Shown: positions 1 through 64,000 of the stretch, one piece after another
Layout: every line of letters starts with the position of its first letter
Position numbering within the stretch: the stretch's first letter is position 1
Source of the DNA: Elusimicrobia bacterium RIFCSPLOWO2_02_FULL_39_32
Lineage (GTDB): Bacteria; Elusimicrobiota; Elusimicrobia; 2-02-FULL-39-32
NCBI GenBank assembly: GCA_001800135.1
Contig: MGUU01000010.1
Span: 115,696 to 179,695, forward strand
Reading direction: 5' to 3'
Length of the DNA: 64,000 bases
Notes under the pieces: generated by a model
Databases searched by the model: none
Seen by the model: only the letters and a program-made list of their open reading frames with translations
What the model was told of the DNA's origin: nothing
Translations under genes and position numbers: made by a program

Positions 1-63
1 GAAATTTTAACTTAACAAAAAATCGTCTCTATAAAGCCAAAGATATTTTAAAATATCTCTAAA

Positions 64-1347
64 CTATTTATGATCTTTTACTTTTTTGATTTCTTGGATA
101 ATTAAAGGAATGAGCTCATAAAGATCCCCCTCTACAGAGAGGGTGGCTAGTTTAAACATGGGGCATTCAGGATCTTTGTTAATGGCAATAATATTTTCAG
201 CTGAAGACATGCCTGCTAAATGTTGGATCTGGCCTGAAATTCCGCAGGCAATATAAAGTTTTGGCCTAACAGTACGGCCAGTAAGACCTACTTGATGACG
301 GTATGGTATCCAGCCTGCATCCACTGTGGGACGGGATGCTCCTACAGCTCCTCCCACTACCTTTGCGAATTCTTCAATCAGTTTAAAGCCTTCTGGTTTG
401 CCTAAACCTCTGCCGCCTGATACAATTTTTTCCGCGCCGGTAATGTCTATGGTTTCATCTTTTTCCGGCACATATTTAATAAATTTGGTGCGGATATTCC
501 ATTTGGATGGATCTACTGGAACATTTATTATTTCCCCTTTTCTGCCAGGTACTTTTAGAGCTCTGGGAAAAGACATGGGACGAACCGTCGCCATTTCCGG
601 CCTATGTTTTTCACAAAGAATGGTTGCCATTAAATTTCCGCCAAAAGAAGGGCGCGTGGCATGGAGCATTCTAGTTTTAGGATTAATTGAAAGTTCAGTT
701 GAGTCCGCTGTAATGCCGGTTTGCGCAGCTATAGCCACACGGCTGGAAAAAGATCTGCCAATAATGGAGGCAGGCATGAGCAGTTTATTTGGTTTTTCTT
801 TTTTAATCAGTTCTGTTAGAGCGACTGTGTAAACTTCATCTACAAAGTGTTCAAAAACAGGATGATCTAAAACATAAACTTTATCCGCTCCATGTTCAAT
901 TAGATCTTGAGCGTGAGAAGTTACTTTATGACCGATGATCACCGCAGACAAGTCTTCGTTTAAATCTAAAGAAAGTTTTTTTGCAACATGCAGAAGTTCA
1001 TAAATGGTTGGCATAAGATGGCTGTGCCTTTGTTCCGCAAAACACCAGACCCCTTTGTAGGAGGCAGTGTCAATTTGAACATTGACTACTTCTTTTTTCA
1101 TGACAATGGCATGGAAAAAGTCCGGATTCGGCATTTTTATTTTAGTTTTTTCAAAAAGTTTGTCGCAGTCCTCCACGCAGGCGTTGCAGAATACGCATTT
1201 ATTGACGTCAATCACCGCTAATTTTTTCCAGCGCACGTTTTCTTCTTTTGGCCTGTCTGCCATGGAAATACAGTTCACTGGGCAAACTTTCACGCAGGAA
1301 CCACAACCCGTGCAACGTTCTTTTAAAATAAAAATTTCATTAGCCAT
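64..1347 (-). CDS. etfA: Electron transfer flavoprotein alpha subunit (EtfA/FixB) with fused N-terminal 2x[4Fe-4S] ferredoxin domain
   Basis: 427-aa ORF. The N-terminus carries two CxxCxxCxxxCP-type clusters (CTGCGSCVKVCP and CVFCNACVEDC). The C-terminal FAD-binding region is typical of EtfA (PKLYIACGISGQIQHLAGM). It lies directly downstream of etfB and an acyl-CoA dehydrogenase. Confidence 0.85.
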   Translation of the reverse strand: MANEIFILKERCTGCGSCVKVCPVNCISMADRPKEENVRWKKLAVIDVNKCVFCNACVEDCDKLFEKTKIKMPNPDFFHAIVMKKEVVNVQIDTASYKGVWCFAEQRHSHLMPTIYELLHVAKKLSLDLNEDLSAVIIGHKVTSHAQDLIEHGADKVYVLDHPVFEHFVDEVYTVALTELIKKEKPNKLLMPASIIGRSFSSRVAIAAQTGITADSTELSINPKTRMLHATRPSFGGNLMATILCEKHRPEMATVRPMSFPRALKVPGRKGEIINVPVDPSKWNIRTKFIKYVPEKDETIDITGAEKIVSGGRGLGKPEGFKLIEEFAKVVGGAVGASRPTVDAGWIPYRHQVGLTGRTVRPKLYIACGISGQIQHLAGMSSAENIIAINKDPECPMFKLATLSVEGDLYELIPLIIQEIKKVKDHK

Positions 1348-1351
1348 GGTT

Positions 1352-2158
1352 TTATAATAATTTCATTTCTAAAAGTTTTGCAACTAAATTTTTCGCTTTT
1401 TCTTCAGGGGTTGTTCCCTCAATTTTAACGCCTCCGGTTCTAGGAGGAGGGTTAAAACTGGAAGCCACAATGGTTGGTGAGCCTCCCAAACCAATTTTAG
1501 TTTTATCTGCTTCAATATCTTGAGCTGTCCAGCGGGGAATCACTGCTTTTTTAGCCGCCATTTTTCCTCTTAAAGAGGGGACCCTTGGCTCATTAATTTC
1601 TTTGACCACAGCGATGAGAGCAGGGAGAGGCATTTCAATAATATCCGTGCCATCTTCCATCATCCTCCAGACTCGGATAGAGCTTTCTGAAACCTCTTCT
1701 ACTTTTTTCACATAGGCCACATTGGGAAAATCCAGCCAAGCTGCGACTCCAGGCCCTACATGGCCTGTGTCTCCATCGTTAGTTTGTTTACCACAAATGA
1801 CCAAACTAATTTTTTTTCCAGTTTCTTTTTCAATTTTGCGTATTCCCATTTGCAAAGCATAAGAAGTGGCGTAGGTGTCTGCTCCAGCAAAGGCTCTATC
1901 GCATAGATGAAACCCAAGGTCAGCGCCTCGGGAAATCGCATCCCTTAAAGCTTCTTCTGCTTGCGGAGGTCCCATGGTAATGACCGACACTGTTGTATTC
2001 GGAACCCTTTCTTTGATGCGTACCCCTTCTTCAATCGCGTACTCATCAAAGGGATTGATGGCTGCTGCCATTCCCTCTCTTTTTAACGTTCCGGTTTTGG
2101 GGTCTATCTGTACGTTAGAAGTTGCTGGAGTTTGTTTGATACAAATAACAATATGCAT
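1352..2158 (-). CDS. etfB: Electron transfer flavoprotein beta subunit (EtfB/FixA)
   Basis: 268-aa ORF starting MHIVICIKQTP...NPFDEYAIEE, with the ICGKQTNDGDTGHVGP motif typical of EtfB. It sits 4 nt upstream of etfA. Confidence 0.85.
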   Translation of the reverse strand: MHIVICIKQTPATSNVQIDPKTGTLKREGMAAAINPFDEYAIEEGVRIKERVPNTTVSVITMGPPQAEEALRDAISRGADLGFHLCDRAFAGADTYATSYALQMGIRKIEKETGKKISLVICGKQTNDGDTGHVGPGVAAWLDFPNVAYVKKVEEVSESSIRVWRMMEDGTDIIEMPLPALIAVVKEINEPRVPSLRGKMAAKKAVIPRWTAQDIEADKTKIGLGGSPTIVASSFNPPPRTGGVKIEGTTPEEKAKNLVAKLLEMKLL

Positions 2159-2163
2159 AAAGA

Positions 2164-3387
2164 TTATTTTTGGGAGAGCTCTTTAATCAAAGCATAACCA
2201 ATCTCATTTCTTTGAATTTGGTTAGTGCCTTCATAAATTTGCGTAATTTTAGCATCCCTCATAAATTTTTCCACAGGAAAATCTCGCATGTACCCAATCC
2301 CGCCGCAAAGCTGCACCGCGTCTGTAGTCACTTTCATCGCTACATCTGAACAGTAGAGTTTAACCATGGCAGAATATTTTGTCCAACGCCGGGAGGCTAT
2401 CTGTTTTAATTCATCATAGACAGCTTTTCCGGATTTTTCGCTGGTCTCTACAGCTTGCAAGAGTTCATGATCCATGGCTTTGGTTACAGTATAAAGCAAG
2501 GCTCTGGCTGCTTCAATCTGGGTAGCCATGTCTGCTGCCATATGCTGGGAAGATTGGAACGATAAAACGGATTGTCCAAACTGTTTTCTCATTTTAGCGT
2601 AAGCCAAGGTTTCATCCAGCGCGCCTTGAGCAATCCCTAAGGCTTGAGCTGCAACTCCGGGTCTTGAAATGTCAAAAGTCCCTTGAGCAACGCTTAAACC
2701 ATGTCCTTCTCCGCCTAAAAGGTTATCCTTGGAAATTTTACAATTATCAAAATTAAGTTCATAAGTGGGACTGGCGCGGATCCCCATTTTTACCTCTTTT
2801 TTGCCCATGCTAAATCCAGCAGTTCCTTTTTCTACTATAAAGGCAGAAATTCCTCTTGCGCCCCGTTTTGGATTAGTAGAAGCAAATAAGGTATAAATTT
2901 CAGCTGCATTGCCATTGGAACAGAAATTTTTTGTTCCATTCAGGATATAGAAATTCCCGTCTTTTTTAGCAGTGCAGCGCGTAGCTGTAGCGTCTGAACC
3001 GGCTTCTGGCTCTGTAATAGTAAATGCGCCTAATTTTTTTCCAGAGGCAAGATCTGGCAAGTATCTCTTTTTTTGTTCCGGAGTTCCAAAAAGGATAATA
3101 GGGAAAGCGCACAGAGCCGTGCAAGCAATGCTAAGAGCAATTCCGCCGCAAGCTTTGGAGATCTCTTCCATCACTAAACAGAGTTCCATTCCTCCGCCGC
3201 CTAATCCTCCATAATTGGGATGAAAATAGACTCCAAATAGATCCGCTTTTCTTAATTCTTCCACAATCGGCCAAGGGTATTCTTCAGTTACGTCATAATG
3301 TTCTCGAACCGGTTTAATCTTTTTTTGAGCGATCTCCCGGGAAATATCTACGATCGCTTGTTGTTCTTCAGTTAAAAAATAGTTCAC
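2164..3387 (-). CDS. Acyl-CoA dehydrogenase (butyryl-CoA dehydrogenase-like)
   Basis: 407 aa. Shows ACAD family motifs (GAFTITEPEAGSD, and QIYEGTNQIQR near the C-terminus). An AAGGAGGGAAC Shine-Dalgarno sequence lies upstream. The gene is adjacent to etfBA. Confidence 0.85.
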   Translation of the reverse strand: MNYFLTEEQQAIVDISREIAQKKIKPVREHYDVTEEYPWPIVEELRKADLFGVYFHPNYGGLGGGGMELCLVMEEISKACGGIALSIACTALCAFPIILFGTPEQKKRYLPDLASGKKLGAFTITEPEAGSDATATRCTAKKDGNFYILNGTKNFCSNGNAAEIYTLFASTNPKRGARGISAFIVEKGTAGFSMGKKEVKMGIRASPTYELNFDNCKISKDNLLGGEGHGLSVAQGTFDISRPGVAAQALGIAQGALDETLAYAKMRKQFGQSVLSFQSSQHMAADMATQIEAARALLYTVTKAMDHELLQAVETSEKSGKAVYDELKQIASRRWTKYSAMVKLYCSDVAMKVTTDAVQLCGGIGYMRDFPVEKFMRDAKITQIYEGTNQIQRNEIGYALIKELSQK

Positions 3388-3419
3388 AATTTTGTTCCCT
3401 CCTTAAAATTTTTTTAGTT

Positions 3420-4109
3420 TTAATGCGCTCCTCCGTTTTTTATTTTTTTTAAAGCAGTATGCGCTGCAGATTGTTCCGCTTCTTTTTTAGATCTGCCTTG
3501 GCCCACCCCAAGTTTTTTCTTTTTGATGCGCACTTCAATGTGAAATTTTTTTTCATGGTCAGGTCCAGTTTCTTTTAAAAGAGAATAAGTGGGCGGTATT
3601 TTATGTTTTTTTTGGATAATTTCTTGCAGCTTACTTTTATAGTCTGTTTGTATAATTCTTTTTCTTTCAGCTAACTTTTCTAGAATCAGAGAGCTTGCTT
3701 TTTCAAATCCTTGGTCTAAGTAAATCGCGCCAATCAGCGCTTCTAAGGCATCCGCCATGGTGGATTCTCTTTCTCTCCCTCCGGAAAGCTCTTCGTTTTC
3801 TGAGAGTCTTAAATAATGGCTGATTTCAAAATCTTTAGCCCAGCGAAAGAGCGAAGGTTTTGACACAAGCAGAGATTTATATTTAGAAAGTTTTCCCTCA
3901 TCTTGATTTGGGAATCTTTTATAAAGAAAATCTGTCACAGCAGCGTTTAAAATACTGTCCCCTAAAAATTCAAGTCTTTCGTTAAACCCCACACCCGGAT
4001 GAGCCATGCCGTATGATTTATGAGTTAAAGCTTGTTCTAATATTTTTTTGTTTTTGAACTTTATTTTTATTTTTTTTTCTAAAGATTCCAAATCGCAGTT
4101 ACTTTCCAT
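3420..4109 (-). CDS. rnc: Ribonuclease III
   Basis: 229 aa. Carries the RNase III signature ERLEFLGDSILN and a C-terminal dsRBD (GPDHEKKFHIEV...GQGRSKKEAEQSAA). It overlaps the fabF stop by 11 nt. Confidence 0.9.
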   Translation of the reverse strand: MESNCDLESLEKKIKIKFKNKKILEQALTHKSYGMAHPGVGFNERLEFLGDSILNAAVTDFLYKRFPNQDEGKLSKYKSLLVSKPSLFRWAKDFEISHYLRLSENEELSGGRERESTMADALEALIGAIYLDQGFEKASSLILEKLAERKRIIQTDYKSKLQEIIQKKHKIPPTYSLLKETGPDHEKKFHIEVRIKKKKLGVGQGRSKKEAEQSAAHTALKKIKNGGAH

Positions 4110-5343
4110 TATACGCTTTTACAACTAAAACAGCGTTATGACCTCCAAACCCAAAAGAATTTGATACAGCGCAGGTTACTTTTAATTCCCTGGCCGTGTT
4201 AGGCACATAATCTAGATCGCAGTCTGGGTCTGGGGTTTCATAGTTAATAGTTGGGTGAACCACTCCATTCAGGATAGAAGAGACACAGGCAATGAGCTCT
4301 ACTCCACCGGCAGCTCCTAAAAGATGACCAGTCATGGATTTGGTAGAGGAGATTGGAATTTTTTTAGCTCTTTCTCCAAAAACTGATTTTATGATTATAG
4401 TTTCTATTTTGTCGTTCAGCTGGGTTGAGGTTCCATGAGCATTAATATAGTTTACATCCTCTAGCGCCACATGAGCGTCCTTAAGGGCATTTTGCACGGC
4501 TTTAGTTTGAGATTTTCCTTCAGGCGAGGGAGAAGTGATATGGTAGGCATCGTCCGTAAGTCCATAGCCTGCCAGCTCCGCAAGGATCCTTGCCCCTCTT
4601 TTTTTTGCATGAGATTCTGTTTCTAAGATCACAATCCCTGCTCCTTCTCCCATCACAAAACCTTCCCGATTTTTTTCAAAAGGTCTGCTCGCTTTTTCCG
4701 GATTTTCATTAAAAGATTCCGCTAAAGCGCCTGCCTGAGAAAATCCGGAAAGTCCAAGTTGGGTGATTGCGGCTTCAGTTCCACCAGAGACCATGATTTC
4801 CGCATCTCCATAGCGTAAATGCCTTAAGGCTTCTCCTATGGCGTTATTTGCGGTAGCGCAGGCTGAGGAAACAGCATAATTAGGCCCAGAAAATCCATAG
4901 GCGATTGAAATTTCACCGGCAGCCATATTGGAGATAAGTTTAGGGATTAGAAAAGGAGAGACGCGTCTTGCTCCTTTTTTTTGGAGAACGGTAAATTCCT
5001 CTTCAATGGTTTGTAATCCTCCAATGCCGCTGCCTACAATCACGCCGATCCTTTCTGGATTTTCTTGATTTAAGTTTAGGCCAGAATCAGCAAGCGCCAT
5101 TTTAGCCGCTGCCATTGCGAATTGAGTGAAACGATCCATCCGTTTTATTTTTTTCTTCTCAATGAATTGATCCGGATGAAAATCTTTTATTTCACCTGCG
5201 ATTCTACAGGGATATTGAGACACGTCCCAAGAACTGATCTTGGATATTCCGGGCTTACCTTCTACGCAACTCTTCCAAAACGCGTCAATTCCAATCCCTA
5301 TGGGACTAACAACGCCTAAACCTGTAATAACAATTTTTTCCAT
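4099..5343 (-). CDS. fabF: 3-oxoacyl-ACP synthase II
   Basis: 414 aa. The KAS II active-site context is present (SSACATANNAIG, HGTSTQLND, KSMTGHLLGAAG). It sits downstream of acpP. Confidence 0.9.
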   Translation of the reverse strand: MEKIVITGLGVVSPIGIGIDAFWKSCVEGKPGISKISSWDVSQYPCRIAGEIKDFHPDQFIEKKKIKRMDRFTQFAMAAAKMALADSGLNLNQENPERIGVIVGSGIGGLQTIEEEFTVLQKKGARRVSPFLIPKLISNMAAGEISIAYGFSGPNYAVSSACATANNAIGEALRHLRYGDAEIMVSGGTEAAITQLGLSGFSQAGALAESFNENPEKASRPFEKNREGFVMGEGAGIVILETESHAKKRGARILAELAGYGLTDDAYHITSPSPEGKSQTKAVQNALKDAHVALEDVNYINAHGTSTQLNDKIETIIIKSVFGERAKKIPISSTKSMTGHLLGAAGGVELIACVSSILNGVVHPTINYETPDPDCDLDYVPNTARELKVTCAVSNSFGFGGHNAVLVVKAYNGK

Positions 5344-5367
5344 TCAAAAACACAATCCTGCGCGCTT

Positions 5368-5607
5368 TTATTTTTTGTGCGCTTTAATATAGTCAATGGC
5401 CTGGCCAACTGTTTGTATTTTTTCAGCTTCTTCATCTGGAATTTCAATGTCAAACTCCTCTTCCAAAGCCATGACCAGCTCTACGGTATCTAAAGAATCC
5501 GCCCCTAAATCATTTACAAAGGATGCTTGAGGGTTTACGGTGCCAGCGTCAACTCCTAGATTCTCCACAATAATTTCTTTTACTTTGCCTTCGATTTCAT
5601 CAGCCAT
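5368..5607 (-). CDS. acpP: Acyl carrier protein
   Basis: 79 aa with the phosphopantetheine attachment motif [20 protein letters not shown]. Confidence 0.95.
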
Positions 5608-5647
5608 GATTAACCTCCTGTTTGTTCATGCTTTTAGAGGTTTCCAC

Positions 5648-6391
5648 TTACATGTACATTCCGCCATTTACAGAAATGACCTGTCCTGTAATGTAGGAAG
5701 AATCCTCTGATGCTAAAAATAATACGCTTTTTGCAACATCTTCAGGTTCACCGAGACGAGTGAGAGGGATAAGGGAAGAGAGTTTTTGCTTCTGTTCTTC
5801 TGAAAGTACCTCTGTCATTCGGGTTTTAATAAAACCTGGGGCAACTGCATTGACTAGAACGTTTCTGGATGCAAATTCTCTGGCGCAGCTCTTTGTCATT
5901 GCAATCAGGCCGCCTTTAGATGCGGAATAATTTGCTTGGCCGGCATTGCCCATTAACCCAACAATGGAGCAGATGTTTATAATGCGCCCAGATCTTTGTT
6001 TCATCATGGGACGGGCTGCTGCTTTTATGCAATTGAACGCGCCTTTTAAGTTTACAGCAAGGACTGCGTCCCACTCTATTTCTGACATGCGAATCACTAA
6101 ATTATCTTTTGTGATTCCAGCATTGTTCACTAATATATCAATTCGTTGAAATTTGTCAAGAGTTTTGGCAACCATTTCTTCACAATCCAGACTCTTAGTG
6201 ACATCTACTTTTATGCCAAGAGCCTGGACTTTAAATTGGTTTGCCAGTTCTTCTGTTTTATTTTTTAGCAATTCCTCAACCACATCACAAAGAACAAGAT
6301 GCGCGCCTTCTGCCGCTAAGATTTTAGAGATGGAATACCCAATTCCCTGGGCTCCGCCAGTCACAATCGCTACTTTATCTTTTAGTTTCAT
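5648..6391 (-). CDS. fabG: 3-oxoacyl-ACP reductase
   Basis: 247-aa SDR with TGGAQGIG, NNAG and the YSASKGG catalytic motif. It lies between fabD and acpP. Confidence 0.9.
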   Translation of the reverse strand: MKLKDKVAIVTGGAQGIGYSISKILAAEGAHLVLCDVVEELLKNKTEELANQFKVQALGIKVDVTKSLDCEEMVAKTLDKFQRIDILVNNAGITKDNLVIRMSEIEWDAVLAVNLKGAFNCIKAAARPMMKQRSGRIINICSIVGLMGNAGQANYSASKGGLIAMTKSCAREFASRNVLVNAVAPGFIKTRMTEVLSEEQKQKLSSLIPLTRLGEPEDVAKSVLFLASEDSSYITGQVISVNGGMYM

Positions 6392-6404
6392 TTTTCCCCC
6401 AAAA

Positions 6405-7367
6405 TTATGCGCATTGTTTTTCTAATAGATTTTTTAAACTAAGAGGATCTTCCACATTTAAAACAGATTTTTTTCTATCTATTTTTCTCAAGAGGCCTGT
6501 TAGAACTTTACCCGGACCAATTTCAATGAAAAGTTCTACCCCTTCCTCAATCATTTTTTCTATTGTATCCTGCCATAAAACCGGATGGTTTATTTGTTGA
6601 GCTAGTTTTTCTTTTACTTCTTTTCCTATCATGGTCGCCAAAGCATCACAATTTGTTATTACAGGCACTTTAATATCTTGAATTTGACTTTTGAACAAAA
6701 CCTCTTTCATTTTAAAAGCAGCTTCATTCATTAAACTGGAATGAAAAGCCCCGGAGACATTTAACCCTATTCCTTTTGCGTTCGGAAACTTTTTTACTTT
6801 TTCCAGCAGGCTTTGAATCGCATTTTTGCCGCCTGCAACTACAATTTGTCCGGGAGCGTTAAAATTAACCATCTCGCATGGGTTGTGCGCATCCCCACAC
6901 TCCTCGCACAATTTTTGCAAATCAGATTTTTCTATGCCAAGGATCGCTGCCATGGTTCCGGAAAATTTTTCACAGGACTCCTGCATAAATAAACTTCGAT
7001 ATTCTACTAATTTTAAAGCTGTTTGAAAATCAAATGCTCCGGCTGCATGGAGAGCTGAATACTCTCCAAGGCTATGTCCTGCCAGATAACAACATTGTTT
7101 AATCAAAGATGGATGAAGCATGGAAATAAGTTTAAAAATCGCAGAGCTCACAATAAATATCGCAGGTTGAGTTACTTTGGTTTCTTTTAATTCAGTTTCA
7201 GTTCCATAAAATATTTTATTTTTAATGTCAAACCCTAAAATTTGGTTCGCTTCTTCAAAGTGTTCTTTAATTTGAGGGTAGGTCTCATATAAAGATTTTC
7301 CCATTCCCGGAACTTGAGAACCTTGACCTGGAAAGAGGAATGCGATTTTCATATTCTCTTCTACCAC
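6405..7367 (-). CDS. fabD: Malonyl-CoA:ACP transacylase
   Basis: 320 aa with FPGQGSQ and the active-site GHSLGEYSAL. The true start may be the internal MKIAFLF (nt 7352). Confidence 0.9.
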   Translation of the reverse strand: MVEENMKIAFLFPGQGSQVPGMGKSLYETYPQIKEHFEEANQILGFDIKNKIFYGTETELKETKVTQPAIFIVSSAIFKLISMLHPSLIKQCCYLAGHSLGEYSALHAAGAFDFQTALKLVEYRSLFMQESCEKFSGTMAAILGIEKSDLQKLCEECGDAHNPCEMVNFNAPGQIVVAGGKNAIQSLLEKVKKFPNAKGIGLNVSGAFHSSLMNEAAFKMKEVLFKSQIQDIKVPVITNCDALATMIGKEVKEKLAQQINHPVLWQDTIEKMIEEGVELFIEIGPGKVLTGLLRKIDRKKSVLNVEDPLSLKNLLEKQCA

Positions 7368-8350
7368 TGAATCACAGCCGCGCCCCAGGTAAGGCCAGCG
7401 CCAAAAGCCACAAGTTCGAGTAGTTCCCCCTGTTTAATTCTTCCTTCTTTTTGCGCTTCATCCAAAGCCACAATGGTAGTTGCCGCGGACATGTTTCCAT
7501 ATTTTTGAACATTGACAAATACAACATCTTCTTTTAACTCAAGCCTTTTCGCCACAGATTCAATAATGCGTAAATTAGCCTGGTGCGGTATAATCAATTT
7601 TAAATCTGTCGGCTTTTTATCTGCTAATCTTAAGGCAGCTTTGGCAGCTTCCACCATTTTTGTTACAGCAAGTTTATAGACCTCAGGTCCATCCATCTTA
7701 ATGGTGTTTAATTTTTCGTTTAGCGCATTTTGGTCAATGGGCATGCGAGAGCCTCCGGCTGGAACTTTTAAAATTTCTGTATTGCTGCCATCTGCTCCAA
7801 GAAATACGGAAAGAATGCCAGATTCTCCTGTTTCACTGGAAAGCACGCACGCTCCAGCGCCATCCCCAAATAAAATACAAGTCGAACGATCTTGCCAGTT
7901 AGTAATTTTAGAAAGAGTATCCACTCCAATCAGCAAAATTTTTTGCGCGGCTCCAGATTCTATAAAACTTTTAGCGGTGGCCATGCCATAAATAAAACCA
8001 GAACAGGCTGCGGATAGATCCATGGCCCAGGCTTTTTTTGCTCCCAGAGCTGCTTGCAGGATGCAGCCTACAGAAGGAAAAAACATGTCAGGAGTGCAGG
8101 TGCATACAAGTATAGCGTCTAGTTCTTCAGCTTTTGTATGCGCGTTTTCTAGCGCATCTTTTGCCGCTTGAATGGCAAGGTCCGATGTGGACTCTTTTGC
8201 GGTTGTTATTCTTCTTTCTTTTATTCCAGTTCTGCTTTTGATCCATTCATCCGTTGTATTCACCATTTTTTCTAAATCTTGGTTAGTTAAAACAGTTTTA
8301 GGCATGCACTTGCCGGTTCCTATGATTCGAGCTCGTTTTTTGGGTAACAT
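7361..8350 (-). CDS. fabH: 3-oxoacyl-ACP synthase III
   Basis: 329 aa. KAS III motifs are present: AACSGF (active Cys), HQANLRI and GNMSAAT. Confidence 0.9.
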   Translation of the reverse strand: MLPKKRARIIGTGKCMPKTVLTNQDLEKMVNTTDEWIKSRTGIKERRITTAKESTSDLAIQAAKDALENAHTKAEELDAILVCTCTPDMFFPSVGCILQAALGAKKAWAMDLSAACSGFIYGMATAKSFIESGAAQKILLIGVDTLSKITNWQDRSTCILFGDGAGACVLSSETGESGILSVFLGADGSNTEILKVPAGGSRMPIDQNALNEKLNTIKMDGPEVYKLAVTKMVEAAKAALRLADKKPTDLKLIIPHQANLRIIESVAKRLELKEDVVFVNVQKYGNMSAATTIVALDEAQKEGRIKQGELLELVAFGAGLTWGAAVIQW

Positions 8351-8385
8351 ATTTTTTATTGAATGGTTAATGATAGTGAAGAATT

Positions 8386-9477
8386 TTAGTTGCTTTTTGC
8401 AGAGAAGGTAGGGTCGCTATGGTTATTCTCATTTTCGAATTTGGCCACATTTTGATTTCCTTCTGGTTGAAAACACGAGTGAAGGTTTGCTTCCTGAATT
8501 TTTTGAGTGATTTCAAGGTTCACTTTTTTTGAAGCGAATAAAGACGCTTCTCTAACCGCATTTTTAATCGCTTTAGCGCTGGATTTGCCATGGGCTATAA
8601 TGCAAATCCCTTTTACTCCTAAAAGAGGCGCTCCTCCATATTCCGCGTAATCCACTTTCTTTCTAAATTTTTTAAATGCGGGACTAATAAAAAAATAGCC
8701 TATTTTTGCCAAAAGACTTGCCCCAATTTCCGCTTTTATCATTTTTCCCATTACATCCCCGGTGCCTTCCATTATTTTTAATATCACATTGCCTACAAAA
8801 CCATCGCAAACCACAACATCCGCTTTTCCTCTTGGGATATCTCGTCCTTCCACATTGCCTATAAATTGGAAATTTTTAAAAGATTCTAGCAATGGATAAG
8901 TATGTTTAGTTAGGTGATTGCCTTTTTCTTTTTCTTCTCCAATGGAAAGAAGTCCTACTTTAGGATTCTCGATGGATAATATTTTTTCAGCTACGATTTT
9001 TGCCATGATCGCAAATTGAAAAAGATATTCAGGCTTACAGTCAGAGTTGGCTCCTGCATCCGCCACCACGCAATGCCCTTTTTGAGTAGGAATTAAGGTC
9101 GCGATCGCTGGCCTGTAAATTCCATGCAATCTTCCCAAATATCTTAAGGCAGAGGTCATCACAGCCCCTGAATTACCCGCAGAAACAAGCCCATCCACCT
9201 TTCCTTCTGCAAGGAGTTTAGTAGCCACAACAATGCTTGCATCTTGTTTGGAACGGCTGGCTTTGCTTGGGGATTCATGCATCCCAATCACTTGGGAAGC
9301 GTGTTGAATAGAAAGCGGCAGTCCCTCTGTATGATATTTTTTTAGTTCTTCAGAAATTTTTTCCCTGTCCCCAACTAAAACAATGGGAATTTTTAGTTCT
9401 TTTGCGGCCCAGACAGCGCCTTCCACAATTTTTTGAGGCGCGTAATCTCCCCCCATTGCGTCAATTGCAATTTTCAT
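8386..9477 (-). CDS. plsX: Phosphate acyltransferase PlsX
   Basis: 363 aa starting MKIAIDAMGGD, with DGFVGNV... and GAPLLGVKG. It occupies the canonical position between rpmF and fabH. About 35 aa of non-conserved C-terminal tail follow the conserved region. Confidence 0.9.
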   Translation of the reverse strand: MKIAIDAMGGDYAPQKIVEGAVWAAKELKIPIVLVGDREKISEELKKYHTEGLPLSIQHASQVIGMHESPSKASRSKQDASIVVATKLLAEGKVDGLVSAGNSGAVMTSALRYLGRLHGIYRPAIATLIPTQKGHCVVADAGANSDCKPEYLFQFAIMAKIVAEKILSIENPKVGLLSIGEEKEKGNHLTKHTYPLLESFKNFQFIGNVEGRDIPRGKADVVVCDGFVGNVILKIMEGTGDVMGKMIKAEIGASLLAKIGYFFISPAFKKFRKKVDYAEYGGAPLLGVKGICIIAHGKSSAKAIKNAVREASLFASKKVNLEITQKIQEANLHSCFQPEGNQNVAKFENENNHSDPTFSAKSN

Positions 9478-9492
9478 TGTCTGGCAGTTTTT

Positions 9493-9708
9493 TTAAGATC
9501 CGCCCTCTCCCTCTTTTTTCTTTTCTTTTACTTTTCTTGGCAGGATTAATTCACCATTGTAAAAGCCGCATTCAGCGCAAAGTTGGTGCGAAATGTTTGC
9601 AGCGCCGCAGTGAGAACATTTCGAAAGATGCAGATGTTCTATTTTCCAATTAGAACCCCGGCGCATGTCCCTCCTCATCCTGGTATGTTTTTTCTTAGGA
9701 TTTGCCAT
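9493..9708 (-). CDS. rpmF: 50S ribosomal protein L32
   Basis: 71 aa with a basic N-terminus (PKKKHTRMRRDMRR) and a CxxC...CxxC zinc ribbon (CSHCG...CAECG). It lies upstream of plsX. Confidence 0.9.
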   Translation of the reverse strand: MANPKKKHTRMRRDMRRGSNWKIEHLHLSKCSHCGAANISHQLCAECGFYNGELILPRKVKEKKKEGEGGS

Positions 9709-9738
9709 TAGTTTACTCCTTCAATAGAATGTACCAAA

Positions 9739-10209
9739 TTAGGGTACTTTTGTTTGGCTCGGTTCATTTAAACCTAATGCACAATCTCGGTTTAAGCAGA
9801 GTTCTGATTCATGAAACATGATTTTAATTTCTCTTTCCGCAGAAATAGAGGAATCAGAACCATGCACAAGATTTTTTCTATTATCTGTTCCGTAGAGATT
9901 TCTTAAAGATCCAATTTCTGCTTCTTTGGAGTTGGTTGCGCCTATGATTTGGCGGGAACGAAGAATAATATCTTCCCCCTCCCAAACAGTGGCGACAATA
10001 GGACCTGAAAGCATGAAATTTAAAAAATGGTCATAGAAAGTTTTGCCTTTATGTTCCGAGTAAAAATTTTCTAACTTTTCCTGATTTGCTGGAACCATTT
10101 TTATGCCCAGCAGTTGAAATCCCTGGTCTTCAAATCTAGTTAAAATTTGACCTATAACTTTTTTTTCTATGCCGTCTGGTTTAATTAAAATGCAGGTGCG
10201 TTGTTTCAT
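9739..10209 (-). CDS. ndk: Nucleoside diphosphate kinase
   Basis: 156 aa with CILIKPDG, the active-site NLVHGSDS, and GATN...SLR. Confidence 0.9.
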   Translation of the reverse strand: MKQRTCILIKPDGIEKKVIGQILTRFEDQGFQLLGIKMVPANQEKLENFYSEHKGKTFYDHFLNFMLSGPIVATVWEGEDIILRSRQIIGATNSKEAEIGSLRNLYGTDNRKNLVHGSDSSISAEREIKIMFHESELCLNRDCALGLNEPSQTKVP

Positions 10210-10239
10210 TTTTTAATAATATTTAATAAAGAAAGATTA

Positions 10240-11241
10240 TTAGCCGCCGGTTTTTGAATTTTCTGTGGAAGGAAGTTCTGTGGGTTGAAAAGAGGGAATT
10301 TCAGTTTCCATTTGAGTCCCCTCTGATACCCCTAGATTAGTCTGCATTGAGTTATTTCCATAATAAAGAGCTGTGAGGTGTCCTATTTCAGAAATAAAGC
10401 TTTTGGCTCTTCTGATTCTTCGAATGTCTTGTGTAAGCACACAAACAATGTAAGTGCTGCTTGGGGCAAATACAATGCCCACATCGTGGCAGCACTCTCG
10501 CATGAGTCCTGTTTTATGGCCCACAGGCCAATAAGAAGGGATGGAAACAGGGAGCCGGTCATTGATTTTTTGATCTTTTAAAATTTCCAGCATCTCCTCG
10601 CTATTCTTTAATTTTTTGTTATAGATCATTTCCAGAATTAAGCCCATGTCTTTGGGCGTGGTGTAGTTCTCAATTCCCTGATCTCTTTTATTTAAATCCA
10701 TAATCTTTCTGGAAAAATTTGTGTTTTTAAGTCCAAGCTGGGAGAAAGAAGAATTGTAATAGGAGAGCCCTAAAAGATCCGTAAGCATGTTGGTTGCGGT
10801 ATTATCTGAAAGAGTGATCATTTTATTAATCAGAGCCCTTAAGGTATAACGGGTTCCAATTCTTTTAAATTTTAAAGAGCCTGACCCAGAGGTTTTAAAT
10901 TTTTTTTTCAGAGCAAGGGTATCCTCTAAAGAAATTAAACCTTGATCCTCTGCCTGAAAAAGAGTAGCCATGATTGGGATTTTTACCAGACTTGCGCTTG
11001 GAAAAAGTTTTTCAGCTTGAACTTCTATGGTCCAGCCCCGGTTGAGATCTTTAATATAGATACCTACAACTCCCGGGAAATGATCAATTTGATATCTGAT
11101 TTTTCTTTTTAACTCCTCCCAGTGAGGATCTGTAGTTGGAGATTGAGAAAAGGTTAAAGAATTTTTGCCAGTTTCTCCTAAGGCTATAATAAGGAAGAAA
11201 ATAGTAAAGAATCTTTTTAAAGTTTGTCGCGAAATGATCAT
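10240..11241 (-). CDS. Secreted class-A beta-lactamase-like serine hydrolase
   Basis: 333 aa with an N-terminal signal-like hydrophobic segment. SxxK (SLVK), SDN (LSDNTATN) and KTG (HKTG) motifs occur in class-A order and spacing. The C-terminal tail is low-complexity. Confidence 0.6.
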   Translation of the reverse strand: MIISRQTLKRFFTIFFLIIALGETGKNSLTFSQSPTTDPHWEELKRKIRYQIDHFPGVVGIYIKDLNRGWTIEVQAEKLFPSASLVKIPIMATLFQAEDQGLISLEDTLALKKKFKTSGSGSLKFKRIGTRYTLRALINKMITLSDNTATNMLTDLLGLSYYNSSFSQLGLKNTNFSRKIMDLNKRDQGIENYTTPKDMGLILEMIYNKKLKNSEEMLEILKDQKINDRLPVSIPSYWPVGHKTGLMRECCHDVGIVFAPSSTYIVCVLTQDIRRIRRAKSFISEIGHLTALYYGNNSMQTNLGVSEGTQMETEIPSFQPTELPSTENSKTGG

Positions 11242-11296
11242 TTTTATAAAGTTAGCATAATAGAATTGGAATCTATCATCTGTTTTTTTAATTTTT

Positions 11297-12397
11297 TTAT
11301 TTGCTAAGAGCGCTAACTTTGCTTAGGTTCTTCATGGCTTTAATAATAGCTTCCCCCATCTCTTTAGTGCCAACCGCGCTAGGGTCATTGGGAAAAGGTT
11401 TCATGTCATAAGTTACAGAGTCTCCTTTTCTAAAGACTTCTTTAATCGCATCATCTAAATTTTTCGCAGCTTCTGTTTCTTTAAGATATTCCAGCATTAG
11501 TTTTGCGGAAAGGATGCAAGCTGAAGGGTTCACCTTATTCATTCCTTTATATTTTGGGGCAGAGCCATGGATCGCCTCAAAAACAGCGATGGTATCCCCA
11601 AAATTCGCTCCCGGGGCCACGCCTAATCCGCCGACTAAACCAGCGCAGAGATCAGAAATAATATCTCCATAAAGGTTAGGCAATACTAAAACATCATAGA
11701 GTTCTGGTTTTTGCACCAGCTGCATGCACATGTTGTCAATTAACCTTTCTTCATATTCAATTTTTCCCTCATAATTTTTAGCAATCTCTCGGGCCACTTC
11801 AAAGAAAAGACCATCCGTGCATTTCATGATATTGGCTTTTGTGACAGCAGTTACTTTTTTTCTATGATTTTTTACAGCATAATCAAAAGCGAATTTTACA
11901 ATCCGGCTGGTTCCGGTTCTTGAGATTGGTTTTATGGAAATGGCTGAATCTTCCCGGATTTTATTTTTGGAAAGTTTAATCACTTCTTTTGCCTCTGGGG
12001 TATGCATGCTCCATTCTATGCCTGCGTAAAGATCTTCTGTGTTTTCCCGTACAATCACCAAATCAATATTTTGGTATCTGGAACGAACCCCCGGGTAAGA
12101 GATGCAGGGCCTTAAACAAACATAAAGATCCAATTCTTTTCTTAAGGCTACATTTACAGAACGGAAACCTGTTCCAATGGGAGTGGTAATTGGCCCTTTA
12201 ATAGCCACTTTATTTTTTCGAATAGATTCAAGCACGCTCTCTGGCAGGGGTGTGCCAACTTTAGCCATAATATCACAACCAGCTTCCTCAACTTCCCATT
12301 CAATTTGAACGCCTGTGGCGTCCACCACTTTCCTTACAGTTTCCATTATTTCTGGTCCTGTTCCATCTCCTGGAATTAAAGTCACTTTATGAATCAC
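11297..12397 (-). CDS. Isocitrate/homoisocitrate/isopropylmalate dehydrogenase family enzyme (NAD-IDH-like)
   Basis: 366 aa with [12 protein letters not shown] and the family signature [27 protein letters not shown]. Substrate cannot be assigned from sequence by eye. Confidence 0.8.
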
Positions 12398-12499
12398 TTT
12401 TTTTCTCCTTCAACCCGCAACCGTGTTAGAAAATATATTCGGATTCAATGCAAATTTATTGAATAGAAAATCGTACAATTTTTGATTTCATTTTTCAAC

Positions 12500-12527
12500 T
12501 TGACTAAAATGTTTTTGTGGGTATATT
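12500..12527 (+). promoter_or_regulatory. Candidate sigma70 promoter for the giant ORF (TTGACT-16 nt-TATATT)
   Basis: The -35 TTGACT is at 12500..12505 and the -10 TATATT at 12522..12527. A second perfect TATAAT sits at 12541..12546. This is the only sizeable intergenic region (12398..12668) upstream of the ORF. Pattern match only. Confidence 0.35.
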
Positions 12528-12668
12528 TCAGTACGCGTACTATAATTTTAAAAGTGGGGTCAAAAATGTTACAAAAATGTTGCAGTTTGTTTAAGAATAG
12601 TTTTATGAGACTTGTTATACTCATGCTTGTGTATGTTAAATTTTAATGAAATTTTGGAGGTGATTTAA

Positions 12669-15600
12669 ATGATTCAGTTTTGGGTTGGACAAAAAAATAG
12701 GAGCTGGTTGAAATTCACTGGAGGTTTGGTGGCGACCAGTTTTTTCTTTACCACAGTCAGCGCGCCATTTGCTTCCGCAAATTTATGGAATGAACGGCGC
12801 AAAGCAGTAGAAGACTTAAAAAAAGAGCCTATGGAAGTTGCTTCTGCTACAGGTCTCCCTTCTTATGAAACAATGGTTGGAAACAGCATCGCCCTGCCTT
12901 CTCCTGAAACTTTGGTAAGTCATGGAGCGATGCAAGAGCTATTAAATAAGGTAAGAGGCGGGAAAATTCAGCATCAACCTAAGATTCATTTAGATCTTCC
13001 TCAAGAATTTGTGAGCCATGTTGAGACTTATGGAGAAGTTGAGCGGCTCTATCTTGCTAATTCTCAAACTTTAAAGTTTTCCAATTTTCTGAACTCATCT
13101 ATTCTGCAACTTACGAATCCCCATTCAACGACCCCTAACTCTAATTCTTTAGTTATCCTTATTCAGGATGCTCATGGAATTTATGGAGTGCAAAAGAATA
13201 TATCAGAGCTGATAAAAGGGTTTAACAATTTTGGAGTAAGGTTGGTAGGTGTAGAGGGCGCTTCCGGAGAGATGACTGGGATTTATCAATGGAGAAATTA
13301 TCCGGATAAAGCGAGTTTAATGAAGGTGGCAAACTATTTATTGGAAAAAGGGCTGTTAAGTGGTGTGGAAGTTGCAGGTTTAGACGGTTCTCCAATCCCC
13401 TCAAATCGTCTGAAGGATGGCAAATTGTGTGAAAATAAAATTCATGACAGATGCCTTAAGAATCATCTTGTATCTGGCGGCGTAGAATTTTATGGAGTGG
13501 AAGAGAAAGAGAACTATTTGGAACAGGTCAAAAGTTTTACAGATACAATCTCTGGGAACAGAGAGGTGACTAGCTGGCTTGAGAAGACTAAAACCGCGAT
13601 TGAGGTTTCTAAAGAGAAAATCTATAGTCCTGAACTTAAAGAGTTAGATAAGAGCAGGGATTTATATGAAAAAGGGGAGTTAAAACTTGGAGAATGGGTT
13701 CAAGGCTTATCTAAGAGAGATTCAAAGATTTTAACTTTTAATTTAAGCAAATATGCAAAGGCTTATGAATTAGAAAGAACAATTAATTTTAAGGAAGTTA
13801 GCGCTGAGCAAAAGAAAATATTGGAGCAGCTCTCACAAAAATTAACTCGGAATCAGTTAGTAGAATTGCTTGAGGAAAGTTTAGCTTATCGTTTAGGAAA
13901 AATCAGCTATGTTGAATTTTATGCTGCGCTTAAAGATCGTTGTGAGAAAGCAAAACTTAAGTTCACTCCAGAATTAGATAAATATATGAAATATGTGGTG
14001 ATTGTAGATGGAATTGATCGGGAGAAACTTTTTGAGGAAGTAAAAAGATTAGAAAATCGAGCAGTACAGGAACTGTTAAAAGGAGCTTCTGCCAATATTA
14101 AATCTTTGGTTCAGATGGATCAGGATTATAGGCTCTTAACTAAAGCGCTTGATTTTAAATTAAGTCCTGAGGAGTGGAGAGAGTTTAATCAAAGAAAAGA
14201 GGAAATAGAGAAAATTGGGATTCAAGTTTTGAATCCTCAAACTCAGCCGGTTCAGGAAGCATTAAAGAATGTCACTCGATTCAATGAATTGTCCCATGAG
14301 AGAAATCATATCTTTGTTGAAAAATTAATTTCTAAATTGGAGGTTAGAAATCTAAATTCTAATAGAGAAGATTTGAATACAGGGTCACGCATTTCAGTGT
14401 TAGTTGCTGGAGGTTATCACACCCGTGGGTTAGAAGAACTATTAAGGAAAAAGGAGATTTCCTACATTGTGATTCGTCCCAATATGGAAAGCTCTGACCT
14501 TAAAGAGGATTATCATCCTTTAAATGCATTTAAAAGAGATGCGCTTCCTTTAGAGAAAATGTTTTATCCAGAGAAGCTCACCATTAATCCCCCCCAAGCC
14601 TTAGAGGGAGCAGTTAAACTTAACCGAGATGATAAACTTGCCAGCATTGTTGGTAGAACTTTTAAGATACTCGCACCAGCTGAAAGCTTATTCAATGGAA
14701 TTAAAGAAAAAATTGCAGAAGCTGCGAATGTTCAGATCAAGGAAGAAGAGTCAGAACAAGGTGTTACTATTGTTAATGTCCGAGATGGCGAAAGGAGCTA
14801 TCGTATTTATAAGACATTGGCTAAGAACAATGAGGTGCTCCAGGAAATATTGAGGAAAGATAAAAATAAAATTAAAGAGACAGAATCAGTTGATTTTAAA
14901 GATGGTTCAAAAAGAGTCCTTGCGCTTGAAAAACCGAGCTTTTTAGCGCAGGTGAAACCTTTTTCTATTCCACCTAAAATTAAGAGTAAAGTACGAAAGG
15001 GATTGATGGTTGTTTATACGCTTCTTGCCACTGCCTGCGGCAATGCTTTTAATATCAATATGAATGCGCCGTTGGTAGATGTTAAAGCAGAGGCGAATGT
15101 AAAGATAGAGAATAATGTGGATATTAATATTAACAATGGTGTTCTCAAAGGAAAAAATGAGTGGGAAATTAAAAGTTCAGATGGAAGGTTTACTGCCAGA
15201 TTTGTGAAAGATATATCTAGCCGATTAATGTATGGACAAGGTGAACTGATAATAACAGATCATGTAACTGGCAGAAAAAAGAAAACAACAATTAGAGGGA
15301 GCATAGAAAATCCTCAGTTTGTTGGCAGGAGACTAGTACTTTTAGTAAAGGATGAACCTTTTGAAAAAGATAAGAATGATGGATTTGGCCCTAGCGTATT
15401 TATTAAAACCTATGCTGCTATGGAAGGTGACGAAGAATATATTATTACTTATGAGAAAAAGAGATATAAAAATATTAAAAATTATGAATTTAGTTCTGAT
15501 CAAGAATATGTTGTGATTCATGAGGATGATCAAGGGAGATCATCCTTACATGTACGCAGGCTTAGAGATGGTATGTATATGGGTGGTTCCAACATCTTTT

Positions 15601-18600
15601 TTAACAATCAGCCCTTATTAAATGCAATGCCCATGGTATTAGAAAAAAAAGAGGATGGAGATTATGTCATTATTCGCAATCAGCAGGGGCAAAGCACAAT
15701 CTATAAATTGAATAAAAATGGCGGTTACATATTAGTAACTAACGTAGAAACACTTTCTCAGCTTCAAGCAGGAGAGATAGATATTGTGACTGGCAAAGCT
15801 CTAAGTGCAATAGAAACAAATACTATATCTTTACCGTTGGTTGGAAGAGATAATATGGGAATTACTGCCACAAAAAGACGCGGGGTAGCGATTTTTTATG
15901 ATAAAGACGAAAAGGGGAATCCCATTACTATTGTCAAATATTCGCCTGAAACACATGTAGAGCGTGAGTTTATTGCAAGCGGGGTATGGCACAGGGTTGG
16001 CGGGGAGAAAGGCATTATAATCAATAAGCCATACTATTTTTCAGTAGATGGGGATAAAGACCAGGAGATTATTTTGGAAATTAAGGATGATAAACTTAGG
16101 GGTCATGGATTCTCTCTTAGAAAATTAGAAAAGGGTAAATGGAGAACAGGAATTCTCTCCCCAGATTTACGCCTAGCTGACACTACTTTAGGTCAGATGA
16201 GGGTTAGAGAAATCAACATTTATGCTAATAATCCTCAAGCTGAAGGCACATTCCGTGTGCGCGGTTTTGGCGATTATTCCAAACTTTTTACTGATCCAAC
16301 CAACATGTTTACTGAAAATGCTAACCATACGCTTTCCTTAAGCGACCGTGTGATCACTGGAGCGCGTGATTTCTTTCTTGGGTTTGTAGGGATTCCTACA
16401 GAAGCTAAAGAGAAAGGGGCTCCTGTATATGTAAAGCAATCTCCAAGGCCAAGAGCAGATTATTCTGTGACTGGGGATAGGTATATATCTGAAATGATGC
16501 GAGGAGAAGTAGTAGTCATGGGAAAGCAGAAAATTGATCCAGACGTTTTCCCTAGAACTAGAGATAATTCATTATTATTTTTCTTAATTCTTTTGTCGCC
16601 TGCAATAATACTAATAATATTAGCTTATATGAGGCATAAAGATATTGAAGCTAGAAGTGAAGATTCTCCCGCAGCTATTCTTTCTAAAAAAATTGCAAAA
16701 TACCAATTTGATAAACTTATCGCTGCTCCATGGATAGAATCTGCTTTATTTCAATTTATTCCTCTAACGATTGCAGTTATATTTTTTGGATTAGAGTTTG
16801 GAACCATTGGTTTTTCGATTGTAGCGTCGATGGGAGTTGCTGTTAACGCTACGTTTTTTTCGATTCACAATGGGATTCCTCGTCACATTAGTATGCTTAT
16901 AGAAGGTATCTTGGTACTTCCCATTAGAGGAGCCATTTTTGTTTTTTCATTTGCTCTTGCTCTGCCAATGGTTTCTTCTCTTTATTCCGCACCCTTTTCT
17001 TTATTCATGTCTCTCACATTCGCTTATCTTATAGAGGCATTCAGTATTTCAGTCTATAATCTACTTGTTTTATCTTTATCGGATCAGTCTATAGGTAGAG
17101 AACTAACTAAAAGTGATTCTGGCAAAAGTCATGATTTGCATGATAATCCGGAAACAAAGGATGAATCTGGTCAGGCGAAAGTGGAGTTTGGAGTAATCCT
17201 TGCTGGCATTGCTTTAGGCTTAGTGCTCTTGTTGACAATGTGTGCTCTTCCTATGCATGCTCAGGCAGCAGTTTTACTTTCACCAGATGCAACATCATCT
17301 CTAGCTACCTCTAAATTGAATGTAACTGGGATGATCGTGACTGGGATACTATTGATGGTAGGTCTGTGGGGTGTAAGTAAATTAAGTAAAAATCAATCCA
17401 CATTTAGTTTTGAGGATGATTGGAATGGTTGGAATGATGTGCTAGCAAGGGCAGATGCAGTAAAAAAAGACGAACAGCCTGCATCCAATCCTTTAATAGA
17501 TATTTTAAAAGATGAAGGTGGACAAGCGAAAGTGGATTTTGGAGTAATCCTTGGTGTCATGGCTTTATGCGCAGTGATCTTTTTGTCAATGTGTTCCCCT
17601 TCTTATGGGGCTGTTTTACTTTCACCAAATGCAACAGCCTCTGTAACAACTTCTGCAGCTACCTCTTCCTCTATATTGGATGGTTCTATATTAGGATGGA
17701 TCGCCCATGGAATAAATTCTGGAGGTCTTGGATCTATTGTGATTATAGGGTTTGTAGCTGCACTGGCACTCTTTTTAGCTTGGAAGTATGACAGTTTGCC
17801 ATTTGAAGGTAGAAATATTTCTGATGATTGGAAAGTGCCAGGAGGAAGACTCTTCTCCTTTTATGCTCCTTTGGCTGGGGTTGTACTTTTGTTCAACACA
17901 GCCTGCGCCGCGATCGGGTTGCCAAATTTAATTCCTGCTACAACGCCAACTCCTGCTGTAACTGCAAGCGCTGTGGTATCACCTACTCCTGCGACGACTC
18001 CTCAACCTACAGAGACACCAGCTGCTGTTATAACAACTCCTCAACCATCGCAAACTCCTCAAAACATCGCTACTGATTCTATAGTGGTAGAGTATGCCGG
18101 TAATTATCCTCACAAGTATCCTCTTTTTGAGCAGAATCCAAATAATCCTGTTACTCATGTTAGACAGAATTTATTAGCCAGCGCAGAGAATGAGCATTTA
18201 AGAGCTGATGCCATAGGTTTTAGTTATTATGGCCCACATATATCAGGTGGACCTGGTTTTAAACTTATTTTAACAGAGCCTGGGACTATGAAATATAAAC
18301 ATTCTTTTTGGGTTGATTACACAAGGGGATATCCTTTAAAAGTTCATATAAGTCCAAATGGCAAAACTGTTGGTGTGCAGTTTAATACATATAATCGGAT
18401 CAAGGGTGTAGAGACTCACTATTACGAACTTTTTGATTTAAATGGGAATAGGATTTTACAGTTTCCTGTTCAGGATAAAAATTATCGTTATGATCGTCAG
18501 GTGAATGCTGCGATTAAAGATGTAGTAATAGATGATACTAATATTTTATTTACTTACCAGGTGGTCAGGGTAGGGATGGATAATGGATATGACAGAGGAT

Positions 18601-20429
18601 TTAAAGTGATGGGATTGGATGAGACACTTTCTATTCCTTATCTTGGTTCACAGGAGGAGATAAAAGGGGTCATAGATGCTAAATTTGGAGATTTTGTGAA
18701 AAATGAGCAGAGTCATTATCTGTTTTCTCAAAGCAATGACCAGAAATTAGAGGTCTATGTGGATAATGACAATGTTGAAAAAAGGCATAGTTTGATTCTG
18801 AAGAATTTAGAGACTGGATTAGAAAGAGTAATTTTTACACATGGTTATGATGATTATAGAACCAGTGTTTGGGACGTAAGATTCAGTCCGAACAGCCAAT
18901 ATTTAGTGATGAATCGCAATGATGATTCTATGTTTAGTACTTTGATTGTTTTAGACAGGAATGGAGATGTGGTCTTTGAATATTCCGGAAGGGGTCAGGA
19001 AAAGATGATCATCCATAACTTTACTGTCAACAATGATTCGATTGTAGTGAAATATGGAGCGGTTATACCTGAGACAAATCCCAGTGGATCTACATCTTAT
19101 ATATATCCTTATGGAACAACTGAGCAGATAGAGACATTGCCATTAGGTTCTTCTAAGACCTCACTATTACAGTCAGCAAAAGATTTTATCGCAGGATTTA
19201 CTGGCGATTTGCCAGCCATGGCAGCGGAGAATGAAGCAACCTTTTCAGCATCTCCAAAACCTGAGCCATCTCCCATGCAAAAGATCAATGAATTAATTAA
19301 GAATAATGACGGTAAAGCGATGAGTGAATATGGCTTGATTATAGCTTTAGCTGCAGCGCTTGTGATTATAAATCCTCCTATTGGTTTGACCATTTTAGGA
19401 GCTGCAGTAGCTTTGCATTTTGCGGCTCGAGTTTTTAGGACAATTCAAGATAAAAAGGCTAAAGTAAAAGTGCATGCTGCAATCTCTAAAAAGATTGATG
19501 CCGCAAAAGATGTAGAGGTAGGGAAGCTAGATGAGAAAATCATAGCAATTGCTTTAAAGGGTACAGCTAATGATCTTGATTCTGCTACCAAGGTAGAGCT
19601 AAAAAGACATATTGAGAAATCTCTTGCTGAGATTGGATCCTATGAAGATAGGGTAGAAGAAGAAAGAGTAGTGACAGAGAAGTTACAACAAACTTTATTT
19701 GCAATTTCTGCAAGTGGAGGAGATGTTGAACTTCTTAAGAGAATTTTTAAGGAACAAGAGGTGGTTCCAGCCAAAGAATTGCTTCAATATTTTGATGTTA
19801 GAGCTAAAAGAGCTCATAAGGAAGATTATGTAAAGGCGCAATGGATATTAGGTGGATTGAAATTAAATCAAGAGAATGCAAGAGCTTTTGAAGCAGCTTA
19901 TAATAGAGGCGTGATTCTCTTAAGTTGGGCTAAGAAAATGGTTCAACAGGCTTCAATCTCGATTGCTAAACTTGGAAAAGGTTTTAAAGTGGTAGATGCC
20001 ACTCCTCTTATGAATGGCAGTGAAGAAGAGAAGGCAAAAACATCTCTTGCTATTAAGAAGTTAGCAGAGTCAGGTGAGAAGTTTGCGCTTCAGGCAAAAG
20101 GGTATGACCGCGCAACCATTGAGCAGAACTTACATCAAACTAAAGAATTAGAAGGAGTAGATATTACTAACATCCTTTATCTCCAAGCGCAACAGGGAGA
20201 AAAGATGAGTTTAGATGAGCTATTTAAGGAGTTGGATGGAATGAAGCTCGCTGGTTTAGGAGTGAAGGTCATCACCACAAATCTTGACAACTGGGATTGG
20301 GAGACGAATGAGAATAAGAGTATTGAGATCTACTATCTTTTGGAAGCTGCGTTTCTAAAACCAGTGCTTAAACTCAAAGAACTCTCAGACGAACTCGCTC
20401 ACGAGAGATTCCTAAAGATCAACGCATAA
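12669..20429 (+). CDS. Giant mosaic membrane/surface protein (2,586 aa), function unknown
   Basis: Uninterrupted 7,761-nt ORF with a GGAGGTG SD (12656..12662) 6 nt before the ATG. Domain order, N- to C-terminal: an N-terminal signal peptide (...SAPFASA/N); a TraB/Tiki-like motif set; an internal lipobox-like segment; beta-rich PD40-like repeats; a polytopic TM block (about aa 1298-1480); two tandem 2-TM modules and a third module each starting with a Flp-prepilin-like motif; a Pro/Thr linker; and a C-terminal helical/coiled-coil region. Confidence 0.9.
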   Translation: MIQFWVGQKNRSWLKFTGGLVATSFFFTTVSAPFASANLWNERRKAVEDLKKEPMEVASATGLPSYETMVGNSIALPSPETLVSHGAMQELLNKVRGGKIQHQPKIHLDLPQEFVSHVETYGEVERLYLANSQTLKFSNFLNSSILQLTNPHSTTPNSNSLVILIQDAHGIYGVQKNISELIKGFNNFGVRLVGVEGASGEMTGIYQWRNYPDKASLMKVANYLLEKGLLSGVEVAGLDGSPIPSNRLKDGKLCENKIHDRCLKNHLVSGGVEFYGVEEKENYLEQVKSFTDTISGNREVTSWLEKTKTAIEVSKEKIYSPELKELDKSRDLYEKGELKLGEWVQGLSKRDSKILTFNLSKYAKAYELERTINFKEVSAEQKKILEQLSQKLTRNQLVELLEESLAYRLGKISYVEFYAALKDRCEKAKLKFTPELDKYMKYVVIVDGIDREKLFEEVKRLENRAVQELLKGASANIKSLVQMDQDYRLLTKALDFKLSPEEWREFNQRKEEIEKIGIQVLNPQTQPVQEALKNVTRFNELSHERNHIFVEKLISKLEVRNLNSNREDLNTGSRISVLVAGGYHTRGLEELLRKKEISYIVIRPNMESSDLKEDYHPLNAFKRDALPLEKMFYPEKLTINPPQALEGAVKLNRDDKLASIVGRTFKILAPAESLFNGIKEKIAEAANVQIKEEESEQGVTIVNVRDGERSYRIYKTLAKNNEVLQEILRKDKNKIKETESVDFKDGSKRVLALEKPSFLAQVKPFSIPPKIKSKVRKGLMVVYTLLATACGNAFNINMNAPLVDVKAEANVKIENNVDININNGVLKGKNEWEIKSSDGRFTARFVKDISSRLMYGQGELIITDHVTGRKKKTTIRGSIENPQFVGRRLVLLVKDEPFEKDKNDGFGPSVFIKTYAAMEGDEEYIITYEKKRYKNIKNYEFSSDQEYVVIHEDDQGRSSLHVRRLRDGMYMGGSNIFFNNQPLLNAMPMVLEKKEDGDYVIIRNQQGQSTIYKLNKNGGYILVTNVETLSQLQAGEIDIVTGKALSAIETNTISLPLVGRDNMGITATKRRGVAIFYDKDEKGNPITIVKYSPETHVEREFIASGVWHRVGGEKGIIINKPYYFSVDGDKDQEIILEIKDDKLRGHGFSLRKLEKGKWRTGILSPDLRLADTTLGQMRVREINIYANNPQAEGTFRVRGFGDYSKLFTDPTNMFTENANHTLSLSDRVITGARDFFLGFVGIPTEAKEKGAPVYVKQSPRPRADYSVTGDRYISEMMRGEVVVMGKQKIDPDVFPRTRDNSLLFFLILLSPAIILIILAYMRHKDIEARSEDSPAAILSKKIAKYQFDKLIAAPWIESALFQFIPLTIAVIFFGLEFGTIGFSIVASMGVAVNATFFSIHNGIPRHISMLIEGILVLPIRGAIFVFSFALALPMVSSLYSAPFSLFMSLTFAYLIEAFSISVYNLLVLSLSDQSIGRELTKSDSGKSHDLHDNPETKDESGQAKVEFGVILAGIALGLVLLLTMCALPMHAQAAVLLSPDATSSLATSKLNVTGMIVTGILLMVGLWGVSKLSKNQSTFSFEDDWNGWNDVLARADAVKKDEQPASNPLIDILKDEGGQAKVDFGVILGVMALCAVIFLSMCSPSYGAVLLSPNATASVTTSAATSSSILDGSILGWIAHGINSGGLGSIVIIGFVAALALFLAWKYDSLPFEGRNISDDWKVPGGRLFSFYAPLAGVVLLFNTACAAIGLPNLIPATTPTPAVTASAVVSPTPATTPQPTETPAAVITTPQPSQTPQNIATDSIVVEYAGNYPHKYPLFEQNPNNPVTHVRQNLLASAENEHLRADAIGFSYYGPHISGGPGFKLILTEPGTMKYKHSFWVDYTRGYPLKVHISPNGKTVGVQFNTYNRIKGVETHYYELFDLNGNRILQFPVQDKNYRYDRQVNAAIKDVVIDDTNILFTYQVVRVGMDNGYDRGFKVMGLDETLSIPYLGSQEEIKGVIDAKFGDFVKNEQSHYLFSQSNDQKLEVYVDNDNVEKRHSLILKNLETGLERVIFTHGYDDYRTSVWDVRFSPNSQYLVMNRNDDSMFSTLIVLDRNGDVVFEYSGRGQEKMIIHNFTVNNDSIVVKYGAVIPETNPSGSTSYIYPYGTTEQIETLPLGSSKTSLLQSAKDFIAGFTGDLPAMAAENEATFSASPKPEPSPMQKINELIKNNDGKAMSEYGLIIALAAALVIINPPIGLTILGAAVALHFAARVFRTIQDKKAKVKVHAAISKKIDAAKDVEVGKLDEKIIAIALKGTANDLDSATKVELKRHIEKSLAEIGSYEDRVEEERVVTEKLQQTLFAISASGGDVELLKRIFKEQEVVPAKELLQYFDVRAKRAHKEDYVKAQWILGGLKLNQENARAFEAAYNRGVILLSWAKKMVQQASISIAKLGKGFKVVDATPLMNGSEEEKAKTSLAIKKLAESGEKFALQAKGYDRATIEQNLHQTKELEGVDITNILYLQAQQGEKMSLDELFKELDGMKLAGLGVKVITTNLDNWDWETNENKSIEIYYLLEAAFLKPVLKLKELSDELAHERFLKINA
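17160..17860 (+). repeat. Tandem intragenic duplication (2 copies, about 351 nt period) of a Flp-like leader plus 2-TM module
   Basis: Copy 1 begins gatgaatctggtcaggcgaaagtggagtttggagtaatccttg (17160). Copy 2 begins gatgaaggtggacaagcgaaagtggattttggagtaatccttg (17511). The protein copies also share AVLLSP(D/N)AT(S/A)S, a second TM helix and a DDW(N/K) motif. Confidence 0.75.
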
Positions 20430-20458
20430 TTTTTGACTGCAACACTCTTTTTAGTTCA

Positions 20459-20503
20459 AGTTAACCCGAATAAATCCTACTAGATTATTCGGGTTAACTT
20501 TTG
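20459..20503 (+). terminator. Candidate intrinsic terminator after the giant ORF
   Basis: Perfect 15-bp inverted repeat: agttaacccgaataa (20459..20473) and ttattcgggttaact (20485..20499), with an 11-nt loop, followed by TTTGG. The U-tract is short. Confidence 0.5.
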
Positions 20504-20517
20504 GTATAGTTCTTTCT
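20472..20517. repeat. 46-bp direct repeat, copy A (left flank of the TA cassette)
   Basis: aaatcctactagattattcgggttaacttttggtatagttctttct matches 21053..21098 at 43 of 46 positions. The offset is exactly 581 bp. Confidence 0.9.
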
Positions 20518-20518
20518 A

Positions 20519-20779
20519 TCAAATTCGGTAGATTTCTCGCCGATGTCCTACCTTTACTATTTCTATGGTTTGGTGGGTATCGTTTATTGAATAAACGATA
20601 CGCCAATCCCCTTGCCGAATGCGGTATTTTTCTTCTCCGGAAAGTTTTTCACACCCATGGGGTCTTGGCTCTATAGAAAGTGATTGAACTTTACTAACAA
20701 TTCTTGTTAAGTCTATCTTTGGAACCAGTCTTAATTCCTTTTCAGCGCTCCTTTTAATGAGAACCTTATAGGATGCCAT
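20519..20779 (-). CDS. RelE/ParE-family toxin
   Basis: The best start is MASYKV (ATG at 20779), giving 86 aa; the ORF track's upstream extension is unlikely. The C-terminal part (YRIRQGDWRIVYSINDTHQTIEIVKVGHRREIY) is typical of RelE/ParE. It overlaps the upstream antitoxin gene by 14 nt. Confidence 0.75.
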   Translation of the reverse strand: MASYKVLIKRSAEKELRLVPKIDLTRIVSKVQSLSIEPRPHGCEKLSGEEKYRIRQGDWRIVYSINDTHQTIEIVKVGHRREIYRI

Positions 20780-20993
20780 CTCGTTTAAGCTCTTTGAGTA
20801 CGGTTTCGAAAGGTCTAACGGGTTCCTTGCTCCTTTTGTGGAAGGCATCTAAATCTGCCTTATCTTCACGGAGCGAAAAAGTTAAAGCATCGTTTACAAT
20901 GTTCGAGAGACTTTTTTCCGTAAGAGCAGACTTAACTTTAGCAGCTCTGTAAAGCTTAGGGTTTAGATAAATGGTTGTTCTAGTGAATGACAT
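20766..20993 (-). CDS. Ribbon-helix-helix (CopG-like) antitoxin
   Basis: The start is placed at MSFTRTTIYL because a strong AGGAGGTG SD lies 5-6 nt upstream of that ATG. The N-terminal beta-strand plus two helices (TTIYLNPKLYRAAKVKSALTEKSLSNIVNDAL) is RHH-like. It is translationally coupled to the toxin. Confidence 0.7.
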   Translation of the reverse strand: MSFTRTTIYLNPKLYRAAKVKSALTEKSLSNIVNDALTFSLREDKADLDAFHKRSKEPVRPFETVLKELKRDGIL

Positions 20994-21052
20994 AATCCCA
21001 CCTCCTGATAGCATTATAACATTAAAACGTTAAAATGTCAAAAATGTTATGA

Positions 21053-21098
21053 AAATCCTACTGGGTTATTCGGGTTAACTTTTGGTATAGTTCTTCCT
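21053..21098. repeat. 46-bp direct repeat, copy B (covers the stop codon and last 12 codons of the GT4 gene)
   Basis: aaatcctactgggttattcgggttaacttttggtatagttcttcct. See copy A at 20472..20517. Confidence 0.9.
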
Positions 21099-22218
21099 GC
21101 TTTATGACCATGTTATAGATATCAAAAGAGTCATCAATGGTTTGAGAGGCATTTTTTTTAAGAGATTGAAGGAGAGATTGGTCTTGTAAAATTTGAACAA
21201 TTTTTTCTGCCATCTCATTAACTTGGCTAGGCGGGATGAGGAAGCCATTTTGATTATTTTTAATGATTTCCTTTAAGCCATCCACTGCAAAAGCAATTAC
21301 CGGATTTCCCACAATCAGAGCTTCTACAGCTGCGCGCGGCAATCCTTCCCAAAGAGAAGTAAGCACAAACAGGTCTGAAATCTGAAGGATTTGAGGTATA
21401 TCCCTGCGCCATCCTAAAAGCTGAATGTTTTTTTCAATGTCCTGTTTTTTGATTTCTTTTTCAATATTAGTTCGTAGTTCTCCATCCCCTACCATAAGAA
21501 ATTGAACTTGAGGAATGTTTTGTAAAACTAACCCTGCCATCTTAATAAAAGTAACAGGATCTTTTTGAATTTTGAATGGCGCTACATTTAAGATAATTTT
21601 GGATTGAGGTGATATTCCCAATTCTTTGCGCAAAAGTTCAGGGTTAGAATTTTCAGCTTCTTTTTTTATCTTCTTAATATCCACCCCGCTGCGAATTAGA
21701 GTATATTGTTCAGCTTTTCCAATCCCAAGGCTTAATCCCTCTTGAATATTTTCTTTAGTTACCGCGATTAGTCTCTCAGTGAATTTTCCAATCCATTTTT
21801 CCAAAAATATGAAGAGTTTTCTGGTCCAAATTTTTTGAAAGGGATTAAAACCAAATCCATGAATGGAATGGATGATACAGGGCACGCCTAGAAGCCATGC
21901 GGCAATTCTGCCAACAATGCCTGCTTTGGAAGAATGCGTATGCACAATTTGAGGACCCTCTTTTTTTAAGATTTTATAGATTTTAATTAAGGCGATAAAA
22001 TCATTGAGAGGGTGGATGGGCCGCACCAGTTCATTGACAAAATAAACTTTAAGTTGAGGGATTTTTTTTGCTTCTTCATCTAAATATCCGCCTAACCCAC
22101 AAATTAAGCCGACTTCAAATTTGTCTCGATTTAGATGCGACACTGTAAAAAGAGTGTTCTGCTGCGCTCCCCCCAGCTCCAGAAGAGTTACCACATGAAA
22201 TACTTTTATTTTTTCCAC
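21058..22218 (-). CDS. Glycosyltransferase family 4 (GT-B, group 1)
   Basis: 386 aa with an N-terminal GGAQ motif and a C-terminal EGLPRAAVEALIVGNPVIA (EX7E) motif. Confidence 0.8.
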   Translation of the reverse strand: MEKIKVFHVVTLLELGGAQQNTLFTVSHLNRDKFEVGLICGLGGYLDEEAKKIPQLKVYFVNELVRPIHPLNDFIALIKIYKILKKEGPQIVHTHSSKAGIVGRIAAWLLGVPCIIHSIHGFGFNPFQKIWTRKLFIFLEKWIGKFTERLIAVTKENIQEGLSLGIGKAEQYTLIRSGVDIKKIKKEAENSNPELLRKELGISPQSKIILNVAPFKIQKDPVTFIKMAGLVLQNIPQVQFLMVGDGELRTNIEKEIKKQDIEKNIQLLGWRRDIPQILQISDLFVLTSLWEGLPRAAVEALIVGNPVIAFAVDGLKEIIKNNQNGFLIPPSQVNEMAEKIVQILQDQSLLQSLKKNASQTIDDSFDIYNMVIKQEELYQKLTRITQ

Positions 22219-22335
22219 AAATTTATCATATCAAATTTATTAATCAGATTACCCTTAAAGATTCTACTTTTTAGGTAATTTTTGTATGAATTTAATTGAA
22301 AAATAAGGTGAGAAGGGATAAAATTAAAATTCACA

Positions 22336-23388
22336 ATGATCCTTTTTATTGCTAGTCAAGAAACTGATTATCTCCAGGATTTAACTTATTCTGGCTTAGC
22401 GCAAATTTTAGGAAAAGAATCTATTGTGGATTTTCCCTTTCATTGGCAGTATCATCAAGAAAAAAGGTTTATCTGGTCTTCGAAAAATTGCTATCCAAAA
22501 AATTTAGGATTTGTACCTGAAAAAGAATTTAAATCATCCTGCAATCGCTCTAAAGGGTTTGTACAGATCAAAGAGCTCTTAAGAAAAAATCATTTTAGGT
22601 TAGTTATTCTTGGCGCAGCTAAACCAGATGCATTGCGTACATTCCATGAGCTTTCAGATCTAGTGCGAGCGCCTTGGATATTTATTGATGGCGGGGATTG
22701 GCAGGAAGTAGGCGGTGACTTTAAAAGAACTGGCGGAGAAGAGAGTTTTAATTGTTTTCTTTCTCTTTGTAATAAAATTCCACCAGCAGCTATCTTTAAA
22801 AGAGAAGTTCCTATTAATAAAAATTTAGAGAAGCTCTTTCCTCTACCTTTTTCAGTATCATCTCAAGTTCCTATTTTAAAAAGCGTTTCCAAAAAGATTT
22901 GGAATGTAGTTTTTTGGGCTGTGGAATCTTCATCAACTAGGAAAAAAGTTTTTGAACTTCTTAAGGATAGGTATGACTGTAAAATGAATGGCTCAATTTC
23001 AGGACAGAAATTTAAAGATTATAATTTTAAAGGGAACCATTATTTTAAAGCTCTAAATGAAGCAAAAATTGCTTTGAGTTTTAGAGGAGGGGGTTTTGAT
23101 ACTCTTAGGTATTGGGAAATTCCTGCTTGCGGCTCACTTCTAATTTCTGAAAAACCTTTCATTCAAATCCCCAATAATTTTATTCATGGCGAGCACGCGC
23201 TTTTTTGTAAAAATGATCTTTCTGATTTAACTCATTTGATTGACACCTATCTTTTAAATGAAAAAGATTCTCAAGCTATATCAGAAGAAGGCCAAAAGCA
23301 TCTTTTAAAATATCATACAGACAAACACCGCGCTCAATATCTTTTAGAACTTTTAAATTCCAAATTGAATTTAAATTTTAAGTTTTGA
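22336..23388 (+). CDS. Putative CgeB-like / group-1-related glycosyltransferase
   Basis: 350 aa. The C-terminal half (FRGGGFDTLRYWEIPACGSLLISEKP...HALFC) resembles the CgeB/DUF3880-type GT-B C-terminal domain. Recognition by eye only. Confidence 0.4.
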   Translation: MILFIASQETDYLQDLTYSGLAQILGKESIVDFPFHWQYHQEKRFIWSSKNCYPKNLGFVPEKEFKSSCNRSKGFVQIKELLRKNHFRLVILGAAKPDALRTFHELSDLVRAPWIFIDGGDWQEVGGDFKRTGGEESFNCFLSLCNKIPPAAIFKREVPINKNLEKLFPLPFSVSSQVPILKSVSKKIWNVVFWAVESSSTRKKVFELLKDRYDCKMNGSISGQKFKDYNFKGNHYFKALNEAKIALSFRGGGFDTLRYWEIPACGSLLISEKPFIQIPNNFIHGEHALFCKNDLSDLTHLIDTYLLNEKDSQAISEEGQKHLLKYHTDKHRAQYLLELLNSKLNLNFKF

Positions 23389-23407
23389 GTATGCTCAAAC
23401 TCCAGAG

Positions 23408-24739
23408 TTAAGAGGGAGGTTTTTTAGATAAATTTAAGATTTTCTCTGCGGTTTTCTTCCCATCCAGGATCGCTTCTTCCATGAATGAATATTTCCATTC
23501 CCCATACCTTCCAATGCTGAATATTTGATTTGCATTTAAAAAATCAAATATTTTTTGAGTTACTTTTTTTCTGTCTTTTGTGTAAAGCACATAAGCATAA
23601 CGAATGGGTATGAAGTTTGCAACTAAAATTTTATCCGACTTTTGCAAAATTCCGCATTTTTCAAGATCGGTTTTCACCTTTTTAAGGAATTCCGGGTCTT
23701 GAAAGTTAATTTTTTTTTCAGGCCGGTGAGAAACTTCTATGTACATGGAAGAACAGCCTTTTGGAACCACATGGGGAGTAAAATTCATGGGAAACCCTAC
23801 TCTATAAAAAATAAATTTTTTTTCAGGGAAATAAATCCAGGTTTTATCTGAAATATTCGGCCTATTAATTCCAAGGTTAATATTTAAAACAGAAGTCCAT
23901 TTTAAAGAAGGCAGTAGGTTTTGAATATTTATTGGAAGATCATTCATTCTTTTAATTAGTTCTACAAGCGGCAGGGACGATACTAAAAAATCGTACGGAA
24001 CCCATTCTTTGCCTTCAAATTTCACAAGTTTTTCTTTCCAATTTATTTTCTCCACACTGGTGTTTAATTTTACAGGAATTCGAGACCCAAGTTTTTCCGA
24101 TAAAACCTGAATGCCTCCCTTTTTAGGATAGAGAAAGGTCACATTATATCCAAATGATTTATCGAAACTTTTTTTCGATCCATGGATCACATCCTCAAGT
24201 TTTGGTTGAGGAACAAACATTCCGCACCATTCCGCTGTCATGTCTTTTAAAGGAATTCCCCATAATTTTTCGTTATAACTCTTCATAAAATGTTTATGGA
24301 TTCCTGAGCCAAAAGTTCTTAAACTCCATAGATTAAAAGGCAGGGATGTGGATCTTTTTTCATCTTTGGAATAATTGTTAACAGCTTTTTTAAAACCAAC
24401 CACGCATTCCTGAATAATTTTTTTAGGAAGACCATAGGTGTTGACTTGGAATGGGTATGGGGTTAAGACTCCATGAGAATAAATTGCAGCTTTTCTTTCG
24501 CAGAAATAAAGATTATTTTTAAGAAGTTTTTGAATTAAATTTTTTGTATAGAGGTGATGAAGGTGCAAAAGGTGGCCGGTAATGTCAAAGGTAAATCCAT
24601 TAATTTGAAAGCTTCTGGCTGTTCCACCTAAGCAATTGCTTCTTTCAATGATAGTTATTCTTGCTTTATTTTGAAGATGATAGGCAGTGGAAAGACCTGC
24701 AAGGCCTGCTCCTAAAACAACAATTTTTTTTTCAGTCAA
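23408..24739 (-). CDS. FAD-dependent oxidoreductase, UDP-galactopyranose mutase-like
   Basis: 443 aa with an N-terminal dinucleotide fold (VVLGAGLAGLSTAY...IERSNCLGG). The central YNEKLWG resembles the Glf YTEKQWG motif. The C-terminal IGRYGEWKY..M resembles Glf GGRLAEYKYYDM. Confidence 0.5.
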   Translation of the reverse strand: MTEKKIVVLGAGLAGLSTAYHLQNKARITIIERSNCLGGTARSFQINGFTFDITGHLLHLHHLYTKNLIQKLLKNNLYFCERKAAIYSHGVLTPYPFQVNTYGLPKKIIQECVVGFKKAVNNYSKDEKRSTSLPFNLWSLRTFGSGIHKHFMKSYNEKLWGIPLKDMTAEWCGMFVPQPKLEDVIHGSKKSFDKSFGYNVTFLYPKKGGIQVLSEKLGSRIPVKLNTSVEKINWKEKLVKFEGKEWVPYDFLVSSLPLVELIKRMNDLPINIQNLLPSLKWTSVLNINLGINRPNISDKTWIYFPEKKFIFYRVGFPMNFTPHVVPKGCSSMYIEVSHRPEKKINFQDPEFLKKVKTDLEKCGILQKSDKILVANFIPIRYAYVLYTKDRKKVTQKIFDFLNANQIFSIGRYGEWKYSFMEEAILDGKKTAEKILNLSKKPPS

Positions 24740-25793
24740 TTTTTACTTTAGAAAGCCAATAGCTTATAGAAATTGCTAGGATCAGAATTACGGCATAAAT
24801 AGTTACTGCCCACCAAAACCAGATGATAGTGGTTAGCCATGCGCAGGTGCTTAAAAAAAGAGTTGTATAGATGGCAAGAGAAACAATGTAAGCCCTGTCC
24901 AGTCCCATTTTTTCAAGACGCAAGGCAAAATGATCTTTGCTGCCTAAAAAGGGAGACATTCCTTTTTTATAGCGTAAGTACATGACAAAAAATGTATCGT
25001 AAATAGGCACGCCTAAAATTAAGATAGGAGCAAGCACTCCCGCGTTATGAAAGGTAGTATAAGATGTCCCTAAGGAAAGCGAGCCTAAAATAAAGCCAAT
25101 AAAAAGGCTGCCGGTATCTCCCATGAACATTTTTTGATTTTTTGAGAAGTTATAGGGAAGAAATCCAAAACAGGCTCCTGCTAGGGCGCCAGCTGTTAAA
25201 TTAACATAGAACTGTTCTGTGGGTAAGGATATAAATAAAAATGCCAAGGCAGCGATCAGGGCTGTTCCGGCGGCAAGCCCATCCATAATATCAATAATAT
25301 TCACAGCATTCATAACCCCGGTAATCCATATAACGGTTAGAATAAATGCTAGCCAGCGCGGTTGAGCAAACTGAATGTGAATTCCATAAAAAAGCAATAC
25401 TGAGCTTGCTGCAATTTGAATCAGGAATTTTTTTTTGTAAGACAATCCCCCCAGCACAATATCATCTACTAAGCCAAGTAAAAACACTAAGAAGCCTCCG
25501 AAAAATATCCCTTGAATTGGACGTAATAGACCAGGAGGATAATCGGATAAATAACGGCTAATCGTTAGACTTAATATAAAAGCTAATGCGATCGCGCAAC
25601 CACCTAAATATGGAGTGGATTGTTGGTGAGTTTTAATATTCGAACTTGGATGATCTAAAATATTATAGCGAAGAGCGATCCATCTAAAAACCGGTGCAAG
25701 TAAAAAGGAAAAAGTCGTGGCTAATAGAAACGCAATAAAAAAAAGAGAAAATTGGTTGGTGATTATGCTGGAGGTATCTGCGAGAAGAGGCAT
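24732..25793 (-). CDS. Polyprenyl-phosphate HexNAc-1-phosphate transferase (WecA/MraY family)
   Basis: 353-aa polytopic protein. Motifs: DDIVLGG..., NAVNIIDIMDGLA (the NxxNxxDGxDGL motif), and FMGDTGSLFIGF. Confidence 0.8.
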   Translation of the reverse strand: MPLLADTSSIITNQFSLFFIAFLLATTFSFLLAPVFRWIALRYNILDHPSSNIKTHQQSTPYLGGCAIALAFILSLTISRYLSDYPPGLLRPIQGIFFGGFLVFLLGLVDDIVLGGLSYKKKFLIQIAASSVLLFYGIHIQFAQPRWLAFILTVIWITGVMNAVNIIDIMDGLAAGTALIAALAFLFISLPTEQFYVNLTAGALAGACFGFLPYNFSKNQKMFMGDTGSLFIGFILGSLSLGTSYTTFHNAGVLAPILILGVPIYDTFFVMYLRYKKGMSPFLGSKDHFALRLEKMGLDRAYIVSLAIYTTLFLSTCAWLTTIIWFWWAVTIYAVILILAISISYWLSKVKID

Positions 25794-26557
25794 ATTTTAA
25801 TTTTAAACCATTTTGCCAGGATATATAAAAGAAGGGTCCAAAGGGTTTCTAACCCGTAACGCACGCTTTTACAGAAATTAATGCTAGAAGCATCCTTAAA
25901 ATATTTAGCTGGGACAGGGACATCCCCTATTCGTAAATTTAAGAAAGCTGATTGTATCAAAAATTGTTGATCAAAGACAAATTCATTAGAATTTATTCTC
26001 CAAGGGACTTCTTTTATAACTTTTCTTTTGTAAGCTCTTAGTCCTGAGTGAAATTCTCCTAGATTTTGACCAAGAATACAATTTTCAAGTATTGTTAAAA
26101 AGCGGTTGGCAAAATATTTATAGAGAGGCATGCCTCCTTTTAACGCTTCTTTTCGGGATCGGATGCGGTTACCCAACATAATATCACAAATATCAAGCTC
26201 TAAGGGCAGAATCAATGAAGGTATAACCCTGGCATCATATTGGTAATCCGGGTGAATCATCACAATGATATGTGCGTCAGTTTTTAAAGCATGGTCATAG
26301 CATGTTTTTTGATTGGCTCCATATCCCCCGTTTACTTTACGCTCAAGAACTTTTAATCCCAAATTTTTTGTAATTTTCACAGTTTCATCTTTGGAAGCAT
26401 CATCTACTACGAGCGTTTCAAAATCAAGTTCTTTAGGGATTGAATTAAAGGTGGCTTCAATGGTTTTAGCCGCATTATAGGCAGGCATTACAATTAAAAT
26501 TTTTGTCTTATTTTTTATTTCCAAATTGTAACCTCTCTTCTTTTGATTATAAAACAT
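25763..26557 (-). CDS. Glycosyltransferase family 2 (polyprenyl-phosphate sugar synthase-like)
   Basis: 264 aa with IVMPAYNAAKTIE, VVDDASKDET and the DxD-like HPDYQYD. A C-terminal hydrophobic segment is present (LWTLLLYILAKWF). Confidence 0.75.
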   Translation of the reverse strand: MFYNQKKRGYNLEIKNKTKILIVMPAYNAAKTIEATFNSIPKELDFETLVVDDASKDETVKITKNLGLKVLERKVNGGYGANQKTCYDHALKTDAHIIVMIHPDYQYDARVIPSLILPLELDICDIMLGNRIRSRKEALKGGMPLYKYFANRFLTILENCILGQNLGEFHSGLRAYKRKVIKEVPWRINSNEFVFDQQFLIQSAFLNLRIGDVPVPAKYFKDASSINFCKSVRYGLETLWTLLLYILAKWFKIKICLFSQIPPA

Positions 26558-28716
26558 AGAGAAGCAATAGAAAAGAGTACGCTAAGAACGCTTAAAACAG
26601 AGCCTAAATAGAATTCTTTAGGTTGGTAGAGCCAGAATATTTTTTCAATTGGAAATTTTTTTTGATGAAATTTAACTCCTTGAAAATATCCAAAAACTTG
26701 AAATGGGAAAAAATGGTCCCCAGATTCACTCCATACTTTCCACCCGGGGTAGAATGCCTCAGAGAGAAAAAGCCAGCAACTGGATTCTTCATTGGTTTTT
26801 AATCCAATCTTAAAACTTTTAGCAGATGTCCTTTTAAAGGAGAAACATTCGCTATTTTTTTTAGGTAAGTTTTCATAAGCATTTTCATTCAAGGAAGTAT
26901 GGTATTGAAGGAGTTCACTGTTTGGATTAAAAGAGGGTGAATCAAGGGTTGAAATAAGGGAATTTAAATTTGAAAATTTATTTAATGCATAATAGATTTT
27001 AAGGCTAGGTCCATGGCTGGGATTTTCATAAATGAAAAGATTATTTTCATTATATTTTAAAGGCCAGTGTGACTGAATAGGGTAGACTGAAATTAGAAAT
27101 TTCGTTCCAAAAAGAGCAAAAGAATTTTTATTAGGATAGATCAGATCAACCCCAGTTGTATAAATTGAATTGGGACCTTGGCTAAAAAAGAAATAGTTTA
27201 AAAGAGATCTTTGCAAGATTGCCTCATAACCATTGACATTGAGCAGCTGAAAAAAAATCGCTTTATTGGGGTTGGGTACACTGTAAGTAGTAAAAATTCT
27301 ATTTTGATATGGGGCATTATGAATTGATTTAGCGTTTTGATTGATTAGCCATTCAAGCGCCTGCGATTTACCTAGTTTTTCTTGTGGATTTTCTGACCAA
27401 ATAAAATCTTTTCCATTTGAAAATAGATCTAGGAAGATTAAACTTAAAAAAATAATTTTTACGAATGTTTTTTTATTTTTAAAGTATTTTTCCCAAAAAA
27501 AACTTGCACTCAAAATGAAAATAAAAAATAATAAAAAGTAAAATCTAGCGGGAACCCTTAAAAATCCAAAAGCCTTCCAAATCAAAGAATAACCTGGGCT
27601 GTTTTTTCCCATTGCAAGCATGAGGAAAAGAAAAGTTAAAATTGGTAAAAACATTTTTTTTCGTTTCATTAGGGACCAGATGCCTGCCAAAGCAAAGAGT
27701 AAAGGCAGTATGCCAAAATAAAGCGCATTGGTTTCAAAATATTGAGAAGGATGTTCCGGGTCTTCATAATCCATGTCCAAGGGGCTTCCGAATTTTTTTG
27801 GGATCAGTAGCGTGATCAGGTCTTTCCATCGCATGGAATAAGAGGTCGCGAATTGATAAGCGGTTTGAAGGTTGTGCGGCTTGATTGTTTGAGAGCGGCT
27901 AGAATAAAGATAGTAGTTTAAAGTAGGTAGAAATTGGATTGCTGAAATAGAAAAAAATAAAAGGATGTTTATAAGTCCTATTTTAATTAGTTTATTTTTT
28001 TCTATACTAGAAGATAAATAGAGTTTTTGAATAAAAAGAAGAAAAATTAGAAAAACAGTATGCACCCATACTTGGCTGTGCCCTGAGAAAAACTGAAGGC
28101 TCAAGCTGATTGTAAAAATAAAAACGTTCCAATTTTTTTTATCCTGGTTAGAATAAACTGTTTGAAAGAAAAATAGCATTACAAAAGGAAAAAAAGCGTA
28201 TCCAGACAGGTGGATCAAATGGCCTGAAGCTAGTTTGGATAGAAAGAAAAATGAATAGGACCAAGTTAACCCGCCAAAAAGACTGGCAGTGCGCGTCCTG
28301 CCTAAATGATAGAGCAAGAGCATCATGCCTAGACCATTAATAAAAATATGTAGAATGGTAAAGAGATTAAAAGAAATGTTTAAAGGTAAAAAATAAAAAA
28401 GCATGGAGGCAGGGAAGAAAAGAGCTGATTGGGGCGAAGCAAGAAAAGGAGCCCCAGCAAAGATATAGGGGTTCCAAAGGGGAAAAGAACCTTGCTGTAA
28501 ATTTATTTTAGAGAAGTTTCTATAGGGCGCTGCGTATTGATAAACATCACCAAAGTTGCCAACAATTCCATGGGTCCAGATCAATGGAAAACAAAAAACC
28601 AGAGTGAAAAAAATTAATATCTTAGTTGATGAGTTAAGCATTTTAAATGGATTCGCATAAAAAAGAGAGTCAATATTAATATCGTAAATATAAATAAAAT
28701 CATTCCAATTTTCCAA
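26515..28716 (-). CDS. Polytopic GT-C-like membrane protein (YfhO-like), paralog 1
   Basis: 733 aa with more than 10 TM helices followed by a large C-terminal soluble domain. It shares LWNPY..G.PFLA..QSA..(F/Y)P and a C-terminal (F/Y)YPGW motif with the next gene. The start is uncertain because the ORF overlaps the upstream gene by about 100 nt. Confidence 0.55.
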   Translation of the reverse strand: MENWNDFIYIYDINIDSLFYANPFKMLNSSTKILIFFTLVFCFPLIWTHGIVGNFGDVYQYAAPYRNFSKINLQQGSFPLWNPYIFAGAPFLASPQSALFFPASMLFYFLPLNISFNLFTILHIFINGLGMMLLLYHLGRTRTASLFGGLTWSYSFFFLSKLASGHLIHLSGYAFFPFVMLFFFQTVYSNQDKKNWNVFIFTISLSLQFFSGHSQVWVHTVFLIFLLFIQKLYLSSSIEKNKLIKIGLINILLFFSISAIQFLPTLNYYLYSSRSQTIKPHNLQTAYQFATSYSMRWKDLITLLIPKKFGSPLDMDYEDPEHPSQYFETNALYFGILPLLFALAGIWSLMKRKKMFLPILTFLFLMLAMGKNSPGYSLIWKAFGFLRVPARFYFLLFFIFILSASFFWEKYFKNKKTFVKIIFLSLIFLDLFSNGKDFIWSENPQEKLGKSQALEWLINQNAKSIHNAPYQNRIFTTYSVPNPNKAIFFQLLNVNGYEAILQRSLLNYFFFSQGPNSIYTTGVDLIYPNKNSFALFGTKFLISVYPIQSHWPLKYNENNLFIYENPSHGPSLKIYYALNKFSNLNSLISTLDSPSFNPNSELLQYHTSLNENAYENLPKKNSECFSFKRTSAKSFKIGLKTNEESSCWLFLSEAFYPGWKVWSESGDHFFPFQVFGYFQGVKFHQKKFPIEKIFWLYQPKEFYLGSVLSVLSVLFSIASLCFIIKRREVTIWK

Positions 28717-30671
28717 GAGACCGGCTGATAAACTAAATAAAGCAGATGATCTCCATCTGTTAGATGAGATCCTGTAAAATAGTTTCTAAACATAAAAGTT
28801 GGTATTTTTTTATTTGGTTTTGAATCGCAGGTTGCGCAATAGAGCTCCCATCCAGGGTAATAAGGCATTGTAAAAATAACTAACTTAGCAGTCTCAAGAA
28901 TAAATTGGCTGATAATTTTATGGTTGTAAATTTTTATAAACGAAGGTGAAGAAAATTCTAATTTTTTTTGATTTTTAGAAATTGGTAGATTTTCTTTATT
29001 TTCTAAACTGAATGCAGACCCCAATGCTTCTAGATTTCTATAAATTTTTAAATCTTTCTCCTGACCGATTAGTTTCCAATCAGATCCCAAAAAATCTTCT
29101 GTTAGAAAGTGTGTAATATTCCAAAAATTAATAAGAGGTTTAGCTTCCTCAATCGAGACTGATGAAGCAAGGGCTTGATAAAGCTCCTGAAAGGAGTTGA
29201 GGGCTAAAGGTTCTCCGGATGGATTAATGGTTTTAATCCTGTAGGGTAGGTTTGTGAGGTCAAATAGATAGGCTCTAAATCGCATCTGGGCATCTTGAGA
29301 GGACATTCCTGCCAATCTTCTCTGGGAGTTCACCTTATGAGAAAGAAGAACAGTCCCAGGACGATCCTTTAATACGGATTTTATCGCATTAAAAGTGACC
29401 TGATAGTATTCAGGAATAATAGTTGGTGTAATATTTTTAGAATAAAACCAAAGTTCTAAGGAGAGAGCAAGGGTTAAAAGTAGCAGGATAAGTTTTTTAA
29501 AATTTTTATTTAGCTTTGCTGTTTGAATCGAGTGAAAACCAACAAGCATTAGAAGCGCGATTGAAGAGGTTGTTAAGTAAAGTGCCACAGGAGGATATCG
29601 GAAAAGATGAAGGAAAGAAATTTTTGCATAAAAGAATTCAAAAAAAGGACAGTATTCCCCCATGGACCAAAGAATTCCAATAGCGCTTAAAGACACTACC
29701 AGCGCTATTAATTTTTTATATTTTGATATTAATGAGAAAAGTATAAGAAAGGATGCGGTAAAACCCCACCAAGCGCTCCAAATCCAAAAGAATTTTTCTC
29801 CTGTAAAACGATCTGAATGGTGTAAAATTCTAAAAGGGTAAATTAAACCAAACAGACTATCTAAAGGGAAGGAATAGGTTACAGCTTCTGAAAAGGAAAT
29901 CCCAGGACCTCCGCGAATTGAGTTCTGCAAAAGTTCTAAAGTAGGCATCCATTGCGGGGCGCTCATAAAAATAAAGAGAATCAGAATTTTTATCCAATCC
30001 AAGATATTTTGTTTGAATCCGAATTTTCCATTATCTAATGCAATGTTGGACTTAAAGGAAGTAAAAATAAAAGAGAATAAAAATGCGAAAATTATCTGTA
30101 ATACTAAAATTTGCGGGAATCCAGAAAAGAAAGAAAAGGTAAGTACCAGACTGCAAAAAAAGAGCTGGGTCAGATTTTTTTTAGAGATTTTTTGAATGCA
30201 GAATATCAAAAGCCATGGCAGCCAGATCAAACTTCCTAAAACACTTAAGAACTCATGTCGAGTCAATGAATAGCCATTGTAGGCAAAAAGAACACTTCCT
30301 GAAAAGCTGATAATTTTAGAAAACCCGCATTTTTTTGCGAAAAGAAAAAATCCTAAAGAGGCTAGGGCATAGTGAAGAAAATGAAAACATTTCAGGCCTA
30401 TAACAAAATGAAAAATCCAAAAAAGGATAGTAAAAGGGTATAAAATGGCAGACTGGCAGTTCGCTAAAAATGGCATACCCCCCATTTCATAGGGGTTCCA
30501 CAGGGGCATAAGACCAGACTGAATCATTTGCGCGCTTAAAGATCTCCAAGGATGGAAAAGGTAGGTGATATCTCTCATAAAAAAAGTGTGTGAAGAAGTC
30601 AGGGTTCCAGAGAGAAAAAAAATTGGCAAACAAATCAGTAAAAGAATAGAGGTTTTATCTCTTTTGTCCAT
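28614..30671 (-). CDS. Polytopic GT-C-like membrane protein (YfhO-like), paralog 2
   Basis: 685 aa with the same architecture and motifs as 26515..28716 (LWNPYEMGGMPFLANCQSAILYP; PYYPGWELY). Confidence 0.55.
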   Translation of the reverse strand: MDKRDKTSILLLICLPIFFLSGTLTSSHTFFMRDITYLFHPWRSLSAQMIQSGLMPLWNPYEMGGMPFLANCQSAILYPFTILFWIFHFVIGLKCFHFLHYALASLGFFLFAKKCGFSKIISFSGSVLFAYNGYSLTRHEFLSVLGSLIWLPWLLIFCIQKISKKNLTQLFFCSLVLTFSFFSGFPQILVLQIIFAFLFSFIFTSFKSNIALDNGKFGFKQNILDWIKILILFIFMSAPQWMPTLELLQNSIRGGPGISFSEAVTYSFPLDSLFGLIYPFRILHHSDRFTGEKFFWIWSAWWGFTASFLILFSLISKYKKLIALVVSLSAIGILWSMGEYCPFFEFFYAKISFLHLFRYPPVALYLTTSSIALLMLVGFHSIQTAKLNKNFKKLILLLLTLALSLELWFYSKNITPTIIPEYYQVTFNAIKSVLKDRPGTVLLSHKVNSQRRLAGMSSQDAQMRFRAYLFDLTNLPYRIKTINPSGEPLALNSFQELYQALASSVSIEEAKPLINFWNITHFLTEDFLGSDWKLIGQEKDLKIYRNLEALGSAFSLENKENLPISKNQKKLEFSSPSFIKIYNHKIISQFILETAKLVIFTMPYYPGWELYCATCDSKPNKKIPTFMFRNYFTGSHLTDGDHLLYLVYQPVSWKIGMILFIFTILILTLFFMRIHLKCLTHQLRY

Positions 30672-32046
30672 TTATCTTTTCCTGATTTTTATAAAAAATA
30701 TAAGGGTTTCTATCTAAAATAATTTTTTGCAGATTTTGTCTTTCTTTTAAAAGGTGCGATTTTTTTGAATTTTTATTATATTGAATTTGGAGAATATGAG
30801 AAAGAGATAAATAATGTTGAAGAGGAAGATCATCCCATTTAAGAGCGGAGCGTAAGAATTTTTCAGCGGAAGGTAAGTTCTCTTTTTGATAAGATTCTTT
30901 TGCTTTTAAAGAATAATTGAATGATACTAAAGGTTTGATGCCTAATTCCCAGCCAAAGAATAAAATAAAGGGAAAAAAAATTGAATAAAAGGTTATGATT
31001 AAATTTTTTTTTCGTTGAATAACTCTATCCTTAATGGGTTCGCTTATGGAAGCAAGAATCAGAAAAAATAGAAGAAAGAAACCGGGAACATTTAGAGAGT
31101 AATCTAAAAGGCATTGCGTAAAAACTGAAATCAGACCAATTTTTAGGATTAGATTAGAGCTATTTTTTAATTCTTTAAAAATAAAATAAAATAAAAAAGT
31201 TGTCGCAAGAGTTCCTATTTCACATATATTTTGTAAAAAAAAGTTATGTACATAAAGGGATTTTAATCCGGGTTCTAAATAGATTGGAGAAACTTTTTCA
31301 AATGATCCTGGTCCTGATCCAAAAAATGGGTATTGGATTGCAATTTCAAATGCTGCTTTCCACCACCTGACCCTATCATTAATTGAACTCATCCGCCAGT
31401 GGCTTAAAAAGAAAAGTATCCCAGCCATTAAGCATAGAGTTAAGAACAAGAATAGGATTCGTTGGTTTTTTTCATTTTTATTAATGTTTCGAGTCAAATA
31501 TATCAGCCCAACAGATACCCCCAGAAGTCCTGCAAAAGATTCTGTGAAGTAGAAAGAAGCTAAGGCACAGCATAAAATAATTAAGGAAAATATTTTTATG
31601 TCATTATAGAAAGAAAGAGAGAAAAATAACCCTAGAATGGACAATGAACCGATGAAATTAGATTTAAGAAAAAATTCTTCTCTGGGATAAGGTGTTGAGG
31701 GATAGATTTCTATCAGTAAGGAAAATAATAAAAATAGAGAGGTCATAATGAGAATCGTTTTTTGTAATCTTATTTTATTAATTTCATTATATTTTTTAAC
31801 TATGAAATATAAAGAAAAGGTGTTAAAGATTAAAAGTGCATTAGTCCTGGCTTCTTCTTTAAAAGGTGAGAGTATCATGGAACCTACAAAGAAAATAAGA
31901 AATAAAAGAAAACTTAGAGGTAGGTCAGGAAAAGTGTGGTTTTTTTCTAAGAGAGCTATGGAGCTTAGGAAGAAATATAGTATTAAAATCAAAAGAAAAA
32001 TAAGGTGACTGGACCAAGGATCCCAGAGGAATCTATAGAATGGCAA
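30655..32046 (-). CDS. O-antigen ligase-like (Wzy_C domain) membrane protein
   Basis: 463-aa polytopic protein. The periplasmic-loop motif FFGSGPGSFE...YVHNFFLQNICEIGTL is typical of WaaL/PglL/Wzy_C proteins. Confidence 0.65.
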   Translation of the reverse strand: MPFYRFLWDPWSSHLIFLLILILYFFLSSIALLEKNHTFPDLPLSFLLFLIFFVGSMILSPFKEEARTNALLIFNTFSLYFIVKKYNEINKIRLQKTILIMTSLFLLFSLLIEIYPSTPYPREEFFLKSNFIGSLSILGLFFSLSFYNDIKIFSLIILCCALASFYFTESFAGLLGVSVGLIYLTRNINKNEKNQRILFLFLTLCLMAGILFFLSHWRMSSINDRVRWWKAAFEIAIQYPFFGSGPGSFEKVSPIYLEPGLKSLYVHNFFLQNICEIGTLATTFLFYFIFKELKNSSNLILKIGLISVFTQCLLDYSLNVPGFFLLFFLILASISEPIKDRVIQRKKNLIITFYSIFFPFILFFGWELGIKPLVSFNYSLKAKESYQKENLPSAEKFLRSALKWDDLPLQHYLSLSHILQIQYNKNSKKSHLLKERQNLQKIILDRNPYIFYKNQEKINGQKR

Positions 32047-32119
32047 AAAGATAACAATGATTCCTATAAGAAATGGGAATCCCTTTTTAAAGATGGAAGA
32101 AAGAGTGTTCAGAAAGAAT

Positions 32120-34093
32120 TTAATATGGAATAATTTTAGGCGTTACAAAGACAAGCAGCTCTGCTCTGGTTTTTGAAGTGCCAGTTTTTTTGAATAGGTG
32201 TCCAAGAATCGGGATTCTGCCTAGGATGGGTATATAAGCTTTTTGATCTGATTCAAGTTCTGAGATCAATCCTCCAATCACAAAGGTTTCCCCATCTTTT
32301 ACAATCACAGTGGTATCAGCTTGCTGGCTCGTAGTTTTTGGTATTCCAATGGATGTGGGCTGAGAAGAAGTAATGTCTGGCACAATTTTAAGTGTAATTC
32401 TTCCATCTGCATTGATAGTAGGCGTAACCGTAAGAGTAATGCCAGATTTAGCTGTATTCACTTTTTGAGAAGTTAGAGTTCCAGCATTCGTTAGCTGCGT
32501 TTCAGTAGTAATATAAGGTTCTGAGATTTCAGATTTGATGGAAGCGGGTTTGTTATTTAGAGTGGCCACTTTTGGATTAGATAGAAGTTTAGATTTATTT
32601 TTTTGCGCAAGAGCGCTTAATGCGGCATTCAGGCGCACTACATCTTTAACAAATCCAAAAGAAAGGCCCAATCCTTGACCTGGAGTAAAACCTGCGCCAC
32701 TGGCTTCTAAATCCGAGCCACCTGATGGATTAAGAGGAGTTCTAGTCATAAGACCAATGCTTCCAGATCCTGGAGTTTCTGCATCAGCGCTGCTTGCGGC
32801 TTTGGATGCTTTTGCCGCTCCAATGGTGATCATTTGGTTGCCTGATTTATCTGTGTAAGCAGCCCCCCATGTAATCCCTAAATCTAAACTTTTACCAAGA
32901 GTCACCTGTACAATTTTTGCTTCAATCATTACTTGAGGAGTGGGTTTATCTAAATCGCCAATTAGTTTATTGACTAGTTCAATGCCTTCAGGAGTGTCTG
33001 TCACAATAATGGAATTTGTCCTGTCATCTACTAATGTTTTACCTTTACCTGAGAGCGTTGATAAGATAGAGATTAACTGGGTGTTCACGTCGCCTGCTTT
33101 CGCGTAATTGACTTGAAATATTTTAGTCACTGAGATCGCTTTAGTTTTATATTGATCGAATTCTTCCGCAGTCATTATTTGTAAAATATTTTTACCCAGA
33201 GAGATAATTTTTAAATTTTTTAAAGTTAGAATAGTGCTGACCGCGTCTTTAAAAGGAACATCTTTTAATTGGATTGAAACTGTCCCAGAAACATTACTGC
33301 CAAATACCACATTCACCCCAGCTTTATCTCCTAGAATTTTAAAAAGGTCTTTAATTTCAATATCAAAAAAATCTAATGTCACTAGTTGTCTGCCAAAAAA
33401 GGTAGTGGGATCAGATGGATCATGCAGGTTTTCCTTGAGGATAGGCTCATTATTTAGAGGTTGAATTGGAGTTGTTTGCGATGTTTCTTGCGTGGAGGTT
33501 TTGGGTAAAATTAAAGAAGGTGTTGGAGAAACAAGAGGAGTAGATAAAGGAAGTGTGGTGGAATGTTTTATTAAAGTTGTTTCTTCATTTGGAGGTAATT
33601 GAGAATTTGTAATTGTTGTGAGCATTGGTTCCACCCCTTCTTTTTCCATTTTTTTAGTGATGACCCAAATGGTCTCCCCTTCAGTTTTAGTTTCAAATTC
33701 CACAGGCGCTCTTAGTTCCATGACTACACGGGCAATTTTAACCGGTTCATTTTGGAATTGTCCTGAACGGATCCTGGTAAAAATAGGATTTTTTTCAGGG
33801 CTGATCACTTTTGTTTTCCAGTCATTTTCAGTTTGGATGAGTTCTACAACCAATCTGGGAGGAGCACCTACTTTAAAAACATTAAATGGGGCTAATTTAT
33901 CTAAAGTGATTGAAACCATATTGTCTTTAAGCTGAACTTCTTTTAATATTGAAAATTTAGTTTGAGCTGACTCTGTAGCAGTCATGTCCACATTAACGCT
34001 ATGGAGAGCGTGAATGTTTAAAAAAATTAGGGCAGAGACGAATAATATTAAAAAGGTAAGAAACTTTTTTACCATTTTAAAAGAGTTTATCAT
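32120..34093 (-). CDS. pilQ: Type IV pilus secretin PilQ (AMIN domain + secretin)
   Basis: 657 aa. Elements in order: a signal peptide, an AMIN-like N-domain, a Ser/Thr/Pro linker, and a secretin C-domain (ITLTVTP.INADG.ITL...VKDGETFVIGGL...IPILG.IPILG.LFK). It follows pilMNOP. Confidence 0.85.
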   Translation of the reverse strand: MINSFKMVKKFLTFLILFVSALIFLNIHALHSVNVDMTATESAQTKFSILKEVQLKDNMVSITLDKLAPFNVFKVGAPPRLVVELIQTENDWKTKVISPEKNPIFTRIRSGQFQNEPVKIARVVMELRAPVEFETKTEGETIWVITKKMEKEGVEPMLTTITNSQLPPNEETTLIKHSTTLPLSTPLVSPTPSLILPKTSTQETSQTTPIQPLNNEPILKENLHDPSDPTTFFGRQLVTLDFFDIEIKDLFKILGDKAGVNVVFGSNVSGTVSIQLKDVPFKDAVSTILTLKNLKIISLGKNILQIMTAEEFDQYKTKAISVTKIFQVNYAKAGDVNTQLISILSTLSGKGKTLVDDRTNSIIVTDTPEGIELVNKLIGDLDKPTPQVMIEAKIVQVTLGKSLDLGITWGAAYTDKSGNQMITIGAAKASKAASSADAETPGSGSIGLMTRTPLNPSGGSDLEASGAGFTPGQGLGLSFGFVKDVVRLNAALSALAQKNKSKLLSNPKVATLNNKPASIKSEISEPYITTETQLTNAGTLTSQKVNTAKSGITLTVTPTINADGRITLKIVPDITSSQPTSIGIPKTTSQQADTTVIVKDGETFVIGGLISELESDQKAYIPILGRIPILGHLFKKTGTSKTRAELLVFVTPKIIPY

Positions 34094-34145
34094 ATTTTAA
34101 ATTTCCCCCGTTATTAAATCTGATTTAATTTTATTTTCCTATGAC

Positions 34146-34646
34146 TTATCTTTTAATAACATGTAATTCTTTAATCGTTTTATTTTTTCCATAAAGAACA
34201 ACACTTGTTTCCTTTATAATACCGGTTATGTTTTGAATGGTTTGACTCCTCTTATCATACAGTTTCCCTGATTTAAGGGTAAAGGACTCCCCATCTCTGG
34301 ATAATATTAATGCTATTTTACCATCTTTATCTTTTAAAATCCCCTTTAATTCTAGCTGTGAAAAATTTTCAGCGCTTCTCTGCGGGTCTCTTCTGGTTTG
34401 AGATTTTATTCCTTTGGAGCTGGAAGAATCTCCAATCAAAGCAAGAAATGGATCTCTTCCTGAACTTACGCCATAAATAAAGCGCGAGATAGGTTCCTTT
34501 TTAGCGCTTTCAAGTTGAGGGGCAATTTTTTTCTGAACAGAAATTTGTGTTTCCGGGTAGAGTATATTCAAGTTTTCTTCTTCATTTTTTTTGGAACAGG
34601 AATTTAAAGTTAAAAAGATAAATAATAAATAAAAAATTTTAATCAT
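34146..34646 (-). CDS. pilP: PilP-like pilus assembly lipoprotein
   Basis: 166 aa with a lipobox (LTLNSC). The C-terminal beta-domain pattern is LKGILKDKDGKIALILSRDGESFTLKSG.... It lies between pilO and pilQ. Confidence 0.6.
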   Translation of the reverse strand: MIKIFYLLFIFLTLNSCSKKNEEENLNILYPETQISVQKKIAPQLESAKKEPISRFIYGVSSGRDPFLALIGDSSSSKGIKSQTRRDPQRSAENFSQLELKGILKDKDGKIALILSRDGESFTLKSGKLYDKRSQTIQNITGIIKETSVVLYGKNKTIKELHVIKR

Positions 34647-34657
34647 TTTAAAAATAT

Positions 34658-35206
34658 TTACCCTTTAGAGGTATAAATAAGAAAAGTTAATTCACCGCTC
34701 ACCTCATTTTCTCCAGTTTTTGAGTTAACGGTGGATGACAATTTAGAAAATCTACTTGAGAATATCCTTTCTAGCTGACCGATTTCAGTTAGAAAAGTAG
34801 CCAGATTGTGATAGGAAGCGGAAAAGGGAATCGTATAAGTATGTTCTATATAATAATCTTTGCTTGTTTGATTTCCCGGAGCGAGTCTTGTCCATCTAAT
34901 GCTGTGAGAATCCATTTTTTTTGAAAGCAGACGTATTAAAGAAGGCACATCTTTATCTTTGGGTAATTTTTTTTCAACCTCTAAAATTTCCTGATTCAAA
35001 ACAGCAATTTCTTCCTGGAGTTTTGGCAATCTTGCCGTACGACCTACGGACTCCTGATATTCTTTTTTAATCTGCTCCAGCTCGCCTTTTAAAATTTTTT
35101 TCCTTTCAGAGAGTGGGTTAAAAAGATATTTATAAAAACCGAAGTTTATGCCTATGATTAGAATCGGTATAAGGATGATTAAAAATTGCAGTTGTTTTTT
35201 ATCCAT
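34658..35206 (-). CDS. pilO: Type IV pilus assembly protein PilO
   Basis: 182 aa with a single N-terminal TM helix, a coiled coil and a ferredoxin-like C-domain. The assignment rests partly on its position between pilN and pilP. Confidence 0.65.
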   Translation of the reverse strand: MDKKQLQFLIILIPILIIGINFGFYKYLFNPLSERKKILKGELEQIKKEYQESVGRTARLPKLQEEIAVLNQEILEVEKKLPKDKDVPSLIRLLSKKMDSHSIRWTRLAPGNQTSKDYYIEHTYTIPFSASYHNLATFLTEIGQLERIFSSRFSKLSSTVNSKTGENEVSGELTFLIYTSKG

Positions 35207-35207
35207 T

Positions 35208-35783
35208 TTAATTTTGAGCCGCCGGCGGACAATAAGTAAAATTTAAAGTAAATTTAAAGTAGGATGTCCCGGGCAAAGAAGTTTCATTCACCTCTATCGC
35301 GCTGAGAGATATATTTGAAAATAGTTTTGTGTTTGATTCCATCCTTTGCAGCCAATCCGCAATAGAATCTGTAGTAAGAGAATTTGAAACCAAGATAATG
35401 CCCAAGTTTTTTTGTCCGTCTTCACTTAAAGAGAGCGCATCCAGCCAGATGTCTACGGGAAGAGTTTGATACAATGTTTCCATAAATTTTGGGTAGAGGA
35501 GACGGGCTTTTACTAATTCAACCACAGTATTTTTTTTAGCATTGAGAATATTTTTTTGAGAGTCTAATTGTTCAACTTGAGCTACTTTTGCTTTGATCCC
35601 TGCCAGCTGGGATGACCATCTTTCTTTTTTCTTAAGCTCTTTCTTATAGTCATTCAGTTGAATAAAATAAATAGAAGTACCGGCAATGATCAGGATCCCT
35701 ATAATTGCATATCCTAAGATTACCCAATCTAATCCCTTATCCTTTTCTTGCAGCTCTTTGGGAAGAAGGTTAATTTTTATCAT
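35208..35783 (-). CDS. pilN: Type IV pilus assembly protein PilN
   Basis: 191 aa with the conserved N-terminal MIKINLLP motif that binds PilM, then a single TM helix and a coiled coil. Confidence 0.7.
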   Translation of the reverse strand: MIKINLLPKELQEKDKGLDWVILGYAIIGILIIAGTSIYFIQLNDYKKELKKKERWSSQLAGIKAKVAQVEQLDSQKNILNAKKNTVVELVKARLLYPKFMETLYQTLPVDIWLDALSLSEDGQKNLGIILVSNSLTTDSIADWLQRMESNTKLFSNISLSAIEVNETSLPGTSYFKFTLNFTYCPPAAQN

Positions 35784-35796
35784 AAATTGTTTTGCT

Positions 35797-36942
35797 TTAT
35801 AATTTAATATCTCCTGATTTTCTTAAGGCAAGTCCCAAGGCGATGCTAAGCGTGGTTTGAGCATCCTCAGGGACTGCTTGAGCGCCTGAAATCATTTTTA
35901 AGGGGTTTAGTTTTTCGACCGGCAGATTCAGTTCAGCGCTCAAATAATTTGCTAAATTTTTAATGTTGCTCGTGCCTCCTGCTATTAAAAGACGATTGAT
36001 TTTTTTATCTTTCGCCTGTGTGGCATAATATTGAATGATTTTTTTTGTTTCTGAAATAAAGTCTTTCATGGTCATAAGAATCGCATCTGAGACTGTTTGG
36101 CCTTCCTTGCCCGCAGCTTCTTTTTCTTCTGTATTCAGCATAAGTCCATGGGCAAGTTTTAGTTTTTCCGCAACTTTCGAATCCACCAGTAAATTTTTCA
36201 TGATTAGTTTTTCTATTGAGTTTCCAGAAATGGGACTATCTTTCACAACCACAGAAACTCCTTTTTCAATGATCACAAAATTTGTTTTTTGATGGCCGAT
36301 ATTAGAGACTAGCACGATTTCTTCAATTGGAGTTTTATCTTGGGTGAGCGTGTAAATCGCTTCTAAAGCAAAAGCATCTATGTCAACCACAGATGCTTTA
36401 AAGCCTGAACTTTCTAAGATTTCTATTTTTTGATTGATGAAATCTTTCTTTGCCGCCACTAAGACTGTTTCTGTAAGTTCTTTGCCATCTTCCTGGATAT
36501 TTCTTAAAGGAAAATAAGTAAGATAAACCTCTTCGATATTAAAGGGAATATAAGATTCAGCTTCTTTTTTTATATTTTTTATGAATTCTTTGGGGACGAT
36601 TTTTGGGAATTTAACATATCTGACAATGATAGAAGTTCCGGCTACAGCAGTGCATGCGTTTTTAGGAATTTTTTTCCCGCTGCCCCTGTAACTTTTTAAA
36701 CTTTGAATTGCAAAGGCCTTTTTTTCTTCCGGGTTTAGTTCGACTTTTTCACCTTCTCCCGGCTGGGAAAGGGGTAGGATAGCCCATCGAACCAATTCTA
36801 AATTTCCTTCTTTTGCTTTTTTTAACTGAGCGATTTTAATGGAAGATGAACCCAGATCAATTCCAATCGTCTCATTGGAATGTAAGTAGGGTATCTTAAG
36901 AGGTGGGAGCTTATCTATTAGTTCTGTTAGATCTAATGCCAT
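35797..36942 (-). CDS. pilM: Type IV pilus assembly ATPase-fold protein PilM
   Basis: 381 aa with an actin/FtsA-like fold (IGIDLGSSSIKIA..., IDIDAFAL, LIAGGTSNIKNL). Confidence 0.85.
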   Translation of the reverse strand: MALDLTELIDKLPPLKIPYLHSNETIGIDLGSSSIKIAQLKKAKEGNLELVRWAILPLSQPGEGEKVELNPEEKKAFAIQSLKSYRGSGKKIPKNACTAVAGTSIIVRYVKFPKIVPKEFIKNIKKEAESYIPFNIEEVYLTYFPLRNIQEDGKELTETVLVAAKKDFINQKIEILESSGFKASVVDIDAFALEAIYTLTQDKTPIEEIVLVSNIGHQKTNFVIIEKGVSVVVKDSPISGNSIEKLIMKNLLVDSKVAEKLKLAHGLMLNTEEKEAAGKEGQTVSDAILMTMKDFISETKKIIQYYATQAKDKKINRLLIAGGTSNIKNLANYLSAELNLPVEKLNPLKMISGAQAVPEDAQTTLSIALGLALRKSGDIKL

Positions 36943-37025
36943 TTATAAATTAAAGAACTACTCCGTTCTGTAAAAATAAAGAAAAGAGTTTTGTGATTTG
37001 AATATAGCAGAAGATTATTCCTTTG

Positions 37026-38546
37026 TCAATCCCTAATATTCTCGATTTTGAGAGAGAAAAACTGTTCCGCTTCAATTTTAAATTGTAAGACATTTGGCGC
37101 CAGATGAAAGATGATTTTATACTCTTCAATGGCTGCTTGGTAATAAAGTTTATTTTTCGTTTTTTGCCATTCCTGAAAAAAGAAGGCAGCAGCCTTTCTA
37201 TGGTACCAAACATTTCTTGGTTCTAGGTCTATGGCTATCAAGATATCTCGGGCAAGCCCTGTTTCAGACCGATACAAAGCGTTAAAAGGGTCAATTTTTA
37301 ACGCGAATGTAGCTGCTTTTTTTCTTTCTTCCAAATTAGGATAGGCTTTTCTAAAGATAAAATCAGCGACTCCTGGGAGAGAAAATAATATGCCTAGAAT
37401 GGACATGCCGCTTATGCAAAATAGTTTAGTACTTCTATTGTTGATTTGCACTTCTCGAGTTTTAAATATTTTTGAAATTGAAAAAATCATGATTAGTAAA
37501 AGCGGCGGATAATGTAAATTAAAATCAAAAAGAGATTGAACCCCTAATCCGATTGAGATCGCCAACCATTCTTCCTGATTTTGAAAAAGCTCTCGCGTCC
37601 CTTTAAAGGGCAACTTCAAGTTTTTTAGGATTAGAAGTAAGAGGATGAGTCCAATCATCCCTAACTCGCATAAAAAGTTTAAAAGTTCGTTATGGGCATA
37701 AGGAGCGTTTCTAAAACCCTGGATTTGCTTAAATTGTGGGTAATGATCTCGGAAAGTGCCTAGCCCAGATCCTTTTAAAGGGCAAGAGATAAGATAGTTT
37801 AAACTATCTTTCCAGATTTGAACTCTTTCTTGACTATAAGGATCAGTCATTTTTCTTTTCCAGAGAGTGCCAAATGAATTTTGTGAGATAGAGAGCAAAA
37901 GTATGAGACAAAGTCCTATTCCTAAAATATAAATTTTTTTTCGGTATAAAACGAGGAAAAGCGCAATGGTTCCGAACCCCCAAACTAGGAGCGGACCCAG
38001 AGATCCTATGAGTAAAATAGTAATGGGAATTAATATTGAGAAGATTAGGCAGAGCCATTGTTTCCAGCCTTTAGTTTTAAAAATCTGACTTGTGAGTAAA
38101 ACTGCTCCAGAAGCCAGGAAAGAAGAAAATAAATTAGGGTGAGACATGAGGAAAAAATTAGATAAGGAATAGATTGAATTTAAAAAATAAAATAATGCGG
38201 CTAAAATGCTTATAAAGATGATCGCTCGTTTTAAGGAATTTTCCCATTTCAGGTTTTCATTGATAAATAAAATGAGCATGAACAATGAAAGGAATATTTT
38301 GTAAAGAGCAGTAAGAGTGGCGTGAAAATTTTGGGTCCAAAAAAAAGAACAAGCTGACCAAAGAATAAAGAGAAGGATGGGTAAAAGTTGTTTTCTTTCT
38401 GGCAACAAAATTTTATTCTTAAAGATTAAAAGAATAAGCAGAAGGATGGCGCTAATTTCAAAAATCGTCCAGCTGAAATAGTCCACAGTGTCCTTCATCC
38501 AAAAAATAGAGCTGCAAAAGATGATGGAACTAATTAAATAAAGCAT
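37026..38546 (-). CDS. O-antigen ligase-like (Wzy_C) membrane protein with C-terminal helical-repeat domain
   Basis: 506-aa polytopic protein with the motif GSGLGTFRD...YAHNELLNFLCELGMIGL. The C-terminal roughly 110 aa is a soluble, TPR-like region. Confidence 0.6.
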   Translation of the reverse strand: MLYLISSIIFCSSIFWMKDTVDYFSWTIFEISAILLLILLIFKNKILLPERKQLLPILLFILWSACSFFWTQNFHATLTALYKIFLSLFMLILFINENLKWENSLKRAIIFISILAALFYFLNSIYSLSNFFLMSHPNLFSSFLASGAVLLTSQIFKTKGWKQWLCLIFSILIPITILLIGSLGPLLVWGFGTIALFLVLYRKKIYILGIGLCLILLLSISQNSFGTLWKRKMTDPYSQERVQIWKDSLNYLISCPLKGSGLGTFRDHYPQFKQIQGFRNAPYAHNELLNFLCELGMIGLILLLLILKNLKLPFKGTRELFQNQEEWLAISIGLGVQSLFDFNLHYPPLLLIMIFSISKIFKTREVQINNRSTKLFCISGMSILGILFSLPGVADFIFRKAYPNLEERKKAATFALKIDPFNALYRSETGLARDILIAIDLEPRNVWYHRKAAAFFFQEWQKTKNKLYYQAAIEEYKIIFHLAPNVLQFKIEAEQFFSLKIENIRD

Positions 38547-38550
38547 ATTT

Positions 38551-40392
38551 TTAGTTTTTTATATCAATGATTTTATTTTTTATTATTTCTATGTTAAATT
38601 CAAGCAGTCTTTTTGAATAGGGGCTAGAGGGCTTTAAGTCAGAGCTCGCTATTTGTAACGCATTTTTAAAAAATTTTAATGCAGAGTTTTTGTCCCCTTT
38701 TAAAAGATAACAATCCCCCAATCGAACATGAGCTAAAATATAGAATGGCTCAATTTGTATTGATTTTTGATAAAGGCTAAGGGCAGGTTCTATCCTCTTC
38801 ATTAAAAGATAGGTTTCTGCCAGTTCTAAATAATAAAAGCAATTTTTAGGATTGAGTTTTATCGCTTTTTCATAAGATTGAATAGCTTCTAGAACATTTC
38901 CATTTACTATATATTTTCGCGCTAGTTCTACATACAGGTCATCATCTTTGGAATTAAAAAGTATCGCTTGTTTTAATAATTTTACTGAGTTGTTTTCAGC
39001 GATTGAGTCCCTTGCTTTTAGAATTTCTGAATTAAATGGATTTAAGAGGGATGCATATTTATAAACAGCTATTGTTTTTTTTCTTTCTCCTGATTTTTTA
39101 TAAAAATTTCCAAGATTAAATAAGGTTTGGGAAATAAGAATGGTAAGCCCTATTGCACTCCATGGAAGAAGCAGCGCTTTTAAATAGAATTTTTTTTTAA
39201 TAGAGTAAAAATTTTTTTGAATACCATCTTCTTTTGAAGATAAAAAAATAGTTGTAAAAAATATTAAAAGCAAGGCGAGGATCGGTAAGTGCAAATTAAA
39301 ATCAAATAGGCTTTGGGTTAGAAGACAAAAAGATGAAATAAAAGCAGCATCTATTTTCCAATTTAGACATTCTTCTTTCTTAACCGCAATAAATCCTGAT
39401 CGTAAAATAGAGAAAATCAGCCAGATATAGGATATTAATCCAATCACCCCCATTTCTACAGCAATTTGAATAAATTCATTGTGGGCAAATCTTGTGGTTT
39501 TTTCATACCGGGCTAACTCATATTCGATTGGACGTTTTGTTAGACCATATACCTGGCCAAAACTTCCCAATCCCCACCCCCAAAAAGGTTTAGAATAAAA
39601 TGCATCTAGAGAACCTTGCCAAATGGTTATTCTTGAATATTCCTTTGGGTTGATAAATTTGGAAACCAGCGCCTCTGTTTTATTTTGAGTGATCAGAAGC
39701 ATGGTAAAGAAGATTAAGCAGGTTAAAAAAATAGGAAAAATAAATTTTTTGAAATGACCTACAAGTAGAACTGTAAGAGAGAGAAAAAGACTTAGAAAAG
39801 CTCCTCGCGATATAAATTCAAGCTGCGCATGAAGCATGAGTAAAAGAGAAAATATCAAACCAGCTGCTTTTAGATAGGTCTTGGTGTTTTTATCTTTGAG
39901 GGAGAAAACTATTTTGCAAACAACTGAAAGAATTCCGATATTTAAAAAATAGGAAAATAGGTTTTCATTAGGTAGAAAAAAATAAGATGGAATTTTTAAT
40001 AAGTTTTGAATAATGATTAAAATGCTGGAGAAGGAACAAATCCAAATAATTAAATCAAAGAATTTTTCTTGGAAATTGTCATTATTCATTTTTAATAGGA
40101 GCTGGAAATTTAGAAGATGTATGCAAAGAGTCGTAAAATAAACCAATCCGCGAGATTGAGAGAACATGGAATAGAGTGTTGAAAAAGCGCATACGCATAC
40201 GAATGTAAATAAAGGAAGGTCAAGGGCGGTTTTCTTAAGTTTAAATTTTGGATTGAAACGCAAAAAAAGAAAAATCGAGCTTATATGATAAATGGCTAAA
40301 CCAGTTACTTCCCTCCCCCCTTTGAATAAATAGAGGAGGATAAAAGAAATAAAGAAATAGTTTTGAGGATGATTAGATGATAAAAAGGGCAC
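38551..40392 (-). CDS. O-antigen ligase-like (Wzy_C) membrane protein with C-terminal TPR repeats
   Basis: 613-aa polytopic protein with the motif GWGLGSFGQ...FAHNEFIQIAVEMGVIGL. The C-terminus has clear TPR repeats (AIQSYEKAIKLNPKN..., ALSLYQKSIQIEP..., ALKFFKNALQI). It overlaps the pilD stop by 20 nt. Confidence 0.65.
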   Translation of the reverse strand: MPFLSSNHPQNYFFISFILLYLFKGGREVTGLAIYHISSIFLFLRFNPKFKLKKTALDLPLFTFVCVCAFSTLYSMFSQSRGLVYFTTLCIHLLNFQLLLKMNNDNFQEKFFDLIIWICSFSSILIIIQNLLKIPSYFFLPNENLFSYFLNIGILSVVCKIVFSLKDKNTKTYLKAAGLIFSLLLMLHAQLEFISRGAFLSLFLSLTVLLVGHFKKFIFPIFLTCLIFFTMLLITQNKTEALVSKFINPKEYSRITIWQGSLDAFYSKPFWGWGLGSFGQVYGLTKRPIEYELARYEKTTRFAHNEFIQIAVEMGVIGLISYIWLIFSILRSGFIAVKKEECLNWKIDAAFISSFCLLTQSLFDFNLHLPILALLLIFFTTIFLSSKEDGIQKNFYSIKKKFYLKALLLPWSAIGLTILISQTLFNLGNFYKKSGERKKTIAVYKYASLLNPFNSEILKARDSIAENNSVKLLKQAILFNSKDDDLYVELARKYIVNGNVLEAIQSYEKAIKLNPKNCFYYLELAETYLLMKRIEPALSLYQKSIQIEPFYILAHVRLGDCYLLKGDKNSALKFFKNALQIASSDLKPSSPYSKRLLEFNIEIIKNKIIDIKN

Positions 40393-41134
40393 TAAAGGAA
40401 CCTAAGGATAAAAAAGGTCCAAAAGGAATAGTGGAATTAGATTCTAGTTTTTTTAAAATTAGAAAAGGCAGTATAAAAAAAGTTCCTGAGGCACAGGCTA
40501 AGATCAAGGCAAGATTTGTTCCTTGCCAACCCAGCCAACATCCAACCGCACCCATCAGTTTTATATCCCCTAAACCTAAAGCTTCTTTTTTAAATATTTT
40601 TTCTCCTGACCAGCGTACAAGAGTCATGAGCATTAACCCATAAAAGCCTCCCAATAAATTTTGCCAGATCTGCGTTATTCCTCCCTGTTGAGATAAGGAG
40701 AATAAAAGTCCTCCAGCAGCTAAAATAATGATTAAATCATTGGGAATGATCCCATATTCTTTATTGTTTTGAAAATAAGTTATAAGATCAATTCCACTGA
40801 TCAAAAAAAGGATAAATGAATAGATAAGATAAAGAATAACTATTTGATTAGGCTCGGTTTGAAATTTTAAACTGACAAGTAGAAATAAAATTCCACAACT
40901 TAATTCTATCAATGGATAAACAACAGAAATTTTTTGTTTGCAGAACCGGCAAAGACCTTTAAGCAATATAAAGGATAAAAGAGGAATATTATCGCACCAC
41001 GGAATAGGATGACCACAGGTAGGACAGAATGATTTTGGACTCCAAAGGGATAACTGTTTTGGAGTTCTATAAAAATAGACATTGGCAAAGGAACCAAAGA
41101 TTAGACCGTAGCAGAAAATAGTAAAGAAGTTCAT
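40373..41134 (-). CDS. pilD: Prepilin peptidase / N-methyltransferase (A24 family)
   Basis: 253 aa with an N-terminal Cys cluster (CPTCGHPI...CRFCKQKI). The two catalytic Asp contexts are present (SGIDL... and GLGDIKLMGAVG). Confidence 0.9.
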   Translation of the reverse strand: MNFFTIFCYGLIFGSFANVYFYRTPKQLSLWSPKSFCPTCGHPIPWCDNIPLLSFILLKGLCRFCKQKISVVYPLIELSCGILFLLVSLKFQTEPNQIVILYLIYSFILFLISGIDLITYFQNNKEYGIIPNDLIIILAAGGLLFSLSQQGGITQIWQNLLGGFYGLMLMTLVRWSGEKIFKKEALGLGDIKLMGAVGCWLGWQGTNLALILACASGTFFILPFLILKKLESNSTIPFGPFLSLGSFSALFII

Positions 41135-41145
41135 TATTGAAAATC

Positions 41146-41182
41146 AAAAGAGGAGAAGACAAATTTGTCTTCTCCTCTTTTT
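41146..41182 (-). terminator. Intrinsic (bidirectional-looking) terminator downstream of pilA
   Basis: 13-bp GC-containing stem: agaggagaagaca (41149..41161) and tgtcttctcctct (41166..41178), with a 4-nt loop. It is flanked by A-runs and T-runs on both sides. On the minus strand it is followed by TTTTGATTTT. Confidence 0.6.
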
Positions 41183-41227
41183 AAACACTATGTATTGGTT
41201 ATAACAATAACTGTAAGATTTAATACC

Positions 41228-41701
41228 TTACCAGCTTGTCATATATGCGTTTTTAGTATCAGTATGGGAGCAATTTACAAACCATGCGCCGCCATCTGCA
41301 CTAGAATAAACCCAACCACCTGCATCATTTTGACCCGAAGCACGGTTAGAAGGACCTACCATTCTTATAGCGCCAGAGTCATTATGATAAGTTCCCAATT
41401 TTACTGTTGGGATTACTTCCATATACTTTGGTGTCATAATAGTAACTAAAGAACCGGAGGTATAGTCACCTGATGCACTATAGGTTTGTGGTACTAAACC
41501 TTCATTGTCTGAGATATAAATGGTCAACGCGGATCTTAAGTTTGTGAGAGAACCTTTTGTAGCCCCTTCCTTAGATTTACGCAACATATCCGCAAATTTT
41601 GGAATCGCTACAGCTGCTAATATACCAATAATGGCAACGACAATCATAAGTTCAATCAGCGTGAAACCGTGTTGAGCTTTAGATTCTGTCGACTTTATCA
41701 T
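41228..41701 (-). CDS. pilA: Type IVa major pilin
   Basis: 157 aa. The leader is [12 protein letters not shown], cleaved before [24 protein letters not shown] (class III signal with Glu5). A GGGGTG SD lies 5 nt upstream of the ATG. Confidence 0.9.
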
Positions 41702-41760
41702 ATAATCACCCCTTTATTTTCAAGGACCAGCATATTATTCCCAAAAAAGGGAATAAATAT

Positions 41761-41789
41761 AAAATAACATCTATTTGCTATTTTGTCAA
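41761..41789 (-). promoter_or_regulatory. Candidate sigma70 promoter for pilA (TTGACA-17 nt-TATTTT)
   Basis: On the minus strand, the -35 TTGACA is at 41789..41784 and the -10 TATTTT at 41766..41761, about 60 nt upstream of the pilA ATG. Pattern match only. Confidence 0.35.
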
Positions 41790-41827
41790 TAGATAAGAAT
41801 AAGTTTTTTGTAAACGTTTACTTATGA

Positions 41828-43039
41828 TTAACCTACTGCGCCAGACATGTTGAACATGGGCAAAAACATGGCAACTACAATCGTACCAATCACTGCGCCC
41901 ATAAATACAATGACAAGCGGTTCTATCATGCTGGTAAGTCCTTCCACAGCCGCATTCACTTCGTTTTCATAGAAATCAGCTATTTTAGCAAGCATGGTAT
42001 CTAAATTTCCGGTTTCTTCTCCAATAGAAATCATGGAAACAACCATGGTGGGAAAAACTTTGCTTGCAGCTAAAGGTTTCGCGATTCTTTCTCCTTCTCT
42101 GATTGAGGTTTTAGCAGTAAGAATAGCTTCCTCAACAATGATGTTTCCTGCAGTTTGAGCCACAGTGTCTAGGGCTTGCAGGATAGGCACTCCAGCCTTA
42201 ATGAGAGTGGAAAAGGTTCTGGTGAATTTTGCTACTGAGACTTTTTTTAATATCATTCCAAAGATTGGTACTTTAAGTAAGATTTGATCATATTTTTTTG
42301 CAAAATTTCTTTTTTTTAATAGGGTTTTAAAGACAAAAATCATTATAAAAGGAATAGGCACATACATATACCAATAGTGAATGAGAAATCTGGAAATCCC
42401 CAGTAGTAGTTTTGTAGGAAGAGGTAGTTCCTGTCCAAAGGAAGAAAACATCTCTTCAAATTTAGGAATAATAAAAACTAAAAGAAACCAGGTAATCCCA
42501 ATGGCAATGCTTAAAACAACAATCGGGTACATCATGGCAGATTTAACTTTTGCTTTAAGCTCTTCTGCATCCTCTAAGTATCCTGAGAGGCGATCAAGAA
42601 TAATATCTAAGATACCCCCAAGCTCGCCAGCTCGAATCATAGAGATATAAAGGTTGTCAAAAGCTTCAGGGTATTTTTTCATGGAGTCAGCAATCCCCAT
42701 CCCTGCTTCAATATCCAAACGCAGGCTTGTGACTACTTTTTTAAAAGGTGGATTCTCAATTTGATCTTCTAGAATATTGAGACCTTGAACTAAAGGAACT
42801 CCTGCTCCTACAAGGGTGGAGAGTTGTCGGGAAAAAAGCACCAGATCTTTGGAGGTAATTTTTGGAGCAAAAAAAGATTTTATTTTATCTAGCGGGCTTT
42901 CAGTTTTTTCAGTCAGTTCTGTAATGGTTAATTTTTGCGATCTTAAAAGAGCCCGGGCAGTGTTTAGGTCTGGGGCAATAATGAAACCATCTGCCGTGCC
43001 TCCAGCTAAAGATTTACCTTTATAAATGAATTTTGGCAT
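41828..43039 (-). CDS. pilC: Type IV pilus platform protein PilC (GspF family)
   Basis: 403 aa with two GspF repeats (...FSRQLSTLVGAGVPLVQGL... and ...FTRTFSTLIKAGVPILQAL...) and 3 TM helices. Confidence 0.9.
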   Translation of the reverse strand: MPKFIYKGKSLAGGTADGFIIAPDLNTARALLRSQKLTITELTEKTESPLDKIKSFFAPKITSKDLVLFSRQLSTLVGAGVPLVQGLNILEDQIENPPFKKVVTSLRLDIEAGMGIADSMKKYPEAFDNLYISMIRAGELGGILDIILDRLSGYLEDAEELKAKVKSAMMYPIVVLSIAIGITWFLLVFIIPKFEEMFSSFGQELPLPTKLLLGISRFLIHYWYMYVPIPFIMIFVFKTLLKKRNFAKKYDQILLKVPIFGMILKKVSVAKFTRTFSTLIKAGVPILQALDTVAQTAGNIIVEEAILTAKTSIREGERIAKPLAASKVFPTMVVSMISIGEETGNLDTMLAKIADFYENEVNAAVEGLTSMIEPLVIVFMGAVIGTIVVAMFLPMFNMSGAVG

Positions 43040-43559
43040 GGGATGATTTAAATTTTTTTATTAAAGCGAGCTCAATGAATTTTGGCACAAAATTCTTTGC
43101 GTCTCCTCCCAGTCGGACCACTTCTTTAACTAACGTGGAAGAAAGATAGGTATATTTTTCATCCGGCATTAAATAAACAGTTTCAACATGGTTTTGGTTT
43201 TTGGAGTGCTTTGCCAGGTGACGGTTCATCAGAGCCATTTGAAATTCATACTCAAAATCAGAAACAGCCCTTAAGCCCCGGATGAGCGCATTCGCTTTTT
43301 TCTGAAGAGCATAGTCAACCAAGAGGCCGCTAAAACTTTCTGCTTCCACATTTTTTAAGTTTAAAGTAGCGGTTTTAATCATTTTCACTCTTTCAGCTAT
43401 GGAGAAGAGCGGTTTTTTTAGTTCAGTGGCAGCCACAGCAACGATAATTTTATCAAAAATTTTTAAAGCTCTGGCTAAAATATCCAGATGGCCATTAGTG
43501 AGCGGGTCAAAACTGCCGGGGTAAATCGCTATTTTTTCATTCATAGGCAAAAGATACAA
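43020..43559 (-). CDS. coaD: Phosphopantetheine adenylyltransferase
   Basis: IAIYPGSFDPLTNGHLDI (the HxGH-type motif) and ...RGLRAVSDFEYE.... The probable true start is MNEKIAIY (nt 43541). The 3' end overlaps the pilC start. Confidence 0.9.
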   Translation of the reverse strand: MYLLPMNEKIAIYPGSFDPLTNGHLDILARALKIFDKIIVAVAATELKKPLFSIAERVKMIKTATLNLKNVEAESFSGLLVDYALQKKANALIRGLRAVSDFEYEFQMALMNRHLAKHSKNQNHVETVYLMPDEKYTYLSSTLVKEVVRLGGDAKNFVPKFIELALIKKFKSSHAKIHL

Positions 43560-43589
43560 ACTTTTATTTATTTGGTCAAGAAAAATTTT

Positions 43590-45695
43590 TTAGGCGATGG
43601 TTGCCCATATCCATGTTTTAGAAAAAATTTTTCTTAATTCTTCTCTTAAAACCGAATGATCTTTCTTGAGAAGAGCTGGATCTTGCTCTAGGATTTCTCT
43701 GGCAGCTTTTTGAGTGGGCTCTAGGAGATCCTGATCTAATGAAAAATCAGCAATTTTAAAATTTGGGTACCCATGTTGAGAAGTTCCAAAGATTTCTCCC
43801 GGGCCTCGAATCGCTAAATCTGCCTCAGCCAGCTGAAATCCATTTTGATTTTTTAAGAAAATTTCAATTCTTTTTTTGGATTCTTCGGACTGCGGGTTTG
43901 CGATCACAATGCAAGCAGAGGCGTTCTCCCCCCTGCCAACGCGTCCTCGTAATTGATGGAGTGTGGACAGACCAAACCTCTCCGCGTTTTCAATCACCAT
44001 GACTGTGGCATTAGGAACATCTATCCCTACCTCTATAATCGTGGTTGTCACCAAGATTGAAAATTTTCCAGAATAGAAATCTTTCATTACGCTTTCTTTT
44101 TGACTTCCCTTCATTTGACCGTGTAAAAGACCAAGAGGGATTCCTTTAAATGTTTCATTTTCTAATTTTTGGAATTCCTTTATGGCAGATTTTAATTCAA
44201 TTTTGTCAGACTCATCTACTAAAGGATAAACAATATATGCTTGATTGTTTTTTCGTATGTGAGCTTTTACAATTTCATAAGCCTCTTGCTCTTTTTTCCA
44301 TAAGGTTTCAATTTTTTGTCTTCCAGGAGGGAGTTCATTAATTAAGGAAACATCCAAATCTCCATAAAGGCATTGGGCTAAGGTGCGGGGAATCGGAGTA
44401 GCTGTCATGACTAAAACATCAGGGATTGGATTTTTTTTAGAAAGTAAAAGCCGATGTTTTACTCCAAAACGGTGTTGTTCATCAATCACTACAAGTCCGC
44501 ATTTTTTGAATTGAACTTCCTTTTCAAGCAGAGCGTGAGTGCCAATCACTAGATCAAGACTGCCTTCCGCGCATTCTTTCAGCAGTTTTTCTCGTTTTGA
44601 TTTTTTAGTGGAACTGGTTAAAAGTCCAAGGTTGACTGGCAAAGACTTTAAAAAATGTTTAATCGTAATATAGTGTTGCTCCGCTAAGATTTCCGTAGGC
44701 GCCATGAGCGCAGCCTGCAATTTGTTTTCACAAGCTAACAAAATTGCGGAAAGAGCAACAATGGTTTTACCGCTGCCCACATCGCCTTGCAAAAGCCGGT
44801 TCATAGGTCTGTCTGACAAAAGATCATTAAAAATTTCTCTAATTACTTTTTTTTGAGAGAGAGTAAATTCAAAACCGCATTTTTCTTTAAAAGGAGTGAG
44901 TAGATGCTTCTTTATGATATAAGAGCTGCTTTTTGAAACTTTTCTTTTTTGTTTTACTAAGCTCATGACAGTTTGAAAATAAAAAAATTCTTGGAATGCC
45001 AGACGTTTCCTTGCCTCTTCTTTATCCTCAAAATTTTTTGGAAAATGGATTTTTTTAAAAGCTGAGTCAAGAGGCATAAGATAATAAGCTCCTTGTATTA
45101 TTTTTGGCGTTGGATCAGTTACCTGAACGCATAAAAGCGCTCTATAGACAATGGTTCTTAAGGATTTTGATGTGATCCCTTCAGTTGCAGGGTAAAGAGG
45201 AACAATTCTGCCAATGTGGATTAAATTTTCTTCAGGCTGGGTAAGGACTTCATATTCACTGACCATCATCGTGCAACCCGCAAAATCTTTTATAATTTTT
45301 CCATTGACAAGGATAGAATTTCCGGGCTTCAAATCTTTTTTAAAGGAATAAAAAACATCATATCGGTAAGAAAGTTTTCTAATCCATTTGCAAAGGAGTC
45401 CGCCTGTTCCATCTTCAATGACTGCGCTTACAATTCCAATTTTAGTTTTAGTTTCTTGGAAATAGACAGACCGGATCGTTCCTTTAAAAGTCATTACCAG
45501 TTCTGGCTGGAGCTCGCTTATAGAATGTAATTGTCTTCTATCTTCCCAAGCTCGTGGATAATAATGTAATAAGTCCTCAATCGTAACGATCCCTAAACCT
45601 TTTAATTTTTCTGAGAGTTTTGGCCCTACCCCTTTAAGATATTGAACTGGAGTGGAAAGTTTATAAGAAGTTTGACTTTTTCTTCTTAGGATCAT
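43590..45695 (-). CDS. recG: ATP-dependent DNA helicase RecG
   Basis: 701 aa with a wedge/OB N-domain. Helicase motifs present: [24 protein letters not shown], and [10 protein letters not shown] with a TRG-like motif. Confidence 0.9.
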
Positions 45696-45707
45696 ATAAT
45701 TATTTTT

Positions 45708-45899
45708 ATGTCATTTCGATGCGATGTTTGCGATAAAGGCCCGTCAGCTGGAAAAACCGTTAGCCATTCTCATAGAGCAACTAACCGTAGGTTTCTGCCT
45801 AATTTACAGAAAGTAAAAGTTAATCTTTCTGGAACTGTTCGCCGCATTTATGTTTGCACTTCCTGTTTAAAGTCAGGTAAAGTAAAAAAAGCTTCCTAA
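45708..45899 (+). CDS. rpmB: 50S ribosomal protein L28
   Basis: 63 aa with C..C.KGP..G..VSHS.RATNRRF.PNLQ, characteristic of L28. Confidence 0.9.
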
Positions 45900-45900
45900 A

Positions 45901-47412
45901 TTAAGGAACTTCTCTTAAAAATTTTCTTATTTTTGATTTTGCTCTTGGGGTTTTAACCAGCTCCAGCCAGTCCTTGTGCGGCTTTTGTCCTTTTCTTGTG
46001 ATAATTTCACACCTGTCCCCGGATTTTAAAATCGTATCTAATCTAACCATCTTATTATTCACTTTTGCTCCTATGCATTGGTGCCCAAGTTCAGTGTGAA
46101 CGCAATAGGCAAAATCAATTGGGGTTGAACCTTGAGGAAGTTTTTTAACCTCTCCTTTTGGGGTAAAGACAAACACCTGATCAAAATTAAGATCTAATTT
46201 TAACCAATCTAAAAATTCTTTGGGATTTTTCGCATCCTGCTGCCATTCCAAAATCTGCTTGATCCAGTCGAGTTTATCCTCACCCACATCAGGTTTTTCA
46301 CCTGCTGAGAGCGTTTGAGCAGCGGCCCCTTGTTTATATCTCCAATGAGCAGCTATTCCGTATTCACAGACCTGGTTCATCTGTTCAGTGCGAATTTGGA
46401 TCTCAACAATTTCATCTTTGTTAAAGGCAATGGTTGTGTGTAAAGATTGATACATGTTGTTCTTGGGGACTGAAATATAATCTGTAAAGGAGTCTGGAAC
46501 TGGAGCAAAATGAGTATGGATAGCGCCTAAGAGAGCGTAGCAGTGTTCCACTGAATCTGTAACCAGGCGAATCCCTACAAGATCCTGGATTTCTTCAAAA
46601 GGTTTGTTTTGCTTTAACATTTTTCTGTAGATTGAATAGAGGTTTTTGGGCCTGGAGGAAATTCTGTAAGGAAATGGGTGAAGAGACAACACTGATTTAA
46701 TTTTTTCAACGCATTTTTTTATCCATTCTTCCCTTTGAATTTCTCTTTGGTCAACTTTTTGTTTAAGAATTAGATATTTTTCTGAATCTAAATATTTTAA
46801 GCAGAGATCTTCCATGTCTGATTTTAGTTTATACATTCCTAACCTTTGAGCTAAAGGAGCGTAAAGGGTCAGAGTTTCCTCCGCAATTTTTGTTTGTTTA
46901 TCGGATTTTAAGAATTCTAATGTCTCCATATTATGTTTGCGATCCGCTAATTTTAAAAGGATCACCCGAATATCTTTTGCTGTGGCGATGATCATCTTGC
47001 GCCAATATTCCGCTTGTTTTAAAAGCTCAGGATTAGAGGTGAAAAAAGGCAGGTTCTCAGGATTAGATGAAAGATGTTCTAATGAATCTATTTTTGTGAC
47101 GCCTTCTACAAGAGTTGTAATCTCTTCGCCAAACTCATTTTTTAAGAGGGAGTTTGAGACTTGGGTATCTTCCAAAACATCGTGCAACAGACCCGCGCAT
47201 AAAGTAGCAATATCTAGCTGCAGTTCGCTTAAGATTTTTGTTACTGCTAAAGGATGGGTAATATACGGATCCCCGCCTGCTCGGGCTTGATCTCTATGAG
47301 CTTTTAAGGAAAATTGATAAGCTTTTTCTAAAATTTCAAGATTTTGATCCGGGAGATAAGAATGAACTTTTTCTAGGATAGAGTCAAAACTAGTTTTAAT
47401 CTTATCCATCAA
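45901..47412 (-). CDS. RelA/SpoT-family (p)ppGpp synthetase/hydrolase, short form (HD + synthetase + TGS, no C-terminal ACT/RRM region)
   Basis: 503 aa. Three domains are recognisable: an HD hydrolase motif (HPLAV...LLHDVLEDT), a synthetase domain (RPKNLYSIYRKM...D.VGIR) and a TGS domain (VFVFTPKGEVKKLPQGSTPIDFAY). The ORF ends about 200 aa earlier than typical long RSH proteins. Confidence 0.85.
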   Translation of the reverse strand: MMDKIKTSFDSILEKVHSYLPDQNLEILEKAYQFSLKAHRDQARAGGDPYITHPLAVTKILSELQLDIATLCAGLLHDVLEDTQVSNSLLKNEFGEEITTLVEGVTKIDSLEHLSSNPENLPFFTSNPELLKQAEYWRKMIIATAKDIRVILLKLADRKHNMETLEFLKSDKQTKIAEETLTLYAPLAQRLGMYKLKSDMEDLCLKYLDSEKYLILKQKVDQREIQREEWIKKCVEKIKSVLSLHPFPYRISSRPKNLYSIYRKMLKQNKPFEEIQDLVGIRLVTDSVEHCYALLGAIHTHFAPVPDSFTDYISVPKNNMYQSLHTTIAFNKDEIVEIQIRTEQMNQVCEYGIAAHWRYKQGAAAQTLSAGEKPDVGEDKLDWIKQILEWQQDAKNPKEFLDWLKLDLNFDQVFVFTPKGEVKKLPQGSTPIDFAYCVHTELGHQCIGAKVNNKMVRLDTILKSGDRCEIITRKGQKPHKDWLELVKTPRAKSKIRKFLREVP

Positions 47413-47432
47413 ATTTTTGTTTGTTCTGGCGT

Positions 47433-48227
47433 CTAAACTGGAGGGCTTGAGGCAGAGGCGAGATCGCGTTTTGCCATTCTGCCGCTTAAATACGCGATCC
47501 TGCCGGCTTCTACGCCCATTTTCATGGCTTGTGCCATTAAGACAGGATTTTTTGCTTCAGCAATTGCTGTATTCATTAAAATACCATCTGCGCCTAATTC
47601 CATGGCTTCTGCCGCATCTGAAGCTGTTCCAACCCCAGCATCTACAATCACAGGAACACTTTTAACGCGTTCAATAATCCAGCGAATATTATTTGGGTTT
47701 AAGAGTCCCTGCCCGCTGCCAATAGGAGAGGCAAGAGGCATGACAGCTTCGGCTCCAGCTTCTTCTAGTTTTTTAGCAAGAATAGGGTCATCATTGGTGT
47801 AGGGTAAAACTTTAAATCCTTCTTTCACTAAAATTTTTGTCGCTTCCAGAAGGCCGATGGTGTCAGGAAGCAGTGTTTGGGGATCACCAATAATTTCAAG
47901 TTTAAGCAGGGGATGATCGGTCTCAAGAATTTCTTTTGCTAGATGCGCAACTTTTATCGCATCTTCAACATTATAACAGCCTGCGGTATTTGGCAGAATT
48001 GTCATCCCTTTAGGGATCGCTTCATAAAAAGATTGCGGCGATTTATCTTTTAAGTTTACTCTTCTTAAAGCTACAGTGACGATTTCCGCTCCAGAGCGGA
48101 TTAAAGCCTCTTTCATAATAGAGAGAGTTGGATATTTACCGCTTCCTAAAATTAGACGGGAACAATATTCTTTTCCAGCAAGGGTAAAGGGTTTATCTTT
48201 AAAATTTTTTATTTTTGTTTCTGTCAT
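47433..48227 (-). CDS. thiG: Thiazole synthase
   Basis: 264 aa with ...GSGKY...VTVALRR...LPNTAGC...[13 protein letters not shown]...[12 protein letters not shown]..., typical of ThiG. Confidence 0.9.
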
Positions 48228-48268
48228 TTTTGTTTCTCCATTTTATTTGGGCACATCAAACTTATTTT

Positions 48269-48469
48269 TTAGCCTCCTCCAATCATCTGAAGAATTTCAA
48301 TATGGTCGCCTTCAGATATTGTGAACTGATTAAATTCGGATCGTTTTATAATCTTTAAATTAACTTCACAAGCAACCATCTCAGGCTTAATTTGCATTTT
48401 TTTAAGGAGCTCTTGTATGGTTAGAGATTTCTCCAAATCAGTCTCTTTTCCATTTAGGAACATTTTCAT
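48269..48469 (-). CDS. thiS: Sulfur carrier protein ThiS
   Basis: 66-aa ubiquitin-like protein ending in ...IGGG. It lies immediately upstream of thiG. Confidence 0.75.
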   Translation of the reverse strand: MKMFLNGKETDLEKSLTIQELLKKMQIKPEMVACEVNLKIIKRSEFNQFTISEGDHIEILQMIGGG

Positions 48470-48470
48470 T

Positions 48471-49184
48471 TTAAAAAGGGAATCCCCCCACCGCTATTCC
48501 AAATACAAAGGAACCTAAACAATAAATATCTTTCACTTTGTGTAAACGAGGCAATATGTCTGCCGCGCCAATATAGAAAAAAGTGCCGGCAATAAAACCT
48601 AACCACCAGCCCATTGCCTGATCAGAGAAAAATGATGAAAAAGGATTAAAGAAGAGAGTTCCTAGCGGCGTGGCACAAGCCACTAAAATAACAACTAGGA
48701 GAGATTTTTTGTTTGAATAATTTGCTTTAAGTAACAAGCCGGTTAAGGTTAAACCATCTGTTATTTTATGAATTAAAATAGCCGAAGCCACAACCAACCC
48801 CAACTCAATATTTTTTTGAAAAGCAATGGAAATAGCCAAGCCGTCAAAAATAGAATGCAGGGCTAAAGAAACAAAAGCAACCCAGCTAACATAGTGAATT
48901 TCGCAGGGTTCGGTATATTCCAGACAACTATGCATCATGGTAAAACCTTCCAGGGCAAAAATGAGTAAAAAAGAAAAGATCGCTCCCAGACCCGCATATT
49001 GTGGAGAGAGGGAATTGGCCTCAGGAAGAATTTTAATAAAAGCGCTTCCCAATAGGATTCCGGAAACAAAAGCTAAAATTCTCCAGATATGGATTTTGGT
49101 CCATTCTCTTTTAATAAAAAGAATTCCTGCTCCAAGCAGAGTAGAACAGAAAGCAAAAAAAGACCAACAATAAGCAGGAGACAT
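48471..49184 (-). CDS. ZIP-family divalent metal transporter (ZupT-like)
   Basis: 237-aa polytopic protein with the paired motifs HSIFDGLAI and IHKITDGLTL. Confidence 0.7.
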   Translation of the reverse strand: MSPAYCWSFFAFCSTLLGAGILFIKREWTKIHIWRILAFVSGILLGSAFIKILPEANSLSPQYAGLGAIFSFLLIFALEGFTMMHSCLEYTEPCEIHYVSWVAFVSLALHSIFDGLAISIAFQKNIELGLVVASAILIHKITDGLTLTGLLLKANYSNKKSLLVVILVACATPLGTLFFNPFSSFFSDQAMGWWLGFIAGTFFYIGAADILPRLHKVKDIYCLGSFVFGIAVGGFPF

Positions 49185-49266
49185 AGTTAATATGAATAAT
49201 GCATTATTTTAGGCTTAACCCCAAAATCAATATCATCTTACACAATCCGATTTTAGATATGTGGCT

Positions 49267-51009
49267 TTAAGAAGAATATTGTGTTTCATAGAGTTTTTTA
49301 TATAAACCATTTTTTTCTAGCAGAGTTTCATGCCTACCCTCTTCTATGATTTCTCCATTTTCTAAAACAATAATTCTGTCCGCTTTGCGAATGGTGGATA
49401 AGCGATGAGCCACGACTAAAACCGTGCGATGTTTCATTAATCTTTCTAAAGCTTCCTGCACTAGTTTTTCAGATTCGCTGTCCAATGAGGATGTGGCTTC
49501 ATCCAGAATCAGGATTGGGGGGTTTTTAAGTATGGCTCTGGCAATCGCTAAGCGCTGTCTTTGTCCGCCGGAAAGACGCACCCCTTTTTCACCGATTTGA
49601 GTGTCATATCCTTGAGGGAGATCTTGAATAAATGGATGCGCGTTCGCGATTGAAGCCGCCTCTTCTAATTGAGCTAGATTTATAGAGCCAAGATTTCCAT
49701 CCTCATTGCTTCCATAAGCAAGGTTATATCGTACAGTTTCATTGAATAGAATGGTATCTTGAGTGACCATGCCTATTTGACCCCTTAAAGATTTAAAAGT
49801 CACATTTTTTATATCCGTTCCATCAATTAAAATTGAACCTTGAGTTGGATCAAAGAGTCTGGGAAGTAATTGGATTAAAGTTGTTTTTCCAGCTCCGGAA
49901 GGTCCTACAATCGCTACGATTTCTCCTGGACGGACATCTAACGCAATATTTTTAAGAATTGCGCGGCCATTTGTTTCATAAGAAAAATTTACATTTTTAT
50001 ATTGAATCAGCTGGTTAAATGGAGGAAGATTAAAGCAGTCCTTTTTTTCTATTATGGTTGGTTTTTGATCCAAGAGCTCAAAGATTCTTTCTAAAGCAGC
50101 GAGTCCTTGCTGAATCCTTGCATTTACTCCAGTAAATTCTTTAATAGGTTTATAGGCTGAGATAGAAGCCCCTAAAAAAGAAAAGAAGCTTCCTGTGCTC
50201 CATGCTCCGTTAATCACATCTTTTCCCCCAACCCATAAGAGAAATACTGCGGCAAAGGATCCAACAAATTCCATGATTGGAGCTCCTAACACATCTGCCC
50301 TGACCCAGCGCATAAGGCTTGCATAATAGTCTTGATTCTCTTTATTAAATCTTTCAATTTCATTTTTTTCTTTGGAAAAAACTTTTGTAACGCAATTCCC
50401 AGTAATTCCTTCTTGGATCAGCATAAAAATGTCAGCCATGCGTTTCTGGATAAGCCTGCCTGTTTTTCTCATTTTAGAGCCAAGCACAGCGACTGGAATC
50501 ATTGCGATTGGTAAAAGGAATAATGTAATTAAAGCGAATTTCCAGTTAAGATAAAGTATGGTGAAAAGCAAACACAAGACCGTAAGCCCATCTCGAATAA
50601 CTTGAACTGGAACATAAGCGATAGAACTTTGCAAAGTAGTGGTATCGTGAGTCAGACGGCTCATCAGCTGGCCTGTGGAATTTTGATGAAAAAAATCAAG
50701 AGAACAATTTTGCAGATGGGAATATAGTTCGGATCGCATATCCCGAATCACTGAATGGCTGATATAGTTCATCAAATAGTTTTGAATATAAGAAAATATT
50801 CCTTTAGCTAGATAAATGAGAGGAATAATGGCTGCTACAAAAAAGAGTTTGTTTAAATTTTTAGCGATTAAAACCTGGTCCACCACGGTTCGGATCAGCC
50901 AAATAGTGGCTGTTGTTAAAAGAGCCACTGCCATCATGGCTAAACCTGCTTGTATAAAGCGCGGCAGATAGGGTTTTAAATATTGGGAGAAACGTTTATA
51001 AAGATTCAT
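49267..51009 (-). CDS. msbA: Lipid A export ABC transporter MsbA-like (TMD-NBD half transporter)
   Basis: 580 aa with 6 TM helices and an NBD (Walker A GPSGAGKTT, signature LSGGQRQR, Walker B ILILDEATS). It overlaps the lpxB stop (ATGA). Confidence 0.8.
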   Translation of the reverse strand: MNLYKRFSQYLKPYLPRFIQAGLAMMAVALLTTATIWLIRTVVDQVLIAKNLNKLFFVAAIIPLIYLAKGIFSYIQNYLMNYISHSVIRDMRSELYSHLQNCSLDFFHQNSTGQLMSRLTHDTTTLQSSIAYVPVQVIRDGLTVLCLLFTILYLNWKFALITLFLLPIAMIPVAVLGSKMRKTGRLIQKRMADIFMLIQEGITGNCVTKVFSKEKNEIERFNKENQDYYASLMRWVRADVLGAPIMEFVGSFAAVFLLWVGGKDVINGAWSTGSFFSFLGASISAYKPIKEFTGVNARIQQGLAALERIFELLDQKPTIIEKKDCFNLPPFNQLIQYKNVNFSYETNGRAILKNIALDVRPGEIVAIVGPSGAGKTTLIQLLPRLFDPTQGSILIDGTDIKNVTFKSLRGQIGMVTQDTILFNETVRYNLAYGSNEDGNLGSINLAQLEEAASIANAHPFIQDLPQGYDTQIGEKGVRLSGGQRQRLAIARAILKNPPILILDEATSSLDSESEKLVQEALERLMKHRTVLVVAHRLSTIRKADRIIVLENGEIIEEGRHETLLEKNGLYKKLYETQYSS

Positions 51010-52130
51010 GAGGTCGCCTTGTAGATGATTTGGGCTGCTCGTTTATATGCCCCAGGAGGCCCTAAACTTAATCTTAATTGTATCAGTTCCTTACGCGTAG
51101 CTGCAAGAATCTTAGGATTTGCAAGTAAATTTTCAGCTGCTTGAACAATTGCTTCTGGATTCGCAGAATTTTGAATGAGTTCAGGCACAACCATTTTTTT
51201 CATTAGGATATTAGGCATAGAGATAAATGGAACTTGAATGATTTTTTTAGCAATCCAATAGGTTAAAATAGAGGTTTGGTATAGGACAACCATGGGGATG
51301 CCAAGAAGCGCATTTTCTAATGTGGCTGTTCCAGAAGCTGTAAGAGCCAAGGTAAGACTGGAACGAATTTTATAATCTGTTTCTCTCACCCTATTCAACT
51401 CTTGCAAACCTTCCTTACCTGCCTTCTGGATGAGGTTTTCATAAACCTGATTAGGAATTGAATCAACCTCAAAAAGAGTAGCCTCGATTTGAGGATATTT
51501 TGATTTTAGTTTTTTATAGGTTTCAATCAGCAATGGAATGTGACGTACAATCTCCCTTTCTCTTGACCCAGGCAAAAGTCCTAAGTGAATCTTTCCATCT
51601 ATTTTTAGAGCATTCGGCTCTTGAGGTAAAAGATCAATTAATGGGTGACCAACAAACTCTACAGGAACGTTATTTTTTTTATAGAGTTCTTCTTCAAAAG
51701 GAAAAATAACAAGCATTTTCGTGACATTTTTTTTTAATTTTTGAATCCTCCATTTGCGGCTTGCCCAAACCTGAGGGCTCACAAAATAAAAAACAGGGAT
51801 ATTTTCTTTTGTTGCTTTTTCAGCCACATGGATATTGAATCCATAATAATCTATTAAAATAACCGCATCAATTTTATTTTTATCAATTTGGGGAAAAACA
51901 ATTTTTTGAAGGATATTCTTTAAATTAAAAAATTGTTTAAGGGGTTGGGAAAAGCCGGAAACATCTAGTTCTACTAGATCCTTTAAAAATAGATTGGAAA
52001 CGCTTTTTAATTTAATCCCTCCTAAAGCTATTACAAAAAGAGATGGGTCACATTTCTTGAGTTCTTGAATAAGAAATTGGCCATGCAGATCAGCCGAATA
52101 GTCCCCTGTAGAGATAAGGATCCTACTCAT
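51006..52130 (-). CDS. lpxB: Lipid-A-disaccharide synthase
   Basis: 374 aa starting ILISTGDYSADLHG, with ...YFVSPQVWASRKWR... and ...TASGTATLE..., typical of LpxB. Confidence 0.85.
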   Translation of the reverse strand: MSRILISTGDYSADLHGQFLIQELKKCDPSLFVIALGGIKLKSVSNLFLKDLVELDVSGFSQPLKQFFNLKNILQKIVFPQIDKNKIDAVILIDYYGFNIHVAEKATKENIPVFYFVSPQVWASRKWRIQKLKKNVTKMLVIFPFEEELYKKNNVPVEFVGHPLIDLLPQEPNALKIDGKIHLGLLPGSREREIVRHIPLLIETYKKLKSKYPQIEATLFEVDSIPNQVYENLIQKAGKEGLQELNRVRETDYKIRSSLTLALTASGTATLENALLGIPMVVLYQTSILTYWIAKKIIQVPFISMPNILMKKMVVPELIQNSANPEAIVQAAENLLANPKILAATRKELIQLRLSLGPPGAYKRAAQIIYKATS

Positions 52131-53059
52131 TCATGCAGGTGAAGTTGCTCTAAAATTTCTAGTCCCAGTTCCAAAGCATCTCTTCCGTGTTCTCCTGAAA
52201 CAAGGGGTTTTTTGCCTTCTTGGATACATTCCAGGAAATGCTCCAGTTCTAATTTTAGAGGTTCTTCTTTTGTAAGGGAGGGTTTTAATATCTCAATGTC
52301 GTTAAAGTTTTTTACAATTGGAGTTTTTTTTCTATAGACTTTTAAATCCTTGTGGGCATAATCAATGGAGATATAGGAGTCTGGTTGAAAGATTCTTATT
52401 TTTCTATATTGTTCCAGAGAAATTCTGGATGCGGATAAATCCACAATGCAGCCATTTTCAAATCTTAAGCGGCATTTTACAATATCCTCATGTTCTGTTA
52501 AAACTTTTGCTCCAAAAGCCTCCAGATTTTTTACTTCCGACTTAACCAGTGAAAGAACAAGATCTAAGTCATGGATCATCAGATCTAAGACGACCCCAAT
52601 GTGCGAAACCCTTGGATCATAAGGTCCTAGGCGATTGACTTCTATAAATTTGGGCGTATGTATGAATTTTTGAGCTGCTAAGACCGCTGGATTAAATCTC
52701 TCCACATGGCCAACCTGCAGGACTAAATTTTTTTGAACTGCAATTTTAATCAATTTTTCAGCTTCTTCCACATTCTGGCAGAGAGGTTTTTCTAATAAAC
52801 AATGGATCCCATTCTCCAGACATTTTTTACCAAGCTCGTAATGCAGGGGTGTGGGAACAGAAATCACAGCAGCTTTAATTGTATTTAAGATAGGATCAAT
52901 TTCTCTATAAGCCTGGGTTTGAACGGACTTTGCAATTTTTTGAGCTCTTTTTTCATCAATATCCACTACGCCTAAAAGAGCGCTGTTTTTAATTTGAGAT
53001 AGGAGCCTTGCGTGATGTTGGCCGAGATGACCTACGCCGATAACTGCAATTGGAAGCAT
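52127..53059 (-). CDS. Gfo/Idh/MocA-family NAD(P)-dependent oxidoreductase (GnnA-like by context)
   Basis: 310 aa with an N-terminal Rossmann motif (IAVIGVGHLGQHHA) and the EKPL motif. It is embedded between lpxI and lpxB with overlapping or abutting stops and starts. Confidence 0.75.
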   Translation of the reverse strand: MLPIAVIGVGHLGQHHARLLSQIKNSALLGVVDIDEKRAQKIAKSVQTQAYREIDPILNTIKAAVISVPTPLHYELGKKCLENGIHCLLEKPLCQNVEEAEKLIKIAVQKNLVLQVGHVERFNPAVLAAQKFIHTPKFIEVNRLGPYDPRVSHIGVVLDLMIHDLDLVLSLVKSEVKNLEAFGAKVLTEHEDIVKCRLRFENGCIVDLSASRISLEQYRKIRIFQPDSYISIDYAHKDLKVYRKKTPIVKNFNDIEILKPSLTKEEPLKLELEHFLECIQEGKKPLVSGEHGRDALELGLEILEQLHLHE

Positions 53060-53872
53060 TTAAGGGTTTTCCCATCCATAGATAGAACAATTTTGTTCTT
53101 CTGCCATGGCGATACATTTTTCTTTTTCTAAGATGAGCGTTTTACCAGCTTGGATCGCGAGCACTTTTGATTTTACCTCTTTTAGGAGCTGGATTGTAGA
53201 GATTCCAATGATGGGCACATCAAAGCGCATATCCTGATTAGGTTTTGCGCTTTTAACCACAATAATGTTTTCACCGCCCCAAAGCGCTGCTCTTTTAATA
53301 CATTCATCCGTTCCCTCAATCGCTTCTACAGCTAAAACCGTTCTTCTTTTTACAACTACGGTCTGGCCAATATCTAGGGCTGTAAGCCCTTTGGCCATTT
53401 GGATTCCAAATTCCACATTTTTCATTTCTGAATCATTCAGTTTTCTTTTGGTTAAAGTTCCAGCCTCAGCAAGCAAATGGCTTAAAAAAGTTGTGGAAGG
53501 CAAAAGAGCGATTCCCTCTTTTTTCAGTTCACAAGCCACAGCATTTAGAATGCTGTCAGCTCTGCGATCTTTTATTTTTAATAAAAGTTGCGCTGTTCTA
53601 AAATCCGGTATCAGTTCTGAAAAAAGTTTGGTATGTTCAACGCGTCCTGCCATCACTGCTTCTTTGACCCCTTCTTTTTGCAATGTCCGTATAATGGTGT
53701 TCAGTTTAGCCACAGAAATTGAGTGAATCGTCTTTGCATAGGGAGAAAGATCTTCATTCATTTCCTCTTTTAAAGCAATGACAATTAGTTCTTTTTGATT
53801 TTTTTTTGCTTCTTGAGCAAAGAGTAGCGGGAACTTACCTTTGCCTGCAATCAGACCAACTGGAGGGTTCAC
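53060..53872 (-). CDS. lpxI: UDP-2,3-diacylglucosamine pyrophosphatase LpxI (DUF1009)
   Basis: 270 aa with GLIAGKGKFPL at the N-terminus and DVPIIGISTI near the C-terminus. It occupies the lpxA-lpxI-lpxB position. No lpxH is present in the operon. Confidence 0.7.
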   Translation of the reverse strand: MNPPVGLIAGKGKFPLLFAQEAKKNQKELIVIALKEEMNEDLSPYAKTIHSISVAKLNTIIRTLQKEGVKEAVMAGRVEHTKLFSELIPDFRTAQLLLKIKDRRADSILNAVACELKKEGIALLPSTTFLSHLLAEAGTLTKRKLNDSEMKNVEFGIQMAKGLTALDIGQTVVVKRRTVLAVEAIEGTDECIKRAALWGGENIIVVKSAKPNQDMRFDVPIIGISTIQLLKEVKSKVLAIQAGKTLILEKEKCIAMAEEQNCSIYGWENP

Positions 53873-53875
53873 TTT

Positions 53876-54730
53876 TTACCAGGTTTGAGAAGCGCTGCTT
53901 TCAGCTTTTAATCTGGGACGGCATACGCCGCGAGCTGAATTTACCACGAAATTTAGAAATTCTTTAATGACAGGAGATTCAATTTTTTCTTTTTGTAACT
54001 GAAGAAGAGTTAACTTTAATGGTTTTTTAGAAAAGAAAATCGAGCGATAAATCTTTTTGATCGCTTCAATTTCAGTTTTAGAAAAATGGCGTCTTTTTAA
54101 GCCCTCTAAATTTAATCCTACAATTTTTGCTCGATCTCCCCATACCGTGCAAAATGGAGGAACATCTAAGGGCACCATGGCGCCCGCGCCTATCATGGCA
54201 AGTCTTCCGATTTTTACAAACTGATGAACTCCGCTTAAACCACCGATAATAGTTCCCATCCCAAGCTGCACATGTCCTGCAATCGCAACCCCATTGGCTA
54301 GAATCACCTCATCTTCAATTACACAGTCATGGGCTACATGGGAATAGGCCATAAAAAGACAATGTTTGCCAATTTTCGTTTCACCCGACTGCGCTGTGCC
54401 CCGGTTTAAAGTAGCGCATTCTCTTACAATGGTGCCGTCGCCAATGGTAATTCTAGTTTTTTCTCCCCTGTATTTTAAATCTTGGGGCGCAGTGCCAATA
54501 AACGCATGCGCATGGATTTGACAACTAGATCCTATTTCCGCAAATTCAATCACTGCATGGGGTCCGACATGGGTTTGGGATCCGATCTTTACATCTTCAC
54601 CAATCACAGCATAGGGACCTATTTCCACAGATTCTCCAATCTGGGCATGAGGATGGATCACTGCCGTAGGATGGATTTTATATTTTTCCGGTTCTTCCGG
54701 AAGGTTTTGATGGAGTGTGAGCTCAGTCAT
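53876..54730 (-). CDS. lpxA: UDP-N-acetylglucosamine acyltransferase
   Basis: 284 aa with left-handed beta-helix hexapeptide repeats and a C-terminal helical domain. It starts IHPTAVIHP.A.IG and contains ...VAHD.... Confidence 0.9.
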   Translation of the reverse strand: MTELTLHQNLPEEPEKYKIHPTAVIHPHAQIGESVEIGPYAVIGEDVKIGSQTHVGPHAVIEFAEIGSSCQIHAHAFIGTAPQDLKYRGEKTRITIGDGTIVRECATLNRGTAQSGETKIGKHCLFMAYSHVAHDCVIEDEVILANGVAIAGHVQLGMGTIIGGLSGVHQFVKIGRLAMIGAGAMVPLDVPPFCTVWGDRAKIVGLNLEGLKRRHFSKTEIEAIKKIYRSIFFSKKPLKLTLLQLQKEKIESPVIKEFLNFVVNSARGVCRPRLKAESSASQTW

Positions 54731-54733
54731 TTT

Positions 54734-55213
54734 TTAGCGGTCCACCAGAGCAAAGGTAAATTCACTCTCAGCCGCAAGCTCCTGCTCTACTCTAGCTTCC
54801 CCTCTAATTTTTCCAGCCCTGCTCCCTATTTTTAAAACATCAATATTTAATTCTAATCTATCTCCGGGAACAACAGCTCTTCTAAATTTTGTGGCGTCAA
54901 TTCCCATAAAGAATGCCAGCTTATTAGAAAATTCAGGCTTGGATAAAAATAGAGCGCACGCGGTTTGAGCTAAAGCTTCTACAATTAAAACACCGGGCAT
55001 AATCGGTTTTCCAGGAAAGTGTCCTTGAAAATACCATTCATTCATGGAAACAAGTTTAATTCCAACCGCTTTTTTAGATTCCTCCATTACCTTAACTTTA
55101 TCTATAAGAAGGAACGGATATCGGTGCGGAATCGCTTTTTGAATGTCATTAATATCTAGAATTCTTACCGGTTTTTTTTCCAGATTCGTGCTTTTAATTT
55201 CATTATTTTCCAT
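54734..55213 (-). CDS. fabZ: 3-hydroxyacyl-ACP dehydratase
   Basis: 159 aa with LPHRYPFLLIDKV and HFPGKPIMPGVLIVEALAQ. Confidence 0.9.
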   Translation of the reverse strand: MENNEIKSTNLEKKPVRILDINDIQKAIPHRYPFLLIDKVKVMEESKKAVGIKLVSMNEWYFQGHFPGKPIMPGVLIVEALAQTACALFLSKPEFSNKLAFFMGIDATKFRRAVVPGDRLELNIDVLKIGSRAGKIRGEARVEQELAAESEFTFALVDR

Positions 55214-56063
55214 GGGCTAATTCTCCTACTTTTGTAAGTTCCTTAACAAAATTAATGTTATGACCATGCCCTACTTTTATGGCGTCAATTTTTCCTAAAA
55301 CAGTTTTACCTAAAAGAAAAAAATCTCCCATAAAATCTAGTATTTTATGCCTTACAAATTCATCCTCAAAACGAAGTTTTTTTTCTTTATTGTAAATTCT
55401 ATCTAGCCCAACCACCACCGCGTTATCTAAGCTCCCTCCGCGGGCAAGCCCTTTTCTTTTTAGCGCTTCCACCTCATAGTCAAAACAAAAAGTTCTGGCA
55501 GGCGCAATTTCTCGTATATAAGTTTCTGTGTCAATTTGGAAAAATTTTTCTTGTTTCCCTATCAAAGGATGATTAAAAATAAGCTGGCAATGAATGGAAA
55601 AGTTTCTAGCAGGCTCTATGCGAATTTCAGTTTCATTTGCCTTATAAATAACAGGCTCTATGAGTTCTAATATTTTTTTTGGCTGATCCTGTTCTAAAAG
55701 ACCGCTAGAAAGCAAGACTTCTACAAAAGGTTTGGCAGAGCCATCTGCTACTGGAGGCTCATTAGCATCCACTTCAATCAAAAGGTTATCAATGCCTAAG
55801 CCTAAGAGAGCGGAACAGATATGCTCTACCGTATGAATTTGAGCCCCGTTTATTCCTAAGGTTGTGCCTCGCACCACTCCAACGACATGATCAATGGTCG
55901 CTGGAATATTGGGTTTGCCGGGCAAATCTTTGCGAATAAAAATTACACCAGTATTGACTGGAGCTGGAATAAATTTTAGAGAAGAGCTATTTCCTGTATG
56001 CAGTCCAATCCCTGCAAAACTCGCCTCTTTTTTAATGGTTTTTTGATTAGGATGCTGAATCAT
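55203..56063 (-). CDS. lpxC: UDP-3-O-acyl-GlcNAc deacetylase
   Basis: 286 aa with GIGLHTG, TVEHICSAL and ...FVRHKILDFMGD.... Confidence 0.9.
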   Translation of the reverse strand: MIQHPNQKTIKKEASFAGIGLHTGNSSSLKFIPAPVNTGVIFIRKDLPGKPNIPATIDHVVGVVRGTTLGINGAQIHTVEHICSALLGLGIDNLLIEVDANEPPVADGSAKPFVEVLLSSGLLEQDQPKKILELIEPVIYKANETEIRIEPARNFSIHCQLIFNHPLIGKQEKFFQIDTETYIREIAPARTFCFDYEVEALKRKGLARGGSLDNAVVVGLDRIYNKEKKLRFEDEFVRHKILDFMGDFFLLGKTVLGKIDAIKVGHGHNINFVKELTKVGELAHGK

Positions 56064-57084
56064 TTTTATTTGGGTTTAATATTCTTTTTATTTTTTTAAA
56101 TTCATCGTAAATTTGAGGCAATTTTCCAATAATGACTTGAATACGTCTTTCCTTTAGGATGGGCCTTGCGGGTGTTCCAAAAACAATGGATCCATTGGGA
56201 ACATCATTAGGAATTCCGGACTGGGCGGCAACAATTGCTCCGTCTCCAATATTGACATGATCTCCCACACCCACCTGGCCTGCAAGCGTGACAAATTTCC
56301 CTAGTTTGGAAGAGCCGGCAATGCCTGCCTGCGCTACTATGATACAACCCTGTCCGATTTGGACATTATGCGCGATTTGAACCAGGTTATCAATTTTAGA
56401 GCCCTGTCCGATTTTTGTTTTTCCCATGGTAGCCCTATCAATCGTCACATTTGAGCCTATTTCAACGTCATCTTCAATCTCTACAGTTCCTATTTGAGGA
56501 ATTTTATGGTGAGCCCCATCCAAGGTCACATAGCCAAAACCATCTGAACCAATCACAGTTCCAGAATGGATAATGACCCGATCATGTAAAAGCACCTCTT
56601 CTCTCAGCGTTACATGAGGGTAAATTTTACAATCTTTACCCAGAATAGCTTTTTGACCCACATAAGAGAAGGCATTAATTTCCGTTCCATCTCCTATGCG
56701 CGCGCCAGCTTCTATCACGCAATAATGGCCAATGGAAACTTCATTGCCAATCTCTGCTCCTTTGCCAATAAAGGCTGTGGGGTGGATTCCTTTTTCAGAA
56801 TGGATTTTTTTTTCTTTAGCAAAGATTTCTAAAATTTTTAAAAAAGCGATCTGGGGTTGTTCTACTAAAATGGCTGTTCGGTTCTCTACAGGAGTTCCTT
56901 TTGGCGCCAAGAGGATCCCTGCCTTAGAAGATGAGAGATTTTTTAAATATTCATTTTGGTTGACGAACGAAAGATCATTGAATGTGGCTTCTTCAAATGG
57001 AGCTACTTGCGTAATGGCGCATTCTGAATTTCCAATCAGTTCCCCACCAACCCTTTCAGATATCTCTTTAGCGGTTAATTTCAT
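56047..57084 (-). CDS. lpxD: UDP-3-O-acylglucosamine N-acyltransferase
   Basis: 345 aa with an N-terminal UDP-binding domain followed by hexapeptide repeats (…QIAHNVQIG…AGIAGS…). Confidence 0.9.
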   Translation of the reverse strand: MKLTAKEISERVGGELIGNSECAITQVAPFEEATFNDLSFVNQNEYLKNLSSSKAGILLAPKGTPVENRTAILVEQPQIAFLKILEIFAKEKKIHSEKGIHPTAFIGKGAEIGNEVSIGHYCVIEAGARIGDGTEINAFSYVGQKAILGKDCKIYPHVTLREEVLLHDRVIIHSGTVIGSDGFGYVTLDGAHHKIPQIGTVEIEDDVEIGSNVTIDRATMGKTKIGQGSKIDNLVQIAHNVQIGQGCIIVAQAGIAGSSKLGKFVTLAGQVGVGDHVNIGDGAIVAAQSGIPNDVPNGSIVFGTPARPILKERRIQVIIGKLPQIYDEFKKIKRILNPNKNDSAS

Positions 57085-57100
57085 TTTGGTTTTATTTTTT

Positions 57101-57829
57101 TTAAGAGCCTAATTTGTCCAGCACTTTTTGAGTAATATCCGCGACCTTTTCACCATACACTGTATGCTCTTTATCAATCACAATAGAATAACCATATTTA
57201 AGCGCAATTTCTTGTATGGTTTTATATATTTTTGCTAAAAGAACCATGGATTTACCTTCTTCCATATCCCGGATTTCTTGCTCTGCCAAACCAATAAAAG
57301 TTTCAAGTTCTCCTTCTTTACGAATTAAGAGAGCTTCTTTTTCCTGAATGAATAATTCAGAAATTTTTGCTGTTGTTGAAATTTGAACCACAGGAGTTGA
57401 AAGACTTAAGGTCTGGAAATTGGCAGTTAAACTATCTGTAGATTTTTTAAGCGTTTCATCGCTTTTTATCAAAGGAGGTGTTGAGCTTTGCACAGAAACC
57501 GTAGAAGTTTGCATAAAAATTTGTTTTTTTAAAGACTCGATTTCCCCTTTTAATTTTGTAACCTCCTCTTTTTTTTCTGTGATCAAATTTCTCTTTTCTT
57601 CAATCGCTTTATAGAGTTCGATCCTGGCTTTTTCTGTTTCAGAGAAGGTTTCAAAAATCTTGTGCATGTTCACAGTAGCAACCTTAGTTTTGCCGTCAAG
57701 GCCATCCAAAGGGATTTCAATTGCATGGAGTTTAAGCGCGAGGAGGAAGCAAATAGATGCAAGGAAAAAGCTAAACTTTTCCATTCTCATCCATAATCCA
57801 ATTTTGGTTCTAGGGATTTTGTTTTTCAT
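57101..57829 (-). CDS. OmpH/Skp-like periplasmic chaperone (long form)
   Basis: 242 aa with a signal peptide and coiled-coil-rich sequence. It occupies the canonical bamA-skp-lpxD position. A Ser/Thr-rich insertion (aa about 105-150) makes it longer than typical Skp. Confidence 0.6.
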   Translation of the reverse strand: MKNKIPRTKIGLWMRMEKFSFFLASICFLLALKLHAIEIPLDGLDGKTKVATVNMHKIFETFSETEKARIELYKAIEEKRNLITEKKEEVTKLKGEIESLKKQIFMQTSTVSVQSSTPPLIKSDETLKKSTDSLTANFQTLSLSTPVVQISTTAKISELFIQEKEALLIRKEGELETFIGLAEQEIRDMEEGKSMVLLAKIYKTIQEIALKYGYSIVIDKEHTVYGEKVADITQKVLDKLGS

Positions 57830-57830
57830 G

Positions 57831-60176
57831 TTAAAAGAGATTTCCTAAAGTAAAATGAATTTGGCTTACCTCTTCTCCAGCTCTGTGGTTTAAACCATAA
57901 CCCCAATCCAGCCGAATTGGGAATACTGGAGTAGTAATTCTTAGGCCAAAACCAATAGAGGATTTTAAGAATCTTCCATTTTCACTTTCAACTGGGCTTG
58001 CGCCAACATCCAGATACATCTCTTGTGAACTTTTCCAAGCTCCTCCCATATCAGCAAAAAGCACTAATTGCAGTATCCTTCTTTTGTTTTCCACATAGAG
58101 CGGAATTTTATATTCTGCGTTCATTAAAGTATAAACTCTGCCTCCTTCAATTGGGCCAATTTCTCCCCGGGCTTGGTAGCCTCGTATTGAATCTGACCCG
58201 CCTACAAAAAAACGTTCGAATATCGGGACTGTATCAGAAGGTTGAAATTCTTGAACCGCTCCAAAACGGCCATTTACAGAAAATACAAAGGGATAATTCC
58301 CTAATTTAAAAGTAGTCCAAAACCAGCTTGTGTTGAATAGTGATTTAAGAAAATGAACATCTCCTTGAAAAACAGGGCTTCCAGCTATTTGGCCTGCAAT
58401 TGAGTTTCTGCTCCCCCGAGTAGCGTCAAAAAAGTAGTCGCGCGTATCTCGGCTCAATTCAGTTAAAAAAGAGGAGGTGGTATTGGTTTCTTCCTTGATT
58501 TGGCTCTTAAACTCCTCTTTTATTCTATTAATTCCAACGCTGGTAAAAGAATAGGAAAATAAAAGAGTATAAACATCAGAGAATCTTGGTCCAACGCGAA
58601 CTCCTGCTCCCCGCCTAGTTTCCGTATAGTCAGCGCTAGAGTCAGAGTTAAATAGTCGTTCCCGGATGGTATTATATAGATCTACGCCAAAAGAAACTGG
58701 TTTATTGAATATCCAGGGTTCAGTCCAATTGATTTCATAGTTTTGCTTTCTGGAACCAAATTCCCACATGAGATTTAAGCGTTGAGCCAATCCAAGAAGA
58801 TTAGAATGAGAGAGCTGCACTTGTCCAACCAAACCATCTGTAGAAGAGAATCCTGCGCCTGCTGAAAGACTGCCTGGTTTACCCTCCACGATTTCCATGA
58901 TCAGGTCTGCTTTATCTGGATCTCTAGCAGGCTGGATGTCGGGTTTTACGTCGTCAATAAAACCCAGATTAAAAATTTTTTCTTGACTGCGTCTTAATTT
59001 AGAAGAAGAAAAAGGATCTCCGGGTTTCAGCAAGACTTCCCTGCGAATAACTTTATCTTTTGTTTTTTTAATTCCTTCAATAAAGATTCTATCTATATAG
59101 ATGATGCTGGCTTCTTCAATCTGCATTTGATAATTGATTTTATTATCTTCTATAACCTCTTGCGGAATAATTTGAGAGTAAAGATATCCTTTTTCCAGAT
59201 AAAGTTCTCTTAAATTTTGCAGCGTCTCTTCAAATTTTTCTTGATGATACAGTTTACCGGTTTTAAGCTCTATGGCTTTTTCTAATTGTTTGGAGGTATA
59301 GACCGTGTTTCCTGTAAATTCAAAATTTCCCACTAGATAACGCATTCCTTCTTCTATGGGAATATCTAAGGTTATTTTCGTTCTTTCCGGGTTATAAGCG
59401 ACTTGCGGCTTGTTAGTTTTAACTTTTGCATAACCATTATTCTTATAGAATTTTTCAATTTCCTCTAAATCTTTTTTTAGTTTTTCTGAATCATAAACTT
59501 TACGCCGCTTTGTTTTAATTAATCGTCTTAATTTTTTTTGTGAGAAACTAGCGGCCCCTTGAAACTCAATTTTTTCTATTAATATTCTGTTACCCTCTTT
59601 AATTACAAAATGAACAGAGACATGGTTTAAAGATTCATTAAAAGTGGTAAAAGGCTCTACTTTCGCGTCCGGATATCCTTTTTCCCCATAAAGAGATAGG
59701 ATTTTTTTTACGTCATTGGAAATTTTTATGGAATCATAACCTTCTTTTATTTTTAGAGAAATCTCCTCTTTTAACTTGCCTTTACCTATTTTTTTGTTGC
59801 CTGTAAAATCAATTCTTTTTATCAATGGTTTTTCTTTTATTTTAAAGATGACTCTAATTTTTCCATCCAAATCGCTGGTTTCCACTTGCGCGTCTTCGTA
59901 ATTTCCAGATGCCAATATGGATTGCACGTCTTCTCGTAAATTGGTTTCAGAATAGAGATCCTTTGGACGGGTTTTTATCAGCTCACGCACCGCTCTTTCT
60001 TTGAAGTTTTTAGTCCCTGTTATTTTTATTTCTTTTATCACTTTTACCTTTAAAGGCGGCGTCAAAGCAAAAGAAAAGTCCAAAACCTGAGAGATTAAAA
60101 TACTTATTCCGATGGATAGAAGTACCTTATACTTACGCAAGTTAAATATTTTACCAAAATATGCGGTTGAAAGCAC
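57831..60176 (-). CDS. bamA: Outer membrane protein assembly factor BamA
   Basis: 781 aa with repeated POTRA-type modules (…I.F.GN…) and a C-terminal Omp85 barrel ending ...FTLGNLF. Confidence 0.85.
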   Translation of the reverse strand: MLSTAYFGKIFNLRKYKVLLSIGISILISQVLDFSFALTPPLKVKVIKEIKITGTKNFKERAVRELIKTRPKDLYSETNLREDVQSILASGNYEDAQVETSDLDGKIRVIFKIKEKPLIKRIDFTGNKKIGKGKLKEEISLKIKEGYDSIKISNDVKKILSLYGEKGYPDAKVEPFTTFNESLNHVSVHFVIKEGNRILIEKIEFQGAASFSQKKLRRLIKTKRRKVYDSEKLKKDLEEIEKFYKNNGYAKVKTNKPQVAYNPERTKITLDIPIEEGMRYLVGNFEFTGNTVYTSKQLEKAIELKTGKLYHQEKFEETLQNLRELYLEKGYLYSQIIPQEVIEDNKINYQMQIEEASIIYIDRIFIEGIKKTKDKVIRREVLLKPGDPFSSSKLRRSQEKIFNLGFIDDVKPDIQPARDPDKADLIMEIVEGKPGSLSAGAGFSSTDGLVGQVQLSHSNLLGLAQRLNLMWEFGSRKQNYEINWTEPWIFNKPVSFGVDLYNTIRERLFNSDSSADYTETRRGAGVRVGPRFSDVYTLLFSYSFTSVGINRIKEEFKSQIKEETNTTSSFLTELSRDTRDYFFDATRGSRNSIAGQIAGSPVFQGDVHFLKSLFNTSWFWTTFKLGNYPFVFSVNGRFGAVQEFQPSDTVPIFERFFVGGSDSIRGYQARGEIGPIEGGRVYTLMNAEYKIPLYVENKRRILQLVLFADMGGAWKSSQEMYLDVGASPVESENGRFLKSSIGFGLRITTPVFPIRLDWGYGLNHRAGEEVSQIHFTLGNLF

Positions 60177-60219
60177 AATTTTAACCTTAATCCGAAACAG
60201 GACTGTTAATTACTTTCTA

Positions 60220-63200
60220 TTATCTTTTTGCAGGAGAACTTTTTTTAAACCAATTGGAAGGATCGAATTTAAATTCTGTCTGGATGCCCCCTTTTCTTTC
60301 TGGATCTCTGCCCAGGTTTTCCTTTGAATCTAATTCAGTAGTTCCATAAAACCAGATGCCTTTATAAAAAGGGTAACGGAGCTGGAGCTGGTGAATTAAG
60401 TCCGCTTTATCTTTAATTCTATCCAAAGTTGCTTTATAGCCAAGGCCTAATTTAGTCCCAAAAGTTTTTTCTAAAAGAATGGATTGACCAATTAAAGGGT
60501 CTAAGCTCGATGGAAGTTCTCCTCTTAACTCTTGGCTGCGCAGGGAGCTTACATCCTGGCTAATTTCAACTTTGTCTATTAGTTTGGTTCTTTGGATTAA
60601 AGCCCGGGCAAGAGGAGAGGCTAATTTTGCATCCAGCAACCGCGCCACTCCTTGTCGGATCTGTAAATCTTTTTCCTCGGGTTTTAAACCCTCCAAATTG
60701 ATCCCTAACCCTGCGCGCATGGCAGCCCGTTCAGAATTTAGAGTTGGATCTTGAGCAGAACGGAAAAAGAGCTTTTTAGAATCAAAGTCTTTAGTTAAAG
60801 CTGTTCGCTCCAAAGATAAAGTAATGGTATCTGGAATATTTTGTCCTCCTTGCTGGGAGGGAACAAAGCTATTTTGTTCCGCTTTTAAAGAAAGATAAAC
60901 CATATTTTTAGTTTCTCCAACAGTCAATTTTCCCTTTTCAACAGTTAAGCTTGGGGGTTGTAAAATTTCCAGCTCTGCTTCTTTTAAATTAAACTTTGCG
61001 CCATAGAGGCTAATCGTGCCTTCAGTTGAATTCATTTTTCCAGTAACAGAGAAATTTTCTTTGCCGCCTAAAAGATGAAATGCGCCTTTAATTTTTGCAT
61101 AGGCAACTTCATTTTGAAAGAGTGTTTGATCGCTGCTTTTTATTTTAAAGTCCCACTCTACATTCTCCAGCCAGGGGAGCTCTCCTTTAAATTTTTTTGA
61201 AGGCGCGTAAGAAAATAGGGTCTCTTTAAGTTCAATCCATCCTGAGATGCGTGGTTTTTCTTTTTTTCCTAATACGCGAACAGAAAAGAGAGGAGCTCCT
61301 CTGGAAGGAATAGAGGGGATGCCTAATTTTTCTTCTACAAGAGGAATTTCAGGAACCTGTATATTTAAGCCATGTTTGCCAATGGTTTCAAAAGTAAGGT
61401 CAAAATCATCCCAGAGGATTTCATCTTCAAGTGTGGTTTTTAATTTTCCTTTAGCTTTTAGCTGTCCCTGTCCTATGGAACACTCTGCTGTTTCAATGAG
61501 GCATTGATTCTTTTGGATTTGAATATTCAGATTTACATCCCTAGCCTTTTTTTGAAGGTAGGAAGAGTTAAATTCTCCATCCGATAGTTTAAAATTTCCA
61601 TTAATTTCTGGATTTTGCGCAACTCCGGAAAAAGAAAGGTCGCTACTTAAAGAACCCTTCGCGTTTTTAATTAGTTCTGTTTTTAAAAAATTAAGAATAG
61701 ATAGATCGGAATCCCGAATTTTAATTTTTAAATTTATTTTTTGGTTAGAGTTAACGTCATTATTTGTTTTTATGGGTAAGGAGCCTTGAGCTTCAAGTTC
61801 AAATAATTTTTTAGTTTTTGCTTTGAATGCGGTTAAAGAGAGCTGATCTCCGGTAGAACTAAACTCCGTATATAAGGACTCCAATGGAAACTCTTCCAAC
61901 GTTCCATTCTGAATGGAAAGATTTCCTTGGTAGGATGGTTTTTGTAGCGCGTGCGAACCCGTTATTTTAAAATTACTTTTTCCAGACAGGAGAATTGGGC
62001 TTTTAAAAATACCGGAAAGAAAAGCCGCGTCAATTTGATCCCCTTCCATGGTAAAGGCTGGTTTCTTAAGGTCAACTTCTCCGTTTAAATAAAATATTTT
62101 TTTATTGGCTTCAAAAATTTCAAACTGATTAAAAGCAACAGCGGGCCATTTAGCAAATGAAATCTCACCTCTCAAATCTGCTTTTTTTTGATTTTCGCTG
62201 ATAGGGTTTGGGTTGAATTTAAGTTTATTTTTTTTAAATTCTAAATTTAATTGAAAAGGTTCTAATTCATATTGATTGGCAATGCATTGATTCATTTTGA
62301 CCATGGTCATAAAAACCGGAGTTTCAGAATCCAAATCCTTTTTCCATGAACCCTCTAAAACCCCATCCCCGACAAAAAAAACAGGTCCTAAGGGAATATT
62401 CGCAAAATCAGCGGCTAAACGATATTCTCCCAACCCTTTCTCAGGGCTTAAGCGCACCCAGCTATCCTCTAAAACGCTAAACCTCCAGGATCCTTTTCTG
62501 CCATAAAAATTTAAACGGGAAAGCAATAGCTCTTTTTCCTTAAAAACTCCTGCAATTTCCCAAGAATCTAGGGAGATAGAACCTAAGATTCCCAATCCTC
62601 CGCGCAATTCGCCTTTGATGGTAGGGGAATTCCAATTTCCCGTTATCTTAAGAGCGCCGTCAGATTTACCATCCATCACATTCCAGTTAAATGCTCTAAA
62701 AAAAAGATCCGCATTGATTTGCGAAAAGGAGCTGTCTAAATTTAGAGATTCTGATTTTAAGTCAAGGCTGCCGGCTACTTTAAGTTTTCCCCCTTGATTT
62801 GAATTCAGTCTTAATGAGAGTGAGTTCAGTTCACCTTCAGAAAAAAGCGCTGTTCCATTTCCATTGAAAATTTCTAATTCTTTTTTAGGCTCTTTAATTT
62901 GAACTGAACTAGTTTGAAGATTAGAAAATTTTGCAATTAGAAAAAAAATCATTTTTTTTAAATTGCCCGTAAGGTGACCAGAGAGATTTAGATCCCCTTG
63001 AAAAGGAAAGTTTTCTAAATGAGTCACTTTAAACCATTCTCTAAGCTGACTCATGCTTGATTGCCATTCCCCTTTTATTTTAGGAGACTCATAGTTTGGC
63101 TGGTTAAATAAAATTTGGCAAGTTCCATTTATAAAATTTCCCCACTTGACCTTTTCTAGTTCTAAAATATTTCTGGAAAAATTTAAAGAAATTTCCAAGA

Positions 63201-64000
63201 ACCCAGCCTCTAGACGATTAAAGGTAAAATTTTTTGATTTTAATATGCCATGAAGAGATTGGCCATTTTCAATTAAATAATTTCCAATAAATTCAAAATT
63301 TCCAGCAAGATGAGTGTCGGCAATTTTAAAATTTTGCAGGATCGCCTGAACGGTTAAAGGGTTTATTTTAGAGTTTTGCATTGTTTCAGCTTTTAAATTA
63401 AAGGATCCTTCTTTTTGTTTAATTTCAAACTCTTTAACTTTTAGTCCCTGAGAATCAAAAAGAACATTAATTTTTAGGTTTTCAAAAGGGGTTTTTGACC
63501 AATTGCCGTTTTCAATTATGAAATTCCCTCCCCCCTCCCAAGCCATTTCTTGTTCTTCCAATTTTGGTTCCTTGATTTTTGTGAGAGAAAGCTTTCCGCT
63601 CATTTTGCCTGAGAGTTCTGTAGAGATGTTCATAAGATTAAGAAGAATGTTTGGATCGCCCTCATATGCCAGAACCTCAACCTTTATTTTTGTTTTGGGC
63701 TTTTTCCAATATTGGAACGAACCCTTAAAAGTTTTTCCAATAATAATATCTAAAAGCTGGAATGATTCTTTATCCCAAACTAGTTTTGAGTTAAAATTTC
63801 CAATTTCAGAATTTCCTTTTTCCTTTATTTTGGAAGAGAGTTTTCGCGCTTTAAGGCTGCCTTCACATTTAAAATTAGAAAGGGATCCTGTTAGTTTACT
63901 GTCCAGATAAAGACTTCCATCTAGTAAAGACAAGGACTTAATTTGGTTTCTAAACATGGAGAAAGGCAGGGCAGATGCTTTAACTTTCCCAACTATTTCT
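60220..64000 (-). CDS. tamB: TamB/AsmA-like translocation and assembly module protein (5' end outside the window)
   Basis: More than 1,245 aa of repetitive beta-rich sequence, with a DUF490-like C-terminus (…LQLRYPFYKGIWFYGTTE…), directly upstream of bamA. The reading frame stays open from the first Met (63957) to the window edge, so the gene is probably truncated here. Confidence 0.7.
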   Translation of the reverse strand, partial: EIVGKVKASALPFSMFRNQIKSLSLLDGSLYLDSKLTGSLSNFKCEGSLKARKLSSKIKEKGNSEIGNFNSKLVWDKESFQLLDIIIGKTFKGSFQYWKKPKTKIKVEVLAYEGDPNILLNLMNISTELSGKMSGKLSLTKIKEPKLEEQEMAWEGGGNFIIENGNWSKTPFENLKINVLFDSQGLKVKEFEIKQKEGSFNLKAETMQNSKINPLTVQAILQNFKIADTHLAGNFEFIGNYLIENGQSLHGILKSKNFTFNRLEAGFLEISLNFSRNILELEKVKWGNFINGTCQILFNQPNYESPKIKGEWQSSMSQLREWFKVTHLENFPFQGDLNLSGHLTGNLKKMIFFLIAKFSNLQTSSVQIKEPKKELEIFNGNGTALFSEGELNSLSLRLNSNQGGKLKVAGSLDLKSESLNLDSSFSQINADLFFRAFNWNVMDGKSDGALKITGNWNSPTIKGELRGGLGILGSISLDSWEIAGVFKEKELLLSRLNFYGRKGSWRFSVLEDSWVRLSPEKGLGEYRLAADFANIPLGPVFFVGDGVLEGSWKKDLDSETPVFMTMVKMNQCIANQYELEPFQLNLEFKKNKLKFNPNPISENQKKADLRGEISFAKWPAVAFNQFEIFEANKKIFYLNGEVDLKKPAFTMEGDQIDAAFLSGIFKSPILLSGKSNFKITGSHALQKPSYQGNLSIQNGTLEEFPLESLYTEFSSTGDQLSLTAFKAKTKKLFELEAQGSLPIKTNNDVNSNQKINLKIKIRDSDLSILNFLKTELIKNAKGSLSSDLSFSGVAQNPEINGNFKLSDGEFNSSYLQKKARDVNLNIQIQKNQCLIETAECSIGQGQLKAKGKLKTTLEDEILWDDFDLTFETIGKHGLNIQVPEIPLVEEKLGIPSIPSRGAPLFSVRVLGKKEKPRISGWIELKETLFSYAPSKKFKGELPWLENVEWDFKIKSSDQTLFQNEVAYAKIKGAFHLLGGKENFSVTGKMNSTEGTISLYGAKFNLKEAELEILQPPSLTVEKGKLTVGETKNMVYLSLKAEQNSFVPSQQGGQNIPDTITLSLERTALTKDFDSKKLFFRSAQDPTLNSERAAMRAGLGINLEGLKPEEKDLQIRQGVARLLDAKLASPLARALIQRTKLIDKVEISQDVSSLRSQELRGELPSSLDPLIGQSILLEKTFGTKLGLGYKATLDRIKDKADLIHQLQLRYPFYKGIWFYGTTELDSKENLGRDPERKGGIQTEFKFDPSNWFKKSSPAKR

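What the first reader, a model, noticed from the sequence alone, without database searches (positions are those of the whole stretch)
12398..20505. Stand-alone 7.76-kb giant gene with a mosaic, topologically contradictory architecture
This is the only long plus-strand gene in a minus-strand landscape. It has its own intergenic promoter region (271 bp), a strong SD and a 15-bp hairpin at its 3' end.

The protein strings together elements that normally belong to separate proteins:
- a cleavable-looking Sec signal (aa 1-38);
- a TraB/Tiki-like domain;
- a lipoprotein-type signal at aa 770-790;
- beta-rich PD40-like repeats;
- a 5-6-TM block;
- 2+1 Flp-like modules;
- a Pro/Thr linker;
- a second PD40-like region;
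- a roughly 370-aa helical tail.

Having several internal targeting signals in a single ORF suggests either post-translational dissection or an unusual multi-pass giant surface protein. No neighbouring gene looks like a dedicated secretion partner (no T1SS, T5SS or TPS genes nearby).
Basis: partly seen in the sequence, partly recalled or inferred. Interest (0 to 1): 0.65.

Follow-up and report, generated by a model that had tools for sequence, protein, structure and literature searches.

The report
Tiki-headed mosaic membrane protein, internal pilin-like signals
This 2,586-residue gene from an uncultured groundwater Elusimicrobia bacterium is real and belongs to a very large, apparently unnamed family of long membrane-threaded proteins that share an exported hydrolase-like "head" and a conserved tail, and this member carries three internal copies of a pilin-type leader signal that could mark cleavage sites, though that is untested.

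Summary
One open frame runs 12669..20429 (+) and encodes 2,586 aa, with a 271-bp upstream gap, a GGAGG Shine-Dalgarno site and a strong 3' hairpin. Four public assemblies carry it without a single difference. A syntenic ortholog exists, and dN/dS is below 1 along nearly the whole length.

It is not a one-off. Residues ~150-645 form a TIKI/ChaN/erythromycin-esterase-type domain with an invariant D-x-H…E…H set, placed behind a classical Sec signal peptide. This head tops 6,032 protein clusters, mostly 600-7,800 aa, from Elusimicrobia, Omnitrophota and Auribacterota. It has no Pfam model of its own. The closest genome has at least 9 paralogs. The last ~190 aa are also conserved at the extreme C-terminus of relatives.

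The middle is a fast-changing cassette array. Charge bias gives a mostly coherent multi-pass topology with two β-rich domains outside. The three Flp-like modules keep Gly(-1) and Glu/Asp(+5) and recur in diverged paralogs. A PilD peptidase gene lies 20 kb away.

Best reading: a new variant within this family. The head is probably a hydrolase. Processing at the internal signals is possible but unproven (~20-25%). Two signal-like elements still conflict with the topology.

The parts
12398..12668 (+). Upstream intergenic region. It holds the best sigma70-like site (12500-12527) and the GGAGG Shine-Dalgarno site (12656-12660).
   Evidence: A 36-nt piece (12562-12597) recurs on two other contigs of the same assemblies.
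12669..20429 (+). Whole ORF, 2,586 aa plus stop codon.
   Evidence: Identical in 4 assemblies. The 86%-identical ortholog is syntenic. dN/dS is 0.08-0.56 in most 100-codon windows.
12669..12779 (+). Sec-type signal peptide, aa 1-37, with basic n-region, h-region and an ASA/N site.
   Evidence: Sequence. The same n-h-AxA layout is seen at the N-termini of family members.
12780..12833 (+). Conserved basic motif just after the signal peptide (NLWNERRKAVEDLKK).
   Evidence: The pattern (N/S)xW.ER(R/K) recurs in the Elusimicrobia clade.
13116..14603 (+). TIKI/ChaN-superfamily head domain, aa ~150-645. Invariant residues are Q166, D167, H169, Q175, E196, R545, G581, G582 and H584.
   Evidence: - Alignments.
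- AF2 model: pLDDT 79, pTM 0.74.
- Foldseek top hits are TIKI-superfamily members but weak.
- PF04187 hits 9 of 36 members, best E = 3.9e-7.
- 6,032 clusters in the exhaustive search.
13506..14378 (+). ~290-aa all-helical insert inside the head (aa ~280-570). It contains a degenerate EF-hand-like pair.
   Evidence: Helices in the AF2 model. The profile search gives weak hits to calmodulin and troponin C, E ~1e-3. The Ca-ligand positions are not conserved (read from the sequence).
14955..15038 (+). Internal lipoprotein-signal-like segment, aa 763-790 (KIKSKVRK + 12-aa hydrophobic core + LATAC790).
   Evidence: Kept in the ortholog (LLAAAC). Paralog P0004 has an equivalent element with a canonical lipobox, LGGC.
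15039..16538 (+). β-rich domain 1, aa 791-1290, predicted to lie outside the cytoplasm. It ends in the FFLGFVGIPTEA motif (16374-16406).
   Evidence: Similar to two repeats in P0004 and P0005. No Pfam or PDB match. dS versus the ortholog is only 0.03-0.18.
16560..17078 (+). Membrane block of about 5 TM helices, aa 1298-1470.
   Evidence: Hydropathy peaks and flanking charges. No Pfam match.
17157..17507 (+). Flp-like module 1, a 117-aa unit: KDESG1501/QAKVEF, then TM, AQA/A, AVLLSP, a second TM, a basic patch and DDW.
   Evidence: Flp_Fap E = 3.1e-4 on the whole protein and 1.8e-3 on the module alone, both below Pfam's threshold. The ortholog has NHL repeats in its place.
17508..17849 (+). Flp-like module 2 (KDEGG1618/QAKVDF...), a tandem duplicate of module 1.
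   Evidence: Direct repeat 17156-17252 versus 17507-17603, 80% nt identity, 351-nt spacing. The ortholog has one module here, G/QANVEY.
17850..17921 (+). Second lipobox-like hydrophobic segment, aa 1728-1751 (LLFNTAC1746AAIGLP).
   Evidence: P0004 has ...AILSCTAIGLP before its own Pro/Thr linker.
17922..18077 (+). Pro/Thr-rich linker, aa 1752-1803.
   Evidence: Composition is 47% P+T with no K or R.
18078..19253 (+). β-rich domain 2, aa 1804-2195, predicted outside the cytoplasm. It has one WD40/PD40-type blade (FSPNSQY at 18882-18902) and ends in the IAGFTGDLPAMA motif.
   Evidence: PDB 6R60 E = 1.5e-7, with no stretch significant on its own. Pfam WD40 E = 0.16. dS versus the ortholog is 0.016-0.08 over most of the domain.
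19281..19436 (+). Flp-like module 3, aa 2205-2256 (NNDG2215/KAMSEYGLII...NPP...), the last hydrophobic segment before the tail.
   Evidence: Flp_Fap E = 6e-3, below threshold. Flp-like modules sit 340-450 aa from the C-terminus in several relatives.
19437..20426 (+). C-terminal tail, aa 2257-2586, with a basic start, predicted cytoplasmic. The last ~190 aa (19848-20426) are a conserved C-terminal domain.
   Evidence: An iterative search finds this domain at the extreme C-terminus of 17 family proteins. P0024 alignment. The AF2 model has pLDDT 44 and is unusable.
20458..20500 (+). 3' hairpin (GTTAACCCGAATAA...TTATTCGGGTTAAC).
   Evidence: z = -4.45.
40373..41134 (-). PilD-type prepilin peptidase (A24_N_bact + Peptidase_A24). 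This is a candidate processing enzyme and is not shown to be linked to the gene.
   Evidence: The adjacent PilA carries G/FTLIE.

Best explanation
The gene encodes a genuine Sec-targeted, multi-pass inner-membrane mosaic protein.

**Family (shown).** It belongs to a very large family, unnamed in Pfam, found in Elusimicrobiota, Omnitrophota and Auribacterota. The family has three parts:
- a cleavable-type signal peptide;
- an N-terminal TIKI-superfamily (ChaN / erythromycin-esterase / TraB-like) head that keeps a complete D-x-H...E...H catalytic-type residue set;
- in this clade, a conserved ~190-aa C-terminal domain.

The middle between these bookends is a variable, rapidly reshuffled set of cassettes.

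**Topology (inferred from charge bias).** The head and β-rich domain 1 are exported. Five helices (aa 1298-1470) follow. Then come two Flp-like 2-TM units whose leaders face the cytoplasm, then a lipobox-like start-transfer segment. That segment puts the Pro/Thr linker and β-rich domain 2 outside. A last Flp-like hydrophobic segment returns the basic C-terminal tail to the cytoplasm.

**Function (inferred).** The head is most likely an active hydrolase, either a protease or an esterase, working in the periplasm. The β-rich domains would be envelope-exposed binding modules.

**Origin of the internal signals (inferred).** They are best explained as signal sequences of once-independent genes (an Flp pilin and lipoproteins) captured in frame. 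They now serve as start-transfer and stop-transfer segments. Their cleavage-type motifs remain under constraint, so limited processing is possible but not shown.
For: **Real gene**
- Four runs each give one contig across 12400-20500 with 0 differences. Some of these runs may be one data set filed more than once.
- An ENA partial is 100% identical.
- The ortholog sits in the same neighbourhood, fab cluster-NDK-bla-Iso_dh | gene | ParE-GT4.
- dN/dS is 0.08-0.56 in most 100-codon windows. It is 0.93 at aa 1293-1390, and about 1 only in the replaced segment aa 1491-1587.

**Family**
- The exhaustive search finds 6,032 clusters at E<=1e-3 and 3,630 at E<=1e-10. The head is N-terminal in proteins of 600-7,800 aa.
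- Downstream Pfam content is very diverse.
- 444 loci were confirmed in GTDB representative genomes, with at least 9 paralogs in the closest MAG.
- Family N-termini are classical signal peptides.

**TIKI head**
- Invariant residues are D167, H169, E196, R545 and G581-G582-x-H584.
- The AF2 model (pLDDT 79) has five β-strands flanked by helices.
- Foldseek's top list holds HopBA1 5T09, EreC 6XCS, Bcr135 3B55 and RRSP 5W6L/6A8J.
- PMC6254334 names HopBA1 (5T09), Bcr135 (3B55) and RRSP as TIKI-superfamily members and groups the erythromycin-esterase family with them. It defines the 2His/2Glu motif with the same E-x-H...(28 aa)...E spacing.
- PF04187 hits 9 of 36 members, best E = 3.9e-7.

**Tail**
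- The C-terminal domain is found at the extreme C-terminus of 17 relatives.

**Topology**
- K/R counts in the loops are: 1320-1358 = 7; 1528-1549 = 1; 1571-1621 = 7; 1643-1683 = 0; 1705-1727 = 4; Pro/Thr linker = 0; start of the tail = 8 (sequence).

**Flp-like modules**
- G(-1) is kept in 11 of 11 modules and E/D(+5) in 10 of 11, across 10 of 266 family proteins.
- The 351-nt duplication and the NHL replacement in the ortholog show cassette turnover.
Against: - All Foldseek matches have E>0.1 and low TM-scores, because the 290-aa helical insert dominates the model.
- The window's own head does not hit PF04187. Only 9 of 36 relatives do.
- Two signal-like elements conflict with the proposed topology:
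  - the aa 770-790 lipobox-like segment has no stop-transfer before it if the head is exported;
  - module 3 must cross from outside to inside, the opposite of a prepilin.
- In paralog P0004, charge bias would instead put the head in the cytoplasm (my reading).
- Topology rests on hydropathy and the positive-inside rule only. No dedicated predictor was available.
- No expression data were found.
- The tail model is unusable.
- No catalytic activity, substrate or partner is known.
- Flp_Fap scores are below Pfam's gathering threshold.
Confidence: 0.6

Rival explanations
1. Polyprotein processed by signal peptidases. The chain is a precursor that envelope peptidases cut at its internal signals.
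- A prepilin peptidase (the window's PilD, or an unseen TadV) cuts after G1501, G1618 and perhaps G2215.
- SPase I cuts at AQA/A (aa 1533/1534).
- LspA cuts before C790 and/or C1746.

The products would be a head-bearing fragment, one or two tiny Flp-like pilin units, lipid-anchored β-rich proteins and a tail fragment.
For: - G(-1) and E/D(+5) are kept across modules that are otherwise only 37-52% identical. Diverged paralogs carry near-canonical EEGTSTVEYGLIL-type motifs.
- The leaders of modules 1 and 2 are predicted cytoplasmic, the correct side for prepilin peptidase.
- AxA sites follow the first helix in modules 1 and in the ortholog and paralog.
- Lipobox-like cysteines recur at matching positions in P0004, including a canonical LGGC.
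- PilD lies in the window.
- West-Roberts et al. raise cleavage of Omnitrophota giant proteins as a possibility and note class III signal-peptide genes near them.
Against: - There is no direct evidence of cleavage.
- Flp_Fap scores are below threshold.
- Module 3 and the aa 770-790 element have the wrong orientation for their peptidases under the best topology.
- No Tad genes or small Flp genes are in the window.
- PilD is 20 kb away, in an ordinary T4aP cluster.
- The L2 lipobox (FNTAC) is non-canonical.
- Captured signal sequences could keep their motifs for a time without being used.
Confidence: 0.22
2. Haem or iron-handling envelope protein. The head works like ChaN, a cofacial haem-binding lipoprotein, and not as a hydrolase. 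The protein would then be a membrane-anchored uptake or sensing device.
For: The only Pfam family that relatives hit is PF04187, 'Haem-binding uptake, Tiki superfamily, ChaN'.
Against: - The full catalytic-type D-x-H/E/H set is invariant in 36 of 36 sequences. That is typical of the enzymatic TIKI members (PMC6254334).
- No iron or haem transport genes are adjacent.
- The family's downstream cargo is extremely diverse.
Confidence: 0.07
3. Conventional giant adhesin or surface protein exported by a dedicated system (T1SS, T5SS, TPS or T9SS), with the hydrophobic segments being incidental.
For: - The protein is large.
- It has β-rich regions.
- It has a Pro/Thr linker.
Against: - No RTX, Ig-like, cadherin, autotransporter, TPS or T9SS C-terminal-domain Pfam hits at E<=1-10.
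- At least 10 strong TM segments show a consistent positive-inside pattern.
- No partner genes are nearby.
- No neighbour is conserved across 80 related loci.
Confidence: 0.04
4. Assembly chimera, or several genes fused by sequencing error.
For: - The architecture is mosaic.
- dS varies along the gene from 0.016 to 0.63.
Against: - The sequence is identical in four separately assembled runs, with single spanning contigs, and in an ENA assembly.
- The ortholog has the same end-to-end architecture in three assemblies.
- No stops or frameshifts occur, and dN/dS is below 1 along the length.
- Paralogs share the same head...tail layout.
Confidence: 0.02

Closest known systems
TIKI superfamily: ChaN (PF04187), erythromycin esterases EreA/B/C and Bcr135/136, TraB/PrgY/GumN (PF01963), vertebrate Tiki1/2, RRSP of MARTX toxins, HopBA1
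   Same: - The α/β core has about five β-strands flanked by helices.
- It carries a D/E-x-H ... E (27-28 residues later) ... G-x-x-H set equivalent to the 2His/2Glu motif.
- There is sequence-profile similarity to PF04187 in relatives.
- Known TIKI domains are also often joined to varied extra domains (PMC6254334).
   Different: - The first acidic residue is Asp, not Glu.
- A ~290-aa helical insert with a degenerate EF-hand-like pair splits the core.
- The domain sits behind a signal peptide at the front of multi-thousand-residue membrane proteins.
- No existing Pfam model reaches threshold on the window's copy.
Giant mosaic proteins of Omnitrophota (West-Roberts et al. 2023, bioRxiv 10.1101/2023.11.21.568195; bioRxiv 10.64898/2026.06.07.730766)
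   Same: - Very long proteins with a signal peptide plus many TM helices and largely unannotated sequence.
- Puzzling predicted topologies.
- Proteolytic subdivision has been suggested.
- Type II/IV secretion or pilus genes and class III signal-peptide genes lie in the neighbourhood.
- Many Omnitrophota proteins of 2,000-4,500 aa share this gene's head domain.
   Different: - Those papers deal with proteins above 10,000 aa. They stress SecA-DEAD, C39, S8 and dockerin content.
- Neither mentions a TIKI/ChaN head.
- This protein is 2.6 kaa, has none of those domains, and is from Elusimicrobia.
Flp/Fap prepilins of Tad pili (PF04964) and class III signal peptides
   Same: - An acidic leader ends in Gly.
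- Glu/Asp is at +5 and an aromatic residue at +6.
- About 20 hydrophobic residues follow (G/QAKVEF, G/QAKVDF, G/KAMSEY).
- From memory only, the leader end '...KDESG' resembles canonical Flp leaders.
   Different: - The modules are internal, at residues 1501, 1618 and 2215 of a 2,586-aa chain, not at the N-terminus of a 50-80-aa prepilin.
- Scores are below Pfam's cut-off.
- No Tad machinery is seen in the window.
- Module 3 is predicted to span the membrane in the opposite direction.
Bacterial lipoprotein signal peptides (Lgt/LspA substrates)
   Same: - A basic n-region is followed by a short hydrophobic core.
- A small-residue-Cys motif follows (LATAC790; LGGC in paralog P0004).
- A linker and a β-rich domain come next.
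   Different: - The element is internal.
- There is no upstream stop-transfer helix, so the orientation conflicts with an exported head.
- The second copy (FNTAC1746) does not fit the canonical lipobox.

Membership tests
TIKI superfamily (ChaN/EreA/TraB/Tiki) | Sequence-profile similarity to a family of the superfamily | tested here: met
   PF04187 (ChaN, Tiki superfamily) matches 9 of 36 head-domain homologs, best E = 3.9e-7. It is the only family hit by more than 5 members. One match covers the C-terminal R...GxxH part of the profile. The window's own copy does not reach significance by itself.
TIKI superfamily (ChaN/EreA/TraB/Tiki) | Core of a parallel β-sheet (about five strands) surrounded by helices | tested here: inconclusive
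   The AF2 model (pLDDT 79) has five strands at model positions 22-28, 53-56, 134-138, 436-442 and 459-465, flanked by helices. Foldseek's best hits include HopBA1, EreC, Bcr135 and RRSP, but all have E>=0.35 and TM<0.3.
TIKI superfamily (ChaN/EreA/TraB/Tiki) | 2His/2Glu catalytic motif (E-x-H, E, H) | tested here: met
   D167-x-H169, E196 and H584 are invariant in 36 of 36 aligned homologs. The H-to-E spacing is 27 residues, versus 28 in RRSP. The first acidic residue is Asp instead of Glu. Spatial clustering was not verified.
TIKI superfamily (ChaN/EreA/TraB/Tiki) | Hydrolase (esterase or peptidase) activity | not testable with these tools
   Needs biochemistry.
Flp/Fap prepilin (PF04964) / class III signal peptide | G/xxxxE[YF] processing motif followed by ~20 hydrophobic residues | tested here: met
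   Three modules in the window carry it. G(-1) is kept in 11 of 11 and E/D(+5) in 10 of 11 modules from family proteins.
Flp/Fap prepilin (PF04964) / class III signal peptide | Score above Pfam's gathering threshold | tested here: not met
   20.9 bits against a cut-off of 32.2 for the whole protein. Single modules score 18.5 and 16.7 bits. The ortholog's module hits Class_IIIsignal at 15.6 bits against 23.7.
Flp/Fap prepilin (PF04964) / class III signal peptide | N-terminal position in a short prepilin | tested here: not met
   The modules start at residues 1497, 1614 and 2205 of 2,586.
Flp/Fap prepilin (PF04964) / class III signal peptide | Cognate prepilin peptidase and Tad machinery in the genome | tested here: inconclusive
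   A PilD-type A24 peptidase and a T4aP cluster are in the window. No Tad genes are in the window. The whole-genome search was shut.
Bacterial lipoprotein signal peptide | N-terminal n-h-c signal with [LVI][ASTVI][GAS]C lipobox | tested here: not met
   Both elements are internal. LATAC790 fits only permissive patterns, and FNTAC1746 does not fit. P0004 has a canonical LGGC, but it is also internal.
PD40/WD40-type β-propeller | Several blade repeats recognised by profile | tested here: not met
   No PD40 hit. WD40 reaches E = 0.16 for one stretch. A single blade-like match to the designed propeller 6R60 has whole-sequence E = 1.5e-7, with no stretch significant on its own. β-rich domain 1 has no match.
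Omnitrophota giant proteins as described by West-Roberts et al. | More than 10,000-30,000 aa; SecA-DEAD, C39, S8 or dockerin domains; directly preceded by a T2SS/T4P-like locus and followed by pilZ | tested here: not met
   The protein is 2,586 aa and has none of these Pfam domains. The flanks are Iso_dh and a ParE toxin-antitoxin pair. The T4aP cluster is 12-22 kb away.
Signal peptide + TIKI-head giant mosaic family (unnamed) | Signal peptide, head domain at aa ~50-650, long variable body, conserved C-terminal domain (Elusimicrobia clade) | tested here: met
T1SS/T5SS/TPS adhesins | RTX or Ig-like repeats, β-barrel or TPS domain, partner transporter genes | tested here: not met
   No such Pfam or NCBIfam hits. 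No partner genes are in the window.

The most novel reading that the evidence does not exclude
The internal Flp-type and lipobox-type signals are working cleavage sites. In that case this family would be bacterial envelope polyproteins. One Sec-inserted precursor would be cut at the membrane by the cell's own prepilin peptidase, LspA and SPase I, possibly helped by the TIKI head acting as a maturation protease. The products would be a set of separately anchored pieces: tiny Flp-like pilin units, lipoprotein β-domains, and head and tail fragments. The conserved head and tail would bracket interchangeable cargo.
Probability: 0.2. Interest if true: 0.85.

Novelty: new variant of a known kind. Interest (0 to 1): 0.58.

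Why it matters
- **Size of the gap.** The head domain marks thousands of long proteins in three poorly known phyla. It has no Pfam family of its own, and neither of the two giant-gene preprints I could read mentions it. Naming it, and showing that it keeps a complete TIKI-type catalytic set, gives a concrete biochemical entry point into proteins that take up a sizeable share of these small genomes.
- **A testable case.** This member is short enough (2.6 kaa) to clone, and it carries three pilin-type leader motifs inside the chain. That makes it a practical test of whether such mosaic proteins are threaded intact or cut into pieces, a question the Omnitrophota giant-gene literature leaves open. 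A positive result would extend the known substrates of prepilin peptidases to internal sites.
- **How the mosaics evolve.** The comparison with the ortholog shows how these proteins change. One module was duplicated in tandem, and another was swapped for NHL repeats. The β-rich domains are nearly identical at synonymous sites, while the head and tail have diverged.

Tried and rejected
**Searches that gave nothing useful**
- Pfam and NCBIfam on the whole protein and on five separate pieces gave only sub-threshold hits.
- PDB sequence searches of the N-terminal 770 aa and of β-rich domain 1 found nothing useful.
- A self-BLAST for internal repeats gave nothing at the protein level. The module duplication showed up only at the DNA level.
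- A word-based search with the tail found only the ortholog.
- No metatranscriptome run holds the gene.

I rebuilt the alignment from fetched loci.
- The broad alignment had no stretch conserved enough for a genome scan. A narrower one worked.
- The AF2 model of the C-terminal 300 aa had pLDDT 44, so I did not run a fold search on it.
- The genome search was shut, so I could not look for TadV/CpaA, Lgt, LspA or paralogs in the window's own genome.

**Ideas tested and dropped**
- I looked for a conserved neighbour gene across 80 related loci. None was found, and the largest 'cluster' was an antisense artefact inside the head.
- I checked for the short 'cleavage code' motifs that an earlier scan note reported in Omnitrophota polyproteins (RSExR and others). 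They are absent here.
- I considered a CPBP/Rce1-like reading of the 5-TM block, prompted by FFSIH and WIES. I dropped it because there was no Pfam support.
- The 22-nt core of the promoter-region repeat does not recur in the window or in the fetched loci.

Full report
**1. The observation**

The window holds one uninterrupted frame, 12669..20429 on the + strand, encoding 2,586 aa.
- It is preceded by a 271-bp gap.
- GGAGG sits 8 nt before the ATG.
- The best sigma70-like site is TTGACT-16-TATATT at 12500-12527.
- A long perfect hairpin follows the stop codon. The 96-nt region folds at -22.6 kcal/mol, z = -4.45.
- Almost every other gene in the window is on the minus strand.

So the coordinates and the gene-level description are right.

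**2. Is it a real, intact gene?**

Assemblies:
- Six public metagenome runs hold all sampled 31-mers of the stretch.
- In four of them a single contig covers 12400-20500 with no differences, gaps or joints. Some of these runs may be one data set filed more than once, so they are not fully independent.
- An ENA assembly holds a 100%-identical partial protein (P0003).

Ortholog:
- An 86%-identical, full-length ortholog (P0002, 2,571 aa) lies in the same neighbourhood in the groundwater Elusimicrobia MAG GCA_016180425.1 and in two Logan assemblies.
- The shared order is fatty-acid synthesis genes, NDK, β-lactamase-like, Iso_dh | gene | ParE, GT4.

Selection (100-codon windows against that ortholog):
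- dN/dS is 0.08-0.56 in most windows.
- It is 0.93 at aa 1293-1390.
- In aa 1491-1587 the two proteins are not homologous.

Mis-assembly and frameshift masking are therefore very unlikely.

**3. The N-terminal head defines a huge family**

Whole-protein Pfam and NCBIfam scans find almost nothing. The first ~640 residues nevertheless match many other long proteins.

Family size and spread:
- An exhaustive HMMER search with aa 1-650 finds 6,032 clusters (at 50% identity) with E<=1e-3, and 3,630 with E<=1e-10. The match is nearly always at the N-terminus of proteins of 600-7,800 aa.
- Named sources are Elusimicrobia, Omnitrophota and Auribacterota.
- The sequence behind the head is extremely varied. 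It includes phosphoglucomutase, UDP-glucose pyrophosphorylase, PEP-utilising enzymes, hexokinase, protein kinases, UbiB+M48, glutamine synthetase, radical SAM and Lon.
- A pattern scan of GTDB representative genomes confirmed 444 loci. The closest MAG has at least 9 paralogs, and other Elusimicrobia MAGs have 8-11.
- Family N-termini are textbook signal peptides: a basic n-region, a 15-20-aa hydrophobic core and an AxA site. The Elusimicrobia clade adds a conserved basic (N/S)xW.ER(R/K) motif.

**4. What the head is**

- Alignments of 26 and 36 homologs give these invariant residues: Q166, D167, H169, Q175, E196, R545, G581, G582, H584.
- An AlphaFold2 model built from 36 sequences is reasonably confident (pLDDT 79, pTM 0.74). 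It shows five β-strands flanked by helices, split by a ~290-residue helical insert.
- Foldseek against the PDB gives no significant match (best E = 0.35). Its top list still contains HopBA1 (5T09), erythromycin esterase EreC (6XCS), Bcr135 (3B55) and RRSP (5W6L, 6A8J, 6A7H).
- PMC6254334 names HopBA1 (5T09), Bcr135 (3B55), ChaN (2G5G) and RRSP as TIKI-superfamily members. It groups the erythromycin-esterase family with them. It describes a parallel β-sheet core and a 2His/2Glu catalytic motif: E3900-x-H3902, E3930 and H4030.
- The window's D167-x-H169, E196 (27 residues later) and H584 reproduce that pattern.
- As an independent test, scanning all 36 homologs against Pfam gives PF04187 ('Haem-binding uptake, Tiki superfamily, ChaN') in 9 of them, best E = 3.9e-7. 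No other family is hit by more than 5 members. One such match covers the C-terminal R...GxxH part of the profile.

I conclude that the head is a divergent TIKI-superfamily domain with catalytic-type residues intact. A profile search also shows a weak calmodulin/troponin-C-like pair inside the insert (E ~1e-3). The Ca-ligand positions are not conserved, by my reading of the sequence.

**5. The C-terminal end is conserved too**

- The last ~190 residues align with the extreme C-terminus of a 5,672-aa relative.
- An iterative search over the 266 family proteins I held finds this domain at the very C-terminus of 17 of them, ending ...(I/V)(Q/N)(A/Q).
- The AF2 model of the last 300 aa was poor (pLDDT 44), so I did not use it. 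Its secondary structure suggests a small α/β unit.
- In this clade the architecture is therefore signal peptide + TIKI head ... variable body ... conserved tail.

**6. The body and its internal signals**

Hydropathy gives strong TM peaks at 1301, 1359-1386, 1414, 1452, 1509, 1552, 1624, 1686, 1733 and 2217-2256.

K+R counts in the short loops give a clear alternation (sequence):

| Loop (aa) | K+R | Side |
|---|---|---|
| 1320-1358 | 7 | in |
| 1528-1549 | 1 | out |
| 1571-1621 | 7 | in |
| 1643-1683 | 0 | out |
| 1705-1727 | 4 | in |
| Pro/Thr linker | 0 | out |
| Start of tail | 8 | in |

With five helices in aa 1298-1470, this places:
- the head and β-rich domain 1 outside;
- the leaders of Flp-like modules 1 and 2 in the cytoplasm;
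- the lipobox-like segment aa 1728-1751 as a start-transfer;
- the Pro/Thr linker and β-rich domain 2 outside;
- the tail inside.

Two elements do not fit.
- The aa 770-790 segment (KIKSKVRK + 12 hydrophobic residues + LATAC) looks like a lipoprotein signal, yet it has no stop-transfer before it.
- Module 3 must cross from outside to inside, the opposite of a prepilin.

In paralog P0004, charge bias would favour a cytoplasmic head (my reading). So the position of the head is not settled.

**7. The Flp-like modules**

- All three modules have an acidic leader ending in Gly, Glu/Asp at +5, an aromatic residue at +6 and about 20 hydrophobic residues.
- Flp_Fap matches are sub-threshold: E = 3.1e-4 for the whole protein, and 1.8e-3 and 6e-3 for single modules.
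- An HMM built from five modules finds further internal copies in diverged family members, for example ...EEDGQAKVEAGVIF, ...GESGQASVELSLIL, ...EEGSARIEFGLIV, ...EEGTSTVEYGLIL and ...EEGTSMVEYGIL.
- Gly(-1) is kept in 11 of 11 and Glu/Asp(+5) in 10 of 11. That is more constraint than a plain TM helix needs.
- Modules 1 and 2, and the matching modules of the ortholog and P0004, are followed by an AxA-like site and the motif AVLLS.
- Modules 1 and 2 are a 351-nt tandem duplication with 80% nt identity in the core.
- The ortholog has a single module, preceded by NHL repeats.
- Synonymous divergence along the gene is very uneven. It is 0.016-0.18 in the β-rich domains and 0.2-0.63 in the head and tail. 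This points to recombination or gene conversion.

**8. The β-rich regions**

- β-rich domain 1 resembles two repeats in P0004 and P0005. It has no Pfam or PDB match.
- β-rich domain 2 has one WD40/PD40-type blade (FSPNSQY...), with a whole-sequence E of 1.5e-7 to the designed propeller 6R60 but no stretch significant on its own. Pfam WD40 gives only E = 0.16.
- Both domains end in a shared ...(F/I)(L/A)GF(V/T)G... motif that is limited to the closest paralogs.
- 'PD40-like' is therefore only weakly supported.

**9. Context**

- Immediate neighbours are Iso_dh upstream and a ParE/RHH toxin-antitoxin pair downstream.
- Then come glycosyltransferases, a UGM-like flavoenzyme and a WecA-like transferase.
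- At 26.5-43 kb lies a type IVa pilus cluster interleaved with Wzy_C-type genes. It contains PilQ, P, O, N and M, PilD, PilA (G/FTLIE) and PilC.
- There are no T1SS, T5SS or TPS genes.
- Across 80 related loci, no upstream gene is conserved. The family members stand alone genetically.

**10. Mechanism**

Shown:
- It is a real gene.
- It belongs to the family defined by the signal peptide plus TIKI head (plus tail).
- Catalytic-type residues are conserved.
- Cleavage-type motifs in the internal signals are conserved.
- Cassettes turn over between close relatives.

Inferred:
- The head is exported and hydrolytic.
- The β-rich domains are exposed in the envelope.
- The internal signals came from captured genes and now act as start-transfer and stop-transfer segments.

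Open: whether any of them is cleaved. I give the 'threaded mosaic membrane protein' reading about 0.6 and the 'peptidase-dissected polyprotein' reading about 0.2. A ChaN-like haem role, a conventional adhesin and an assembly artefact are minor alternatives.

**11. Relation to what is known**

- Two preprints on Omnitrophota giant genes describe signal peptide + TM giants, unreliable topologies, possible proteolytic subdivision, and nearby type II/IV secretion and class III signal-peptide genes.
- Neither mentions TIKI, ChaN or TraB.
- A literature search for internal prepilin-peptidase sites or polyproteins found nothing relevant.
- After I had my own results, I read earlier notes of this scan on other genomes. 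They describe the same 'Tiki-headed' family with a conserved tail. These are AI notes, not independent evidence, but they agree.
- One note's Omnitrophota 'cleavage code' motifs are absent here.

**12. Limits**

- The whole-genome search was shut, so Tad, Lgt and LspA genes and paralogs in the window's own genome could not be checked.
- No RNA data were found.
- Topology rests on hydropathy and charge only.

**Verdict**

The finding is real and of moderate to high interest. It is a new variant within a large, essentially undescribed family. Its distinguishing feature is the set of internal pilin-type and lipoprotein-type signals, which make the polyprotein question experimentally testable.

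Noticed in passing
window 20459-21098: A ParE-toxin/RHH-antitoxin pair (20519-20848 and 20766-21014, minus strand) sits between the giant gene and the GT4 gene. The stretch 20472-20500 also matches a second place ~581 bp away on the same contigs, which fits a flanking direct repeat.
   Followed up: partly
L081 9368-9773 and 18512-21141 versus window 12398-12668 and 20849-21057: The ortholog's locus carries a HicA/HicB pair in the upstream gap. It also has two extra genes of unknown function (427 and 452 aa) between ParE and GT4. All of these are absent from the window, so the flanks of the giant gene are hot spots for small insertions.
   Followed up: no
window 12562-12597: A 36-nt piece of the promoter region (AAAAATGTTACAAAAATGTTGCAGTTTGTTTAAGAA) recurs with one mismatch on two other long contigs of the same metagenome assemblies. 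It may be a shared regulatory or repeat element. It was not found in the 83 fetched loci.
   Followed up: partly
window 26515-43039: The type IVa pilus genes (pilQ, P, O, N, M, pilD, pilA, pilC) are interleaved with three Wzy_C-domain genes (one with TPR repeats) and two large YfhO/DUF6541-like membrane proteins. From my own knowledge, pilin O-oligosaccharyltransferases (PilO/TfpO, PglL) carry the Wzy_C domain. These genes could therefore glycosylate pilins, and perhaps Ser/Thr/Pro-rich linkers such as aa 1752-1803 of the giant protein.
   Followed up: no
window 13506-14378 (aa ~280-570): The helical insert of the head gives weak but consistent profile matches to EF-hand pairs (calmodulin, troponin C, myosin light chain; E ~1e-3). 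The loops keep Gly6, Ile/Leu8 and Glu12 but not the Ca-ligand positions 3 and 5.
   Followed up: partly
window 15039-16538 and 18078-19253 versus L081: Synonymous divergence from the ortholog is 5-20 times lower in the two β-rich domains (dS 0.016-0.1) than in the head and tail (0.2-0.63). This suggests recent recombination or gene conversion of those cassettes between lineages.
   Followed up: partly
L011 (DATDTA010000086.1): A contig binned as 'Candidatus Nanoarchaeia archaeon' carries a head domain 51% identical to the window's. This is more likely a binning error than a true archaeal member.
   Followed up: no
L001-L080, match regions: A long antisense ORF inside the head-coding region recurs in 35 of 80 loci. 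I take it for a by-product of the conserved coding sequence, not a gene.
   Followed up: no

Follow-up and report, generated by a model that had tools for sequence, protein, structure and literature searches.

The window, meaning the whole 64-kb stretch of DNA that was analysed, contains an open reading frame for a mosaic envelope protein of an Elusimicrobia lineage. Deep inside this giant protein are three segments that resemble the start of an Flp prepilin, which is a short leader followed by a hydrophobic helix. An earlier note on this DNA described the 2,586-aa frame and its three segments, and both are as described. Its coordinates for motifs 1 and 2 also hold, but motif 3 was drawn three residues too far, ending at 2237 and not at 2234. 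The features are listed in Table 1.

Table 1 Features of the giant gene and of the pilus genes. Positions are those of the window, and ↓ marks a candidate cleavage point.
Feature	Position (nt)	Strand	Description
Giant ORF	12669..20429	+	2,586 aa; mosaic envelope protein
Sec-type signal peptide, aa 1-37	12669..12779	+	...SAPFASA↓N, from translation; N-side with 3 K/R
N-terminal domain, aa 41-640	12789..14588	+	Conserved, family-defining; predicted periplasmic
TM1-TM5, aa 1302-1471	16572..17081	+	Five hydrophobic helices, from hydropathy and loop charges
Motif 1, aa 1496-1522	17154..17234	+	
Module 1	17154..17504	+	117-codon cassette; leader ETKDESG↓QAKVEF (Gly1501)
Motif 2, aa 1613-1639	17505..17585	+	
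Module 2	17505..17780	+	Leader DILKDEGG↓QAKVDF (Gly1618)
TM10, aa 1729-1751	17853..17921	+	After ...KVPGG↓RLFSFY, ending LFNTAC1746↓AAIGLP; from positional alignment of modules
Pro/Thr-rich linker and ~400-aa domain	17922..19268	+	Putative beta-propeller (term of the earlier note); predicted periplasmic
Module 3	19275..19436	+	Met2203-QKINELIKNNDG↓KAMSEYGLIIALAAALVII (Gly2215), then NPP, then second hydrophobic segment (aa 2239-2256)
Motif 3, aa 2211-2234	19299..19370	+	
C-terminal helical region and ~170-aa alpha/beta domain	19437..20426	+	Ends ...RFLKINA; predicted cytoplasmic, with 5 K/R just past the membrane
Type IVa pilus genes	32120..43039	-	pilQ, pilP, pilO, pilN, pilM, pilD, one pilin (...↓FTLIELM), pilC; Wzy_C genes interleaved
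Prepilin peptidase	40373..41134	-	PilD architecture (A24_N_bact + Peptidase_A24; GLGDIK motif); candidate processing enzyme

The giant protein and its surroundings

The giant protein starts with an export signal of its own, which resembles the internal modules in its Pro...AxA style. The N-terminal domain that follows is the sole region common to about 38 giant proteins of 1,500-4,500 aa. Residues D127, H129, E156, R505 and H544 (fragment numbering) are invariant in it. A Pfam scan of this domain in 16 family members gave no match. The AF2 model of the domain has a pLDDT of 71.5, and a fold search found nothing significant, with HopBA1, EreC and RRSP all sub-threshold. An EreA/ChaN/Tiki-like assignment would be a guess. 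Relatives in the family join unrelated enzyme domains to this same N-terminal domain, a sign that fusions arise easily in the family.

One ortholog, P0001 (2,571 aa, 86% identity), lies in a syntenic neighbourhood in three independent assemblies. The two proteins hardly differ in TM2-TM5. A motif-based guess that these helices form a CPBP/Abi-type intramembrane protease was dropped, having no Pfam support. The linker and the ~400-aa domain also have no Pfam match, and among 1.84e9 representative proteins they have no homologues outside their own 50%-identity cluster.

The C-terminal domain has homologues that stand alone without signal peptides (P0041, P0043) or that follow one TM helix (P0042). 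AF2 models the last 170 aa with a pLDDT of about 90, and there are weak fold matches to Rossmann/PIN-like folds.

As for the pilus genes, the prepilin peptidase is where the earlier note placed it. The assembly set around it was called complete, which it is not, because no pilus assembly ATPase is found in the 64-kb window. Genes of a tad locus (tadA/cpaF, tadB, tadC, rcpA/cpaC, tadV) were found neither in the window nor within 10 kb of the ortholog or paralog. Tad systems occur in the phylum (PMC6668835).

Similarity to Flp prepilins

The earlier note proposed a check with the Pfam model Flp_Fap (PF04964). This is the best Pfam family for the whole protein, but its 20.9 bits stay below the gathering score of 32.2. 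Motif 1 scores 17.1 bits and motif 3 scores 16.0 bits, all sub-threshold, and the Pfam model does not match motif 2 at all. The alignment covers profile positions 2-32 of 46, or about 34 of 53 in a local Flp HMM. An NCBIfam scan matched no pilin or signal model.

A profile made from six copies of the module was also searched against 5.8e9 proteins. All of its matches are true Flp pilins of 51-66 aa, with E values from 4.2e-6 to 7e-2. One of these pilins, reading VQDEGG↓QALAEYGLIIAL, is encoded in a classic tad locus (L006, flp-tadE-rcpC-tadZABC). It adjoins a peptidase with the same architecture as the PilD of the window, at 25% identity.

An HMM built from the retrieved pilins gives motif 1 26.5 bits, motif 2 18.7 bits and motif 3 24.4 bits; over all Flp-like motifs the range is 18.7-28.3. 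For comparison, some 150 control helices in about 40 homologous giant proteins score at most 0.1 bits, the one exception being a paralog module with 8.7 bits. The run AMSEYGLIIAL of module 3 is identical (11/11) to that of Flp pilins P0046, P0047 and P0049.

The details of the motif agree as well. Each hydrophilic leader ends in an invariant glycine. At +5 and +6, modules 1, 2 and 3 have the acidic/aromatic pairs E/F, D/F and E/Y, and module 2 of the ortholog has E/Y. After this G↓XXXX(E/D)(Y/F) come 17-24 hydrophobic residues in a row, close to the G↓XXXXEY plus about 20 hydrophobic residues of an Flp/Fap prepilin, a motif that is lost in the paralog copy P0006. Judged by the profile search and the HMM scores, the three segments are homologous to Flp prepilin N-termini, as the earlier note held.

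The position is different. A class III leader is N-terminal and 6-26 aa long (PMC4471445), and here the glycines are residues 1501, 1618 and 2215 of 2,586. Nor is there a full Flp_Fap domain above the gathering score in a protein of some 50-90 aa.

Two pattern scans covered other genomes. In the DNA of GTDB genomes, LIKN.DG[QK]A was followed by a helix at the known paralog locus alone, and the other 34 matches are soluble chance matches. In JGI metagenomes, [ILF][ILF]K[DN]E[DGE]GQA..[ED][YF] matched six times, each time an N-terminal Flp or TadE (6/6). A homologue search with internal fragments missed even the query's own cluster (92-267 bits in a local hmmsearch) and is uninformative on other giant proteins with internal Flp modules.

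Module structure and conservation

Module 1 consists of the leader, a hypervariable helix, a cysteine, a proline, the sequence AQA↓A (A1533↓A1534), a Ser/Thr loop, TM7 and a cytoplasmic loop. Module 2 has the same order up to its Ser/Thr loop, with SYG↓A (G1647↓A1648) in place of AQA↓A, and then TM9. The two are 49% identical over 65 aa (E 2e-15). The DNA shows a 97-nt repeat at 80%, its copies 351 nt apart. Motifs 1 and 2 arose by tandem duplication, so the three modules of the earlier note go back to two independent captures.

The ortholog has NHL-like repeats at the position of module 1. Its version of module 2 reads G↓QANVEY...PPAQA↓A, where 10/11 residues of the leader but 7/18 of the helix are identical to the window protein.

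By its place in the alignment, TM10 is a third, degenerate module copy, and its cysteine is lipobox-like. Paralogs P0005 and P0006 have a canonical lipobox here, AILSC↓(T/A)AIGLP (ILSC), and then a Pro/Thr linker. The window protein has NTAC, which is atypical at -3 compared with the lipobox [LVI][ASTVI][GAS]C. The corresponding LTMC and LSMC of modules 1 and 2 are atypical at -1.

An HMMER search with aa 1480-2586 against 1.84e9 representatives returned the protein's own cluster and four weak matches to the last ~180 aa, and nothing else. The comparison of modules is therefore limited to one 86% ortholog and one paralog pair, and within this set 6/6 copies share Gly(-1), Lys(-5) and Ala(+2). 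The leader variants are KDESG, KDEGG, KNNDG and KNEDG. The earlier note had also suggested looking at the glycine and at the acidic residue at +5. The glycine is invariant in all six copies; the acid, along with the aromatic residue at +6, is retained in the ortholog (D/F becomes E/Y) but lost in P0006. This loss is not fatal, because processing depends critically on Gly(-1) but can do without Glu5 (PMC4471445).

When the window protein is paired with P0001, and P0005 with P0006, the leader from -9 to +2 is identical at 20/22 positions. For the flanks (20 aa upstream plus the 18-aa helix) this is 18/76 (Fisher p = 1.4e-8). The Flp-like helix is identical at 3-7/18 positions, compared with 79-100% for the remaining TM helices of these proteins. 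The leader is thus a conservation island within a hypervariable zone. Recombination among paralogous modules could be a source of this pattern of conserved leaders and variable helices.

On the other side of the helix, Pro plus AxA↓A is kept in 4/5 copies of the module 1/2 type. The sites are AQA↓A (twice), AHA↓A, AFA↓A and the fifth, SYG↓A, each with Pro at -4 to -6. These look like signal peptidase I sites, for which the (-3,-1) rule is permissive, with a net acidic n-region, an h-region of about 18-20 residues and an internal position.

Topology

Counting by the positive-inside rule gives 1-7 K/R for cytoplasmic loops and 0-1 for periplasmic ones. The leaders of modules 1 and 2 are then predicted to be cytoplasmic, which is the side required for cleavage, with the AxA sites outside. 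The leader of module 3 is predicted to be periplasmic. A simpler helix count in the earlier note had led to the same three placements. Motif 3 is the best Flp match, yet it is predicted on the wrong face, so a well-kept motif does not by itself imply cleavage. In the AF2 model of aa 2190-2586, the pLDDT is below 50 over module 3, so that a hairpin and a single span are not told apart.

Proposed explanation

The proposed explanation is that Flp-derived modules serve as internal export signals, with motifs 1 and 2 cut and motif 3 an uncleaved anchor. The analysis shows the homology, the duplication, the pattern of conservation and the topology by charge, while every cleavage and the identity of the protease are inferred. 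At roughly 45%, this reading is given slightly less than even odds.

N-terminal modules of Flp prepilins would have been captured by gene fusion into a mosaic, fusion-prone envelope protein. One captured copy would then have been duplicated in tandem, giving modules 1 and 2. These would insert as export signals, N-side in the cytoplasm and C-side outside. Their helix appears to be disposable, since its rate of evolution matches that of a cleaved signal peptide. The cytoplasmic face of each would present a class III (prepilin peptidase) site, ...K(D/N)E(G/D)G↓Q-A, and the periplasmic face a Pro...AxA↓A site for signal peptidase I. Because cleavage determinants are conserved on both flanks of a fast-evolving helix, cutting at these places, much as in a polyprotein, is the most likely fate of the precursor.

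Module 3 may be a more recent Flp capture, with its original Met still present. Predicted to sit in the opposite orientation, it is most likely an uncleaved anchor ahead of the cytoplasmic C-terminal domain.

The cytoplasmic cut could be made by a GxGD prepilin peptidase, either the PilD of the window or a TadV encoded elsewhere in the genome. It is not the sole candidate, as the modules also carry sites of the signal peptidase I type, and the next helix has a lipobox-like cysteine. That a prepilin (GxGD) peptidase acts as a polyprotein processor, excising internal Flp-type helices together with signal peptidase I, is a more tentative reading, plausible but less likely than not.

If that polyprotein reading is true, the N-terminal periplasmic part, hydrolase-like and with its membrane base, would be parted from small 2-TM units, from a lipoprotein-like unit and from a cytoplasmic unit at the C-terminus. 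The cuts would also set free hydrophobic, Flp-like peptides of 29-32 aa. The earlier note had assumed a cut after each of the three glycines, into 1501, 117, 597 and 371 aa, and this arithmetic is right. What cleavage would release are hairpins of two TM helices, which do not resemble pilin subunits.

Alternatives

It is also plausible, though on the unlikely side, that nothing is cut. The Flp-derived helices would then merely be start- or stop-transfer segments of a polytopic giant protein. The leader would be kept for a non-proteolytic reason, for example as a topogenic cap or binding site, or by gene conversion among paralogous modules. The literature yielded no earlier case of an internal class III site or of its cleavage, which agrees with the earlier note, where no described system with internal pilin leaders was known. 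The family has many foreign modules fused in with no signs of processing, the fragments would not look like pilins, and motif 3 has a near-perfect Flp motif despite being on the predicted non-cleavable side. Against this stands the hypervariable helix (3-7/18) among TM helices that are 79-100% identical, with both flanking cleavage motifs conserved. Such a pattern fits a signal peptide that is thrown away and not a helix packed into a structure.

A second alternative, rather improbable, keeps the cleavage but leaves out the prepilin peptidase. Signal peptidase I would cut modules 1 and 2 at Pro...AxA↓A, TM10 would perhaps be cut as a lipoprotein, and the Flp leader would be a relic. The AxA-type sites with Pro at -4 to -6 mirror the protein's own N-terminal signal (ASA↓N). 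The P0006 module has drifted to a classical n-h-c signal peptide and has lost Glu5, and the TM10 of the paralogs has the ILSC lipobox ahead of a Pro/Thr linker. What is left unexplained is the net-acidic leader hhK(D/N)E(G/D)GQA, 20/22 identical in an otherwise diverged zone, when positive charge suffices for Sec n-regions. In addition, at about 18-20 residues the h-regions are longer than suits efficient cutting by this enzyme.

The Flp-headed parts might also be separate products, made from internal starts such as Met2203 for module 3, or the frame might be an artefact of assembly or annotation that joins neighbouring genes. Met2203 is 13 residues before Gly2215, exactly like an Flp leader, a Met is also present in the paralog modules (at -11 and -9), and the topology conflict of module 3 would vanish. 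This is nevertheless very improbable. The frame is unbroken in the window, an ENA contig, an NCBI MAG and two Logan assemblies, and within 30 codons before modules 1 and 2 there is no in-frame ATG or GTG. A lone TTG, 12 codons ahead of Gly1501, is not preceded by a ribosome-binding site, and upstream of Met2203 there is just a weak GAG. No convincing internal ribosome-binding site was found in the giant frame. A missing Shine-Dalgarno sequence is in itself uninformative, since many genes in the window have no clear one.

Finally, short hydrophobic HMMs draw spurious matches and the Pfam scores are sub-threshold, with motif 2 unmatched, but chance resemblance of ordinary TM helices is effectively refuted by E = 4e-6 in 5.8e9 sequences with true Flp pilins as the only matches, by the 11/11 identity of AMSEYGLIIAL, by the ~150 control helices at 0.1 bits or below and by the hydrophilic leader KDE(S/G)G, which matches too.

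Significance

To our knowledge, class III signals are N-terminal by definition, all search tools (PilFind, FlaFind, Pfam architectures) place them there, and the peptidases that cut them are taken to serve pilins only. With a conserved internal copy, the substrate range of these enzymes would reach beyond pilins to polyproteins that mature by cleavage. The enigmatic giant membrane proteins of uncultured Elusimicrobia and Omnitrophota would gain their first concrete cleavage sites that can be tested. Such a copy would also show how fused genes hold on to export signals of their own, by which one module after another is passed through the membrane.

If the polyprotein reading is true, no class III signal peptide inside a protein would have been known before, and the giant multi-TM proteins of Elusimicrobia/Omnitrophota would have their first defined cleavage sites. 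Even without cleavage, a pilin leader-helix module has clearly been reused here for internal membrane insertion.

Comparison with known systems

Flp/Fap prepilins and the TadE/TadF pseudopilins (PF04964, PF07811) have in common with the modules the leader ...KDE(S/G)G with its cleavage-site glycine, the G↓XXXXE(Y/F) and the roughly 20 hydrophobic residues. The modules differ in lying 1,500-2,200 residues inside a 2,586-aa protein and not at its N-terminus. In addition, modules 1 and 2 have an AxA site and a second TM after the helix, and no tad locus is nearby.

Pilin-type signals on large non-pilin domains are likewise found in PilB of Streptococcus sanguinis and in the sugar-binding proteins of the Sulfolobus bindosome (PMC8179133, PMC4471445). 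Those signals are single and N-terminal, and the cargo ends up outside the membrane. Here they are internal and repeated, and more membrane spans follow.

In polyproteins such as those of flaviviruses, the host signal peptidase cuts at internal signals, after which signal peptide peptidase (GxGD) follows. The likeness lies in internal helices inserted N-in/C-out, a site on the far side and a GxGD aspartyl protease, the class of prepilin peptidases, for the remaining helix. Those systems are eukaryotic or viral, and the analogy is mechanistic only. We know of no bacterial example of such cleavage at internal signals.

The giant multi-TM proteins of Omnitrophota, called 'Archaeovorins', are likewise very long mosaics with many TM helices, from related uncultured phyla (bioRxiv 10.1101/2023.11.21.568195). 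Their cleavage into several products has been proposed on the basis of C39 and S8 protease domains, with no sites known (same reference). The protein described here has specific candidate sites of the signal-peptidase type. It is also much smaller, and belongs to a different family with an N-terminal domain of its own.

Leader conservation and proposed cleavage

The giant protein is one unbroken reading frame of 2,586 aa, as the earlier note claimed, and contains three internal segments resembling the leader and hydrophobic helix of an Flp prepilin (see table). All three of its motifs are present, with motif 3 ending three residues sooner than it had stated. Our preferred reading, with a probability of roughly 45%, makes modules 1 and 2 internal export signals that undergo cleavage and module 3 an uncleaved anchor; this is a present function that we infer. 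The cytoplasmic cuts, after Gly1501 and Gly1618, would be the work of a prepilin peptidase; those on the outer face, after A1533 and G1647, would probably be made by signal peptidase I.

Features in the window
Feature	Window position (strand)	Residues of giant protein	Sequence or content
Giant ORF	12669-20429 (+)		2,586 aa
N-terminal family-defining domain	12789-14588	41-640	
Cassette swapped between orthologs	17154-17504		Duplicated Flp-like 2-TM module; P0001 aa ~1490-1600
Motif 1		1496-1522	TKDESG/QAKVEFGVILAGIALGLVLLL
Motif 2		1613-1639	LKDEGG/QAKVDFGVILGVMALCAVIFL
TM10	17853-17921	1729-1751	Internal helix with lipobox-like Cys
Motif 3		2211-2234	KNNDG/KAMSEYGLIIALAAALVII
C-terminal domain	19920-20426	last ~170	Alpha/beta fold
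ParE-family toxin gene	20519-20848 (-)		
Small ORF overlapping it	20766-21014 (-)		
Wzy_C genes	30655-32046, 37026-38546, 38551-40392 (-)		O-antigen-ligase-like; one with TPR repeats
Prepilin peptidase	40373-41134		A24_N_bact + Peptidase_A24
Outer-membrane biogenesis cluster	51006-63957 (-)		lpxB, lpxI, lpxA, fabZ, lpxC, lpxD, OmpH-like chaperone, BamA, TamB-like protein (1,245 aa)

The most informative result is the contrast in conservation between leader and helix. In P0001, an 86%-identical ortholog of 2,571 aa, the hydrophobic helices TM2-TM5 and TM10 are identical to those of the window protein, and TM9 is 79% identical. The module 2 leaders (IDILKDEGGQA in the window, RDILKDEGGQA in P0001) agree at 10 of 11 positions and the Flp-like helices at 7 of 18; upstream of the leader the two sequences show no relationship. 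At +5/+6 the substitution of D/F by E/Y is conservative. For the paralog P0005 and its ortholog P0006 the identities are 10/11 in the leader, 3/18 in the helix and 4/20 upstream. Pooled over both pairs, this gives 20/22 for leaders versus 18/76 for flanks (Fisher p = 1.4e-8).

A variable helix between conserved cleavage-type motifs is the signature of a disposable signal peptide, not of a packed structural helix. It is against this pattern that start-transfer helices which are never cleaved have to be weighed; we consider them the leading alternative, though less likely than cleavage. Gene conversion among paralogous modules could create a similar picture, but the leader would even then have to be constrained in all paralogs.

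Architecture of the modules

With their Gly residues superposed, all module 1/2-type copies show identical parts in identical order. The leader hhK(D/N)E(G/D)G is followed by Q-A-x-x-(E/D)-(Y/F) and a hydrophobic run of some 18 residues, then by a conserved Cys, a Pro, A-x-A/A, a Ser/Thr-rich loop, a second TM helix and a DDW loop. The A-x-A site reads AQA, AQA, AHA or AFA, and SYG in module 2. This Pro...AxA ending resembles the protein's own N-terminal Sec signal, SAPFASA/N. Sec-type cleavage alone would make the Flp leader a relic; the leader is the conserved part, and we find this account improbable.

TM10 occupies the position of a further module, with GG before it and a lipobox-like LFNTAC/AAIGLP at its end; its paralog counterparts have the canonical lipobox AILSC/(T/A)AIGLP. 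Resembling a lipoprotein signal set within the chain, it is followed by a Pro/Thr linker and an orphan domain of about 400 aa. In module 3, a proline-rich linker leads directly into Met2203-QKINELIKNNDG/KAMSEY..., a stretch with the appearance of a full Flp start. After its helix come NPP and a second hydrophobic segment, which aligns with the sole N-terminal anchor of P0042, a 383-aa stand-alone homologue of the C-terminal domain.

Reading frame and probable Flp ancestry

The same giant ORF occurs, in syntenic context, in an NCBI Elusimicrobia MAG, two Logan assemblies and an ENA contig. Because these assemblies are independent, a chimera is excluded. No convincing internal translation start was found for the motif-bearing parts either, so separate translation or a mis-joined ORF is very improbable. 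Directly downstream of the gene lie a ParE-family toxin gene and an overlapping small ORF; at the P0001 locus, HicA/HicB lies upstream.

Flp_Fap (PF04964), the check proposed earlier, is the top Pfam family for the whole protein, but its 20.9 bits fall below the gathering score of 32.2. Separate matches cover motifs 1 and 3 only, and an NCBIfam search of the giant protein returned no match. A profile of the six available module copies was searched against 5.8 billion proteins. It retrieved six, all Flp pilins of 51-66 aa, five of them carrying PF04964 (best E = 4.2e-6 at that database size). Of these true pilins, P0046 reads MKLSTWFKDESG/QAMSEYGLIIALIAV against ELIKNNDG/KAMSEYGLIIALAAA in motif 3, and P0045 reads WKDESG/QGMVEYGLILALIAL against TKDESG/QAKVEFGVILAGIAL in motif 1.

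Conversely, an HMM of the six pilins scores motifs 1, 2 and 3 at 26.5, 18.7 and 24.4 bits and the two motifs of P0001 at 28.3 and 25.8. These scores are biased towards the modules, as the pilins were chosen by module similarity, but the control helices remain valid: other hydrophobic helices of ~40 homologous giant proteins reach at most 0.1 bits, and one paralog module 8.7. What matches is the hydrophilic leader plus some 30 residues at the start of the mature pilin, leaving the Flp C-terminal part unmatched. No further Flp-like ORF was found in any frame of the window. This reciprocal test is decisive for the Flp resemblance, for which Pfam alone is weak. Chance resemblance can be dismissed, and the modules very probably descend from Flp prepilin genes.

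Motifs 1 and 2 share 49% identity over 65 aa (E 2e-15), and in their DNA two repeats, one of 97 nt (80% identity) and one of 45 nt (82%), recur at a spacing of 351 nt (117 codons). They are tandem duplicates. P0001 retains modules 2 and 3 and lacks the module 1 cassette, with ~100 aa of NHL-like repeats at that site. The three modules of the earlier note thus become two independent captures, one later duplicated in tandem. P0005 (3,901 aa, from the ortholog's genome) has one more copy, LIKNEDG/QARIESSLILAI...VAHA/AVLLS; P0006 retains LIKNEDGQA and has lost the +5 acid.

The wider protein family

Only aa 1-640 are common to ~38 other giant proteins (1,500-4,500 aa) from Elusimicrobia and Omnitrophota. 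The N-terminal domain has an invariant Asp-x-His, Glu, Arg and His; it matched nothing in Pfam or among PDB sequences, and no fold significantly. Weak Foldseek matches include HopBA1, the erythromycin esterase EreC and RRSP, a hint of an EreA/ChaN/Tiki-like hydrolase fold. What lies downstream differs between members: hexokinase, glycogen phosphorylase, AceK-regulatory, NUDIX, PPDK, PGK or UDPGP domains. The N-terminal domain and TM region are fused to such cytoplasmic metabolic enzymes in P0004, P0012-P0014, P0018, P0019, P0021, P0023 and others. The family is a mosaic built by fusion, with an unusual architecture. The window protein's C-terminal 1,100 aa have essentially no relatives.

Membrane topology

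Topology was inferred from K/R counts beside each hydrophobic segment. The loops after TM1, TM3, TM5, TM7 and TM9 hold 7, 1, 5, 4 and 4, and the alternate loops 0, 0, 1, 0 and 0. As the N-terminal signal exports the protein's large N-terminal part, these charges make the leaders of both module 1 and module 2 cytoplasmic. Loop charge places the AxA sites, Ser/Thr loops and Pro/Thr-linked domain outside, as a prediction.

The C-terminal tail has 5 K/R adjacent to the membrane. The C-terminal domain is confidently modelled (pLDDT ~90), with weak Rossmann/PIN-like fold matches; its very last residues, R(F/I)L(K/L)I(N/F/Q)A, are conserved. Stand-alone versions exist too, with or without one TM anchor; P0041 and P0043 lack signal peptides. 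Given the tail charges, these signal-less homologues and the cytoplasmic enzymes after relatives' TM regions, the tail should be cytoplasmic, and by parity the module 3 leader periplasmic. The counts bear out the caveat of the earlier note on motif 3: cleavage is possible in principle at modules 1 and 2, but at module 3 only if that part is made separately.

Peptidase and pilus genes

The window does encode the reported prepilin peptidase, of PilD architecture. The pilus assembly set, previously called complete, has a canonical type IVa pilin, PilC and PilMNOPQ; the assembly ATPase is absent from the window, and no tad genes occur within its 64 kb. Elusimicrobia are reported to have Tad systems (PMC6668835). 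The true Flp pilin P0048 (VQDEGG/QALAEYGLIIAL) sits in a textbook flp-tadE-rcpC-tadZ-tadA-tadB-tadC locus, where the nearest peptidase, 25% identical to the window enzyme, likewise has a PilD-type architecture. Such an architecture and Flp-type substrates are therefore compatible. Prepilins are cleaved on the cytoplasmic side; the leader Gly is absolutely critical and Glu5 always dispensable (PMC4471445).

The three Wzy_C genes are interleaved with pilMNOPQ and pilD. Their products may O-glycosylate pilins or other proteins, with potential relevance for the giant protein's Ser/Thr/Pro-rich loops. Given its outer-membrane biogenesis cluster, the organism has two membranes.

Comparison with known systems

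Since the predicted fragments are 2-TM hairpins, they would not be pilins; cleavage, if it happens, would be polyprotein maturation and not pilus biogenesis. Searches with internal fragments of the giant ORF missed its own protein cluster, members of which a local hmmsearch scores at 92-267 bits. The interiors of giant proteins are apparently invisible to the protein search, so the prevalence of internal Flp modules cannot be read from it. Giant multi-TM proteins of Omnitrophota are suspected of being cleaved, at sites not known (bioRxiv 10.1101/2023.11.21.568195). Class III signals are N-terminal by definition, with leaders of 6-26 aa (PMC4471445), and an internal one was not found described in the literature. 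Outside this lineage, two public-collection scans found the leader motif with its hydrophobic helix at N-termini only. If cleavage were shown, it would be categorically new.
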